From Epithemia pelagica (taxonomy: Eukaryota > Protista > Bacillariophyta), in assembly GCA_946965045.2 (NCBI GenBank), contig OX337234.1, positions 2,046,001 through 2,110,000 on the forward strand: a stretch of DNA of 64,000 nucleotides. Reading direction: 5' to 3'. The notes below the pieces were generated by a model, which saw only the letters and a program-made list of their open reading frames with translations, was not told the DNA's origin and did not search any database. The position numbers and the translations under genes are program-made. Shown here piece by piece: positions 1 to 64,000 of this stretch. Within the stretch, counting starts at the first letter, position 1, and each line of letters begins with the position of its first letter.

Positions 1-676
1 ACTCCACCAAGCCTTGGGCGGCATGACAGACCGCGGGAGCATCGGCTCGAATCACGACGGGCGTCCAGGCCGGATCAGACCAGTCCAATGGCGTAAGGGT
101 ATGATAATCGGTCGCGGCCGCAGTGTTGGATGCTAACGGCGTTGTCGACGACAATGTCGACGAGGGCATGGCATTCAACGTGCCATCGGTGGTTGGTGTC
201 GCGCCTCCGGTCGTCGTGGTGGTAGTAGTTCCAGAGGCGGCGGCATTGGACGCCATGGATTCGTGTTCCTTGGTGGCGGCGACTACCGAGACTCGCACCG
301 GCTGATGCGTCGAGGCGACTTGGGCGGCGGACTTTTGCAAGGCTGCTACCGTTTGTCCTCGTCGTCCAATGACGGCTCCCACACTGGCAGTGGCAATGTA
401 CAACGTCATAGTCATGGTATAGGGTGGCAACAAGACGGATTGATGATGCGTCGCAATGCATTTGACCATGCGTTCCCACGACGGTGCTGCTGCCGTGCTG
501 CTGCTGCTGGTCGTTGCGGTGGAGGACGAGTGGCCGTCGGCGACGGCAAAGGGACAAATGAGTTTGCGAAGGGAAGCATCGTCCACAAGTTTGACCGGAT
601 CCGATGGACTCTCGTCTCCAGTACCACCACCCATGCCGCTGGTTGTGGGCGGGGCTTGTACTTCGACCGACGCCAT
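1..676 (-). CDS. KH-domain RNA-binding protein, 5' part (runs off the window edge)
   Basis: Manual minus-strand translation from the ATG at 676 (MASVEVQAPP...) is open to the window edge. It contains TLYIATASVGAVIGRRGQTVAAL, a KH-type GxxG loop. Absent from the ORF track because no stop lies in the window. Confidence 0.7.
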   Translation of the reverse strand, partial: MASVEVQAPPTTSGMGGGTGDESPSDPVKLVDDASLRKLICPFAVADGHSSSTATTSSSSTAAAPSWERMVKCIATHHQSVLLPPYTMTMTLYIATASVGAVIGRRGQTVAALQKSAAQVASTHQPVRVSVVAATKEHESMASNAAASGTTTTTTTGGATPTTDGTLNAMPSSTLSSTTPLASNTAAATDYHTLTPLDWSDPAWTPVVIRADAPAVCHAAQGLVE

Positions 677-1375
677 GGCAGTTTGTTGTCCTTGTCTCTG
701 AAAATCGCTCAACCGCACCAAACCCAACCAAACACTCCCGAGTCCCGAGTCCTTAGTCCCGGATTGGTGCATAAAGCGCGTCCCATCTGCGTCCCTTTAG
801 TGCGACTTCTCCAGACGCGCAGCACGACTCAAATCGATTCTGATAAAAACTTGACTCGTGTCATTGTCATAGCTCGGGTCAGACTCGTACAATACTTTTT
901 CTGCACAATAGAAAGAAGACGCCCATTCCGAATTGTACTCTTGGACTACTACTGTTTGTGCGACCAGTTCCAACTCAACGGATCGGTACCGATTCTTGGT
1001 TTCTCCTCCAATTGCGCTCGTGGCGGGAAAAATTGATCCTGTCCAATCCATAGTATGGCCCTCGTGCCGACCGACTCTACAAGAGTTGTCTTTAGGACTG
1101 ACTCTTCTCACAAAATACCCAAGCCCCTTGTTCCTTGTTCTTTTTTGGCCAGAGAGGGGAATTGGACATTGGAATTGGAGCGACGCAGGACGAAACAGGA
1201 ACCACCACAAAAGCCAAACCAAGAAAAGCTGAAAAACCAAACGAACACACGATTGCTACACACAAATCCGAAGATTGCGTAATTTGGTGAAAAAGGTCGC
1301 GGTGCCAACTCGTTCTTCCTATTGTAGTTTCTCGTTGTCGTCGTTGCGTTATCAGTCATATACTACGGGGACACC

Positions 1376-3259
1376 ATGTTTCGATTCCAAGCACCCAATC
1401 GAGGATCGTCCTTCCTTCGAGGAGGCAGCAGTCCAACCAATTCTGGAATTTCCAGAGGAACTCGCATCCTGGGCTTGGCGTTGGCCTTTGTGACGGGCAT
1501 GGCGGTGATGCAAACCATGATGTATGCCTCGCAAGCCGCCTCGCACGGTCGGAAATCCACCACTCTGTCCTTGTACCAACACGAGATTCGACCCGTCTTG
1601 AGGAATCCATCCGATCATCATTACGGCAAGTGTCGATTTTTCATGGCCGAATCTGCCGTGGCGCCCAATTCTGGTTTGGGCATGTTTGTTGGCACGGGTT
1701 TGCTCAAGGGCGACATGGTGGGGTTCCCTGACATTTGTCTCTTTGTGACGGCACCTCCCAATCATTGGACGCATTTGCACAGTCACACGTGGGGTCGTGG
1801 CATGTACTTTGGTCAAGACGAAGGCCGAGGCACGCGGATTGCCTGTGAGGGATATGGCACTGTCTTTAATACCATGCCTCGCAGTCACATTAATGTACGC
1901 ATCCAGTCGGCCATTCAACAGACTCATTCTGGATCGACACGGTCGTTGCCGGGGGCGGGCAGTATCTCGCATCATTTTGGCGTGCATGGTGTGGCCACCG
2001 ATACGATTCCGCCGGGTAGTGAATTGACCATTGATTACTACGATTGGGATTTGGACGAGAATGATTTCAAGGGGATTCGTCGTCCCCAACGGACCTTGCC
2101 CGATTTGGAACAGAATGGATGGTGCATTGATCACATTGAAGTCCGACCATCCACCATTGCCGGGGCCGGTCGAGGTGCCTTTGTCAAACGACCCATGGCG
2201 CAGGGCAGCGTCATTGTCCCAGCTCCCTTGCAAGTCTTTGCCGATCGGGCCGACTTTCAAACGTCGCAACCCGAACAACTCTATGTGAACTATTGTTTGC
2301 AACCCGAAAACTCCAAAATGCTCTTTTTCCCCTACGGTCCTGGTGTCAATCTCATCAACCACAACCACCAAAGTCCCAATGTCGGTCTCCGATGGTCCAC
2401 CAAACCCATGCACCATGGGGAACTCCTCCGTATGAATTATACCGCCTTTTGGGAAAAGGTATGGCCTGGGTCGTTGATTTTGGAGTTTGTGGCCTTGCGC
2501 GATTTGAGTCCAGGAGAAGAATTGTTTTTGGATTATGGAGAAGGTTGGGATGCGGCCTGGAAGGCTCACGTCGAGTCCTGGAAGGCGCCCCTGGATGCCC
2601 AGGACTATGTCTACCCCCAAGATATGGATGAGACGGCTCCACTTCGCACCGTCGAGGAACAAGAGAAGGATCCCAATCCTCCCAACCTCATTACCATGTG
2701 CAATACCCAAGACTATGATCGAGAAGAAGGACATTTCCACAGGGAATGGGAAGAGTCCGGTGAGGAAGAATGGTGGTGGAACATGGCGTACGTGTTTGTA
2801 TCGACAGGACTGGAGGTTGAGGTCCGAGGCATCCTCGTGCGAACGATACACATGTCTCACAAACGGTTGCTCTTGTTTGTTTTGTAGGTATTGCCATATT
2901 TTGGATCGCCAAATGGGTGACAATGGTGCCTTTGAGTATACCGTAGCCTTGATTCTGAATCATAGCGGGGACAATGGCCGGTACACGGAACAAGATCTCG
3001 CGTACGATCCCACCGTAGCCTTCCAACAACGTTATGTGGATACCAAGGTTCCTCGCAGTGCTATTCGGTGGATTGAAAAACCCTTTCATGACGATGAACA
3101 TGTACGTTGTTACCGCTAAGGACTTGTTTTCCAGCTCTGTCCGCACTCACCATTTCATGGTTCGTTCTTTAATATTTGACACAGCTTCCCAATGCCTTTC
3201 GACACCCGATCGAATTTCCCAGTGCTCTCGTTTCCGAGGCGTGGATCGCGGAGAAGTAA
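1376..3259 (+). CDS. Tandem SET-domain protein with N-terminal signal/anchor (3 exons; introns ~2788-2887 and ~3102-3184)
   Basis: Two SET-like units: ESAVAPNSGLGMF...VATDTIPPGSELTIDY and PSTIAGAGRGAF...LINH...VALRDLSPGEELFLDYG. Hydrophobic stretch ILGLALAFVTGMAVM near the N-terminus. Last exon LPNAFRHPIEFP...AEK* ends at 3259. Confidence 0.8.
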
Positions 3260-3716
3260 ATCTGCGTTTTCCCGGGGGACGGATCTGGTTCCCAGCGATT
3301 CTGCTAAAAGGGTCTTGAGAACAATACACACAGATATATATACGTCAATGATGATAGTACCAAAGCAGTTGGTGTGGTGTTGAGGGGATTTATCGAGCTA
3401 TTGCCAGAACATGCTAACATCTTACTTAGGTAGGTAGAGACCCTATTCTATTGACACTATCCCAGCTACTCCTTCTACGTATTCTTTATTCTTGATTCCT
3501 CCATCCAAGATACCATTTCCTGTCAAGATGACTGCATTCTCGCTGAGACATCAATTGTGCCTTCTAGTACGGATTCTACGTCGGGGTTAACATTTAGGAA
3601 CGCGAGGGTGTCCATCAGAGGTCGTCATCGATCATCGCCAAACTTTCTCTTCTGCTCACAATTTGCTTGTGCAAAAACTTTAATCGTTGCAATTGATACT
3701 ACCGAAACACTTCAAA

Positions 3717-6700
3717 ATGTCCTTCAACGATCGATCGCGTCACCATGGCGGCCATGGTGGATACTACGGAGATCGTGGTGGTCGTGGAGGAGGCCACCAG
3801 CCTCCTCGTCGCGACAATGATGGTGGCCACCACCAACGAGGACGTTCCGATGTTCGCGGTTTTCAACAAGGTGGTGGGTCCCGCGGTACGTACGGTATGG
3901 TTCAGCATCACGCTTCAAGACCTTCCTTTCCATTTTCCTCGAGTTCTCACATCAGAGTTTCATGTTTAAATCACTGTCATTTTCTAGGAGGTGATCGGAA
4001 CGATCGATCTCGAAGTCGTGGTCCTCCTCAGCGCGGAGGTCGGGGCAATCCTCACGAGGAACGTCTGGCTCGAATCCGTTGGGAAGAACAGGGACTCGAT
4101 GTTCAAGCCAACTTCTTCAAATTGTCATTTCAAGTCAGTGGAGTGCAAACATGGTATCAGTATCAGATTCAAATGAACAAGTATTCCCGAAAAGCAATTC
4201 GGGACAATGACGGGAATGTTGTCAAGGACGAGAGCGGGAATACCGTCTATGAGGAACCCGTCATTGGGAAGCCCCTCTTTTATGATGAGGACCTATCCGA
4301 AGAGGGAACAGAAGAGGGAAAGCGCCAACAAGCACGCAAGAATGGCTCTACGCATATCTCGCGACGTGTGCTGCGGGCACTGCAGACAGAGCATAATCTG
4401 GAGTTTGTGTCCGATGGAACCAGCATGGCATTCTCTGCTACACAACTGGAAGGATTCACTACACAAGTTGACGATCGACGACGACGTGAGGTAAACCGTC
4501 CTGAGGCTGGTGTATACGGTAAGCCGAAACGACCCGTGGTTGCTCCTTTCTATCTTGATCTGTGTCTCATAATATGTTCTGCGTTGTTTCCTATCAGGCC
4601 CAGCCGACACACGCGGTGGACTCCCAAGTACCAATCAACAACCAATCATCAAGCCCTGGAGGGTATTTCCTCCCGTTCGAGTTTTACGCCACTGTGATGA
4701 CGACGAGGACTATCAAGGCCCTCGCTCCAGCAAGTACGTTTGGTTCCAGGTGAAGATGACGGAGGTGGGGGCAGTCTCGTTCAATGTAAACAATGGCAAA
4801 ATAGAAGGCCTTGCAGATAATCAAGAACAAGCTCCCTGTCAGGCCATCAATCTGGCTGTGCATAATGCCATGCTATGGCATATGCTGGCACTACGGAAAG
4901 GCCCTTTTTTCTTCAAGGAAGACATCTACAGGCGAGACGTTGCTTTTGACCCTTTGAGCATGCCTGTGTATGGCTTGCTTCAAAATGCAAAGCTTACTCA
5001 AGATGGGTTCTGTCAGCTTGTAGCTGATCTTGGTCTAGGTAAGAATCATTACGAGATGGGACAGTGCCCACCAACCAAAAGCTATGATCTAACGAAAAAT
5101 TATACTTTACATGTAATGAACAGGATGGAAGAAACCAGAATTTGGCAGAAACGGTGACCCCATTCCGCTCTTGGAGCCCCGTCAACATAGTTTTGGTGGT
5201 CGTCTCGCCGGTATTTGGATTGAAAACCTCTCCGAACCTATTCCAGAAAATCAGCGCCAAGAAGTTCATCAAAGTCTCCAGAAAGTCACATTCCATATTC
5301 GCTATCGATGTGGGGAGCGTTGGATCAACGAGATGATGCAAAAATCAATTAGAGGGGTTGACGATAACGACCTTCGCGGAAAGGAAAAGAAAGTCCGTGG
5401 CTGGGCAAAGAAGAAACTTCCCAATCGGAGGCTTATGAAGCTGTCCAACACAGTTCCACTGGAGACCAACATTGTCTGGGCTGCGGATGATCCCAACTTG
5501 TTTTCGTTTGAATTCGAGTTTCGAAATGCACAAGGAGAACGTGAAGAAAGCCGCAACATCACAGTTGCAGAATACTTTGCAACTAGATATGACATACGTC
5601 TTAAATACCCCAAAATGCCATTGGTGAGGATCAGCAAAGAAGAATATTTCCCGGTTGAATTCCTGTTCCAGACACAAGGACCTGCTCGGAACGAAGCAAA
5701 TCCGGAACGCGTCACACAGTTCGCTCTGAAGTTCAACGACGATTTTGCTTGCCAAGATCGTATGACGGAGATCAAGCGTCTGCTGAGCGGTTCGAGCATT
5801 GCCGATCCATTGCAACAGAAGCTTCAACTTCTCAATCTGAACCTTGATACATCCCCACTGGAGCTCCGAGCGAAGGTTTTGAAAGTACCAATGCTCCGAT
5901 ATGGTAGGGAAAGAAATCGAGCCAATGAATTAGGAAGAAAGGTTGAGATATCGAATGGATCTTGGAATATGCAAGGAGCGGCATTTCAGAGACCGGCAAC
6001 CTTGCACTCTTTCGCGGTAGTCAATCTGGCTGGCGCTCGCTTTCGTCCCAACCTCCCTAATGACCTTTTCGCAGCGTTGAACCGACACGGTATTGAACGG
6101 CCGTTCTTGGGAAGCGCTGTAAATCCGTCACCATTCTGGGACCAATTGATGGTCTCCATGGATCCTGAGCGACCCATTGGTGAATGGAAGAGATGCTTCG
6201 AAGAGGCTCGCAGTCGAGCTCGAGACACTTTTTTACATGGAGCACTTCGTCGTGGCGTATGTTTCCGCACCATGGCCCTCATCGATCGAGGGGAGGAGGG
6301 ACGAAAGTCGATGGAAGTGATGGTACTCCCTCATTCGCTTGTTTCAACAAATCCTGCCCATATGCATGACCAGGGTCAATACGTCGTGATGGACTACACA
6401 CGCTTCAAGACTAATCAGCCATCTCACTTTTTGACTCTCAATGATGGAACTATTGTCAATGCCTCGTTTTTGTATCGTATCCAAGGCCAGCTGTTCCTAC
6501 TCTCTGAAGTGAGATTCAACGGAACTTCTGTGGAGATATTCACTCGTGGACAGTGGCAAAGTGTTGCTGCCAATGTGGAACATGTTTTCGTTGACCAGAA
6601 CCGCAATCCGATTCAGAATATTCAGTACCATGAGATTCAAATGACAGTTACGGTCCACGGGGAAGATCGCACCGTGGGACATCTGGTTGACGAGAATTTG

Positions 6701-8346
6701 ATTGAATGTCCGTCAATCCTATTCGTCATCTTACCAAAGAAAGCTGACTCCACACGTATGTACCATACAAGCAAATGGATGTCTTATATTGGGACGCAGG
6801 TAAACTGTAAGTATGGGTTTGCGTGCGCGCTGGTATCTCTTTCTTGAGTTTCTTGACTGATTGACGAGTTCATTGATTTTCTAGCCCAAACACTGAACAT
6901 GGAATCCTATGACCGGCAGCGGAATTCAATGCAGTATTGCTCCAATGTTGCATTGAAAATTAACTCGAAACTCGCTTCTTCATTGGATTGCGCTTGTGCC
7001 TGGTCATGGGAAGAACAATATGAAGACGGGACATCTGATATTGCCCGAAAGTGGCTGGGAGAAGTTCACACCCTTATTATTGGTTTGACCAAGGCGGCTG
7101 GTACGTCAACATTGTATTTCGTGTCCAAAAGACCATGACACTAACGACTTTGTTGCAGGTCAAGGCCAATCCTCCAAAATGGTTGTTGTTGGTACGGGAT
7201 ATCTATCTGTTGGAGGACAAACGTGCTGCTTTGAAGGACGTTACCAATCCAAATCTCCCATCATTGATCGCTCCGTTGTCCGCGATATCGCAAAGGTAGG
7301 CGTAAGAGCAGCTTGCTATTTGCTATGCAATCCTGAACCAGACTAACGGTCGTTTCGCCTTCTCTTGTTTGAAAGAATTTGACCGTACAATTTCACCGCT
7401 TCAATGGTGCTCTTCCAGAGCGAATTGTTGTAATCCGTTGCGGAGAACATGATGGGCATTTCAAAGGTAATGTCACGATTTCTTTTGATAGCACATGCTG
7501 CACAAGTCAACGCTCACTTTGGATCACTTCGTCCGAATCTCAGACATTCTTGAAAAAGAGATCAAGGGGATCCGAGAAGGCTGTGAAGCAGTCCCCACCT
7601 GCCGTCCTTTAATTACTTGCTTGGTTGCGCAGGGAGGAGGAGGAGGCCGCCACAACATTCGCCTTGTTCCAACTGACCGTTCCGTTGAACTGATTCGGAA
7701 CAACAAGAACGTGCCTTCCGGTACATGTGTGGATAGTGATAAACTTCTTGTGCCCACGAATGATGCAGTGAAGCAGCATGAGAATCAACTACGCAAAGGA
7801 GGAGTGCGGGAGGGACTCCAGCTGTACGGGTCCACCAGCAAAGTTTCAAATGACTTTTTCCTTGTCTCACAAGGTGGCCTTAAAGGAACTTCGAATGGTG
7901 TTTTCTATCGAGTGATCCTGAACGAGAACGGGATCTTTCACTCCGCCAAGGCTACACCGCTTACAGGTGACGTTCTTCAGCGACTTGTGTATTCGTTGAG
8001 TTTTATCTATGGTACGTGAAACCTGAGTTGAATAGAACGAAACTCCCGCTCCAACTTGCCGCCGTGGATTTAACCAAATTTCCGTCCTTTATTCATCCCA
8101 GGTAAAGCAACCAAGGCGCCCCGTGATTCAGCTCTGATGAGGAGCGCGGATCTGCTGGCAAATACTTTACTTGGTATGATAAGTGCCATGACTGTTGAGG
8201 ATCAAGAACAACTTTTCCCGAAACACGCTGATCCTACACTAGATGGAGCGAATATCTACGGTGGCAGCCTTCTTCCGTCCTTCGGCCCATTTGCTGCCAA
8301 TCACATTGATGTTGAAGACCCCTTTCGTCCTCATGTGCTTGCGTAG
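3717..8346 (+). CDS. AGO: Argonaute-family protein, divergent and probably non-slicing (about 9 exons)
   Basis: RGG-rich N-terminus. N-domain VQANFFKL...WYQYQI. PAZ TVAEYFATRYDIRLKYPKMPLV...YFPVEFL. L2 NGSWNM. MID LFVILPKK...MYHTSK...SQ...QYCSNVALKINSKL. PIWI RHNIRL, NVPSGTCVD, DFFLVSQGGLKGTS, LQRLVYSLSFIY. GT-AG introns (e.g. 4519-4597, 6807-6884, 7101-7158, 8012-8101) join the ORF fragments in frame where checked. Confidence 0.93.
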
Positions 8347-8746
8347 TGTCAGACTTGCCTGATGCATGTTTAAAGGCACAGCTTGAATACAACAATGTGA
8401 AACTACTGCATGGCAGAAGAAAGAAGTCCACAGATGTAGGAATTCGAAAATATAGTTCTATGAGATACATGTTTTGCTTGGACATTCGCACCGCTATAGC
8501 TTTCTTGTCTTGTGTGGATATCGATACTTGGGAGCCGTCGATGATTCAACCGCATTGGATTGACCAATTTCCGCATCTTCGTTCCTCATGGGAGTATCTC
8601 ATATGTCATCATTAGGTCTTCTTTCTTCTTCCTCTCTAGCCAACGGTTTCCTGCCTGATACTCGCTCAAGGTTTGTGTTGACCCGATGAAGTACCAAAAG
8701 GTCAAAAGTTAGCTATAGTACTTATTAAACCACCCCCCCCGCCGTA

Positions 8747-8828
8747 GCATTCGTGGCCGAGCGGTCTAAGGCGTTTGACTCAAGTTCAAATGTATTCGTA
8801 CTCGTGGGTTCGAATCCCACCGAATGCA
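8747..8828 (+). tRNA. tRNA-Leu(CAA), intact
   Basis: Acceptor stem GCATTCG/CGAATGC with discriminator A. A-box TGGCCGAGCGG. Anticodon arm TTTGA-CTCAAGT-TCAAA. Long variable arm GTA-TTCG-TAC. B-box GGTTCGAATCC. T5 run at 8836-8840. Confidence 0.97.
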
Positions 8829-8898
8829 CAAAATCTTTTTGTTATGGGGAGGCAAGTAGCGTAGTATAGGAGTCTAATTCCTCTAAAGGTACTACCCA

Positions 8899-8949
8899 GC
8901 ATTCGTGGCCGAGCGGTCTAAGGCGTTTGACTCAAGTTCAAATGTATTC
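8899..8949 (+). pseudogene. 5' part of a second tRNA-Leu(CAA), interrupted by a transposon
   Basis: Identical to 8747-8797 (GCATTCG...AATGTATTC), then switches abruptly to the element's left TIR. Confidence 0.95.
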
Positions 8950-8970
8950 GGAGTTTGCGGAAATCGACCC
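8950..8970. repeat. Left terminal inverted repeat (21 bp)
   Basis: GGAGTTTGCGGAAATCGACCC, inverted relative to 14022-14042. Confidence 0.95.
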
Positions 8971-9247
8971 GTCCGCCCGGACCATGAGATAGGGGCCCGA
9001 TCTTCTAGATATGGCAGTGCCACTAGAGTAGTTAATATGTTGTGTTTTGTTGCTAGGTACTCCTAGTAGTTTTTAATATGTAGGAGTATGACTAGTTGTA
9101 TGTTGTATCAGCTGTCCCAAGCCAGTGAGGATTCCAGTTTCCAGTATTTGCCCTCAAGTGACAAAATGTGAGACGACAAAATTTTCAAAGTAGGCTTTCA
9201 ATAGCCCCGGGACCAGGGGCTGTTTAAGAATAATGTGGAAAAGTTAT

Positions 9248-9653
9248 GCCCAATCTAATCGGGTGGAGCCCAATCTAATCGGGTTGAGCCCGTTTAGATC
9301 GGGTTGAACCCGATTAGATCGGGTTGAGCCCGTTTAGATCGGTTTGAACCCGATTAGATCGGGTTGAACCCGATTAGATCGGGTTGAACCCGATTAGATC
9401 GGGTTGAACCCGATTAGATCGGGTTGAACCCGATTAGATCGGGTTGACACCGCGTTAAATCCCATAGTAATCATCATTAGATCGGGTTGAGCAACCCGAT
9501 TAGATCGGGTTGAGCCCGATTAGATCGGGTTGAGCCCGATTAGATCGGGTTGAGCCCGATTAGATCGGGTTGAGCCCGATTAGATCGGGTTGAGCCCGAT
9601 TAGATCGGGTTGAGCCCGATTAGATCGGGTTGAACCCGATTAGATCGGGTTCA
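9248..9653. repeat. Tandem array of a 20-bp palindromic unit RCCCGATTAGATCGGGTTGA (10 units, 28-bp interruption, one partial unit, 8 units)
   Basis: Directly visible. The core (AA)CCCGAT-TAG-ATCGGG(TT) is an inverted repeat with a 3-nt loop. Confidence 0.97.
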
Positions 9654-10332
9654 TCGAGATAAGCCTACTACAATGGCCCTGCGTCACATTTCAGAAATGA
9701 GGAAACGAAATACCACACACAGACGACTGGTTCGCGTTCTCGTTCCCTTGTCGTCAAAAAATAACACGATTTCATTAGTGTTAAGGTACATGTTCATGGC
9801 GGACGGAGTCCTCCCCGTTGCAAAACCTATCTACCCGTAGAAGTGTCCTCTTAGCCGCCCTAATTTCCAATGAAAATAGGGGGGGAGAAGGCAGAGGAGA
9901 GGGGGAGAGGAGGGGGAGAGAGAAGGAGAGAAGAAGGAGATTCCGTAAGTCAGATTCCTTCATGAAATCGATCCGCGTATTGCTCGCAGTCTCACGTTTG
10001 TTTCCTCTGACGTATGAAATGTTCTAGGAAGCTCCAAGCTTCCCTCAGAGGGGAGAAGGCACTTCCCCTCCAAAACGATTAAGCCCTTCATGTCGTTTCA
10101 GCACCTTTTTGTTATTGAAACGACATTCTACACTGGTACAATCCTCCCGACCATCCGATGACCTTTCACGTGGTTCTACGTAGCATGTGATGAGGCGTAT
10201 CCAGTCTGTGCTTCGCATCACGATCGGAACTGCTTGCACCTTGCACAAGATCTTGTCATAATTTTTTTTGCTACGATGTTACTCACTACGAATTTTTCTT
10301 TTTGTTGTTTGTCATGCAGGTATTCAGGTCAA

Positions 10333-13300
10333 TCAAGAGAATGAAGATGGTGCCTTGTTCAAGGCTCGTTTGGGGCAGCGTCGGTCATGGGGTGGACGTC
10401 CTTTCCCTCGTTCTACGCAGTACTTCATGTACTTGACGCAACAGAACTGGGTTTGGACACGAGGTGGTGGTCCGAAGGGAGGAAAGGTGGGCATACATCT
10501 CGGGACGGATTGAAGACCACCCCAGCCATGGGGATTGCTGTTGAATGCAAAGGGGTATTGCTGTTGATCGGGGAGTGTTGTTGGCCGTTGCTGATTTTGC
10601 TTGTACGGGTTGACAGGTTGGTTTTTCTGTCTTGTTGTCGTTGTTGTTGTTGTCGATTGCAGTACCACCAACCCATTTGCTGTTGTTGCCATTGCAGGTG
10701 TGCTGTTTGCTGCATTTTGAGGCTCTTTGTGTTGTTGTTGTTGATCCTGCACTGTCGCTGCTGATTGATTTGTTGCTGCCATCGTTGTTGTTGGTAAGGC
10801 TTTGCTGTTGTTTGTAACCTTTTGCTTTTTGTTGCTGGTGTTGTTCTCATCCAAATCGTCGCTCTCTTTTTCTTCTCCCTCTCTTTCCTTTCTCTTATTG
10901 CTACTGATTGCCTGTGCTTGTGCTGTTTCTTGTTGTTGTGTCTGTTGTTGTGTTTCTTGCCGTGTCTGTTGTTGTGTTTCTGGCTGTGTCTGTGGTTGTT
11001 GTATTTTGGCTGGATTCTCCTCGCTGTCCTGTTGTTGGATTTCATCTTCGACCTCTGACTCCTCCTCTGCCAAACCCAACAATGGAATGGACGTGTCATG
11101 CGGCAACCTCTTCTTGTTGCTCGCACATTTTCGGCACTGGCATCGATCGTTGAGTGGATGCTTTGGAACTTGTTGCGTGATTTCTTTTCTCGTTTCCAGG
11201 TACTCGGAGAAAAACCGTTCTCCCGTATCTTCTGGAAGCTTCTCAACCTCTGGAAAGGGAGGACGAGAAGCTCCAGACATCGAGGCAAGTATATTGATCA
11301 TGTTTGTTTTGCATGCGTTTCCAAAACTCACCACCATTTCCCATCCTGCAGGCACCACTGAACGTTCTTCTTGAGACTTCGTCATGATTCTCATCTTGTG
11401 ACGAATTGCCCTGTTAAACTGGGCCGTGCCTGCCAAATTCAAAGCATCTGCGAGAGTTTCTCGCATGCCACAGTTGGCAAAATGCGTCAAATTGTCATGA
11501 AAGCTCTCGAGCTTACTCTCTCCTCTCAAAGGTACGTACTCCACTAGCTGGTTGCTTGATCTTGGTGATGGAGGTATCTCACGATACATTTTCTCCACGG
11601 GCAAGGGATCAGCAAGGAACTTTGCCTTCTCTTTACAGTTTTCCAGTGCTTGATGTGTTTCGGCCGTAAAAAGAGGTTGATTGGAGTGTGGATCCAATCG
11701 GCCTCGTGCTGGTGGCTTGCCAGGAGTGGAAGTGCACTTGTATTTGCACTTCCACTCCTCCAACTTGAGGACAATCGTATCGCCACCCCGAATAATCTTC
11801 CGTAAGTTCTTTGAGTACCTCTGTCGAAATGTCTTGGTTCCCATCATTTCACTGATCTCTTCGTCTGTGTATTGTTTCTTGGAGCTTGACATGGTTCCAT
11901 TTTTCAAAGAACCAACAAGTTTCTCCAAGTCTTCAGGATGGTACTCGTAGATTGCATCCAACAATTCCTTCATGGCTATCCCAAAGTCAATGTGCCGTTG
12001 TCTGAGCGTCTTGGTGATCCTCTGTATGAAATGGAAAAGGCCAAGACGGCCCTCCAAGTCATCAACCAACAACAACCAAAAATCCTTGCCACAAGGCCAT
12101 GTGTCAGAGTACATGGCCTTGGGGCAAAACCCGGTACGTCTCAGCACTTGTTCCGCAGCATGTGCAAACTCGAGTGCTGACGTGTCGTGCACTAACACTG
12201 CACAAGCAATTTCTCCTGTCTCTGTTGCCATGGTCCACATTGCAGCTGCATTGAGGCGTCTTGGATAATTTTTCACTACCTGGTGGGTGTGGTCGTGAGC
12301 AAACATGTGCTGGCATCTAACCCCTTGAATCTCTCTTGTGTTTCTCTCATTATCAGACACCATCCAGGGTTGCCACTCGGAGCTTGCTCCATCATCATAT
12401 AGCTGGCGGATTGTCTCGCCTAAAGGTGGGTAGCGAACCAGAAACTCACCATCCTTTTGCACGTAGTCTTCTGATTCTTTTCCTGTAGCAGCACAATAAG
12501 AATAGTATCTCATTGTCTTGTCTTCATAGTAGGTGTTGATTCCTTCATATAGCATCCGACTAATGTAATCCCCATTGCCATAGGTTACCATTGATGCTTC
12601 CATAATCCTCGTAGCATCTTTAGCTAGATGCGATGTTCCTCTAGCATACTTGGGTTCCACTGGGTAACACATAGCCATGTAGGGAGGCAGTCGTGCGAGC
12701 AATTCTCCATCATTCGCATAGAAGGCAGCCGAGCACCCCGCACACTTGTATCCCATAAGTATTGCATACTTTGGGGGACCAGACATGGCGAAAATGGGGA
12801 AAAGGGACTTGTTTTTTGAAAAGTTCGATCGCGTACGCTGGAGATTACCCCGGCAACGAGGACAACGCAAGTGGTGACTGGGGAAAAACAGCTCCCAATC
12901 AACAACCAGGAGTTCCTGTCCCACAATCGAGTTGTACAAAGCACTCGTGTTGTCGGCAATGGGGGGTACAGTAACGGTTATATTAGTGAAGAAAGGTTTC
13001 AAATTCTCAACACAACGCTTAGAACCAAGGCACGTGTCGGTCACATAACTCGCCAACGCATGCACAGCACGTGGGACATGCACCTCCGTAGGTACTGCTG
13101 TTACACGCATAATTACCTCAAACTTGAAATCTTCGGCTGTTGGAACATACGCGCCTTCCTCGCTACCAACGGTAGAACTTTCCGTTGCCATAGTCACACT
13201 AGTAGATTCTGTGTTTTCATTTTCAGCCCCTCTCTTTGCGTTTTTCGACGTGCAATTGGGACGAGGTCGCATGAAAACGTCCACTGCCTCCTTCGTAACA

Positions 13301-13662
13301 TTGGAGGCGGACAGTTTCTCACCACTGGTAAGTGGTTTGCGAATTGCTGCTGCATGGACAGCCTGGGCCTTTTCTGAGGCCACCACCTCTGCTCCTCTTC
13401 CATCGTTCATTCCCTTGCCCCTTGTTGTTGTGTTTTTGCTGCATCTGGGGTGGTGAGGGCGATGAGGGATGGCCATTCCTCTTGCCTTGGCCCTGCAGAT
13501 GGGGCAGTCGATATCGGACTCAAAGATGACCAAAAGGTCCATCTTTCTCCAACCTGAACGCTTCTTCCAACTCTTCTTTGGCCAACGTGAGTACTGATTT
13601 CCGTATCGTTGCGACTGTGGCCCCATGGCCTTGGCCGCTGTGAATTGTGCTGCAGAACTCAT
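10333..13662 (-). CDS. Putative DDE transposase (1,109 aa), resembling the Dada group
   Basis: Single intronless ORF inside the TIRs. Candidate catalytic motifs are FAHDHTH (D1), AMYSDTWPC (D2), RLGLFHFIQRI (position of the (C/D)xxH motif) and RGESKLESFH (E). Zinc-ligand motifs CPRC...CAGC, CPIC...HRPHHPRC and CQCRKC. Q/T-rich disordered tail. Confidence 0.85.
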   Translation of the reverse strand: MSSAAQFTAAKAMGPQSQRYGNQYSRWPKKSWKKRSGWRKMDLLVIFESDIDCPICRAKARGMAIPHRPHHPRCSKNTTTRGKGMNDGRGAEVVASEKAQAVHAAAIRKPLTSGEKLSASNVTKEAVDVFMRPRPNCTSKNAKRGAENENTESTSVTMATESSTVGSEEGAYVPTAEDFKFEVIMRVTAVPTEVHVPRAVHALASYVTDTCLGSKRCVENLKPFFTNITVTVPPIADNTSALYNSIVGQELLVVDWELFFPSHHLRCPRCRGNLQRTRSNFSKNKSLFPIFAMSGPPKYAILMGYKCAGCSAAFYANDGELLARLPPYMAMCYPVEPKYARGTSHLAKDATRIMEASMVTYGNGDYISRMLYEGINTYYEDKTMRYYSYCAATGKESEDYVQKDGEFLVRYPPLGETIRQLYDDGASSEWQPWMVSDNERNTREIQGVRCQHMFAHDHTHQVVKNYPRRLNAAAMWTMATETGEIACAVLVHDTSALEFAHAAEQVLRRTGFCPKAMYSDTWPCGKDFWLLLVDDLEGRLGLFHFIQRITKTLRQRHIDFGIAMKELLDAIYEYHPEDLEKLVGSLKNGTMSSSKKQYTDEEISEMMGTKTFRQRYSKNLRKIIRGGDTIVLKLEEWKCKYKCTSTPGKPPARGRLDPHSNQPLFTAETHQALENCKEKAKFLADPLPVEKMYREIPPSPRSSNQLVEYVPLRGESKLESFHDNLTHFANCGMRETLADALNLAGTAQFNRAIRHKMRIMTKSQEERSVVPAGWEMVVSFGNACKTNMINILASMSGASRPPFPEVEKLPEDTGERFFSEYLETRKEITQQVPKHPLNDRCQCRKCASNKKRLPHDTSIPLLGLAEEESEVEDEIQQQDSEENPAKIQQPQTQPETQQQTRQETQQQTQQQETAQAQAISSNKRKEREGEEKESDDLDENNTSNKKQKVTNNSKALPTTTMAATNQSAATVQDQQQQHKEPQNAANSTPAMATTANGLVVLQSTTTTTTTRQKNQPVNPYKQNQQRPTTLPDQQQYPFAFNSNPHGWGGLQSVPRCMPTFPPFGPPPRVQTQFCCVKYMKYCVERGKGRPPHDRRCPKRALNKAPSSFS

Positions 13663-14021
13663 GATCTCTATTTGTTATTCTAACTTATTGAAGTGTATCC
13701 TCTTTTCCAGGCTTCTGACCATGCTCAAAAGGGTCATGAGATGGTCAGAAGAGGACTTGTCGCAATGGTCGACTTGGCCATGCCATGGGCGACCGTGAAG
13801 GACCGACCGGATCGGCTGATGGAATCTTCCCTCCATGTTTTTTGTCCGTGATTCGATGGGTTCCCGGGACACGGTAAGACACTTGTAACGACATTTGTTT
13901 CCTAAGTGATTTTTTGTGTAACGACATTTCTAACCCAATCATATTGCTGCCTTTTGAAACTAACACCCCTCCAATTGTTGCGTCCCTAATCTATTGCCTA
14001 TAACCCTGATTGTGCATAAAA

Positions 14022-14042
14022 GGGTCGATTTCCCCAAACTCC
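14022..14042. repeat. Right terminal inverted repeat (21 bp)
   Basis: GGGTCGATTTCCCCAAACTCC, one mismatch to the reverse complement of the left TIR. Confidence 0.95.
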
Positions 14043-14076
14043 TTCGTACTCGTGGGTTCGAATCCCACCGAATGCA
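14043..14076 (+). pseudogene. 3' part of the interrupted tRNA-Leu(CAA) (starts with the duplicated TTC)
   Basis: TTCGTACTCGTGGGTTCGAATCCCACCGAATGCA is identical to 8795-8828. A T6 Pol III terminator follows at 14081-14086. Confidence 0.95.
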
Positions 14077-14368
14077 CTGCTTTTTTATGAATCTGGCGAA
14101 TTGATGCTATGTCATGCAGTAACTTTTCTAAGGGAGTTTGACCACTTTCACCTGCTATGCGTCTTTTCTATGTTCCCTGTCTTGTGTGGTTGGTTGTCTC
14201 TGACTTGACTCATGACCACACAAACATTTATCTCTAATGTTTCATTAAAAACGGCAGTTCAAAAACCTCAGATCCCTTGTGGTGGCAACCTGAGAGCGGG
14301 AAGTGGAGCTAAACTTTGGCAGCCCATCGAATATCACTGTTAGGGGTACTTTCAGCAACGTCTTCCAT

Positions 14369-15037
14369 CTAGTTTTCAGATACGTGGCGAAAGATGGGGG
14401 CCACGGAACCATGGTTATTGACTGAACAACATGTCTCAACCGACCAATTATCATCATCTTCATACCCTGCATCAGTCCTCATGTTTTCATCATTCAAGTT
14501 CATGGTGCGATGTTCCTCCAGCTGATTGCTCAGGGGAGAGTCAATGTTGGACGCACAGTGTTTCGGAATGTCCATTGGTTCCAACCAGAATCGTCCATTC
14601 CCCACTGAACGAACACAAGCGGGCGTGCAGCCAACTGCCTCCATACAATTCATCGCATTTGGATACCCTTCTTGACAGTGTCGAGCATCTTCCTCGTACC
14701 CTTCTTCCATACTCAACTGGGCCAAATCATGTTCGGTAATGATGGAAACCCCGCGAGGAGATTCATCTGACTTCATGTATAGTATTTGAGCATAAGCTAC
14801 GGATGAATCTGACTTGTTTCCCAAATTGGTGAAATCCTCCTCAGCTTCCAATCCATTTACCATCACGGACGTAGGACTCAAGGTATCCCCCCATTCATCA
14901 TTGTGGCCATCCGCCATACCGACGAAACCGATATCGTCCACGTCATCTCTTAACGGCGACATGGATCTGTTGACCAATCGTCTTCGAAAGGGGATCCATC
15001 GGGAAGGATGCCTTGACAACGGGTTTGCTTTCATCAT
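14369..15037 (-). CDS. Hypothetical acidic protein
   Basis: Open frame of about 220 aa from MMKANP with a protein-like D/E/S-rich composition. No recognisable motif, and the boundaries are uncertain. Confidence 0.4.
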   Translation of the reverse strand: MMKANPLSRHPSRWIPFRRRLVNRSMSPLRDDVDDIGFVGMADGHNDEWGDTLSPTSVMVNGLEAEEDFTNLGNKSDSSVAYAQILYMKSDESPRGVSIITEHDLAQLSMEEGYEEDARHCQEGYPNAMNCMEAVGCTPACVRSVGNGRFWLEPMDIPKHCASNIDSPLSNQLEEHRTMNLNDENMRTDAGYEDDDNWSVETCCSVNNHGSVAPIFRHVSEN

Positions 15038-15312
15038 CTCTCTTTGTCGTCCTTTTTGCGTTTTTGCTTTCTCAAAATTGTGAAATGAGGCGAGAGGCGA
15101 TCCATTCCAACATTGGTACCAGCCTTCTTTCCATTTCCATCCGAGCTGCAACGGAGGTACGAACAAAATTCGACAGGCACGTTTCAGCACTCAATCGTAA
15201 TCTATCAGCACGCCCAATCAGGAATGAAAATTTCAGCCTCGTTTTCGCTGCGGCATGTATACATAGAGGTAGATATACATACTGGATGGTGATCCACGGC
15301 GATTGGTTCAAA

Positions 15313-16035
15313 CTACTTCGCCTGTTTTGCCTTCTTGCTCTTCCTGTCCTTTTTGCAAGTCGCTTCTTCGCTCTTCTCCTCCTTGCGTTTCCGCTTCTTC
15401 TTCTTGTCGGATTTCGCAGTCTTTTCTTTTGAGTCGTCCTGTTCCGCTCTTTCCGTGGTCACACACGAATCTCCTGGATTCGTATCACTGCCGCTACTAT
15501 TGCTTTCGGGAGCCGTCGAAGCCGTCGTGGAGGAGAGTTCACTTTCGGCACGTTTCCATTTGGCCAAGTTTCTCGATTTGCCAGCCCGCATCCCAAACCG
15601 AGCTCCACCCGTGGCTTCGAACAACTCTTCATCGGTAAATTGCTTCCTACTCCTCTTGTTGTCCTGTTCCTTGTCACTTTTCCTGTTACTACTACTTTTC
15701 TTTTTCGAACTTAATTTGGCCAAGGTATCGCCCAAGGAATTTTTCCACCATTCTTCTCCTTCCTTTTGCGCTTGAAGAATGGCCGTTTGTTTGTCAATTC
15801 CAAGTCCAGCATTTTCTTGTCGTTTTTGAACTTTAATATGAGATTTGATTCCATCCCGTTTCTTTCCCAACCCAGTTCCCTGCTTCCATCCCATTTTTTC
15901 CAATTGCTTCCGAGCAAAGTCCGATGGCGGTGCCGCCAAATGCTCTTGAAAGACACCGGAAGAAAGCTGTTGTTTTCGGTGCTTGGAACCGGCCAATTGT
16001 GACAAGGCCAAGGCCGACATGTTATCAGTTGACAT
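15313..16035 (-). CDS. G-patch domain protein (PinX1/GPATCH4-like)
   Basis: G-patch FARKQLEKMGWKQGTGLGKKRDGIKSHIKV...GLG, then WW, then DEELFEATGG, with a lysine-rich C-terminus. Confidence 0.88.
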   Translation of the reverse strand: MSTDNMSALALSQLAGSKHRKQQLSSGVFQEHLAAPPSDFARKQLEKMGWKQGTGLGKKRDGIKSHIKVQKRQENAGLGIDKQTAILQAQKEGEEWWKNSLGDTLAKLSSKKKSSSNRKSDKEQDNKRSRKQFTDEELFEATGGARFGMRAGKSRNLAKWKRAESELSSTTASTAPESNSSGSDTNPGDSCVTTERAEQDDSKEKTAKSDKKKKRKRKEEKSEEATCKKDRKSKKAKQAK

Positions 16036-16399
16036 GATGTAGTGTTCAATCAATATCAATGTATTTGTGTTCTGGTCTCTTTCTCAGCGCCGTAAGCCTC
16101 TTTGTCTTCCTGATTATTGTTGAATGGGAATGATTGGTTGCGGAAAAGCGTGTGCGTTGAGCGACCGACAGCGACCGCAGTAGTATTTCTCGGCGCTTCA
16201 CATGAAGACATACTTTTGAATCAATAAATATATTATTTGTCACGACCTCTGGGGATGTCCCTAGTCCTTAGGAATGTGACGGTCGTCAGACAGGCCAGAC
16301 GTTTTATGCGACCGCAGCATCAGCACAATCGCCCGCGTGGCAGTTCGCCAGAATGGATCCAATTCCAATCCCACTCACCATGGTCACATTTTCGGTGCC

Positions 16400-18776
16400 A
16401 TGGTTCAAGTTGCTCTTGTCTACCTCCTCGTTCAGGGCTTTGTATGTACCTCGCTCTTGCTTCCCAGTCCTCGACGTGTGAAGAATGGCCACCGTTCTGG
16501 CCTTGCATCCGATCACGGTGCGCGTTTGGATCTTGTATCCCCCACTTGGAACCTTCCAAGAAACCGCAAGAATCATGGACGGCAAGTTCTTCTTGCTTCG
16601 AATGCAGGAGAAGACAGCAACGACGAGAACGCTGGTTTGAATGAGCTGCATACAATGCTTCGAGATGCCGTGTCGGAGCAAAATTTTGTGGAAGCAGGTC
16701 GTATCTCGGATATTCTCTTGTTTCAATTGTACAGTGACGTTCTTACCAATGGAAGTGTCTCGGTTGCCGAACGAGAAGAAAAGATTCGAATGGCCCGAAG
16801 GCGCATGTCCTGGAAAGGTCTTGGTGCCGCTCCCTGGTTGATTAGTCGCTTGGATAGTTTGAATTACACCTTCCCAACAACCATCCAGATCAACTCCATG
16901 GAATCGGTCAACGCCATTCTTCAAACGCAAAGCTACGATTCCATGGAAGCATCATTAGAAGAGCGTGTGGGTCGGAGTAATATGGACATGGGCATTGTCA
17001 TTTCAGGAACGACGGGAAGTGGCAAGTCCTTGGCCTATTTGGTGCCCCTCTTGAGTACCCTTAGTGATTCCCTGTTTGCCCGTCAACGAATCCGTGTCGG
17101 TGCCGAAGAAATGGTGGGCGATACGACGGGTGACTTGTTGGATCGATTGGCCATTGTAACATCGCCCGTCGTTCGATCGTCGGCTCGGAAACAAATTCGA
17201 AGAAGCGACAGTGCCATTGCTACCGGAGCCGCCTTGTCCACGTTGGGCACGTCGGGGACCAATGTCAAGACGCCGCTGGCATTGATTGTCGTGCCCAGTC
17301 GGGAATTGGGAATTCAAATTGCCATGGTCCTCTATCAGTTGGTGGGTGGCAATCTCAAGGATTCACCGACCGAGTTTGCACCGGGCAAATCCAACATGTT
17401 CAAATACAAGGGACCCAAGGGGGTACGCATTGGATGTGTTTTGGATGACGAAGATGCGGCATTTGGTTTGAAACTGCAAACCGATGTGGCCATTACCATG
17501 CCTCATTATTTAGGAAAACTGTTGGAGGATGGAGATGTGGAAGCCTCCCAGTTGCGTGTGGTTGTCTACGACGAAGGTAAGTGGAAGATTTAACGTTGTG
17601 AGGTTGCTCGATTGGATCATGTCCAACCATGGTCTTTGGAATTGCTCTTCTCTTTTACCAGCTGATCTGGCATTGGAACAGACGCCGAGTGGTACATTAA
17701 AGTCATTGTTTGAGGATTCCCCTGGCCCGGATATGCCTGTCAATGAGGACGAAGCATCGCGTCGAGAGTATAGTCGTTTAACCTTTTTGGTTGGCGCGAG
17801 TGTGACCGAAGCCTTGGGAAATTTGGCGGTCTCGTCCCGGATTCTGCCATCGGGCAAAAGCTACATTGCCACCGCGACGCGGTTTGCCCCCCTCCTCACG
17901 GAACAACAAGGGGGAGGGGAAGAACTGGGAGGAGATCGAACCACTCAGGCATCCTTAAAAGATTTGGATTTGTGTCTCTATCCTGGATTGAAGCATTATC
18001 GTGCCACAGTGGAAAATGATGAAGGATTGCTGGTACTGACACGGTTACTGCGAAAGGAACTTCGGGATTGTGACGAGAGGAATTCTCAGGGAGAGGATCG
18101 TCCTCGAGTGGTAATATTCTTTTCCAGTGAAGAAGAAGCCAAAGCCGCCTTGGAACCCTTGCGGGATGCCTTGTGGGGAGAACATCGTTTGTGTGTCTTG
18201 TTGCCCAAAACAGGCGTCAGTCCCCTGACCATCTTGGACCAATTTCGTCGAAATGAAACTTCTGTCATGTTGGCAACTCCCAACTCGGTCCGTGGCTTGG
18301 ATGTCAAGGGCTTGACCCATGTGTATACCTTGTACTTGCCCATGGATGACCCTCGCGAATATGTGCATTTGGCAGGTCGTGTGGGTCGAGTGGGCCAAGC
18401 TCCCTCGAGTAAGAATGGCGGCAATGTCATTTCCATTCTGCGCAAAAATGAAACCAATCAAATGAATGAACTGGCCAGTCAATTGGGTTTTGAATTTGCT
18501 GAAATTGACGCCGAAGCTATACAACGCCCGTCCTTCGTCAAATTTGATTCGTCCATTTCGGGTGACAGTGACGACGATGATGATGATGACGATGTGGATT
18601 TGGTGGTAGAGAGCAATGATGTGGAATCCATGAGACGATATTTGGAAGATTCCATGACATTTCTCAAATTGGCAGATGATCCAACATCTACAGCTACTGA
18701 CACGTCCGTCACGAATGAGGACGACAACAACGAGGACGACGATGAGAAAGATTATGATGGCATTGGTCTATTGTAG
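16400..18776 (+). CDS. DEAD-box RNA helicase, probably plastid-targeted (intron ~17577-17661)
   Basis: Q-motif PTTIQ, motif I GTTGSGKS, motif Ia PSRELG, DE|AD split by the intron, motif V RGLDV, motif VI HLAGRVGR. N-terminal signal peptide followed by a basic transit-like region. Confidence 0.88.
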
Positions 18777-19450
18777 CGCTGCCGACAAGCGTGAATGGGA
18801 GGATGGCTTCCTTGCTTTCGTAATGGCAACCTAAAGTTTGGACTGACAGGAAAATGACGCCCCGCAACCCGTAGAGTCAAAAGTGAAAGCAAGAGATGGG
18901 GAAGACAACAAGTTCTAGAGATCTAGACAATGCTATGACTTTGTTACTTTAGTTGTAAAGTATAAGTGAGTTAAACAATGGAGCACCATAATAAAAGGTC
19001 GGATGAGTGCCGATCCTTCCAGTCTCACGTCATCTAGACCATGGCGGAAAGAGCAAACTACCTAGAGGATGCTACTAGAGACAAACGTGTGAACGGCTAC
19101 TTCTCGCCCCTCTTCGAATATTGGAGTAGGAGTGTAATAGGAGGTTAATACCAAACAAGATATCGTTGCATTTAATGAAATGCTTGCAGAATCATAACAG
19201 TACGGCTTGAGAGCAACACAAAAAATATGGAGTAGAAACAAGAGAGAATATTACTTCTCTAGTAGAGAAGGTCAATAGCTACCATAGCTATGATTATATA
19301 GGAGTAGTAGATATATGTAGAGCGAGGAGAGAAGGAGAGAGCAAATGGGGTTTTCCCGTCGCCTGGACCATTGTTGCTGAAACCTAAGCGGAGTCATTCA
19401 TTGCCTTATCGATTATCATTATCAGGTTATTCGGAAGCACATTGTGGCGC

Positions 19451-22400
19451 ATGGATGATTCCAGTGAAGGAACGAGAGGTTTCCGTAAGACCTTTTCCAA
19501 CACACCGTCTTCGGAGAAAATCGTTGATCCGTTTCTCGTGGAGATTCAGAACCAGCCAGCACCCCTGGAAAGACTTGAAAGAATGGCGGAATCTATCATG
19601 AACCGCGTCCATGAGGATATGGACGTTAGAAATGAACGAGAAGACAATGGTGGAAGAATGAATCACAACGAAGTCGTGGTAATTGAAGATGATGACGAAG
19701 TCCCCGCCAAAGCGTCCTCTACTGCCCAGCAGTTTCGTTCGAGCATCAGCTCGCCAGTACAGGTGGAAGATGACGAGGATGATGATGATAGAGAAGTCAG
19801 TGAGATCCAAGCCTCTTTGACCGGCAAGTCTGATTCTGACTTGAGAAGAGGAAAGGATGGTGGTCAACCAAGACATTCGACCAATGTCGCAGACGATATC
19901 AACCATGGGAAATCGCAAACTAGGGCCATATCGTCCATCCCGCCACGGAAATTTGTTTCTGGAGAAGTGGCCTTCCGAAGGTTAATGCAGGAGGCTTGTT
20001 ATGAAATCAACCATGACGCGTATCATGGTGTAGCTCGCTTCACGAGTTCTGTCCGGAAAGACGACGATGGTACTGACAACCGACCACCACGCAGCCCCTG
20101 GGAGATCTCCTGTTGTCCCTTCGTTGTCACAGGTGAAGATGAAGCTGCTGAGAGTGATACCAACAACCACGAAAAACAATCCTCCCCAAACCCGCCGACA
20201 GGGGAACATTCCATGGCCGCTGATCAGGTGCTGCAGGCTTGTCACAATCAATGTCCAACCATGATTCAGTGGACGGAACGTGCGATGGAAAGCCGTCGGA
20301 AAGCGAAGAATCGAAAACGAAAACGACAAGAAATCAAAGTTCAGCCACCATCTCTGGGGCAACGTCCAGCGGACTTGACCATTCGGTGTCGATGCGATGC
20401 CAATCCGTTTTGCTTGGCTACATTGGGAGGTGCCATGAACGACGTCATTCTGCGAGATTTGAACAACCAGTCGAAATCTCAATCTCCCAACGACGATTCG
20501 ACTACTACGGAGGGGGACCAGGCACAAGAAGCCTCTGGAATGAATGGTGTCTCCAACCAGCCATCAAACAGTAGTGAAGAGGATGGAGGTGATGTAGAAA
20601 TTGTGGATCAGTTTAAATTTGCTCGACCTAATACATTGAAGCAGCTGAAGAGGATACGAAGCTCTACCTTTGTGGAAAGAGGCAGAATCCGATCGTATCT
20701 GCAAAGAACCTTGCAAGATTTAGGCTCGGATCGAATCTTGGATGAATACATGAACATCATTGAACGGTATCATGAAAAACTCATTTTTGAGAATCCTGTC
20801 GAAGAGAATGATGAATCAGAGGGAAAACCTGAGAATCAAATCGAGCTCACGGTACCTCCTGGTATTCAAAATCTTGGGGCAACCTGCTACCTCAACACTC
20901 AGTTGCAATGTTTGGCTCAAAATATCGTTTTTCTGGAGGGAATCATGTCCTGGGAACCCCCACATTCGCATCAACAACGAGATCAGATGACGTCGGTCCT
21001 TCAACTGTTTCAAAAATTGCTCGTCTCGATGCATGCTGGGCCCATGGCATCGATTGACACATTGGACTTTTCCAACGAGTTGGAACTCGATCATTTTGAA
21101 CAACAAGATCCGAACGAGTTTAGTCGTCTCTTTTTTGAAAGAATCCATGATTCGTTTCTGCAGCAGGGCAAGGCCCGATCCGAGTCCAAGAACTCTGCTA
21201 GTACTACCGGTCAAGACTTATCGGAACTCCTACCAACAATCTTCCAAGGTGTAAATCGCTACGAGACTCAATGCCTTCACTGCAACACTGTCAGTTTCCG
21301 GAATGAAGAGTTTATGGACATTAATCTGAACATTAGTAAACCCGAGGAGAAGAAAGCAAAAGGTCAGCAAAGCCTGTCAGATGCCTTTGCTGGAGCCGCC
21401 GACGTGGATGTCCAATCTTGCATGAATCGATATTGCCATGTCGAAACATTGACGGATGACAATCAATACCAATGCACTTTCTGCAATGAAAAACGAGACG
21501 CGACTCGTCATATCTGCTTTCAAAAGCTTCCTCCCGTCTTGAATGTTCAACTCTCAAGGTACATTTTTGATTTGGCCAGCCTTTCCAAAAAAAAGGTAAT
21601 GGATAAGGTTCTTCTTCAGAGAACTATCATGGTGGAAGAGAAACCACAACAAAAGGAGCCCACTGGAACGAAACAATATGTTTTATGTGCGGTCATGAAG
21701 CACCAAGGAAAATCTGCGTACAGTGGTCACTACATTGCCGAGGCCATGGATTGGATAACTGGTGAATGGTTTGAATTCAACGATGAGAAAGTGTCCCTTC
21801 TGAAAGGAGGACCCTCCAACTGCTTTGATCCCTCGAATGAGAAGCCCAAAAAGTTACCACCCGGGAGCCAGGATGCCTACAATTTGTACTACGTGGAAGA
21901 ACAATTCCTCGCCCAGAGTATCTACGAATTCATGTGTCGACAAAAGCGAAACCCACTCGAATTCCCGACTGTCTTGTCTAACATGGCCGTGGAGAGGTGC
22001 AATGTCTTTACCAACCTCGCTCAGTAAGTGGATCGGCATGTTGTTGGAGCTATGTGTTTCAGATTTTGCACTCACTGCATGTGTTTGTTTTCCTCGTCGC
22101 TTGTGGTTTTTACAGACTTTGTCTCGAGGACCAAATCGCTCATTCAAAGTTGGTAAAACGACGCAAAATGATAATGGAACACATGTTTCCTCCAGACTAC
22201 AGATTGATGAATCTCTCTTCGGGATTTGTTTGGGTAGATGGCGATTTTTTGCGACGATTCATGTCGTGTGAAACGATTTTGGAGGACGAAACAAATGACG
22301 ATAGCAAAGGGGATGATTCAGATTCTGTGTGTATCACAACGCCGTCATCAGCACGATACCTCTGTGTTCACAATCCTTGTGGTATGGAGCCCCAGCTTGT

Positions 22401-25021
22401 ACGAAAGGGGAAGCTCCTTCCAAAGCCCATGTTCGAATCTCTTTTGAAGATTGTGGAACAAGAGAAGGGCAACTTGTCTCCATATTTCATGGAGTCTCAA
22501 TATATCACAATCTGCAACTTGTGTGCCACCTCCTACAAGGAATCTCTCAGCGAAAAGCTTCATCACCTCAGAAAGGCTTACGACCTTTATGAGATGCTGG
22601 ATCCTAAAAGCGAAGGCGAAAACTGTCATCTTAATACTGGAACCGACCTCTCGGATGATAATAGAGAGCATGAAGCTGAAGTGTTTCTTGTTTCCTGCAA
22701 GTTTATAACAGCGTTCCGTGCGTGGGTTGCAAAAGAGATAAAAGCTGCGGGGAGTGACGAAGCGATTGAGACAATAGCTAATGTTTCGTTGGAGTCGACG
22801 TTTGAGGGATTGGATTGTGCAGATGTCGACGTAAATTACAGAATCACCTGTAAGTGTTGAATGCCCTTCTTTTGTGGTATGGTACTTGAACAGAATCCCG
22901 AGCTTAATGTACTTTTGCTCTGTAACAGGTGAACATGGCAACTGGTTAAATTCTGTTTCCAAACGGGCTGTTCGCGATGTTTCTTGGACCACATGGCAAA
23001 AAATCAAAACTTTCTTTCCAAAGTCAACTGAGCACAAAATACCGAGACGTCACATTGGGTCAATGGATGACATGCGCACGTATCTAGCCTGTCCAAAATG
23101 TGAGTCGAATGATCTAGTTACGGACACCTTGTCCGCAATCCTGCCCACGATGGCGAAACGGTTTTCAGATTCCAAACAGTTAAGCGGCGAGGATGTCTTA
23201 CAAAGGGATGGGCAGCGATTTCGGCTCGTTCACAAGGACAACCTACTTGCCCTTCAAAAGTTCTGTTCAGTCTACAGACGCTCTAACAAGAAAACACTAG
23301 CGGATACAATCAAAACGAAGCTGGAGGAAATATTCCTGTCCAAAGAATATGATTTCAGTTTGCTTCCTGAATCCGAGATACCAGCATACAAGATCTACGC
23401 TGACGTGCTTGGCAAGTTTCTTCCACCTCTAATGTGCAAGACTCATGGAAAACCAATAAAAGCGGCTCTTGTCTGTGAAGATACTGATAAACGCACATAC
23501 AGCTCGTTGGAGGGGGACATTGCTGTGCTTGACGAGGCTGGATATCAGGAGTTTATGGGCCAACTTTCTGCCACAGCGATCTTGCTTGCAAAGCTTCGCA
23601 GGGACGATCTGCGCCTGGATGATCTGGAGCTGGACATAGAAGAGATAATGAAGGATGCAAATGCCGTTTGCACATCAACCAGTGTGTATCGGTGCCATCC
23701 AACAGTAAACCCATATCGGGGTACTTCGGGGCAGTTCACAGTTTCAATGGATTCTGCAAATATGTCTGTACTTCTGAGTGTCACTGATGGCGTCTGTATG
23801 AATCCGACATGTAACTTAAAGTTCACAGAGTTGAGGGGGGTCAAATCACAAGAGGAGGCAAACACTGGCCCTCTAGATCCTTCCAACTCTAAGCCATCGG
23901 GCATGAATGAGCCAATTGCAATAGAGATCGACGACGACGACGACACACCACAGATTCTCTCCCTAAACATACCAGTTATTGAAGTGGATGCTGGAGCAGA
24001 AAAAGACAGTATTTTTGAATCTCTTTCCCAATTCTGTGGGATGCCATCATCAGACGTTTCTGACTCATTGGTTCGTCGTTCAGGACGGCGTAGGAAGATG
24101 CGGGTTCCTTTTGGGATTGTCCAAAGTGAAGAGTCTTTACGATTTGATATATTTCAGAATTTGGCGTCTCTTCGATTGTTTCTACTAGAGCGCTGCCAGC
24201 AGGGAGCACCTTTTGCTCTCTCCCACGAGATACAGCTGGTTTTCTGGTTGAAACCCTCCCAGTGCGAAGTTGTTCAAACTATTGAAGATACAACCCCGGA
24301 AATCCACCCACAAATGATTGATCTTCCCTTTTCGAACAATGAGAAAAGTATTCTCGAGATATGCGAAGAATCCCTCTCAAGAAAATTGACCCGCGGGGAC
24401 ATAGAGAATTCAATCCATCTGATTCGATCCTCCTCTTTTGACCCAAGTGCGAAAGACATCCCGGAAGAAAATATCATGGACCATCTTCTTAACTTGTCAA
24501 GCACCGCCACTGATACCAAAGATGGAAAGCGAAAGAAACCCGCGCCGGAGAAAGGCTTCACTGGGACATTTTTGAGCTCGTCAAAACGCAAAGCCGATTC
24601 TGACGTGTCACCAATAATAGGCAATGATACAACCGTTATGAAAAAGTCCGCTTTGAAAGATGACAAAGTCTGTGAAGGTGGGAACACACAGAAAAAGGCA
24701 AGATTTGCAGCCGACCACGAAATTATTGACCAGCCGTCGATGATCGATGGCAGGGATCCCAGCGATCCTATCGTGGTCGCGGATCATCCAGAGAGGGAAT
24801 GTGACCGTTTTGCTGGTTTAGCCGCAGCGGTGGACTTGCCTTCCAAACCTTTGGTTTTTGAGGTAGCTAGATCGTTGCTTAAGTTCCCAAAAGTCCACTC
24901 GGAGGACTTTTGTGTGGATGCGGCCTCATGGTCACTCAAGATGAATCCATCGGTAACGGACGTGAGCTTTTTGTTGGACCAAGCATATGCCAAATATTTG
25001 GATCTGACTCTTGATTTATGA
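19451..25021 (+). CDS. Ubiquitin-specific protease, C19 family (USP48/UBP26-like); introns near 22024-22114 and 22849-22929
   Basis: Cys box GIQNLGATCYLNTQLQCL, QQDPNEF, zinc-finger CLHC...CTFC and His box HQGKSAYSGHYIA...WFEFNDE. N-terminal CDANPFCL and downstream DUSP-like segments. Confidence 0.9.
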
Positions 25022-25618
25022 ATAGCGAGGGCCTCGAGAATGAGAAGAGAGCTAAATGATGAGGCAATTAAGTCAGGGTCGTTGATAACTGACAGCAAGC
25101 TTTTTCCTGTAGGAGCACAAGTTGGCATGTTCAATGGTCCTTTCTGCGACGATGCGTTGTTTCTTCTCTAGCATGGCGCAACGGCCAGATAGATAAACTG
25201 GAGTAAGTGTGAATCTACTTTCTTTCTGACCTGAATATTATGATATAGGAGTACTCCAATTCCTAGAAACAAAGAATCGACATGATGAGTAGGAGTAGGA
25301 GTAAAAGGATATAGACGGGAGCCAAAGGTCTTAACTAGGTACCTTAGCAATGATAGATTTTCTTTGGTTCCGAAGGTGCAAAGTGAGCGACCCAAAGTTC
25401 TTTTTTCGTTGGCTGCATTTTTCATACGCGTGTCAGAACAATTCAATGTCGTCGCGTCGCTTTACAATCAGAAGCTGTCCATCATTGCGAACCAAGCCAC
25501 TACGAGTACATTAGGTCGTCGTCGATCCAACATCCCAAGAAAGGGACAATCAGTCAATAGCGAAATTGGGGTTCCATAAAGTGAAAGGTTCGATTTTGCA
25601 GGGTAAAGAGAAAGCGCG

Positions 25619-26773
25619 ATGGGAAACGCTCAGCCGGGTAATGGGGCGAATCCAGGCGACGGACAAGCAAATCGTCAAATACCAGGAGGCGGACAAACTC
25701 AATACCCTGGTGGATACATTCCTTCTGCGCAAAACAACAATAATGTTCCACCCACTGGTATGCCTCCGGGATCCTATCCAATGAATGCTTCTCCTCTGGG
25801 CCCACCAGCGAGCTTTACTGGGGGAGATACGGGTGCCCCTGATTATCGGCATTACCCGGCACAACAGCAGCAACAACAGCAATCAGCATCCGCACAGCAG
25901 CAAATGTTTCGTGGAGGAACAGCACAGATGCAGCAACAGCAACATGCACAATTAAAGAAATCTTCCTCAGACACTTCAATGACTTTTATGGATGGGGATC
26001 CTTCCATGCAACAGCAACCACAACTGTCTCATTCGCAAAGTGCACCAAATACGGAAATGTTGGACAGCATCATGGAAGATGAAACAGTTCCAACCGTATT
26101 TCGATGGGAGCATGGAGGACGACAAGTGTACATTACGGGGACGTTCAATGGCTGGAGCCGACAAATTCCCATGCATCGATCAGGAAATGACTTTACCTAC
26201 ATTCACAATTTGAAAAGGGGGAAACACGCATTCAAATTTATTGTGGACGATGAATGGAGGTTTGCTCCCGATCAACCGACAGTCGCCGATATTGAAGGTC
26301 GGATCAACAATTTCATCGACGTGACTGATTTTAAACCCTATCGAGGGGATCGCGATTTTGAAAAAGAAAAGGCAGCCGGTGATTACGGGGCTACGACGAC
26401 GGAAGAGGGAGGGGATGGCAAAGGAGGAACGGCCGCCACGGGAGGTGGAGAAAGTGATATCGATGTCATGGCAGCCAAGGGAGGTGAAAAGGGAAAGCCG
26501 GATCGAGATGGCGAAGTCTACTCGCACAACATGCCAGACGTTGATGATTATACCAAAGAGCCGCCTCCACTGCCACCTCATTTGCGTCACATTATTTTGA
26601 ACAAACCTCCTCAGCTACAAGACACGGCCGCGTTGCCAGTTCCCCAACATGTTGCACTGAATCACTTGTATTGCACTGCCATTAAGGACAATATGATGGT
26701 TCTCGGAATCACACAACGCTTCAAAACAAAATTTGTAACCACTGTGTATTACTCACCGTGCTCCAGCAAGTAA
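25619..26773 (+). CDS. AMPK/SNF1/SnRK1 beta subunit
   Basis: MGN myristoylation-type start. CBM48 VPTVFRWEHGGRQVYITGTFNGW...FKFIVDDEW. C-terminal EPPPLPPHL...PQHVALNHLY...KFVTTVYY. Confidence 0.95.
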   Translation: MGNAQPGNGANPGDGQANRQIPGGGQTQYPGGYIPSAQNNNNVPPTGMPPGSYPMNASPLGPPASFTGGDTGAPDYRHYPAQQQQQQQSASAQQQMFRGGTAQMQQQQHAQLKKSSSDTSMTFMDGDPSMQQQPQLSHSQSAPNTEMLDSIMEDETVPTVFRWEHGGRQVYITGTFNGWSRQIPMHRSGNDFTYIHNLKRGKHAFKFIVDDEWRFAPDQPTVADIEGRINNFIDVTDFKPYRGDRDFEKEKAAGDYGATTTEEGGDGKGGTAATGGGESDIDVMAAKGGEKGKPDRDGEVYSHNMPDVDDYTKEPPPLPPHLRHIILNKPPQLQDTAALPVPQHVALNHLYCTAIKDNMMVLGITQRFKTKFVTTVYYSPCSSK

Positions 26774-27456
26774 ACTACTCCTAGAAGTAACAAAGATTAC
26801 AAACAATCGTGGTGAACTGAAACTAGGAATACCCTACATGAATAGTCTATCTATTGCTCAAAGGTTACGGACGTACCGTCTGTCCGTCCGTACTGCGGTG
26901 ACATTATTTCTTTTTTTTCCAAAAATTTGGACCCAATGCCAAATACGTACGGGACTCATTGTTTGCTCGTATTCTACTACATTTTGGCACACTCTGAACC
27001 CCGATCAATTCGTGATTAAATGGTCATTTTTGTCTGTTCAAATGCCCGCACGATTTTGACACAACCACACACACAAGCATCTCGCTTGAAATTTCCTGGT
27101 TTTGTGACATGGTGTTCAACCAAATTCAGACACTCTCCCCTCCCCGTCTTCTCTCTGTGGTGTTGTTGTTCTTGTGTTTGGTTGTGGTGGTGTCTCTTTG
27201 TGCACTTCTACATCGAATCATTTGTTCTAGTGCTGCGGATTAGAGTTGAGCACTGGAAGCCAGTGCATCTTGACAGTGGGCCGAGAACTGGGCGGACAGT
27301 TTCCCATACCTTTTTTCCAATATTGGTGCGGCAGGAAGACTTTGTGTGATCTCGCATCGTTTGCTTGTCTGTCTTCTACCTCTTGCTGTTGGAGATAACC
27401 ATACTCTAGAAGAGATTGCAACCTTTGAGGTATCGTAAAGTCACTGCAGTTGAAAC

Positions 27457-29860
27457 ATGCCAGCTCAGGACGGAGGGTTGGGCTCCGCCTTTGTGGGAGA
27501 GAAAGTTATAATCAACACCAAGCATGTTCTGGTGACCAAATTACTGGGAGAAGGTGAGAACTTCTTTTTGACAACATTGAAGGATAGGTGATGAATGATA
27601 GGCTATTGTTGATGTGGTATCTGGGTTTTCGATTGCACTTGTTGCGGTTAACAAATCCTTTCCTGAAGAGCTCTTCTCATGGTGTCGTTTTCCTTCTTTT
27701 GTTGTGATAAGGTGGCTTCTCGTATGTGTATTTGGTGAAGGAACTTGCTGATACAGCACAAGGTGGAACTCTGAATACAACTTCTCATGGTACTGCAAGT
27801 GCGAAATCGTCGCGATCGGGATCGACTGGAAGTGGTGCAACAGGTGCAGCTGCTTCGGGAAAAGAGAAGCGATCGGGAAGCATGGGAAAAGATGCCGACA
27901 AACGGGAAATGGTGCTGAAAGTGACTTCTATATTATCACGTCAACAGCGAGACATTGCCGAAAAGGAAGCCAAACTGCTCAGTCGGGTAAGTAAGAAAGA
28001 CGTTGCACTCGAGTAAATGATACTCGTACCTTCTTTCGTTGTCTTTCCAGAAAAGGTTTTAGTTTACATCTAACCTATTGTTGTTATTCAATGTGTCGGC
28101 ATTCTCTTTCAAATGGATTTACTTATCATCGAAAAATACGTTGGATCTTCTTTGGTACTCCTCAGCTATCTCATCCAAGTATCATCAAAATGTATGATAC
28201 CTGCTATCGGACAACAACGCAAAAACCCAAAAGAAATGACGATTCTGGAAAAACAAAAGACAGACCTCAGCATTTGATTCTGATGGAATTTTGCGAAGGA
28301 GGACATGCATTGGATGTTTGTGCCAACTTGGCGGCCAAGGGCGAACGTTTTGATTTATCCAGTCTTATTATTGCATTCGGTCAAATTTGCAATGCCGTTT
28401 CATACCTGCACGCTCAGCGACCTCCCATTGTACATAGAGATTTGAAACCAGCAAACTTTTTGATCAAGAATGGGGCCTATAAGTTGTGCGATTTCGGATC
28501 CGCCGTGTTTGGTCATGTGGATCTGAAAACAAGTGAAGCGAGAAACGAGGTAGAGGAAGTAATTCAAAAGACTACCACACAAATGTTCCGGGCCCCCGAA
28601 ATGGTGGACTTGTTCATGGCTAAGAAGCTGACACAGGCGACCGACGTATGGGCACTGGGTTGCTGTCTCTATTCATTAGCCTTCTTGCAGAATTGTTTTG
28701 AAGAGGGGTCCAACCTTGCAATTTTGTCACGTAAATACAAAATTCCAGACGACAATCCGTATGGTGATGGATTGGTGGAATTGTTGGACCGAATGCTGAC
28801 AGTCGACAGCAAGGCGAGAGCTGATATGACAGAAGTCATTTTATGTCTTTCGGCGGTGTACTCAGGTAGACAACTGCCTCCAAGGAAGGACAGAAGTAAG
28901 AAGAAGGACGAGAAAGATGATGATGCCTCAATGACCCTCGATAAGAAAAAGGGTGGTGGAAGCAAATACAAGAAGAAACCAGAGGAGAGAGTTGGTACTT
29001 TCCGAACGGATGGACAAGGTATATATGACAATGGTCTTGGTCCCATTGATCCAAAGAAACCAGCCCAGGCAAAGATGCTGAATCCGAACTCTGCCGCGGC
29101 GAGGCGGAAGAAATCGGCGGCTGCTGTGGGCACAGAGTTTGCGGAATTCCCAAACAAATTTGGTTCAAGTTCCGCACAACCAGAGGCAAATCCAGATGCT
29201 GCCTTTTCCACCACTACAGAAGCATTTGACGCCTTTGAGAAAAGCGAGGGGAGTGGCCACGGCGCGTTTGCTTCATTTGAGATGAGCGACGAAGATGGAG
29301 CCGGTGATGCAGACGTCAAGGGAGCGTTCACCGACAATATGTGGGGCGCAGCGCCGGGTCCCAGTGGTGGTGATATCCAATTCAATGCATCCTTTGCTAG
29401 CTTTGGTGAGGCAGCTGCAATGGCTTCCCCCGCTGTAGAAGCCCAAGACGACGGTGCTGCTGCCAACAGTTCTGAGGGCGTTCAAGCCAAACGCCGATCC
29501 GGAGGCGGCCTACCCACCCGGCTGCGTCGAAATGTTTCGAGAGAGCGAAAAAAGAAACAAGACGAAAGTAGCGTAGATGAGGCCATGATGGATGAATTGG
29601 CTGTGGACGATGGCCAAGATGACCAATCTCCAATGGACGACAACAACAATAGCGAACGAAAACAAGGCCGACGCACTGTACCACCTCGCGGTGCGCGTGT
29701 CCGAAGAGCTGTGCCTGCGGACGCGAGAAGCTCAGGAAGAAGGGGCAAGAATCGTGACGAACAACCAAGAAGCAAATCACGTGATAGAAAGAACGCCGCT
29801 GATGGAGGCGACAACAATCACGATGGCGCGGAAAATGACGATGGTGGCACCAACGATTGA
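27457..29860 (+). CDS. Ser/Thr kinase, NAK (AAK1/GAK-like) family, 3 exons
   Basis: LLGEG|GFSYVYLV across intron 1, then VLK, LILMEFCEGG, PPIVHRDLKPAN, KLCDFGSA, TTQMFRAPEMVDL and DVWALGC. Confidence 0.92.
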
Positions 29861-30168
29861 ACCACGAATTGCCTTTGCTTCGCCTGATCATGTTGTTGCA
29901 TCGTGTGTGTCGTCGCCATGCTCCAAGGTCAACAACTACAGCAAGAGAGAATGTAATCTTGTTGGAATTGTGATCGTTGTTACTACTACTATTGTCTTTT
30001 GAATTATTAGAGTTCCTTGTTTTCATGCAACGTATGTCACACAAGAGAGATAGCGCGAACCCAACACCGAACTTTCGCATGGATTGTATCATCACATGAG
30101 CAACTACTTTGTTCTTTACATCTTGTACTGCTAGAGTAAGTTGTGGCTCTTTGAATTCGCGTCATTTA

Positions 30169-31581
30169 CTACTTTTTGTATTCTCCTCTCCATCCTGGTG
30201 ATATCCAGTCAATGACACCCCCTTCTCCGACCAACAAGTCAATCCAATCGGTGGTGGATGTTCCCGTACCAGCCTCGGCATCGTTGAGTGGTGTGGTGGC
30301 CGGACAGGTATTGTCAATGCGGGTAAACTGTGCAAAATCCAATCCTCCCCGTGCGGCCGCTTCCTTCACGGCCGGGACTGCCGCGGCGGGAAGGATGGGT
30401 TCCCGTGCCATGACAAAGGCTCCTTCGTAGTTGCCCTGCAAGGTATGACCCTTGTAGGCTACCAACTTGAAGGGTGGAATGTTGTTGCTTCCATCGGATT
30501 CGCCCAAAATGTACCAATTTTCATAAAATTGCAACCCGTACATTTTTCCTAGGGTATGCATGGTACGACCGGCATTGGACAAGCCTGTCGTTTCGTCCAC
30601 AGTGGCAGCATTGGCCGCCGGAGGCACCAGTTTGGAAGAACTGGCATCCACCACCATGTGTTCGGTCAAGAAATTATCCCAAAAGCCGCCTCCCGATTCC
30701 TCTGGTCGTCGAACCCGCAATTTAATGTCCATATCGATTTCGTTCTTATCGCCAATGGAAGATGGAGAGAAGGTATTGGTTTGACAATCAAACAAGTCAT
30801 AGTTTGGATTCAAACCATCGGTTTTGTACCAGGTTCCCAACAAGGTGGAAGGATCAAAATTCTTGACGACGTAGGCATACCCGACTTCTTCGGCACTATT
30901 GTCAATGTTTTTGGGAACTTTGACGCATTCATTTTCTTCAATGGTACAGGAAAGCCAATCGTTGAGAGCTTCACTTCCAAATTCTGCAAAACATCGAGTG
31001 GCACAGGATTGTTCTCCCTTGCATCGGCCCAAACAACTGACGCCCTTGATGCCTCGTGGATTACTAAACAAGGCCTTGGTTTGGTCACCACATTTGTTGA
31101 TAAAACATCCCACATCGGATTGTTCCATTTGATTTTCCTTGGCGTATTCGGCAAAGCCATCGTATTGTTTGGTCGTGGCCACGGCCGTACGTTCGGGTGT
31201 CGTCATGGCGGCGTAGGCGGGCCCTCCACTCCAGACGGTCGTCATCGAGGCAGTCGCAATAGTCAAGGCCAAACCCACCGAAGTGACAGACTGAACAAGT
31301 TTCGTCCATGGAGTGTTTTCGTTGCGAGTAGTGGAGGGTACCTCGTCGTCGTGTCCCTGTTTCTGCCAGGGTGTGGCAAATTGAGGCCCATTCTGTGGAC
31401 GAGTCGTCCTTGGAATTGGATGGGGAGCAAAGGCTTGGACCCGAGTTGTCGTCGTCGTGGCTATTCCATCTTGGTGCATCATCCATAACAAGGCCGTGCT
31501 GGTGCACACCACCAACAAGTTTCGAGTCGTTGTTGGCCTCCTCATGGTCGTTGTTGTGTTCTTTGGTCGTTGATGTGCCAA
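30169..31581 (-). CDS. VDL: Violaxanthin de-epoxidase-like protein
   Basis: Bipartite targeting with VQAFAP plus a lumenal hydrophobic segment ending AYA. Cys-rich domain C-x4-C...CLGRC...CATRC...C...C. Lipocalin GTWYKTDGLNPNYDLFDCQ and YENWYIL. The VDL1 versus VDL2 paralogue was not resolved. Confidence 0.88.
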   Translation of the reverse strand: MAHQRPKNTTTTMRRPTTTRNLLVVCTSTALLWMMHQDGIATTTTTRVQAFAPHPIPRTTRPQNGPQFATPWQKQGHDDEVPSTTRNENTPWTKLVQSVTSVGLALTIATASMTTVWSGGPAYAAMTTPERTAVATTKQYDGFAEYAKENQMEQSDVGCFINKCGDQTKALFSNPRGIKGVSCLGRCKGEQSCATRCFAEFGSEALNDWLSCTIEENECVKVPKNIDNSAEEVGYAYVVKNFDPSTLLGTWYKTDGLNPNYDLFDCQTNTFSPSSIGDKNEIDMDIKLRVRRPEESGGGFWDNFLTEHMVVDASSSKLVPPAANAATVDETTGLSNAGRTMHTLGKMYGLQFYENWYILGESDGSNNIPPFKLVAYKGHTLQGNYEGAFVMAREPILPAAAVPAVKEAAARGGLDFAQFTRIDNTCPATTPLNDAEAGTGTSTTDWIDLLVGEGGVIDWISPGWRGEYKK

Positions 31582-32060
31582 TGGGTTTTGTTCTTTCTTT
31601 TGTTCTCGTTATTGTTGTCCTCAAGACTCAAGACGCCAAAGATATATCGTGTGTCTCGTTTCAGTCGCCGCGTGGAAAGTACGTCAGATGTCTTCGGTCG
31701 CACAACTGTGGAATCGGGCCCGCCCCGTAGATTCGTTACCCGCAGCTCGCCTCTCAAGTGGGGGAAGCAGCGCAGATCCACCCCACCGACTAAAGTGGTC
31801 ATTCTCTCGCAGATCGCGCCCAACCGTAGCAAAATCTTTTTTCCTAGGTTTTATGTTCCCGCTGGATTTTTGAAGCGCTAGGAAAACCGCTGGGTTTTTC
31901 CAAATAAAAGCGCTAAACATGTTTTTTTTTTATGCTCCATATGTTTTTTGCTCCAAATGTTGAGTAACAAATGTCGCTCTTCCCATTCATTCTCTTCCTT
32001 CTTGTCTTTATGTGACACAGAGCTCGTCTGGTTTGCAGAACGAGTTTCGTTTTTCTGCCA

Positions 32061-33869
32061 GTGTCAGCCAGAGAGCGAACCATGGAACTCCCTTCCAATG
32101 CTCCCACCATGTTGGAACGCAAGGCAGCCGAACTGGCTGCGGCCGACCGGGCCCTCCAGCAACAACAACAACAACGACAACAACCACAAGAAGGACAACC
32201 ACCACCAGCACCCAGTGGTGGTGGACGACGCCGACGCCGTTTGTTTGTGTCGAACCAATCCTCCTCGTTTGCCACACGAGTCTGTCGGCAATACATTTAC
32301 GATCGCGTGAGTGGCAATTCGTACGTGCCGCGGACGCAACGAGGAGGAGGAGGAGGAAGAAGAAGAAACGACATGTCTGGATCGTTTCCTCACGCCACCA
32401 ATACATCTCCATCCAACAAAGAAGAAGAAGAAGTGGAAGAATCGGAAGGCTCTATTCAAAAACAAGCCTTTGCCGAGGCGGAAGAAGACAATCAAGAAGG
32501 CGAACCGGACGACCCAGAACCCAACCACCCAATCGACGAAGATCCAACCGATTGTCGCAATCGTCCTCCTCATTTTTTGTGTTATGTTCCACCCTGTGTC
32601 CGCCGTTGTCCTGGATTTATGGAACAAAATGCGTGTTGTCAATGTTTGGGCCAAGTGGGATGTCATGCCATGTTCAAAAATCATCACACGGCGCGACGAC
32701 GCATCTTTGCCGTGGGCTTTACCTTTAATTTCGCCGCCCTGTGTTTGACCATTGTCGCCAGCATGGCCTTTTCCACCAACTTTAAGCTCTTGACGCACAC
32801 CAGTTTTTCGCGAGGGGACATTACCGTACCGAGTTGGAACAATTCCACCGGTGCGACCATTGACATTGGCTTTCGTGCCGTGGCCTTCACCGATCCTTCC
32901 AATGTCGTGGGAGGTGACGTTGTGTCGTCCTTTGACGAATTTTGCGAAACGGACAAACCACAAGATAGTATCAAACGATTTTTATCCAATGACTTGTGCG
33001 GTGAATGCAAGGAGAGCTCGCAACAATTTGTCTTGACTTGCATTATCAACATTATCATTATTGTGCCCAACATGTTTTCCGATATTAGTCGCATGTATCC
33101 AAATTACGATTTGAATTGTCCCAACTTTTATGGAAGTCTCATGGCGACGGTATCCGTCTTTTTGGGACTGTGGACCATTTCGACCTACCAACAACGGTGT
33201 TTTGAAAATGTCGAACAAGAATTACGACCCTTTTATCGCAACAATTTTACCGCGGTACCATCCGATCAAGAACCCAACGACACTGTGGATCCTTCTGATT
33301 TGTTGTTGGTACGCATTGAATGGAGCAATGGACCGGGCTTGGATTGTTTGTGGGCCTCTACCTTGTTGCGTCTGGTCGATGCCTTGTGCAATTACATTGT
33401 ACCAACCCCGTCCATTACACGGGATCGCAAACAACAAGAAGATTACGAACTAGAATTTGGGGAACCACCCAAGTACCGCAACAACAACCACGCCGAGGAC
33501 GATCCAGTGGACGAATATCTGTTGTTGGAACGAGAGGCTCGTCGAATCCCCACCCATTCAGTGACATCATCCTCTTCGGCGACCAACCACAAATCGTCTT
33601 CCAATGTGGTGTTTGACTCTCGAGTCTATGGCATGGACGATGATGACGATGATGTGAATGGCGAATTGGGATTGGACGAACAAGACGACCAACAAGAGGA
33701 CGACGACGACGATCAAGAAGGGTTTCATCCCGAATCGGAAATGACCTCCTTCCATCAAATCCGTCCACCCTGGGATCGACGAGGTCTTCCGTGCATTGTG
33801 GAAGAATCGGAAAACTCTCGACTGTCCTTGTATTCCAATCCCGAATCGTCGCTGGGCTCGTACAAGTGA
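32061..33869 (+). CDS. Multi-pass (about 4 TM) membrane protein of unknown function
   Basis: 602-aa ORF with four hydrophobic segments, Cys-containing loops and acidic disordered termini. Confidence 0.7.
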   Translation: MSARERTMELPSNAPTMLERKAAELAAADRALQQQQQQRQQPQEGQPPPAPSGGGRRRRRLFVSNQSSSFATRVCRQYIYDRVSGNSYVPRTQRGGGGGRRRNDMSGSFPHATNTSPSNKEEEEVEESEGSIQKQAFAEAEEDNQEGEPDDPEPNHPIDEDPTDCRNRPPHFLCYVPPCVRRCPGFMEQNACCQCLGQVGCHAMFKNHHTARRRIFAVGFTFNFAALCLTIVASMAFSTNFKLLTHTSFSRGDITVPSWNNSTGATIDIGFRAVAFTDPSNVVGGDVVSSFDEFCETDKPQDSIKRFLSNDLCGECKESSQQFVLTCIINIIIIVPNMFSDISRMYPNYDLNCPNFYGSLMATVSVFLGLWTISTYQQRCFENVEQELRPFYRNNFTAVPSDQEPNDTVDPSDLLLVRIEWSNGPGLDCLWASTLLRLVDALCNYIVPTPSITRDRKQQEDYELEFGEPPKYRNNNHAEDDPVDEYLLLEREARRIPTHSVTSSSSATNHKSSSNVVFDSRVYGMDDDDDDVNGELGLDEQDDQQEDDDDDQEGFHPESEMTSFHQIRPPWDRRGLPCIVEESENSRLSLYSNPESSLGSYK

Positions 33870-34455
33870 GGAGGAGGAACCGACGACACGGGCGATCCTA
33901 CCGCAACACGTGAGGATACTACTACTACCACTCTTTCGTGTAGTAGTGGTGGTGACCGGACCAGGGTACGACTGCTCCGAGATGCTTGGAAACTCTGAAG
34001 CTGTGGTGTGGAACGACAAGAGGACATTCCTCTTGGTGTGTAAGTCGACCAACGAGAAATCACCACAAGCCCTGCACGGGACGTCGAATATTACACTCCG
34101 CCGTAGTCAGTCCGGCATTTATTCATTTATTCATGCTTCATAATCACTATTTGGGGAGAAACGGGAACAGTTCCAACAGAATAAAAAGTTAACAAAATGC
34201 TACGGGGTATGGAATTGTGCAGAAGGAGAATGACCATGGTCCATGTACCTACCCTATATGTTCTAGAAACAGAGACTTTGCTAGGGGGAGCAAAAGTGGT
34301 ATAGCCTTGGAAACGATAAGAGCGACTTAAGAGCTTTTTCCCTGATATTCAATAGCTTTTAAGTCGCTCATAGGTACGTCAGGACCCCAAAGAGTTTTCT
34401 GTCTCATTTTTTTGCGTTGGCAATTGGCAAGGATCCCTTTCGTCGACAATAACAG

Positions 34456-34629
34456 AGACGCTCGTTTTGACTTTTGACACCTCTCGTATCCGAAGGCAGA
34501 AATCACGACGTGTGACCCTGCTAAAGATCCACGCACTCTTTAGACGCTCGTTTTGACTTTTGACACCTCTCGTATCCGAAGGCAGAAATCACGACGTGTG
34601 ACCCTGCTAAAGATCCACGCACTCTTTAG
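34456..34629. repeat. Perfect 86-bp tandem duplication (2 copies)
   Basis: AGACGCTCGTTTTGAC...CACGCACTCTTT occurs at 34456-34541 and 34542-34627, followed by AG. Confidence 0.95.
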
Positions 34630-34702
34630 GCACCTTTCGTTCTGGACCTTTAAAGTTTTCCCGTTGTTGTGGTCTCGTGTTTAGCGGTGGAGGCAGACAA
34701 CC

Positions 34703-36202
34703 ATGATGAAGCTGGAACGGATAGTATTGACGACCATTTGGACCCTACTGGGTTGTGTGTTGGTACCGAAATCCAAGGCAGCGTTTGTGAGCGTGCAACA
34801 ACCACACTACCGAGATGGACTCGCAACCTTCCCCAAGGTGGTAAGACGAAACGGACGAGATTATTTGCTCTGGTCTGTGTGTTGGAAGGTTCTTCTCTCA
34901 ATTGGCAATGGCATTCTGGTTTTCTTTTGGTTCCCTCTTTTTGCTGCATGTATCCTTGCAATGGAAGGCCTCCTCGACGGCTACGGGTCGATCGTCAACA
35001 ACTCGATTGTTTGGAGATGGCAATCCACCTCCCTTTGGTTCGTGGGGACAACCGACTTCGCCACCCGTGCCATCTCCTCCTCCAGTTACGGCCCCGACAC
35101 CACCGGCGCCCTCCTCCTCGTCGGCCTGGACTCCATCCTGGTATACACCACCACCACCTGCCACACCACCACCTGCCGCGAGTCCACCGCCAGAGTCACC
35201 CGTCGCACCACCCCCTTCGACATGGGGAATGCCAGCGGCAGCTGCCGCTCCTCCATCCTCTTCCTACACGAGCAGCTACGACATGGCCACCCCTCCACCA
35301 CCGCCTGCGGCGACGACGACGCCCGCCGTGGCGCCACCATCCGCAAGCAGTAGTGCGGTGGGGGATCCCATTGCCGTGTTCTTGGCCAGTCAAGAAGCGG
35401 CCGTCCAATCGATTGCGGCCGCGATTCCCACGTTGGAACGGAAACCGGAACTGTCCTGGGCACCAGGCGAAGCTATGATTGGATCTCAACCCTGTACCTT
35501 GGATGCCCGCGATGCCCCGGGTCCGGCCAATATTGCCTGGCTCGCCAGTGTCGGGATTCCCCAACGATTGGCCAGTTTGACCATTTTCAATGGTCCCCTG
35601 ACGGATGTCCCCCATCTCTTGTCGCGGGTCGTATTGGACGACAGTACCGGACAGTTGCAAGTGGCGGTGGATTTTCGACCCCGTGCCTATGGTGCCTACG
35701 AAACGGTGGATGCCCAGGGCAATTATCCGGGTCCCGAAGAATTGGGACGCAAGGCCTTTGAATACAGTGGGGCACGCATGGACTTTTTCAACAAGTTTGC
35801 CGTGTCGGAATTGCAAGGTCAATTGACCCAACTCACCAAGTCCTTGGAAAATGCCGTCCCCAAATCCTTGCAACCCTCCGAATTGGACTTGTTGACGGGC
35901 AGTCCCGTGGCCATTGACTTGACCATGCCCGTGACGGCTCACAATATCGAGGTGGTGACGCAATTGCGCGACTTGGCGGTCCAATCCTGGTTGGGCTGGG
36001 TGACGGATCCCCAGGGGACCCATGATCATCGACCAGGCGCTCCCATTAATACCCAATATGTCTACGATGCCAAATTTCGACAAAATTCCTACCTCGCCCT
36101 GCGACACTATTACTCGGACACGTTGGGACCGGCCGATGGGCCACACTGGCCGCCGCCGAATCGGGACCACTCGATGAAGCCTACGTGGGAGGAGGTAGTT
36201 AG
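34703..36202 (+). CDS. Red chlorophyll catabolite reductase-like protein (ferredoxin-dependent bilin reductase fold), plastid-targeted; intron ~34841-34967; apparent 1-bp frameshift near 36140
   Basis: Exon 1 encodes a signal peptide plus KAAFV (ASAFAP-like). A Pro-rich linker leads to SLTIFNGPLTDVPHL...AVDFRPR. An alternative frame after GGG at 36138-36140 gives ATLAAAESGPLDEAYVGGGS*. Confidence 0.7.
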
Positions 36203-36906
36203 ATATTAGGGACACTTCTCACGTCCTTATGGTGTGCTATTCTTGCTAGACTGTTTGTTTTCTTATCCTTTTTGTGCTATTCTTGGTAGATGTGCGTACG
36301 GAAGGATATATTATCGGAGTCCGATAGCTATCTGAGTACTCCTAGTCCTTGTAAGATTACCGTAGTATGATTGCTCCGTATATGCTATGATCTACGATGA
36401 TGCACTATTACTCCTCGAGTATTCTCATCAATATCTTCCTAACATCATGGGACAACCCGATTCAGTCACAGGTTCCTTACCCATTGCCTCGGTCTGTCTA
36501 GGAGTACTTGGTGTTCTCTGATGATCGGAAAATATGATGAATATTGTCCTTGGTGTCGTCGTCAACCAAAGACACAGTCAGTCAGTGGCAAGAAAGGGAG
36601 CTGAGAAAGCGAGATGGATCGAAGCAGATTGGGGTACGTGACATGTCAGTGGAGCCTTATCCCCGCCTTGGGGATGGGTGTGGGTCGTTCAATGTCAAAT
36701 GGTATTTAATTTGCAATGTCTAGGAAGACCGCAACCATCAGACTCATCACATGAGGGCAACTTGGACTTCTTTCAACGACTTTTGCAACTGAACAGTACA
36801 AGTCGTTACGAACAAAATCGGGAAACGTATGTGATGGCTTTTCGAAACTCCCGAAGAGAGATGGAATGCTTCTCCAAACCCTTGCCAGAACCACCATGGA
36901 TTGCTA

Positions 36907-39863
36907 CTAGGGGTGTGTTGGTCTTGGTTGATTCTGCATGGAAAGCCGAAGAGCCAGGCGGTGATCTGCTTCCATTTGTGCGTTCATATCGTTTTGGTTC
37001 AGGTCTCGGTTGGAGGCATTTTGGTTCTGTCTCGCCATTTTCCGATACGCTTCAAGCTGAGCTTCCACCACCGAAAAGTTTTGCGGGGACGACGAGGGGC
37101 TGATAATATGCAAGCAAAAAGGAGACAGATGGATGAGAGGATGATCATCCTTGTGTATGGGTGGACAAAGTCATGCTTGCCTCACACGGATACTCACCTA
37201 GATTCGGGGCCCAAAGTGGCAGCCTTGAGAGCTTTCATCCACTTTTGAAAGTCCTCGGCATGAAACGCTGCGGCATACAAAACGGGAGCATTGGGTTGCG
37301 AGGGATTCACATGAAGGACGAACGAAAAGGGTTTCTTGAAGGACTTGTTCGTCTCTGCCACTGTGGAAACGCCTACCGTAATGTTGGCAATCGTGCCCTT
37401 GACACGTTCCTTGGGGCCATCGCTGTACGTGAGCTGACACACTCCACCTTGTCCATCCAAGGCAAAAAATCGACGTTTCCAACCCTTGACCTTGTCATGT
37501 TTCCATAAGAAACCACGCATTTGTACGGAATAATCCATGCCCTGTTGCTTCCGAGGGTTCAATTCCTGAGGCAAATAGACATTTCGAGGCGACTCGTTCC
37601 CCCCGGAATATGCTGAGACAACAGTGGTTGTTGCCGTAGGCGATGCCGAAAAATCATCCTCAAAAGTATCGTCGTATACGTTTCGATGAGACAACGATGA
37701 CTGGTCCAACTGACGGCGCGAAGACGACGAAGAATGCTCCAAGGAATGTGCCTGCAGTCCTTGTTTCCTTGGATGTTCACTTTCTCGAAGCTGTCGAGCC
37801 ACTTCGGAATCAGCCTCGTGCAAACTGGACTTGAGCTTGTTGTGTTCGGTATCTTGAGCTCGGACTTCTTGCTGAAGCATCTCAAAGGCAGCGTACAAGG
37901 ATGATTGCTGCTGCTCCAAATCGGCAATGCGGTCATTCTGGACCTTGAACCTGCAGTCGAACTGATCCTTGCGAAGTTTGGCCTCGTCCAGACGAGCTTT
38001 TAATTGTTTCTCCAATCCTTGTACCTTGTGTTGTTCGACTCCCAGTAGCGATTCCATGTCACAAAATCGTTTGTGCAACAAATCATGTTTGGATTTTGTC
38101 GCAGTCAAATTGGTATGCGTGGAATCCAACGTATTCTGCTTGTCGAGGAGCTCTTGAGCAAGGCGATCCAGTTGCACCTTTTGATTGTCACACAATGTCT
38201 GAAGCTGTGAAGTTTTGGTGGCTTGTTCCCGCAACTCTCCATAGAGTTCCTTAATTTTGGCATCCTTGGCCAAGGTTTCCCTGGCATGAGCTTCGGTCCA
38301 CCCTTGCAGCAAAAAGGCATCCATGGTATGAATGGACATGGTATCGGAGGCATCATTGTCACCCAAGCGACTGACGGCATCCTCCTCATCGTCGTCATCA
38401 TCGTCATGGTCGTAGGATGACACTGTGGTTGCAATCTCCGCTGCCGTAACGTGGGGTGTTCGCACCGATACAGAAGAAGAAGAAGAAGAAGAAGCCCCTC
38501 CTCCTCCCACAACACGGGGAATGGAAGCTGTCAAGGACGTACGAGTCTGGACTGTAGGAGGACCTGTTGGTCGTTGTTGTTGTTGTTGTTGTTGCTTTTG
38601 TCGAGCTTGAGTCAGATATGCTTGCTTTTGTCGTTGTCGGTCATTCAATTGATCGTCAATGGTCTTGACAGCTTGTGCCAATTCCGCTTGACGTTGATAT
38701 TCTTGTACTTGTTGCATCAAGGTGGCCACTTGTTGACCAAGGTCCTGGCGTTCTTGACCCACCTCGTGGAGTTTTTGCGCCTGTTGACGAACCGTTTCTT
38801 CAAGCTGCTCAATTCGCGTTTCTTGTTGGGCATGACTGGTTTCCAATCGTTGCGCCTTGGCGGTTTGTTCTTCGATTTGGTGGTACAAGCCTTGGGTTTC
38901 GGCTTGTTTCGTTTGATCCAGTTCTTCCAATTCTCCAATGCGCAATTGCAACGTGGCCAGTTTGGACGCCGTGGCTTCGGTGGTGGCGGTCGTGGTCGAT
39001 CGTCCCGCGTCGCGTTGCAATTGCAGGGTTTGCAATTGCGCTTGCAAGGAGGTGACTTGGTTGCGCAATTCGGCATGCGCTTGTTGTTGACAGGCCGATT
39101 CCAACGAACCGCGTAATTCCGCGACACTCACGCCTTTGAGATCCGACAAGATTTGGACTTGACGTTCCAACCGGTCCAGTTCTTGTTGTTGCCAGTCATT
39201 TTTGGTGCGTTGCAATCGCAACTGGGTCGACAATTCCGACAATCCAACCGAGTTGTTGTGATTGGTCTTGTTGTTGGTCTTGAGTTTGGCCTTGGTCGTT
39301 CGTGGTGGACTCTTCAAGTTGCCAGCCACTCGAGGTGCCATTTTGGGGGCAGATATCGTTGTCGTGGAGGTCCTGGTCGTTGTAGTCGTTTTGGAAGGAG
39401 AAGAAGGTGTTGTTGTTGGATTCGTCGACTGGGGTTCACTCTTGGTGTTGTTGTTGTTGTGGTCGGTCGTTGCAGTTCGTGTCGTATTGTTGTTGGTACG
39501 AGTCGCAGCAGAGGTATCCTCACCCTTGCTGTTGTTGTCGTTGTTGTGGTTTGGGGTTGTTGCTGTTGTTGTTGCCGCCGCTTTGACAATCTTTTTTCGA
39601 ACCACCACCACCTTTTTTTTCGGTTGGGTGGTGGTGACAGATCGATCGGGCGTGCTCTGGACCGTACCGGGTGTGGACGGAGGAGACTTTGGAGTTTCTT
39701 CCAGACATTTTTCCTGTTGTGATTGTGGTGGTGGTTGCGATCCCGGTGAGCAAGGAGGAGACACCAGGGTGGTGGCATTCGTCTGGACCATGGCTTTGGT
39801 CTGTTGCTGCTGCATCCGTGGATCACTGGAAACCGTCTTGTTCTCGTTCGGTTTGTTGGTCAT
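36907..39863 (-). CDS. Coiled-coil protein with C-terminal PH domain (probable last intron near 37100-37197)
   Basis: Long Q/E/L heptad regions. PH domain MRGFLWK...GWKRRFFAL...FSFVL...FQKWMKALK. GTGAG donor at the ORF end and a plausible terminal exon at 36907-37100. Confidence 0.8.
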
Positions 39864-40658
39864 TCCTGCGCGCTCGTACTTGTTGTTGTCGTTGTTGTTG
39901 CTGCTGTTCCTGTTAATGTCGATTGTGCAACAGCGACGACACGTTATTGGTTTGGTTTGTTGTTGATGTTATGGTCGGTTCCCTCGCGACAGAGAACACC
40001 ACCCAATCAAGTGACACACGGGGAGAAAGAAGCGAAGTTTTCTCACTCACTTTTTCTTGACAAAAGCGTGCTTCCTTTCGTTCCTTGAACTACAAGCGTG
40101 TTCTTAGTTTGTGTGGTTGTTGTGGAGGATCTTGAATCTTTGGTTCCTCAAGTCGTGATTCTGTTGTGGCAACCTCTCTCTTCGACTTCGATGGATGCAG
40201 AGTTCCGCCATGGTTTTGTGAGCGAGTCCCGGAAATCGCCAGTTTCCTTCCGGGCGCGGGCCATCTCTGTATAGCTCAAACCCTAATGGACCGTGTGTGC
40301 GACCATCCATGAAGAAACCACACAACCACACATCATGGGCTCGCTTACACCAACGTTTCGTTTCTCTAGAAGAGACTCGGGCAAGGAGAAATAAAAGAGA
40401 TGATAGCCTTGGATGTTGGTGGCATGGCGTTGGTTCGATCGCATTTCCCATTGCATTCCCATGGTGGATCCAAAATCCAAACTCAAAATGTGAGAGCTGA
40501 ATCTGGATCGCGATCTTCGGCTCACGTGCTCGCGCGCCAGCCCTTTCTCATGACGTCATACGTGGCCTCCTCATTTTTTTCAAACGCATGTGGATCGCCA
40601 ACAACAAAAGAACAAAGCACCAAAAGATCTCATTCATTTCTTTGTTCTCGCTGTCGAA

Positions 40659-42341
40659 ATGACGTCCAACCACAGCAGTCGTCCTCCTCCTCGCAAATGG
40701 AGTGTCCTGATGAACAGCAGCGGCAACTTGTTTGGATTGGCTCCTCGTCGCAAATCCTTGTCCCGAACTGGTGCGAGTACGCGAGGAGGAGTATCGTTCG
40801 GGTTGGTTCGACTGCTCCTAATAGTGCTCTTTGCGGTCGTGACGACCACGACCATCCTTCTCCTGGCATCCACGACCCATCAAGAATGGTGGGGGTTGCG
40901 TCCACTCTCCTCCTCTTCCTTGTCCCAGAATGGAGGAGAAGCCAGTTCAGGAGGTAATCCCTCCGTCTACCACCGAGGTGCCTCGTTCCAGTCGTCGTCG
41001 TCGTCGTCCCAACTCCGCGTGTTGCCCGAACAATGGCGGCGCCAGGACGGACATTCCAAAGACTTGTCGGGAACCTATTTGTTTCAGGGTACCCAAGCCT
41101 GTCGCAACAAGCACCACCAGGATTCGTCGTCGGCGTGTCAGATTCACTTTCCCGCCGACGCGCGTTCCCACAGGTTGGCCTGTGATGCGTCGTCGTCGTC
41201 CTCCCAGTTTTGCGTGCGCACCCGCAAGGGGTTCAAACCCAGTCTCGATCCCATGGAGGATCACAGCGAAATACCCAATCAAGATCGATCCTTGGTGATC
41301 CACCCCCTTTCCCTCGTGGTACCCACCACCAGCAGCAGCACGACTGGTGAACCCTACACGGTGGAATCCGATTGCCGGTTGTTACTCTTGGCCGATGGAC
41401 ATGGTCCGGAGGGACATGTCGTGGCGTCGGCCGTGCAACGCGATTTGCCGTTTCGCATTCTGCACCACTTGGAGGCCATGGCCACTCCTACATCATCATC
41501 ACCGCACACCACCCATAACTGGAATGTTCCAGCCGTGTTGAACCAAGCCTTTGTCGAATGCGATCAACAAGTGGCGCAGAAAGTCGGTCAGAATTCGGGA
41601 GCCACGACCATTGTGGTGTTGCAAATTGGTACCACCGTCTACCTCGCCTCCCTCGGAGATTCCACGGCCGTCGTGGCTCAATGGAATCCAGACAACGACG
41701 ACTCCACGAGCAACAACAACCACAACAACAAACATGCCAACCAGAAGAAGACGACGACGACGACGGCATCCTACACGATTTTGGCCCAAGCGAAACCGCA
41801 CAAGGCCGATGTACCGGAAGAACGACACCGCATTCAACAACATGGCGGACAAGTACAAGAAGCCATGGGGGATGGGGATAGTAGTCGAGTGATTATTCCC
41901 TACCAAGATGAAATGGGACGGACCATGGCCATGGCCTTGGCCATGTCGCGGGCCATGGGCGACACCGATGGCAAACGCGCTGGATTGTTACTGGCCGAAC
42001 CCACCATTCTCACACTCTCCTTTGCCGACGAGAAACCGTCCTTCTTGGGGGACAACGTGATTCATGTAAACAACAAAAACAACCAAAAGAATAAGAAGAA
42101 TCAGTACTTTGTCATGGTATCGTCCGATGGTGTCGTGGACCATCATCCTCTGTCGCACGTCTTGGAACAATCGGGACACGCCTTGTTTGGAAGCCAAAAG
42201 CAACAAGAACCACCACTGGGCAAGACATTGGATTCCATTTTGGACACGTCCGCCCAAGGATGGGCGCAAGCATCCTTTTCCCAATATCGTGATGACATGA
42301 CCATGATTCTGTCCCGTCTCGAGTTTACCAATCGTGGATGA
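40659..42341 (+). CDS. PP2C/PPM-family phosphatase with N-terminal transmembrane anchor
   Basis: Motifs NQDR, LADGHG, SGAT, SLGDS, HK...ERHRI...GG, LAMSRAMGD, SSDGV and DDMT. Hydrophobic segment LLLIVLFAVVTTTTILLLA. Confidence 0.9.
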   Translation: MTSNHSSRPPPRKWSVLMNSSGNLFGLAPRRKSLSRTGASTRGGVSFGLVRLLLIVLFAVVTTTTILLLASTTHQEWWGLRPLSSSSLSQNGGEASSGGNPSVYHRGASFQSSSSSSQLRVLPEQWRRQDGHSKDLSGTYLFQGTQACRNKHHQDSSSACQIHFPADARSHRLACDASSSSSQFCVRTRKGFKPSLDPMEDHSEIPNQDRSLVIHPLSLVVPTTSSSTTGEPYTVESDCRLLLLADGHGPEGHVVASAVQRDLPFRILHHLEAMATPTSSSPHTTHNWNVPAVLNQAFVECDQQVAQKVGQNSGATTIVVLQIGTTVYLASLGDSTAVVAQWNPDNDDSTSNNNHNNKHANQKKTTTTTASYTILAQAKPHKADVPEERHRIQQHGGQVQEAMGDGDSSRVIIPYQDEMGRTMAMALAMSRAMGDTDGKRAGLLLAEPTILTLSFADEKPSFLGDNVIHVNNKNNQKNKKNQYFVMVSSDGVVDHHPLSHVLEQSGHALFGSQKQQEPPLGKTLDSILDTSAQGWAQASFSQYRDDMTMILSRLEFTNRG

Positions 42342-43010
42342 AGAAAGGAAGGAATCCAAAACGAAACAAAGAACGAGTGTCCACCAAACGACGATGACGA
42401 ATACGGTAGACTCGTTGGGTTCCAAGACGAGCAATCCATCGGATTCCCTTGGTGTCTCTCTGCGAGCGCAGAGGCTTGGACAGTTGTGGTGGTGGTGATG
42501 ATGAGACTCGTCGCTTTTGGTCCATGGACTCGAGCATGTCGACGACCACCAACAATAATACGCCGAACCGGCTAATCCCATTGTCACGTTTCCACATACT
42601 CGTAGCTACCTGCAGCAGATAATATAATAGCCGTATTGTCGAGTACGAGTACGAGTATACAATAGGATTCCGCCCGTACGAGCGTGGATTGAATCTTGTT
42701 GGGATGGTATTGTTTGGGGGACGGCGACACAAGCTCGATCAAATTAACTAACTTGAAAAAAGATTTAGTCCTATTTAACTGAGGGCCTATATAATCACGC
42801 GTACCGACGTATCTCGGCAAAGAAAAAGATCCGACACAACCGCTGGACAACGCAAATTTTCAAGAAATGCGTTGAAAGTGAAACATGGATGGAAAGTTGA
42901 ACCAAACAAATCAATTGACACATAAATCCACACAAACACCAGAGTTCTATCCTATCGACATCTTAAAGTATCAGCGAGTTGGCTTGGTAAAAGAGGACCT
43001 GAGAGAAATA

Positions 43011-46000
43011 ATGAGCTCAACATCATCGCTATGTTGGCCTAAGCTCATCTGCGCATCCATCGTTACTCTGGCCATCGTTGATGTAGTATTTGTAGAAGCA
43101 GTATTCGAGGACATTGTGTCCGACTATGACGACCATATGGATGGAATGTTTGCCGTCGATTCCATGCTTGATTCAAGGTTGTCGTATGTTGGACAGCTCT
43201 TTCAGGAAAGCTCGTGGCTGTCGGAACTGAAGACTGTTGATCTTGTGCAGGGCCAGATTGATTGGGTCAGATCCAATGGAGGTTTCGTCTCATCGAAAGT
43301 ACAAGTTCGACGTATTGATCCCACGGATCACGAGTCTCCCTTGGGTGTGTTTGCGGTCAAAGATATTGAACAAGGCGAACCAATCTTGTCCATTCCACGC
43401 AATTGTTTGATTACGAGCGAACAGGAAACTCCTGATTGGATCTGCGACACCTCACGCAATCTAGCCAGAGAGTTGAGATTGGGCAATGAATCCTCCTATG
43501 CACCCTACATCAACTACCTCAACAAGCAGCCTTATGGACAGTTACCGAGTATGTGGAGCGACGCTGGACAGGATTTGCTACTCGAAGTAACTGGTGGAAG
43601 CAGGCAGGAAGACGACCAAATCCTGCCGCCCTATGGTCCAGTTGGATGGTTGGATGATGAATGGCGGAATTTGTGCGATGGTGGAGATGACTTGGTGGAA
43701 CAGCACGCTTTCTTGACTGTGATTCAACGTGGTTGGCATGACATTCTCATTCCCCTCTATGACCTGCTCAATCACCGCAATGGAAAATGGCTCAACACCA
43801 TGAGCAACAGCTTTCATGACCCCAATCAGGACGTCCAAGTCTTTGCGTCAAAGTTAATTCAAGCTGGCGAACAAATCTATAGCTCGTACAGCCATTGCGA
43901 GTCTTGTGGGGGCCGCCATGAGAGCTATGGAACTCCTGAATTTGTACGAGATTATGGCTTTGTGGAGATGTATCCTCAAAGGTTTACTTTTGAAGAGCAA
44001 GGCGTCGCTTTTTCTGTGGACAGAGAGCATGAGAGCGACAATGAATTGAAGGTAATTTGGCATTCCGATGAACTCTTTTCGGATAACGAAGATGCAATCG
44101 AGTTTTTTCAAGATCAACTGCAGCGATTGGGAGACGTTTACGACCGCCGCATGAAGAACCATAATGAATACGTTCCCACCAATGAAATGGAGGTTCTCAA
44201 GAAGTTCACTGTCGCCTATATTGTGGCCATGGAACGCATGCTGGACGTTATCCGTGGTATCGATTGCGCAGTATCAGCAGACGGCGCGGAAAACTCTACA
44301 GCTTCCTGCTCTATATCTCCCAAGCGATACAGTAGCCTTGACGAAAAATACGATGAATATGATAAAAGGACTTGCGACAAGTACGTGTCGCTAGATTTCT
44401 CGTGGTACGACGATACCGAACAAATCCAATCGCACTATCAGCTCAGTTCCTATATCGAGAGCCCTGAGAACGGGAACACTTGTTTTGACTTAGGTAAGAG
44501 AACGTGACGAGGGGATGTAACTCGAAAACTACTTGACATTCGGAGTACATCTCACAGTCCAGTTTGTTTCTTCTTACTACCAAGATGACATCTATCAGAT
44601 ATGTGGAAGCTATCGTCCTCATTATCGTAAGTACGGTCCTCGATGCCTTCTCTTCAACTGCAATGACGTTTAATCACTCACGGATTCTGCATGTTAGATG
44701 AAATGGTGGTCCATTATACCGCTCGTTTTCTTCCAAAGATTCAACGGGTACTTTGGGTTGGAGGCGGTGACAGGTAGGTCCCCCCCGAGGTCCAAACGTT
44801 GGGTTTACTTTTACTTTCTTGAACTCACAACGTTTTAGCATGTTGCTCCACGAGATCATCAAGTATCCTGATTTGGAGTTTGTTCTTGGACTTGAACTCG
44901 GTACGTGCCGTTATGCGTTGAATTTGTTGTGGCGCATAAGCAACTACATTATTCTGAAACATTTTCTTGGGTACATCAGACCAAACTGTGACGAGAGGGG
45001 CGTTCAAGCACTTTGGATCCCAACCGCATTGGGACAACGAGAAGGTGCAGTGGTGGTATGGTGATGCTGCCAAGAGTCTGCTCATGCTTCCAAAATCATA
45101 CTTTGGTACCTTTGATATGGTCTTGGTGGACCTGAGTGAGACCGTCATGAGTGCGCTCGTCACCAAGGACCTGGACATCATGTCGGCACTTTCATTGCTC
45201 CTCAAGCCTGAAGGTATCTTTGTCAAGGTAAGTCAGGAAACGACACTAGTTTGTTTGGGAAGCACATTAACGTTCTCACATATTCTGGCATAGAATGAAT
45301 TGTATTTTGAGAAATTGAACCCAATCTTCAAGCATACCATGCAGATTCACTACTACGACGTTCCTGTCATTTGTAGCCAGTTCTTATGTCTTGGAAGCCA
45401 TGGAGTTGATTTTGTCAATCGCGAGTTGACGGATCACAAGGTGGAGACCAAACTGTCTTTATTGGACAACGTTGACCATGACTTTCAAATAGTTCACGAC
45501 TACTTGACCAATCCTCATGCGGAACGACACTGTACTGCAGAAGATGAAGACGGTGACGAACTTGTAGATCAGGGAAGAAGCCCAGGAATTGTCATGATTC
45601 TCGAAGCAGAAAATGTCAGTGCAAAGCTTGATTCATCCAGCAAGCTTGAAAGTCTTCTTCGACCAGCCTTGGAAGAAGAGGGCCTCTCGGTCGTCTCGAC
45701 CACAGTATCGGATCATGAGTCTGGTGCCGTGTTGGTAGTTGTATTGCAACAGGGATATGTGGTAGCCCGCTTCTGGTCGGAGCACAAATACTGCGCTTTA
45801 GATATCCATATGTGGAGCAGCTTTGAAAAGCATGACAATATCAAAAATTCTTTGGTCGCCGCTCTGGGTGGTGAGTCTCGGTTTGCGTCGTCATTCCGCA
45901 TTGTGGCTGGTGGCATGTTTGGCCTGAGCACCGGGCAAGAAGACTACCAAGCACGTGGTCCCAAGTACACCCAGGACTGCAGTGACACACCAGAGCTCAT

Positions 46001-47204
46001 GCATGATGAACCAATGGCTTCCACGAGGGTGGATGACATTGTGAGTAAACTCCTTGGTGTACCAACGTGGGAAAACGTGGTTGCAACCGTCCTCTGTGGA
46101 CCCCAGGACCAAGCGTGTCACAGCATTCAAGTCTTGTCGCAAATCCCGTCGATTCGAAAAGTTGTTCCCCTCTATACCTGCCCCAGTATCGACAACCTCG
46201 TGGAGGGTCAAGAAAATAGTGGAAACCTCAAGTATGCGTGTGAAGCCAAGCTTTTGGAGCAATTGGAAGAATCGACTGAAGCGGGTGACAAGATTTCAAT
46301 CGTTGTAGTAGACCAGTCCACGACCTTTGCCATGGCCCAAGTCGTGAATCGCATTACCCAGCGCAGCACCAACCTCCAAAACTTTTTTACGCATAAGATT
46401 CAAGTTGTGGCACCGATTGTCGATCCAACCGAAACATGGAGACAGTACTTTGTGGATGGTTTCCGAGAAGTTGTTCCGGTGGAACCGGCCTTTATGGCGG
46501 ATCTGCTGTTCAACACTACGGAGAGTAGTTTGGAAATTGCCACCTTTCTCTCGGGCGACGACCACTTTATTTCGCACATGAAGCAATTCCAGCAGGACAT
46601 GCAGCAACAACAAAGTGATCTGGTAGTAGACATTCGAGAATATGGTGGCGGAAATGTCAAGTTTCAAAAAGACTTTGCAGCATCTCAATGGTTCCTACCG
46701 CAAGATTACGATCAACGGGAACCCTATGAGCAGTGGCATTCGCAACAGCCAACAGGTCACCAATCCATTGTGCAATTTGAGGCTGAACAACCAGGTGACA
46801 GCAATGCGACTGTATTGTCCAAGGAGCTTGTCAAGGATTTGATGGTCCAAACGATCCAACACCTCGGCCTTGATGTTGCAGGAGGGGATCCAGTTCCACA
46901 AGAATTCTCTGGCATTGGAGATGGCAGTGTCTTGGTGTTGATTGTGGAGGGCAAAGGACAGGTGATTGCTTTGTACGATGGTCGCAGTCACGTTACCGTG
47001 AACCTGTTCACGTACGAGGACTCGAGTGCGTGGGCCGAAGGCTTTGCAACTCATTGGACGACGCTTGTGGAATCATTGGATGTGGTCTTATTTGACGAAA
47101 TGCCTCGTGGCTATGGCCGAGTGGTGAATTTCCAGTCGGACTTTTTGGAACCCCATCGTCAGGTTCCCCGGTGGGCCTTGCATCTGTTGAACCAGGACTC
47201 GTAA
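43011..47204 (+). CDS. Multi-domain fusion: signal peptide, SET (LSMT-like) methyltransferase, aminopropyltransferase (spermidine synthase-like) and two AdoMetDC-like domains; about 5 introns in 44493-45293
   Basis: SET: WVRSNGG...GVFAVKDI...LIPLYDLLNH...GEQIYSSY. Aminopropyltransferase: RVLWVGGGD|SMLLHEIIKYP...GLEL|DQ...GDA...FDMVLVDL. AdoMetDC-like: VVVLQQGYVVARFWSEHKYCALDIH and DGRSHVTVNLFTY. Confidence 0.87.
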
Positions 47205-47756
47205 GTGGCACATGATCAAACAAGAAAAAGAAGCAGACACTCGTTTATAGCTCACGCTCAAAGGAGACAAAAAGAGCCTTGGACCCCAGACAACGTAGAT
47301 GCGTAACTTTCTGATTCATAGGAGTTTAATGAGAACCTAGCAACCATGATCCATGATAGGAGTACCAAAAAATATGTCAGGGCCGACCTTCTAAGTCTAT
47401 CTGTGTATTGTAGGGGAATAAGAAGCTCGTCAGTTTGTGGGACCATTCATGGGGGCTTATTTATTGTAAGAACATTCCTTACGGTCCCCCGGCGCATCTC
47501 GCACGCGCACAGAGCCAACGAACGTATTCATTGTTTATATTTGTATTGTATTTTTAGCTTGTAGATTGTAGACCCCAATCGGGGGCCATCTTGCTTTTCG
47601 CCCCCTTATCTCATCATGATCAAGGGGTTCGTGACCAAACATCACACAAAGATCTTTCTTGCGTTCGGTTTTGGATCTTTTTCTTGTTCATTGCACACAG
47701 TTGTGAGATGGAACAAGTACGGATAGCTAGTCACTGGGAGTTTATGTTTAGGAAGA

Positions 47757-49595
47757 ATGTCGGACAATGATGAAAGTAAACATCAGCCTTGGAAGAAATT
47801 GAAGCGAGACGTGTTGATCCGTGATTGTGTTCAATCTCATGTATTGGAAAATGAGGCAACCCTGATCCAAACCTATCAACACGCCAAACCGTTTTCGCAT
47901 GGAGTCTTGCAACATGTCTTGCACGAGGACTTTGCCGCTCAAGTGCTGTCGGAAGTGAAACAAAACTCCAAGGTCAATTTCAAAGAATCGGATTTGTTTC
48001 GCGTCTATCAATCGATTGACATGGCCAATCTGACCCATGAACAACATGCCGAGACGCATCCGACCGTTTTGCAATTGCGGCACGTCTTGTACTCGACGGA
48101 ATGGCGGCAACGGATGGAACGATTGTGTGGTTTGGCACCGGGAACCTTGACGGAACAAGTGGATTGTGCCTTTAATTGTCACACGAGTGGTTGTCATTTG
48201 TTGTGTCATGACGATGTGATTGGGACGCGAAAGATTAGTTACATTCTCTATCTCACCGAACCGGATTGGACCGCCTCGGAAGGGGGCGCCCTCGAGCTGT
48301 ACGATCGAGAACCGGCCACTGCAAACCCTGACAAGGATACCCATGCCTCCAAGACGGCTGTTCCCAAATCCATTCCCTCTTGTACCATTCTCCCCACCTT
48401 TAATCACTTGGCCTTTTTCATGGTCGAACCAGGAGTAAGTTTTCATGCCGTACAAGAAGTCTTTGGAGATCGTCCAAGACTCAGTTTACAAGGATGGTAT
48501 CATACTACTCATGAACCCGATGGTATGGAAGGTGCCACTCTCCAACAACTCAAGACAATGGGCAGCACCGCCACTGACAACATGAAAGATGATGCAGTAC
48601 CCTTTCAACCCATTTCCTACCCACCATCCATTGACAATGCCACCACCGGTGCTCAAAACGAGCAATGGACTGCGAAGGATCGAGACTATTTGTCCAAGTA
48701 TCTACACGAAACCTACCTTACTGACCAGGCATTGCAAAACATTGGGACACAATTCGAGGAGGACTCAAGTGTCCAACTCCAACGATTTCTCAAGTCGGAA
48801 TGGATGGAGAAACTCAATCGGTTACGAAACCAAGAAGAAGCGTCGACTCGCAAAACCATTCTCGACAAAGGTTACTATGAACAGGGTGTCACATCGGAAT
48901 GGAAGTTGGTGGGGCCGGCTCACAAGCAACGATTTCTCGGGTATCAAACCTCGGCAGCGCCGACAGAGGATACCGTGGGAGGCGTTTTGTACCATCTCCA
49001 GCAACATCTCTTGTGTTCCACTCCCTTTCAAAAATTCCTGGCGCAAGTCACGAGTTTGGGATTGCCATTGGGTCAACGAGGCCGGATACGTCAATTTCGC
49101 AAAGGCTTGGACTATACCGTGGCGCATTACGGAATTCTCACACGCAAGTCCGTCTTGGATGCGACGCTGTGCTTTGTGGCGGGGGATGGCGGAGGAAACA
49201 CCCCACAACAACAAGAACAACAAGACGAAGAAAATGAGCATGAAGCGACATCCACTGACGATTTAATTTGGCAATCGGGAGACAGTGGGGGCTTTGAGTG
49301 TTATATTGCCGCCGATGAAAACAACAGTGACACGGCTGCTGCTCAAGAAGCTGCCGATGAGTACAATCAGGAAGATGACACAGAGCTCCTGAGTGTATCA
49401 CCCAGCAACAACACACTGTCCCTCGTTTACCGAGATCCTGGAACCATGAGATTTATCAAGTATGTCGGTGCTAGCGCGCCAAGTTCCAGGTGGGACATCG
49501 CAATGGAATATGATGTGGAAGATACACAAGACGAGGACGAGGAAGAACAAGAAGCCAACGACAGTGATGCTGGCTCTCAGAACCAATCCTCATGA
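47757..49595 (+). CDS. OGFOD1: Ribosomal prolyl hydroxylase, OGFOD1/Tpa1-like (2OG-Fe(II) oxygenase)
   Basis: HLLCHDDVIGTRKISYILYL, GGALELY, SFHAVQEV and RLSLQGWY, followed by a second C-terminal oxygenase-like domain (RQFRKGLDYT...GGFECY). Confidence 0.92.
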   Translation: MSDNDESKHQPWKKLKRDVLIRDCVQSHVLENEATLIQTYQHAKPFSHGVLQHVLHEDFAAQVLSEVKQNSKVNFKESDLFRVYQSIDMANLTHEQHAETHPTVLQLRHVLYSTEWRQRMERLCGLAPGTLTEQVDCAFNCHTSGCHLLCHDDVIGTRKISYILYLTEPDWTASEGGALELYDREPATANPDKDTHASKTAVPKSIPSCTILPTFNHLAFFMVEPGVSFHAVQEVFGDRPRLSLQGWYHTTHEPDGMEGATLQQLKTMGSTATDNMKDDAVPFQPISYPPSIDNATTGAQNEQWTAKDRDYLSKYLHETYLTDQALQNIGTQFEEDSSVQLQRFLKSEWMEKLNRLRNQEEASTRKTILDKGYYEQGVTSEWKLVGPAHKQRFLGYQTSAAPTEDTVGGVLYHLQQHLLCSTPFQKFLAQVTSLGLPLGQRGRIRQFRKGLDYTVAHYGILTRKSVLDATLCFVAGDGGGNTPQQQEQQDEENEHEATSTDDLIWQSGDSGGFECYIAADENNSDTAAAQEAADEYNQEDDTELLSVSPSNNTLSLVYRDPGTMRFIKYVGASAPSSRWDIAMEYDVEDTQDEDEEEQEANDSDAGSQNQSS

Positions 49596-49656
49596 CAGAT
49601 AACCATTTTTCTAGAAAGCCCTGAACATTAACCCACTCTTATTTTACCTGGCTCTT

Positions 49657-52600
49657 CTAATCTTCATCCTTTTGACCGGATGTGGTCCTCGCTCTCATGG
49701 CAGCTAGGTCCTTAATACCATATCCTTTGCCGCGCCCGGATGCGGCAACTTCCTGTTTCTCTTCTGGCACAGGAGCAGGAGCTGCGGAAGCCGGCTGATT
49801 CGTTCCACGCAATGACGCAGAGGAAGCCGACGTTGATTGGACCGGTCGTGACGAGCCAGGAACCACACCCCCTGGTTGTAGTGGCTGACCACCCAAATCC
49901 TGAGTTCCAGCTTGACGCGACTGTCGCGAGGATTCACTGCCTCGCTCGCTCATATCCGTCAAGGAATCTCCCTCCTGTTTGGTAGTGGAGGTCCTCTTCT
50001 TCATAGCAGAGAGGTCTTTTGCTCCTCTTCCAAGACCAAGACCACCACCACCACCCAATTGAGGTCTGTGACCCTCGCTGCTCCCAAGACTGTCTTTCAC
50101 GAAGTGAATGGGCGTGGAAGACGACGGCGCCAGCTTGGAATGCATGAAATCCTTTATTTTGTAAAATGCACGTCCATATGGTACTAGACTCATTTCAGCG
50201 GATGCTATCATTGTTCGTTCACCTGCGGTCCTTGAGACTGTACTGCCTTGTAGATGCAGCCCTTTCGCCTGAAGCGAGGCCACATAACATCGGACGTCGA
50301 TAGGCCTTATTGATCGCTCATTCAGAGGCAGATCAATGGATGAGTCCTTCTTGTTCACTTTTGAGGGACGTCCAGAGCCAGATCCCATTGGTAGGGGACG
50401 TTTAAGCTTTCCACGATGAGTGCAGGTTTTCAGAGCGACACAACCATTGAGAACTGTTCGAGCGTATTCTTTTGCGCTGATGATCATTAGCCACACTGCA
50501 TCTTCGCTGACTTTCATGTTGGCTGCGTGAGCAGTGGTTCGGACTGTGGGATCAATCGACAGTGCTCCTGGTATACGAAGCGAGGAGTTGTTGGGACGCT
50601 TCACTTTCTGTGGAAAGGACGGGGGTCCGCCAAACGTTGGCAAATAACCTTGTTTACCCACCCGTCCAACTTCTTTGGTTTTGTTACTGGTAGACTGGGC
50701 ATCGTCACGTGTACATACTCGTATTCTATTCCTCCATGTGTGCGGTAGATGAGGCGATATTTCATGAAAAGGAACCCGTAGCCGCAAACATTGACGAAGA
50801 AGACCTTGAAGCCAAGATGCACATCAGAAGCGGAAAAAGACTGCGACAACATAGCGAACATTCGTCTTACCTTTAACAAGCTTGTTGTGAAGTTTTCGCA
50901 GTTTCTTTGTTTTTAGAAATCCATTGATGGCTGACCTAGATTTCTCAATGACGTTGGGAGTGTTACCACCATCAAATCGCATTCGCATGGAATCCCAGTA
51001 CCGCGCAAACTTTCTGTCGTAGTCGTCCACTCCGTGGACAACGGATCCTTCTGTGTATATTCGAAGCTTGGTTTGCTCAAAATCATTACTGCTTGGTGAT
51101 CCATCTGATTCCTGTTTCACATGGCTCTTGAAGCGTTTCAGAGGAAACTGTGAAAGGTACGACTCGGTCAACTTGCGCTTTCTCTGCTGAATCTCATTAG
51201 ACTTATTTTTATTCTGTTCTGGCGACTTCGCCCCATCCATCTTTTTGGCGATTATCTCATGATTTTGTTTCGATTCATCTAAGATCTTTTCTGACGCTTT
51301 GCTTGCTTCTTCCACAGCCCCCCTCGATTCTTCAATCTTCGTCTCAGTAAACGTGACATGGAGAGAACTAGTGTTCCCTTCTTCGGGTTTTGTCGGTTGA
51401 CTCGTATCCGAACCTAACTTCGTATCTGTCGGTTCTGCCTTAGTTTGTGGAACGGATTCTTTCAATTCTTGGGACGGCGCTGCTTTGTCAACTTCGCTAG
51501 GTTGGTTCGTCATTGATTCAAGCTGCTTTTGAGATTTGGCATGGGCCGTAGTTAAGGACGACGGTGCTTCGCCGCTATCGGTAGCTAATATTGATGTCGA
51601 TGTCGCAACTTCTTTCTCTCCCTTCATATCGCTAATGAGCTGATCGTTTCTCTTGGAAACTTGAGGGTTAGTTTTTCCGGTTACCACCCCAGAAGAATCT
51701 GGGATGCTCCTTTGTGCGTCTCCTGTTTCACTGAACTTTGGGACAGACTTCAACGGAGAAGTTTCATCTCCACCTGACGGCAACTGCCCAACATTGTCGC
51801 TCGATGAGTCTACCGATATTGTGCCAATCTCTTTGTGCTCTTGCGGATCTCGTGCTATGGACTTTGATTGGAAAGGTGGTCCACTCCCAGATTCTGGCAC
51901 TTCGGGCTGTTTTGATCCATCCTCTGCGCTGTCGGGATCTAACACTGATTCTGTTTCTTTTGTATCTGACGCAAGATGTTTCAGTGCTTCCTTTGTTTCA
52001 GGGGATTCGTTCGGCTTCGCCTCTGCCACAGCCAAGCTGGGGGCAATATTTACATTCGTTGTATCCGCCTTCTCAGTTGCCTGCTTCCCTGTAGGATCCG
52101 AGATCTCAGGCGCCTGTACGGATGAACCAGGGACAGCCATATTCATGTCTTCCGAATCTTTTGTTGTCTCTGGAGGACTTGATTCTTGCACCGAAGCAGT
52201 ACCTGTTAGCGTTATAGGTTTCTCCATATCTGAAACACGGCAATCCCGTATTGACTCGGAAAGGCTTGTGTCTTTCGTGACTACTTCTTTAACTTCCGAT
52301 CCGTCCGCCTCGCCGCGAGGTGGATCTGGTTGTCCTGATTCAACCTCAACGGAGGTTGAAATATGCCGTGGTCCATCTGGACTTAGTCTACTACCAAGGG
52401 CACTAGCATGCTTCTTTTCTTCCGAATGATCACTAGTACCCGAAAGATTTGGACTCCTCTCCGCCCCTGCAGTATCGCCACCGACGTCTTCATCCGGTTT
52501 ATGAATTTGGCTAGAGTCCAATCTATCTGACATTGAACTTTGGATCTCAATACCTGGAGCTAAACCAGAAGCTTGGGTTATAGCCCCACACGCTGCTCCA

Positions 52601-55600
52601 GAACCATCGTGGATATGAGGCGAAGTTGTGGTCGTTACGACAACTTCCGCTTCAGGTTTTAAGGACTTTTCCTGGTCACCAGGGGATGGCAACGCAGACT
52701 CAGCACTTTCCTTCGAAGAGAGACTTGGCTTGACAGAGGAACCCTCAGTAGTCTTTAATACGTCTTGCTCGTGTGCTTGAGAGGAATCAACATGACTCAC
52801 CTTGTCATTGTCATCGTCTTCGCCCGCCAATCTGGAAGTTATCAAACCTGCTGGTATTTCAGCACTCTTGGTCTCATCCTTCTTGGACTCGGTGTGCAGA
52901 TTACTTTCTTCTCGCGGTTTTGTTCTCTGTTGACCGGACGAGGAATCCACCTCTTCTTTTGGCAATACAATGTTGTCCTTAATTGATGCTCGGACTGAAT
53001 CCTCAGAAACATCTACGGCATCGATCTCGGCATCTTTTATCATCGCAGAGTCATCTGTTCCATGCTTCTCGACCACTCTTGATTCAGAGCCAGTGTTTGA
53101 AGTGTGAAGCTCAGCAAGTGATTCCCCTTTCTCAGTTACTTCCATTCGGGTCGAATTTCTCTTTGCTTCTCCCTCTTGAGCAGCGTTGTCCTCTGTTTTT
53201 TCACCCGCCTCAACTACTGCGTTTTTGTCGTGAGCGCTCTCTGTCGCGGCCGGCAACGTGTCCGCCTCATATTTGTTGCTATTTTCATTGCTTTCCTTTG
53301 GTGCATGTACACTGTCGACTGAAACTTGGTCTTTCGACATCTCAGGGAAAGCATTTTTTGTCGGCATCTTTGGAGGTTCGCCATCGGATAGTGGGGTGTC
53401 CATTGTGGTCGTTGGATCGCGATCCGTCTCTGTCTGTGTGCTTAACGTTGGTTCCATTTGTCCAGTTTCGTGAGAAAGTGATTTTACGGTTTCAACTGGT
53501 ATTGCTGTTGGTGTCAAAAGAGTAGTTTCTGTTGATAATTCAGTAGATTCGTCCTTTGCGGCATCTGCCTTACTCAATTCATCAGTTTTCGGAAAATCTT
53601 CTACCGTTGAATCATCAACAACAGGAACTGATTGTGCATCCTCTGAAGCGCCACATACTCGGATATTTCCCGGCTCTTGCAAGTCCGAGACGATTGCGGT
53701 CGCAGAGACCCCAACACGGGAATCGAGGGAGAGAGAACATTTGAGCGTTTCATTTTCTTCAAATGAAGCAATGTTTCCTTCATCTTCGATATCCAAATCC
53801 TCGCCAGAACGGACGACTTCGCCTTTACCTTCGATCACATCTTCGGGTTCTTCCGAACTCTTTGCTCCTCTTGCGACATCTGATATTTTCACTAGGTCTT
53901 CCATATTTTGACCTTCCTTGGCCTGGATCGGCTTAGAACTCTGCGGTACTTCATCGGGACTTCTTGGAATCTTGCTATTCCCCATCTGTCGCGACTGTTC
54001 CTGATCTGTTTGCTCTGTCAAAGATTCAACACACGTCGTCGCGCTTTCATGGTCACTTTGGACTCCAACTTTTCCCGATACAGACTCAGCGGCTAGGCCG
54101 TCTGTGTCTTCTTTCGTATTCTCCTTAACAGCATCAGAAGCACTTTCTTCCATATTCGTCCGTTTTTCATCTTTGCCTGAAGCGTCAAGTTCTTCTTCCA
54201 AGATTTCGACTGCATCATTGTCGAGAGGATGCTCTGGCTTTGTTTGTGTATCCGCCTCAACCCCATCAGATGTCACATCGTTTTCACCGCCACTTGGTAC
54301 GCCCTTCTCATCGGATTGCTTTTCTGATATTGACCCATCAACCTTCTCTGAGGAAGCGGTATCATTTTGACCAGAATCGGGAACATTTGAGAACGAAACA
54401 TCAACCGTTGCGTTGTCAGCAGACAGAGAACCACCGACGACTGTTTCTGGTTCATCCGACGCGACGCCAGCACTAGATCTCGCCAATTCCCCCTCAGATT
54501 CTCCTACAGTTGTCATTGATTTGCTCTGCTTCCCATATTCCGTAGACTTTTTCAAATCATCATGATGGACCTCGCCAAGAGGGTGAATTGGTACAGAGAC
54601 TTCCGATGAATGCGCGTCAACTTCATTGGACGGTATGGTCTCAGCATCACATAGCCGCTTTTCTTCTAGGTCGGCTTGCTCCTGAGTACCTGTATCCATC
54701 GGACCAGATATCAACATAGCTTTCGAAACATCGCTGTCTTGTGTTGGTTTATCAGCCAACGGAGACGATTTTCCTGGGTCGACAGCATTTCCAACTGAAT
54801 CCTGTTCGGACAACACAGTAGCTCTATCGGCTTCTTCTTTTGTGGCGCTACCCTCAGAAAGAACCTCATCTTTATTCAAACTTATTCTTTCTTCGGATGT
54901 CTCTGGCTTTTGACGACTATCACCGTCATGGCGTGATACGTCAACGTCTCTTTCAGTATTGTCCTCCACTTTGTCAGGAGAACTATGAACGACGATATCG
55001 CTACTTTCTACCTGGGCTTCATCAGAGTATACCACAGGCGTAGAGTTGTGTGCGTCTAGTGGCTGGATCTCGGAAGAATTCGGATCGTCCATGGAAACAT
55101 TGTCTTCCTTATCCGAACCAGCTTTGGATGCATCAGACACTCGTTCACCAGAGACATCCGACTTCTGCTTTCTTTCTTCATTTTTTTCTACGGGAGCTTC
55201 ATCGGCATCGGTTCGAACCTCCAGAGACGTCGTATTTTCCGCTTCCTCTGTATGCGTCTCTGCTTTTGGCTCCGTTTCAACATCATCGGAGTTCGGTATC
55301 GATTCAGAACTACCTAGATGTTCGCCTCCTTGTTTGGAGCTGAAGTCGTCAGCTGCCTCTTGTTCCTTTATTGGAACAGAAACACCTTGTGTCGAGCCCT
55401 CAATATGTTCGGCTGAGACTTCCTCAGAAACATCTACAGCTCTTCTAAGTCCGTCATTTGAAGTGTTTTCCTCGATTTCATCGGATCGAGCCTCACATGT
55501 CTTAATGTCCAACCCTCGGTTAGACCCTGATCCGTCCTGTCCAGGACTTTCTGCAGAGTCAAGACGATCATCAGCACCACTATCTTTATCAGAATGAATA

Positions 55601-57912
55601 GAGGATTCACCAGTATTCTCAGAACCGGATTCGGCAGTGATTGCGACATCCGCATTCGGTGGTTTGTCCTTGGAATCGCTAACATTTGCTTCGATGTCCA
55701 CGCGAGGGGCGGGCTCATCTTCCTTTACCACAGATATCAAATCGTTTTCTGGGGTTTTCTCGTCATTGCCTTCGTGTTCTTGAGACTTAACCGAGAGAGC
55801 ATCTGCAGGAGCTTCAGCCTCTGCATGGACAGGCGATGCTAAATCAAGTTTGATTTCAGCGGATTTCGAGACGCTTTTCACCGATTCACTCTCATGCGTC
55901 TTCTCACCAATAGAAGTTTCGTGACTGGGTGGAATCTCTGGCAGTTTTCGATGTGCGGATGATGCATCGATTTCCAAATCGGGTTGCGGATTTTCCTCTT
56001 CCTCCGGTTTGTTTTCTGTCGGTGTTTTTACCAATGCGTCTTCTTTGTTTTCTGCTGTGGTCGAAGAAGCGGAAACAGTTGGCTCTCCGATTTTCTCCTC
56101 CGTTTCCGATTTGAGAGCACTTGTTTCAGAGATTGGGTGAGTATCGTTGACAGCCTTTCCTTCTTCGCCATCACTACTAGGCTCCTTGGGTAAGCTCTTT
56201 TCGTCCCTTTCGTCGACTTTGTCCGAAGGCAAAACATCATAACGAATGACCTTGTCGGGTGGCGGGTCTGTTGCTTCGCTTGGCTTCTCAGCTTCATCTG
56301 TGTTTGTGGCTACAGATGATGTCGTTGTAGGTTTGGGAATAACTTCATTTTCCTTCTCATCTTCCACGTCAGGAATCGCTTCTTTCTCCTTTTCCGGTGG
56401 CTCAACGTTAGGCATCGCTTCTTTCTCGTTCTCTTGTCCTGTAACGTTGGGTATCGACTGATTTTTATTTTCGAGTCCTTCAACGTCTGAAGTCGTCTCT
56501 TTGTCCTGTTCTTTCATGTCAATGGACGATGCTGGTGGATCACAATCGGATGATGCAATGGTCCTTGTCGAAGATCCTGTGGGAGTACAAGAATCCGGAA
56601 GTGCTGTCAGGATGGCCGCGACTTCCGCTGAATCATGTTATTTCGTTGAGAAAAACAAGTTAAATGGTGGGGTTTCGTCGTCACCGTCAGTTCAAATTCT
56701 ACGACACCATTTGATCATCGGAATCATTATCCAACCGGACGTACCTGTGGCGGATGCAAAATCTTTGGAATCCAGAGAAGTCGAGGATTGAGGCGCTAGG
56801 TGATCGGGTCTGGGTACAGAGCCATCCTGCGCTGAAGTATCCGCTGTAGTACTTATGATCTTGTTCGTACTAAAGGTTTCACTTTTGGAAACTTGTTGTG
56901 GCTGTGGCGATGACGATGTGGCGTTTGAGAGAAGTGGCGTTTGAGTCTCATTTTCAGTCCCTCTAGTGTTTGGTACTTCCTCTGTTTTCCCGGATGATGC
57001 CGACACCGGGGCGGATGCTAACGCTAATATCATGACGGCTGCCAAGTCCTCTTGAGCCGATGTAGATTCACTTTGCTGGAGCACTGGCTCGGCAAGAGGG
57101 AGAGAGTTTTCCTTTGGTGGAGTTTTCGAAATCTCCTCGTCCCTGTGTTTTGCGCTCCAGGCCACTGCTCGCCGTCGTTTGCTTCTTCGCAACGTCGTAT
57201 CTTCTGCTGGAGTTTCATTGGTGCCAATGGTATCCGATGCTACCGCTGGCTGGGATTCGGACGTCGGATCGGTGGAAGAGGGTTGTGTTCGTTTTCCTTG
57301 CAATTGACCTTTTCGTGATACCTTGGTTCCAGAACGATCCTGGTCCGTGCCTGCAGCCGAAGGATTGCCTACTTTATCTAATTCTTGTAGCTCGTCTCCT
57401 TCGGAAGGAAGTGGTAACTGGGCCAAAGAGTCCACAGTATCTTTCTGTTTCGGAGGTCGGCCTCTTTTCCGAGGACCTCTCTTTCCCTTGCCAGAATCAG
57501 CCTTTGTTCCATCGGCTTTGGTGCCTCCTTTCTTTTTGGTTGCAGTGGAAGCTTTCTTGGTCGTTTCTTTGCTGGTCTTTCCACCCTGTTGTTGTTCCAT
57601 TTCTTCTTGTTTCTCGATGTGGGGTGAAGTGGATCGTCGCGTGGTCCGTCGCAATCCTCGGCGAGTATTAGTCGCCGTCGACGATTCTGTGGCAACGGGA
57701 TCCTGAATCACCTCCTCCACTGGCTTGTCGACCAGTTCCGCACTAATTTTTGTTTCCTCCGCTTCCTTGTCTTCCGTGTTGGCCTCTTCCTCGGGAGCAG
57801 GAGAGATTCCATCGTTGATGGAAGACGTTGAAGTATTCCCATCCCCGGACGTTGCTGTTGCGGCAATTTTGGCCAAGGTAACAGCCGCGGCTTTGCGACG
57901 AGGACGTGCCAT
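49657..57912 (-). CDS. Very large (about 2,700 aa) nuclear protein: AT-hook, long acidic disordered region and C-terminal Tada1/Ada1-like domain; 3 exons
   Basis: ORFs 56692-57912, 50824-56517 and 49657-50787 join in frame through GT-AG introns at about 56744-56628 and 50870-50806. Motifs are KRGRPPK, YWDSM...KLHNKLV|GLLRQC and a histone-fold-like AANMKVSEDAVWLMIISAKEYARTVL. Confidence 0.7.
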
Positions 57913-58229
57913 GATAGCCTCTTACTTTGACTTTCCAAATCTGTTTCGTCAACCCGCCAAGAGGAAACAAACCATCCACACTTGCCCGCCAAGTCCTTCC
58001 ACAAAGATGTAATTTGTGGAAATGGTTTTTTCATCCATTTTGTGGTACTTAAAGTATTATAGAGGTACTATAAGATCATACTATCTGTAAAAGTGTACGG
58101 GGTATTTTCACGTCAGGCCGACAGCAACAACCATCAAATAATCACCGCATTGCACATTGAACGACGCCCATCGCGAACTCTGAGCTCCGTTCCACTGCGG
58201 TCTCTTCTGGATTTAGTTCAAGCGAAACC

Positions 58230-58940
58230 ATGTTGGCTTCTCTTTCAAGAAAGTACGTTTGATACGTCTGGACAGTGATAGTGATCCGTTCGCCGTGTTC
58301 ACTTTGAGCTCGTGGTACTCCGTTTGAGCCGTGGTGCCGATGTCGTAGCTCTTGTGTGCCTGCTGTTGATGCTCTGCTCAATTTCCCTTGATGTTTTATG
58401 GTTTGATTCAGCTCCGCTGCCAGGTTGGTAACCCGATCTGCTATTCGTTCGTCGAACGTTGCAGTCCGTGGATTTGCTTCAGACGACAAGGAGACGAAGC
58501 CGCGTGGAATGCCCTTTGGCTTGGACAAGGTGTTGGGCACCGGTACCGAGGAATCGGACAATCTGATTGCCACTGACCGTGACCACAAGTTGCGTAAGGG
58601 AAATATTCCTGATTATCTTCCCGATGATGTGAAGAAAGATTTGGATGACTTGGGTGTAGACAATATTGAAGAGTTGGATTACATGGAAGAAGAGAATGCG
58701 GATGGGTACAACGAGTTGGGTTTGGTGCCACCAGAAGGAACGGGAACTTTCCGGTCTCCCATTCTGGTTCCCAGTAGACGAGCCTCCCGTCAAGTAGGAT
58801 ACACGGATCCTGTCAGCCATGCGGTGTACTGGTTCACCATCCACAACGACGATAACACCTACTACATCAAAGACCTCGGACTCTTTTTCAAAATGCTACA
58901 CATTCCGGATGAAAATGCCCATGCAGGGGGACACCATTAA
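58230..58940 (+). CDS. COX5B: Cytochrome c oxidase subunit 5b-like (2 exons)
   Basis: Mitochondrial presequence MLASLSR|..AARLVTRSAIR...RGFAS, then GTFRSPILVPS...RQVG...VYWF...GLFFKM. Confidence 0.7.
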
Positions 58941-59478
58941 TAACTGTGAATCTAGAGACACGCAAGATGTACGCTGCGTGATCTCATTCGCATAAAAGGA
59001 AAAATTAGCCGTAGCTCTCTGCCATTCAGAGATAAAGAGGACAACAAGTACATAGCAACGTGACTGCCAAATACCCTCTGCATACTAGCAAAAGGGGATG
59101 ATTTAATTTTATGGACGGGTTCAGCAGCTCAAAAGTTTTTGCGTCCGGTGAGGAAATATCATCACCCATTCAGTAGCCGTGCTGTATACTAATCCTATGA
59201 TGTTAGAGTCCGCCATCGCCAGCTATAGAGACTACCTAGGTCTCCGTTGGGAATGGGATAAGAATGAAAAGAGTATGAAAAACGGGAAATGTTTCTAATT
59301 CATGTTTAATACTTCTACCTGCGTCAATTCTTGAATGACGGTTGTTGATTTGTGCAATATATGTATATATCAATACTAACGTAACAAAACAGAGTGTGCG
59401 CGTGTGTCCACAGAGGACGAGGACAAGGAGGAGATGGTGCCCCCCTTTTTTGTCCATGCCCATCGTCGTCGTCGTCTT

Positions 59479-62400
59479 TTAATGTTGCAAATGGGATGCA
59501 TCTCGAGGAAATGGAATCACCAGTGGCATGGTGACTCCCGTACTTAACCCAATGAGTACTTTGGAAAAGTTGGACCGTTGCACAAATTTCGAATTGGTCG
59601 AACATCCACGAGCATAAATAAAGGATACAATCACAACCGATTCAAACAATCCCAAATGTGCCAAATCGGGTGTCCGGTTAGGTGGAGTGGTGTGCTGATG
59701 ATGTCGGCGCGGAACAAAGGGTGTTCCATCCAATCGTTCCAACCGCTTTTGAAAGCGATCGTCCCAATCAACTTCTTTCATTTCTTCTCCCCGTCTTCGT
59801 GTGGATGCATCCACGGTTATTTTTTGATTGCGAATGGAAATTCGATCATCATTGTAAGTGTGGTGATGTGTGCTGGACGACGAACATCCAATATTTTGAA
59901 TGACAGTCCGCAACTCCAAAATGGGAAGAGATGTGTAATCGCCCTTGCCAGGAAGGTCGGGCCTTCGACGAGTGCTTCGCAAGGTTTCCCCATTGCTCCG
60001 TTCGACCAAGAATACCCACGCACTCACTTTATGCGGCATTTGTGCTTCTCCCAACAGAAACATACCGTCGTGAATAAAGGGTGGCATGACATTGGCCCGG
60101 TCCATGCTGCGATACAGTGACAAGGAAGGTGTGGTGATACCTTCGTCTTCGTCGTCCAGTTTGGCATGCCATTGCCGAACATTGAAAAATCCAAACCGAG
60201 CTGTTGCAAGGCCTTGCCAAACCATATCACTCGTAAATACGCCCATGGAATTCAAGCCTTTGCAGAGCCTTTGACATCGCACCAAAGATGTCGGATCCAG
60301 AAAGGAGGCCACAAGAGTCATGATTCTGTGATTGGAGAAGACGGCAGTCTCGGACGTACTGTCTTGGTTTGAGTCGTTTGGAACAATCTCAATGGTGTGA
60401 ATGGGCATAACGTGCTGAGGGTCGGCTTCCGTTCCTTCATTGAGCTTTTGTCGCTTGAAGGAAGAAGCAAGGTGATCCATACTTGTCGTCACCGGAGAGG
60501 ATTCTTCTCTCCTCTTGGTGTGATGAGGGGATGACCGTAAAGCAACATCAAAGGCAACGGGATGATTATCAGTCGTTTGTTCTTTGAACGCTGCTGTTTC
60601 CAGCAAATTTGGATCGTTTTGGTTGTTCGTCTCGGGGTGATGTGTGGATTCAGGTGGATTGACTACCGAGGCTTCCATCACAACCTCCATTGAGTCTCTT
60701 CCTCCTTGTTGTTGTGGTTCGTCAGACAAGGGTTGATGTGGACTCTGTGTCCGGGGTTCGGATGTTGCCGCTGTTGCTTGTTCGACGGCCCGTCCGAGAT
60801 CGGATTCATGTTGCTGATGGACCGTGGCCAATTCTCGCATCAAGGATTCGCATTGGGCATTGAGAGCATGAATTAACGAGGCCGCCGATCCCACAAAGGA
60901 GGGCCGATCCCATTTCTTGGCCGAGTCGCAGGTTTCGACACATTCTCGACAAATATCCAATCCGGCTTGACGACACACGGTGCTGCCCATGGACGGCAGG
61001 GCCATCCAATGGTCGGCCCGTTCTTTCGATTGTGTTCCCGCCAAGCTAATGGCGACGGACAAGCGTTCAATGGATTCGTTCAATTTGACGCGGGCATCCT
61101 TGGCTCGTTGCTTTTTGCGTTCGTAGGCCGCAAATTGATGATTGCCGCCCGACTTCTCACCCACCTTGTTGTTGTTGTTCGTGGGGACTCCCGCCGCTGC
61201 CGTGTGGCTCCCACTACTACTAGTGGCAGCAGCGGTCGACGACGCCAGACCATTCGATGATGCGAGGGCCGGTTGGCCCGACGCCGTCGTCCTATGAATG
61301 CCATTGGAGGTTGGTTGGGGGCGAAATGGTTTTCGTACCGTGCCTGTTGTTGTTGTTGTGGTTGCCAAAAGGGGAGGAGGTATGGATGGTACCACATGGG
61401 TTCGACCAAACCCATATTTGGATTTTTGTTCCGAAGCTCGAAAAATGGCGGGAGTTGGTTGAAAGGAAGACGACGAAAAGGAAGACGCCGTCGGCAGAGA
61501 GGTACTGGACGAGTAGGTGGAAGAGTGAGACTTGTTGTTGTTGTTGTTGGTCGAGGACGAAAGTGGCCGTTTGCTTCCAGTGGTACTGTTGCTGCTGGTT
61601 GTGACCGGTGGGGCAGTGGAGAAGCTACGGATCGAGGTCGCACCCGACGGTATTGTCGTCGTTGTCGTTGTCGTCGAGGAGGATGTGGTCCTTGTTGGGG
61701 GGCCCAACGATAATGCCGTGGCGGTGGGTCCGTTCATGGATCGCGCCTGGGGAGATCCGGGGGGACTAATTTTTTTGGTCGGAATGGGCAAGGGAATGGG
61801 TCGTACCGAATAGGGCTCCTTATGGAAGGACGACGATCGATGACGTCTTGTCGTTGTCGTCGTCGTCGTCGTGGAGGGGTGGGAGGCCGTTGTCGTCGTG
61901 GTTATTGCGTGGTTGGTACTACTCGTGTCCATGGGTCCCGTCAAGGGTGCGGGTGTCGTTGTTGTGGTGGTGGAGGAGGCCGATTCCGGTGGTTGCAACT
62001 GCTGCAAGGCTTGATAGGTTTCATGACGTTGTCGAATTTCCGACAAGGGTGTCGGATCGACGCCTTGCAAATCGGTTTCCAACAAGGTATCCAAGGCATC
62101 CTTCATATTGACCGCCGTATCCAATGTGGAGGTTGTTGTGGTTGTTGTTTGACTGTGAGCATAGGGAACATGTCGATCGGATCGACTCAAAAAGAGTTCG
62201 GCCAATTTGGAAGAATCCGTAGTGGGGTTGGTGGTGCGGGTGGTACCTGAAGGGGACAAAGAAGAAGATGACGACGACGAAAACAAGAAATTACTGGGAA
62301 ATTGGGGAGGATGCAACTTGGTCGTCAAGGAAGACGATGTGGCAAAGCGAGGGGGTGGTTTCGGACCACCAATCAAGGACTGTGATGCAGAGCCTGCCGT

Positions 62401-63252
62401 GCGGTTGTTACGAGTGCCAGTGTCACTGGCAGCAAACGTTAGGTTCCCCTCTTGGCTTTGGAGGGTCGTCGTCGGAGTGCCACCATCGGCTCGAACCGTT
62501 CGACGCACGGCCGATCGATTGACGGGCAAATTAAAGGTGGGCAATTTGGCATTGTCTTGCAAATGCATGTGCACACCCGGAGGATGAATCCGCCACGAGG
62601 CATCGTCCATTCGTCCACGACCATCGAGCTGGTGCTTTCGAGGAGAGGACGTCCAGTGGGAAGTGTCCTCGTCCAGCTCCATGGGAGCGGCGGTGTCAAG
62701 AGTCGAAGGGGCGCCTCCTCCATTCGTTGTGGCAAGAGCCGCAGTGGCAGGATTCAATGCTGGTCGGGAGGATGACATGGGCGATCCTCCCGAACCCAAG
62801 GAGAGTAAATCATCCACAATGCTATCCCACCCATCCATGGGGACCACCAACGGATCGTCGTCCTGGGGTGGTGGTGGAGGTTGTAATGGTGGTTGTTGCT
62901 GTTGTGCCGTTTGAGTGGGAGGAGGTGTCAAGGAAGAGGACAAAGACGAAGAAGCACCCGTTGTCTTGGAGGCTGTAGTGATGGATCCTGTCGCATTCAG
63001 TGTTCCATTTGTCATCTTCAACAATGTGGAGGAGGACGGAGGATTGGAGTGTTCGGATGGCATTCGTTGTTGGGACAAGTTGTTCTGCGGAGTGGTGCTG
63101 GACGTATGGCTTGCGTTGATCGCTTTCGTGGCATTCAAAGTGTGGTTCTTTGTGCTGTTGGAAGAAATGGATGGATCATGATTGCCTTCCGACATTTGTT
63201 GTTTGGCGGAACGAACGGTAAGGGGTGGATCTGCCATCATCACCACCACCAT
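59479..63252 (-). CDS. bHLH-like plus F-box-like protein with a long S/T-rich N-terminus
   Basis: RKKQRAKDARVKLNESIERL...KWDRPSFVGSAASLIHAL followed by a coiled coil, and IMTLVASFLDPTSLVRCQRLCK...SDMVWQ. Confidence 0.75.
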   Translation of the reverse strand: MVVVMMADPPLTVRSAKQQMSEGNHDPSISSNSTKNHTLNATKAINASHTSSTTPQNNLSQQRMPSEHSNPPSSSTLLKMTNGTLNATGSITTASKTTGASSSLSSSLTPPPTQTAQQQQPPLQPPPPPQDDDPLVVPMDGWDSIVDDLLSLGSGGSPMSSSRPALNPATAALATTNGGGAPSTLDTAAPMELDEDTSHWTSSPRKHQLDGRGRMDDASWRIHPPGVHMHLQDNAKLPTFNLPVNRSAVRRTVRADGGTPTTTLQSQEGNLTFAASDTGTRNNRTAGSASQSLIGGPKPPPRFATSSSLTTKLHPPQFPSNFLFSSSSSSSLSPSGTTRTTNPTTDSSKLAELFLSRSDRHVPYAHSQTTTTTTSTLDTAVNMKDALDTLLETDLQGVDPTPLSEIRQRHETYQALQQLQPPESASSTTTTTTPAPLTGPMDTSSTNHAITTTTTASHPSTTTTTTTTRRHRSSSFHKEPYSVRPIPLPIPTKKISPPGSPQARSMNGPTATALSLGPPTRTTSSSTTTTTTTIPSGATSIRSFSTAPPVTTSSNSTTGSKRPLSSSTNNNNNKSHSSTYSSSTSLPTASSFSSSSFQPTPAIFRASEQKSKYGFGRTHVVPSIPPPLLATTTTTTGTVRKPFRPQPTSNGIHRTTASGQPALASSNGLASSTAAATSSSGSHTAAAGVPTNNNNKVGEKSGGNHQFAAYERKKQRAKDARVKLNESIERLSVAISLAGTQSKERADHWMALPSMGSTVCRQAGLDICRECVETCDSAKKWDRPSFVGSAASLIHALNAQCESLMRELATVHQQHESDLGRAVEQATAATSEPRTQSPHQPLSDEPQQQGGRDSMEVVMEASVVNPPESTHHPETNNQNDPNLLETAAFKEQTTDNHPVAFDVALRSSPHHTKRREESSPVTTSMDHLASSFKRQKLNEGTEADPQHVMPIHTIEIVPNDSNQDSTSETAVFSNHRIMTLVASFLDPTSLVRCQRLCKGLNSMGVFTSDMVWQGLATARFGFFNVRQWHAKLDDEDEGITTPSLSLYRSMDRANVMPPFIHDGMFLLGEAQMPHKVSAWVFLVERSNGETLRSTRRRPDLPGKGDYTSLPILELRTVIQNIGCSSSSTHHHTYNDDRISIRNQKITVDASTRRRGEEMKEVDWDDRFQKRLERLDGTPFVPRRHHQHTTPPNRTPDLAHLGLFESVVIVSFIYARGCSTNSKFVQRSNFSKVLIGLSTGVTMPLVIPFPRDASHLQH

Positions 63253-63687
63253 GGGGAAGACTCGAATTCACAACAAGTGTCAATGACACGACACGAAAAA
63301 GATGGAGATCCAGTTCTCTAGTTGCTGGGCTGTCTTGCAGATATAGAGCGTCTGCTGTCTTGGCAAGAATGTTGTGTCCTCTGGTATATTATTTTCTCCG
63401 CACTATTCGTATTCCAAAAGGCCTCTTGTTGTTGTTGTTGTCGTTGTCGAAGGAATGAATCTCTTCGTGACAAAACATGGGACAGAAACCGGGTGCAGAT
63501 GACACGGCGGAGAAAGCGTTGGATCAATGGTTTACTTCCGCGCAGAAATTGCCGGCGCCAAAAGGGCGCACGGAAGCACGTGATTGGTAGAGATGATGAG
63601 CGCTCGAGAGTATGACGTATCCGCGACCTTTTCAGTCGCATTCACGTGGCGGAAGACAGACAGAAGAAACCTTAGCGGGAGTGGATT

Positions 63688-64000
63688 CTACAAGGAATTT
63701 ACCGCGACCATGACCAAAATTGGATCTTTCTCGGATAGAGATGTGATGTCTATGATATATGATGATAGAGCATTTCTGCCCTCTTTATTGACATTCCATG
63801 ACATCCTACTCCTTGCGTTGTAGATCCACACCATTCCCTTTCGAGAGTCCATTCGCCGTCGTTTCTTCTTTGAACCATGGGAAGTTGGACGATTATTAGT
63901 GTCTTGCAATTTGGAGCCGTCGGAGATGGAGTGACGGACGATACTCGGGCCTTTCGAGCCGCCCTGGGCTTTCTCGCCGCTGTCGGAGGAGGCCAACTAC
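63688..64000 (-). CDS. Possible 3' end of a gene entering from the right edge
   Basis: Open frame to the window edge with a basic KKKRRR stretch. No family recognised. Confidence 0.25.

Follow-up and report, generated by a model that had tools for sequence, protein, structure and literature searches.

The closest described systems for the protein studied here are the Argonautes (AGOs) of model diatoms; what we take from the papers below refers to the parts of them considered here. De Riso et al. (2009; PMC2724275) list one AGO each for P. tricornutum (Pt2_47611) and T. pseudonana (Tp3_1029). Both have PAZ and PIWI domains and fall in a diatom-only clade far from other AGOs, and the divergence of their catalytic motifs is taken to impair cleavage; those parts of the account do not mention an insertion in the MID domain. 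In silenced P. tricornutum lines, the mRNA of a GUS transgene was lowered and de novo CG methylation was observed (De Riso et al., 2009). In Rogato et al. (2014; PMC4247016), the transposon small RNAs are 25-30 nt long, show a 5' U bias and lie over methylated regions; the parts considered report neither a ping-pong signature nor a PIWI protein, and they document tRNA fragments in P. tricornutum. According to a 2025 review (PMC11910954), silenced T. pseudonana lines can retain the mRNA, the RNAi effectors of diatoms have diversified, and the P. tricornutum Dicer yields 26-31-nt small RNAs from transposons under repressive or heterochromatic marks. Diatoms are reported to be without canonical miRNAs, their small RNAs deriving mostly from transposons and repeats.

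Outside diatoms, the closest parallel in mode of action is the single AGO of another protist, Toxoplasma gondii (Tg-AGO), which has no catalytic triad, carries the MID residues Y-K-Q-K and an RGG tail, and binds heterochromatic small RNAs (Braun et al., 2010; PMC2877743). Tg-AGO differs from the protein described here in belonging to another lineage and in recruiting a separate Tudor-SN protein through its RGG tail; it takes up miRNAs too, a class reported to be missing from diatoms, and no MID insertion is mentioned in the parts of that paper considered. Within the stramenopiles, the AGO of the brown alga Ectocarpus (PMC12867755) and the AGOs of oomycetes (PMC6284064) share the N/PAZ/MID/PIWI architecture with the protein studied here, and brown algal AGOs also have a disordered N-terminal tail (PMC12867755). 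Unlike that protein, however, both groups keep DEDH or DDDH at the catalytic positions, the DEDD/H tetrad being needed for slicing (PMC6284064). The loss of the tetrad is thus not general to stramenopiles.

Here we analyse an AGO gene within a 64,000-nucleotide stretch of Epithemia pelagica DNA, the whole of which we call the window. The probable absence of slicing in diatom AGOs has been in print since 2009, and the observation of it in a preliminary description of the window is a correct rediscovery. Our additions are modest and testable: a clade-wide census of the catalytic tetrad, which bears on how diatom knock-down lines are read, and a conserved insertion in the MID domain. The preliminary description mentions neither the 2009 account nor the insertion; the latter is what is added over earlier reports on diatom AGOs.

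The Argonaute gene is intact and spliced

A phase-consistent model of donor and acceptor sites gives a coding sequence from 3717 to 8346 on the forward strand, with nine exons encoding 1326 amino acids and a sole stop at the last codon (Table 1). All eight introns are GT-AG and measure 58-102 nt. The gene is larger than the span covered by the preliminary description, which corresponds to its last third; the motifs named there all lie where they were placed, in one frame after removal of the eight introns.

Splicing could be followed in the contigs of four public runs (X1-X4), which come from one single study and none of which is recorded as RNA. Contigs of X1-X3 are colinear with the window through the predicted introns. 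The X4 contigs leave out seven of the eight introns (1, 2, 3, 5, 6, 7 and 8) exactly at the predicted GT..AG ends, with a short side of only 26-28 letters at the joints of introns 7 and 8. Intron 4 is flanked at both ends without being bridged, as contigs end at 6806 and restart at 6885, with 6828-6884 uncovered. Introns 7 and 8 are also retained in some short X4 contigs, as unspliced read-through. X4, a single run with no recorded library type, looks like a transcriptome, and on the evidence of this run the gene is very probably expressed. Other splice choices that would restore the catalytic tetrad were considered and rejected: all four tetrad positions lie inside exons with borders confirmed or flanked by X4 contigs.

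Between the runs, thirteen coding variants were found, five synonymous and eight non-synonymous, the latter including a stop (Table 1); at pN/pS 0.48 (p 0.16), these 13 within-species sites carry no significant sign of purifying selection. The nonsense variant could represent either a null allele in the heterozygous state or a difference between strains. The open frame and the spliced contigs, set beside one nonsense allele in one run, show that the gene is intact and spliced and is not a pseudogene. The earlier view that reading frames intact across the introns argue against a pseudogene is thereby upheld, with conservation adding to the open frame and to the splicing in X4. The preliminary description had also named an unexpressed gene evolving neutrally as the finding that would undo its proposal; expression is very probable, whereas pN/pS is not significantly below 1.

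Table 1. Positions of the Argonaute features within the window (aa, amino acids; clade and canonical counts refer to the rows of the tree)
Feature	Position	Strand	Observation
Exons	3717-3885, 3988-4518, 4598-5038, 5124-6806, 6885-7100, 7159-7295, 7376-7466, 7544-8011, 8102-8346	+	open frame, GT-AG introns
RG/RGG-rich N-terminal tail, aa 1-90	3717-4088, broken by intron 1	+	4 RGG, 8 RG, 47% G+R
N domain, part matched by Pfam ArgoN	4065-4454	+	E 3.3e-4, under curated cut-off
PAZ core, likely pocket for the guide 3' end	5531-5674	+	PF02170, E 1.3e-7, above cut-off
Start of MID (ArgoMid)	5951-6037	+	E 0.0026, under cut-off
Beta-rich MID insertion, ~150 aa (aa ~757-905)	6251-6697	+	clade-wide; part predicted as a Tudor/SH3-like barrel
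MID 5'-phosphate pocket	6761-6970	+	Y927 (6761), K931 (6773), Q943 (6887), N962 (6944), K966 (6956), K970 (6968)
Tetrad position 1, Thr (T1010) for Asp	7088-7090	+	Asp in 1/32 clade, 35/37 canonical
Premature stop, C>T, codon 1034	7218	+	in a contig of unspliced run X2 only; C in X1, X3 and spliced X4
Tetrad position 2 (glutamate finger), Pro (P1047) for Glu	7257-7259	+	Glu in 10/32 clade, 30/37 canonical; gappy loop, register least certain
Tetrad position 3, Cys (C1081) for Asp	7439-7441	+	Asp in 22/32 clade; lost in 4/4 rows of the window's subclade
Tetrad position 4, Asp (D1262), allowed in slicers	8149-8151	+	H or D in 3/32 clade, 34/37 canonical
C-terminal motif and stop	8323-8346	+	His-x-x-small ending, shared with most clade rows

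A long-branched clade of diatom Argonautes

Protein searches were made with the largest PIWI exon (11 matches) and with the MID-PIWI region of a relative, P0004 (46 matches), and exon 4 was searched against 1.84 billion representatives, of which the best 150 of 313 matches were examined. The searches returned a group of diatom proteins together with a tail of canonical AGOs. The closest named protein is Epithemia clementina ACA910_004985 (P0001), at 64% identity over the exon and 204/295 identical PIWI residues (69%). Other named members of the group come from Entomoneis, Nitzschia, Thalassionema, Thalassiothrix, Stephanocyclus, Thalassiosira, Odontella, Ditylum, Aulacoseira, Corethron and Dactyliosolen, so that all named members are diatoms, drawn from centric, araphid and raphid groups. 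The AGOs of P. tricornutum and T. pseudonana do not appear by name among the matches of the 11-match and 46-match searches. A homologue search limited to proteins of 2390-5000 aa gave no match and is uninformative.

The tree was built from 69 rows, each covering 75% or more of the MID-PIWI columns and having residues at the two end anchors; fragments were dropped, five representatives were swapped for fuller cluster members, and the Entomoneis paludosa protein P0192 was lost through misalignment. A quick maximum-likelihood search separates 32 diatom-type from 37 canonical rows (SH-aLRT 100, stem 1.47). The window protein groups with P0001 (support 95) on a terminal branch of 0.28, compared with a median of 0.6. 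The phylogeny called for in the preliminary description thus places it in a long-branched diatom AGO clade, in which no row has a full tetrad (0/32, against 29/37 canonical rows). P0001, its closest named relative, has the same architecture with the MID insertion and the tetrad A-A-S-D; P0192 likewise shares architecture and insertion, with A, S and S at positions 1, 3 and 4. These two proteins are annotated merely as hypothetical or Piwi-domain proteins.

The window protein does not rank with the PIWI clade: AGO-clade PDB chains reach 197 bits (E about 1e-57), whereas the best PIWI-clade chain scores 61.5 bits (E 3e-16 or weaker). Nematode WAGO/HRDE-1/NRDE-3 and Drosophila Piwi are non-slicing nuclear Argonautes that act in guide-directed chromatin silencing. 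With AGO-clade chains so far ahead, the window protein does not belong to their clades, and they offer a comparison of mode of action only.

A metagenome scan yielded 46 loci, three of them canonical AGOs. None of the other 43 combines Asp, Asp and His/Asp at positions 1, 3 and 4, about 30 of them being readable at all three; the loci were not de-duplicated, and several probably repeat proteins already counted. The first Asp is kept in four loci (L001, L005, L013 and L039), and one locus (L027) is uncovered at this position. The peptide patterns of the scan, like the protein queries, were built from the diatom clade, so that a canonical diatom AGO would be under-sampled. Within this scope, the loss of the tetrad is not private to the window and is common to every member of the diatom clade examined. 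The census suggests that this loss is old and clade-wide: positions 4 and 1 were probably lost early in diatoms, and in the simplest reading the second Asp was lost later, in the subclade that holds Epithemia and Entomoneis. The AGOs of De Riso et al. (2009) differ in this last respect, as the window's subclade has lost the second Asp as well; their orthology to the window protein is presumed.

Divergence of the slicer tetrad

The four slicer positions of the window protein read T-P-C-D, compared with D-E-D-H/D in canonical AGOs. Positions 1-3 were placed by aligning human AGO2 chains with a profile built from 11 relatives; position 4 was placed from the multiple alignment only, as the AGO2 alignment ends before D1262. 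The replacements of the first Asp (in GLTKAA), of the glutamate-finger Glu (in QSKSPII) and of the second Asp by Cys (in IRCGEHDGHF), reported in the preliminary description, all fall on the corresponding columns, the glutamate finger with the least certain register. Correct splicing and alignment do not restore a DEDX tetrad.

Of the proposal that three of four slicer residues are lost, the three losses stand, but the fourth Asp is not a kept residue of the site. Although it is common to the window protein and P0001, it is absent from P0002, P0003, P0005 and P0192. With His or Asp at that column in so few clade rows (Table 1), and Ala or Ser in the close relatives, this Asp is not a preserved remnant of the catalytic site, as far as the alignment reaches. 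A further position-4 Asp, in P0033, was set aside as coming from an aberrant C-terminus, the fuller cluster member having Lys.

Because both core aspartates are gone, target cleavage by the window protein is very unlikely, and taken by itself the absence of slicing is the part of our reading in which we place high confidence. The earlier proposal of a non-cleaving, small-RNA-binding Argonaute is consistent with this absence of the tetrad and with the conserved MID and PAZ residues described below.

Domain architecture and guide-binding residues

Along the exon frames, the Pfam matches follow the order ArgoN, PAZ, ArgoMid, Piwi; those to PAZ and to one piece of Piwi lie above the curated cut-offs. 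These matches and the full-length relatives place N, PAZ, MID and PIWI in order in one protein. Human AGO2 is matched by the profile at E 2.6e-57, and human AGO1-3 are matched by a PAZ-to-MID model in Foldseek. The PAZ domain and the RGG N-terminus were said to be retained, and both are: the conserved PAZ columns Y/F/Y/L/P/P/E are all kept, and RG-rich tails comparable to the window's are found in P0001, P0002, P0004, P0008 and P0010.

All six MID pocket residues, which include the Y-x3-K, Q and K noted before, are present in the window protein, and the set is complete in 29/32 clade rows and 29/37 canonical rows. In canonical AGOs the C-terminus reaches the 5'-phosphate pocket. Five residues past the fourth catalytic position (column 1267), an Arg stands in 36/37 canonical rows but in only 2/32 clade rows, and is Thr in the window protein. 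The description of the guide 5'-phosphate pocket as kept therefore holds for its MID residues and fails for this PIWI-side Arg. Similar shifts are seen in Lys at column 1124 (35/37 canonical rows versus 0/32 in the clade), in Arg at column 1247 (32/37 versus 0/32) and in Ser at column 1253 (34/37 versus 0/32, Arg replacing it in 31/32 clade rows). We take the human AGO2 residues matching columns 1124, 1247, 1253 and 1267 to be ones that touch the guide backbone or its 5' end. Since several canonical guide-channel residues are altered clade-wide, the guide-binding surface is not fully canonical and guide binding may be atypical across the clade. Judging from the residues kept, the window Argonaute very probably does bind a guide.

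Two further features of the PIWI domain were observed. A glycine run at 7609-7700 (forward strand) stands in place of the canonical PIWI basic motif in the window protein and in P0001. Many clade members, such as P0001, P0002, P0008 and P0010, carry a short Cys-rich PIWI insert with 4-6 Cys, a possible metal binder, which is mostly deleted in the window protein.

A conserved beta-rich insertion in the MID domain

The span between the anchors W661 and Y927 measures 266 aa in the window protein and 214-293 aa in the 32 clade proteins, compared with 96-114 aa in 14 of 15 canonical AGOs and 47 aa in the remaining one. The inserted segment is conserved, with a His in 38/39 rows and a D-P-F motif in about three quarters of them; its identity to the window is 56/144 in P0001 and 33/124 in P0192. 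In one alignment (A5), its end is misplaced in the last 20 residues of the first row.

AlphaFold2 predicts a beta-rich domain, with mean pLDDT of 84 and 86 in two models. In structure searches with this domain, the best matches are barrels of the Tudor, chromo-barrel, PWWP, SH3 and KOW types. The VIA comparisons give Z 5.5 for TDRD3 (rmsd 2.7, 60 aa), Z 4.6 for 53BP1 (rmsd 1.9, 48 aa) and Z 6.2 for SGF29 (rmsd 5.0, 74 aa); Tudor-family chains as a whole score Z 4.5-6.2, all under Z 8, below which a match may reflect just a common arrangement. The top Foldseek matches, to interdigitated double Tudor domains, are weak (best E 0.07), and none reaches E 0.001. The absence of a strong structural match does not amount to a new fold. 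As the aligned ranges reach both ends of the insertion, its first and last strands may together form a barrel, into which a second subdomain is nested.

Sequence searches point less clearly to the Tudor family. Pfam gives no match for the window's insertion; Tudor_4 is matched by one of 20 insertion members at E 0.02, among seven scattered single matches and thus at chance level; and in the PDB a profile of the insertion matches none of the Tudor chains at E 10 or better. Conserved aromatic columns fall at aa 760, 761, 841, 845, 858 and 869, with none between 762 and 800, where the cage residues of a Tudor domain usually lie; the first hairpin has no conserved aromatic at the expected site of a cage for methyl-lysine or methyl-arginine. 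In the ESM Atlas, the insertion inside its long exon returns Piwi clusters only (0.81-0.84, a lead at best), and the isolated insertion of one relative gave no usable match. As a lead from the models, the insertion could be an SH3/Tudor-like interaction module, with chromatin, a methylated RG tail or nucleic acid as candidate ligands. We found no literature on a MID insertion in diatom Argonautes; Grypioti et al. (2024, New Phytologist) may already describe clades, tetrads and the insertion.

Proposed role and alternative explanations

On balance we favour, with some reserve, the view that this gene encodes the intact and likely main Argonaute of a raphid pennate diatom, which would bind 5'-phosphorylated small RNAs and silence transposons and repeats without cutting. 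Silencing by the binding of small RNAs, not by cutting, is likely because the RNA-cutting residues are absent, as they are in the diatom relatives examined. A part in chromatin or transposon silencing, put forward in the preliminary description, agrees with published work on the small RNAs of diatoms. For the window protein, this role is carried over from P. tricornutum and assumes orthology to its AGO. The guide would be anchored at its 5' end by MID and at its 3' end by PAZ, the guides being, as in P. tricornutum, Dicer-made 25-31-nt transposon small RNAs. Once loaded, the Argonaute would base-pair with transcripts, either nascent or mature. Its RG tail, inactive PIWI domain and inserted beta domain would serve to recruit chromatin or DNA methylation enzymes and perhaps translational repressors as well. 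An old, clade-wide loss of the tetrad would account for two features of RNAi knock-down in diatoms, namely that the mRNA can be spared and that DNA methylation accompanies the knock-down.

The same anatomy would also serve a non-slicing AGO that acts mainly in the cytoplasm, repressing translation or promoting decay through partners, a view compatible in part with silencing at chromatin. It recalls Tg-AGO, whose RGG tail is needed for polysome association (PMC2877743), and fits the persistence of mRNA in silenced T. pseudonana lines (PMC11910954). We nevertheless consider it unlikely as the main mode, as diatoms are reported to be without canonical miRNAs, and transposon and repeat small RNAs, overlying methylated DNA, dominate. 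That the window protein is a specialised non-slicing paralogue, binding for example tRNA fragments, was raised in the preliminary description; such a paralogue beside a canonical slicer AGO in the same genome is improbable on the present evidence. The window's subclade has indeed gone further in loss than the remaining diatom AGOs, its second Asp being gone; P. tricornutum contains tRNA fragments (PMC4247016), and diatom RNAi effectors are said to have diversified (PMC11910954). Yet no named species occurs twice on separate branches, the named rows group roughly by taxonomy, and each model diatom has a single AGO in the list of De Riso et al. (2009; PMC2724275). Of ten canonical-type matches checked, the named ones are from fungi or an arachnid, five are nameless and one has a transcript id only; the 64-kb window holds no second AGO-like stretch. 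With the tetrad lost in all clade members examined, the protein looks like an ordinary diatom AGO, and the binding of tRNA fragments in particular found no specific support. Other AGO types may exist in diatoms, as the effectors are said to have diversified; our searches, seeded with this clade, are biased towards it.

Decay of the gene under relaxed selection would account for the nonsense allele in the contigs of one of the four runs and for a pN/pS not significantly below 1 over 13 sites. It is very improbable given the eight introns that splice to an open frame, the intact allele in the spliced run, the short terminal branch, the 69% PIWI identity to P0001, and the retention of the MID pocket and C-terminal motif. 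Equally hard to credit is continued slicing, either by a rearranged metal site (the Glu, His and Asp right after Cys1081, with Asp1262) or by a recruited nuclease. The acidic residues near position 3 and the Asp at position 4 could be read in its favour, and the fall of target mRNA in silenced P. tricornutum lines (De Riso et al., 2009; PMC2724275) could be explained by slicing too. However, both core aspartates are missing, and with Ala or Ser at position 4 in close relatives there is no conserved alternative site.

An extension of the favoured reading, silencing without cutting, concerns the insertion. Early diatoms might have traded slicing for a built-in reader, losing the catalytic site and gaining inside MID a Tudor-like domain that would dock the guide-loaded AGO on methylated histones, or on methylated RG tails or nascent RNA. 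We regard this as speculative and rather doubtful. If true, a single protein would stand in for a small-RNA chromatin-targeting complex, and RNA silencing in a major algal group would proceed without any slicer. The conserved insertion in any case offers a testable handle on the way in which a diatom AGO that does not slice could reach chromatin.

Neighbouring features in the window

A tRNA-Leu(CAA) gene lies at 8747-8829 (forward strand), 400 bp downstream of the AGO stop, and a truncated copy of its first 52 bases follows at 8899-8950 (forward strand), the region beyond being repetitive in other runs. A link between the Argonaute and this adjoining tRNA gene was considered and rejected as unsupported. 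A tandem array with a 20-bp, partly palindromic unit (19.4 copies, 87% matches) occupies 9258-9651; some 700 bp separate it from the end of a long frame that resembles a transposon, and it could be a subterminal repeat. That frame, at 10333-13674 (reverse strand), encodes 1113 aa with Cys/His clusters and no good Pfam match, and by eye is a putative DNA transposon gene.

Among the 22 long frames scanned, none matches the Dicer RNase III or RdRP families. Two long open frames, at 50824-56637 (1937 aa) and 59479-63267 (1262 aa), both on the reverse strand, have no Pfam match at E 0.001. SET-domain frames are found at 42882-44507 (forward strand) and, just upstream of the AGO gene, at 1328-2887 (forward strand). 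The X4 contig that carries the AGO 5' exons reaches about 500 bases upstream of 3300, possibly into the 3' end of this upstream SET frame.
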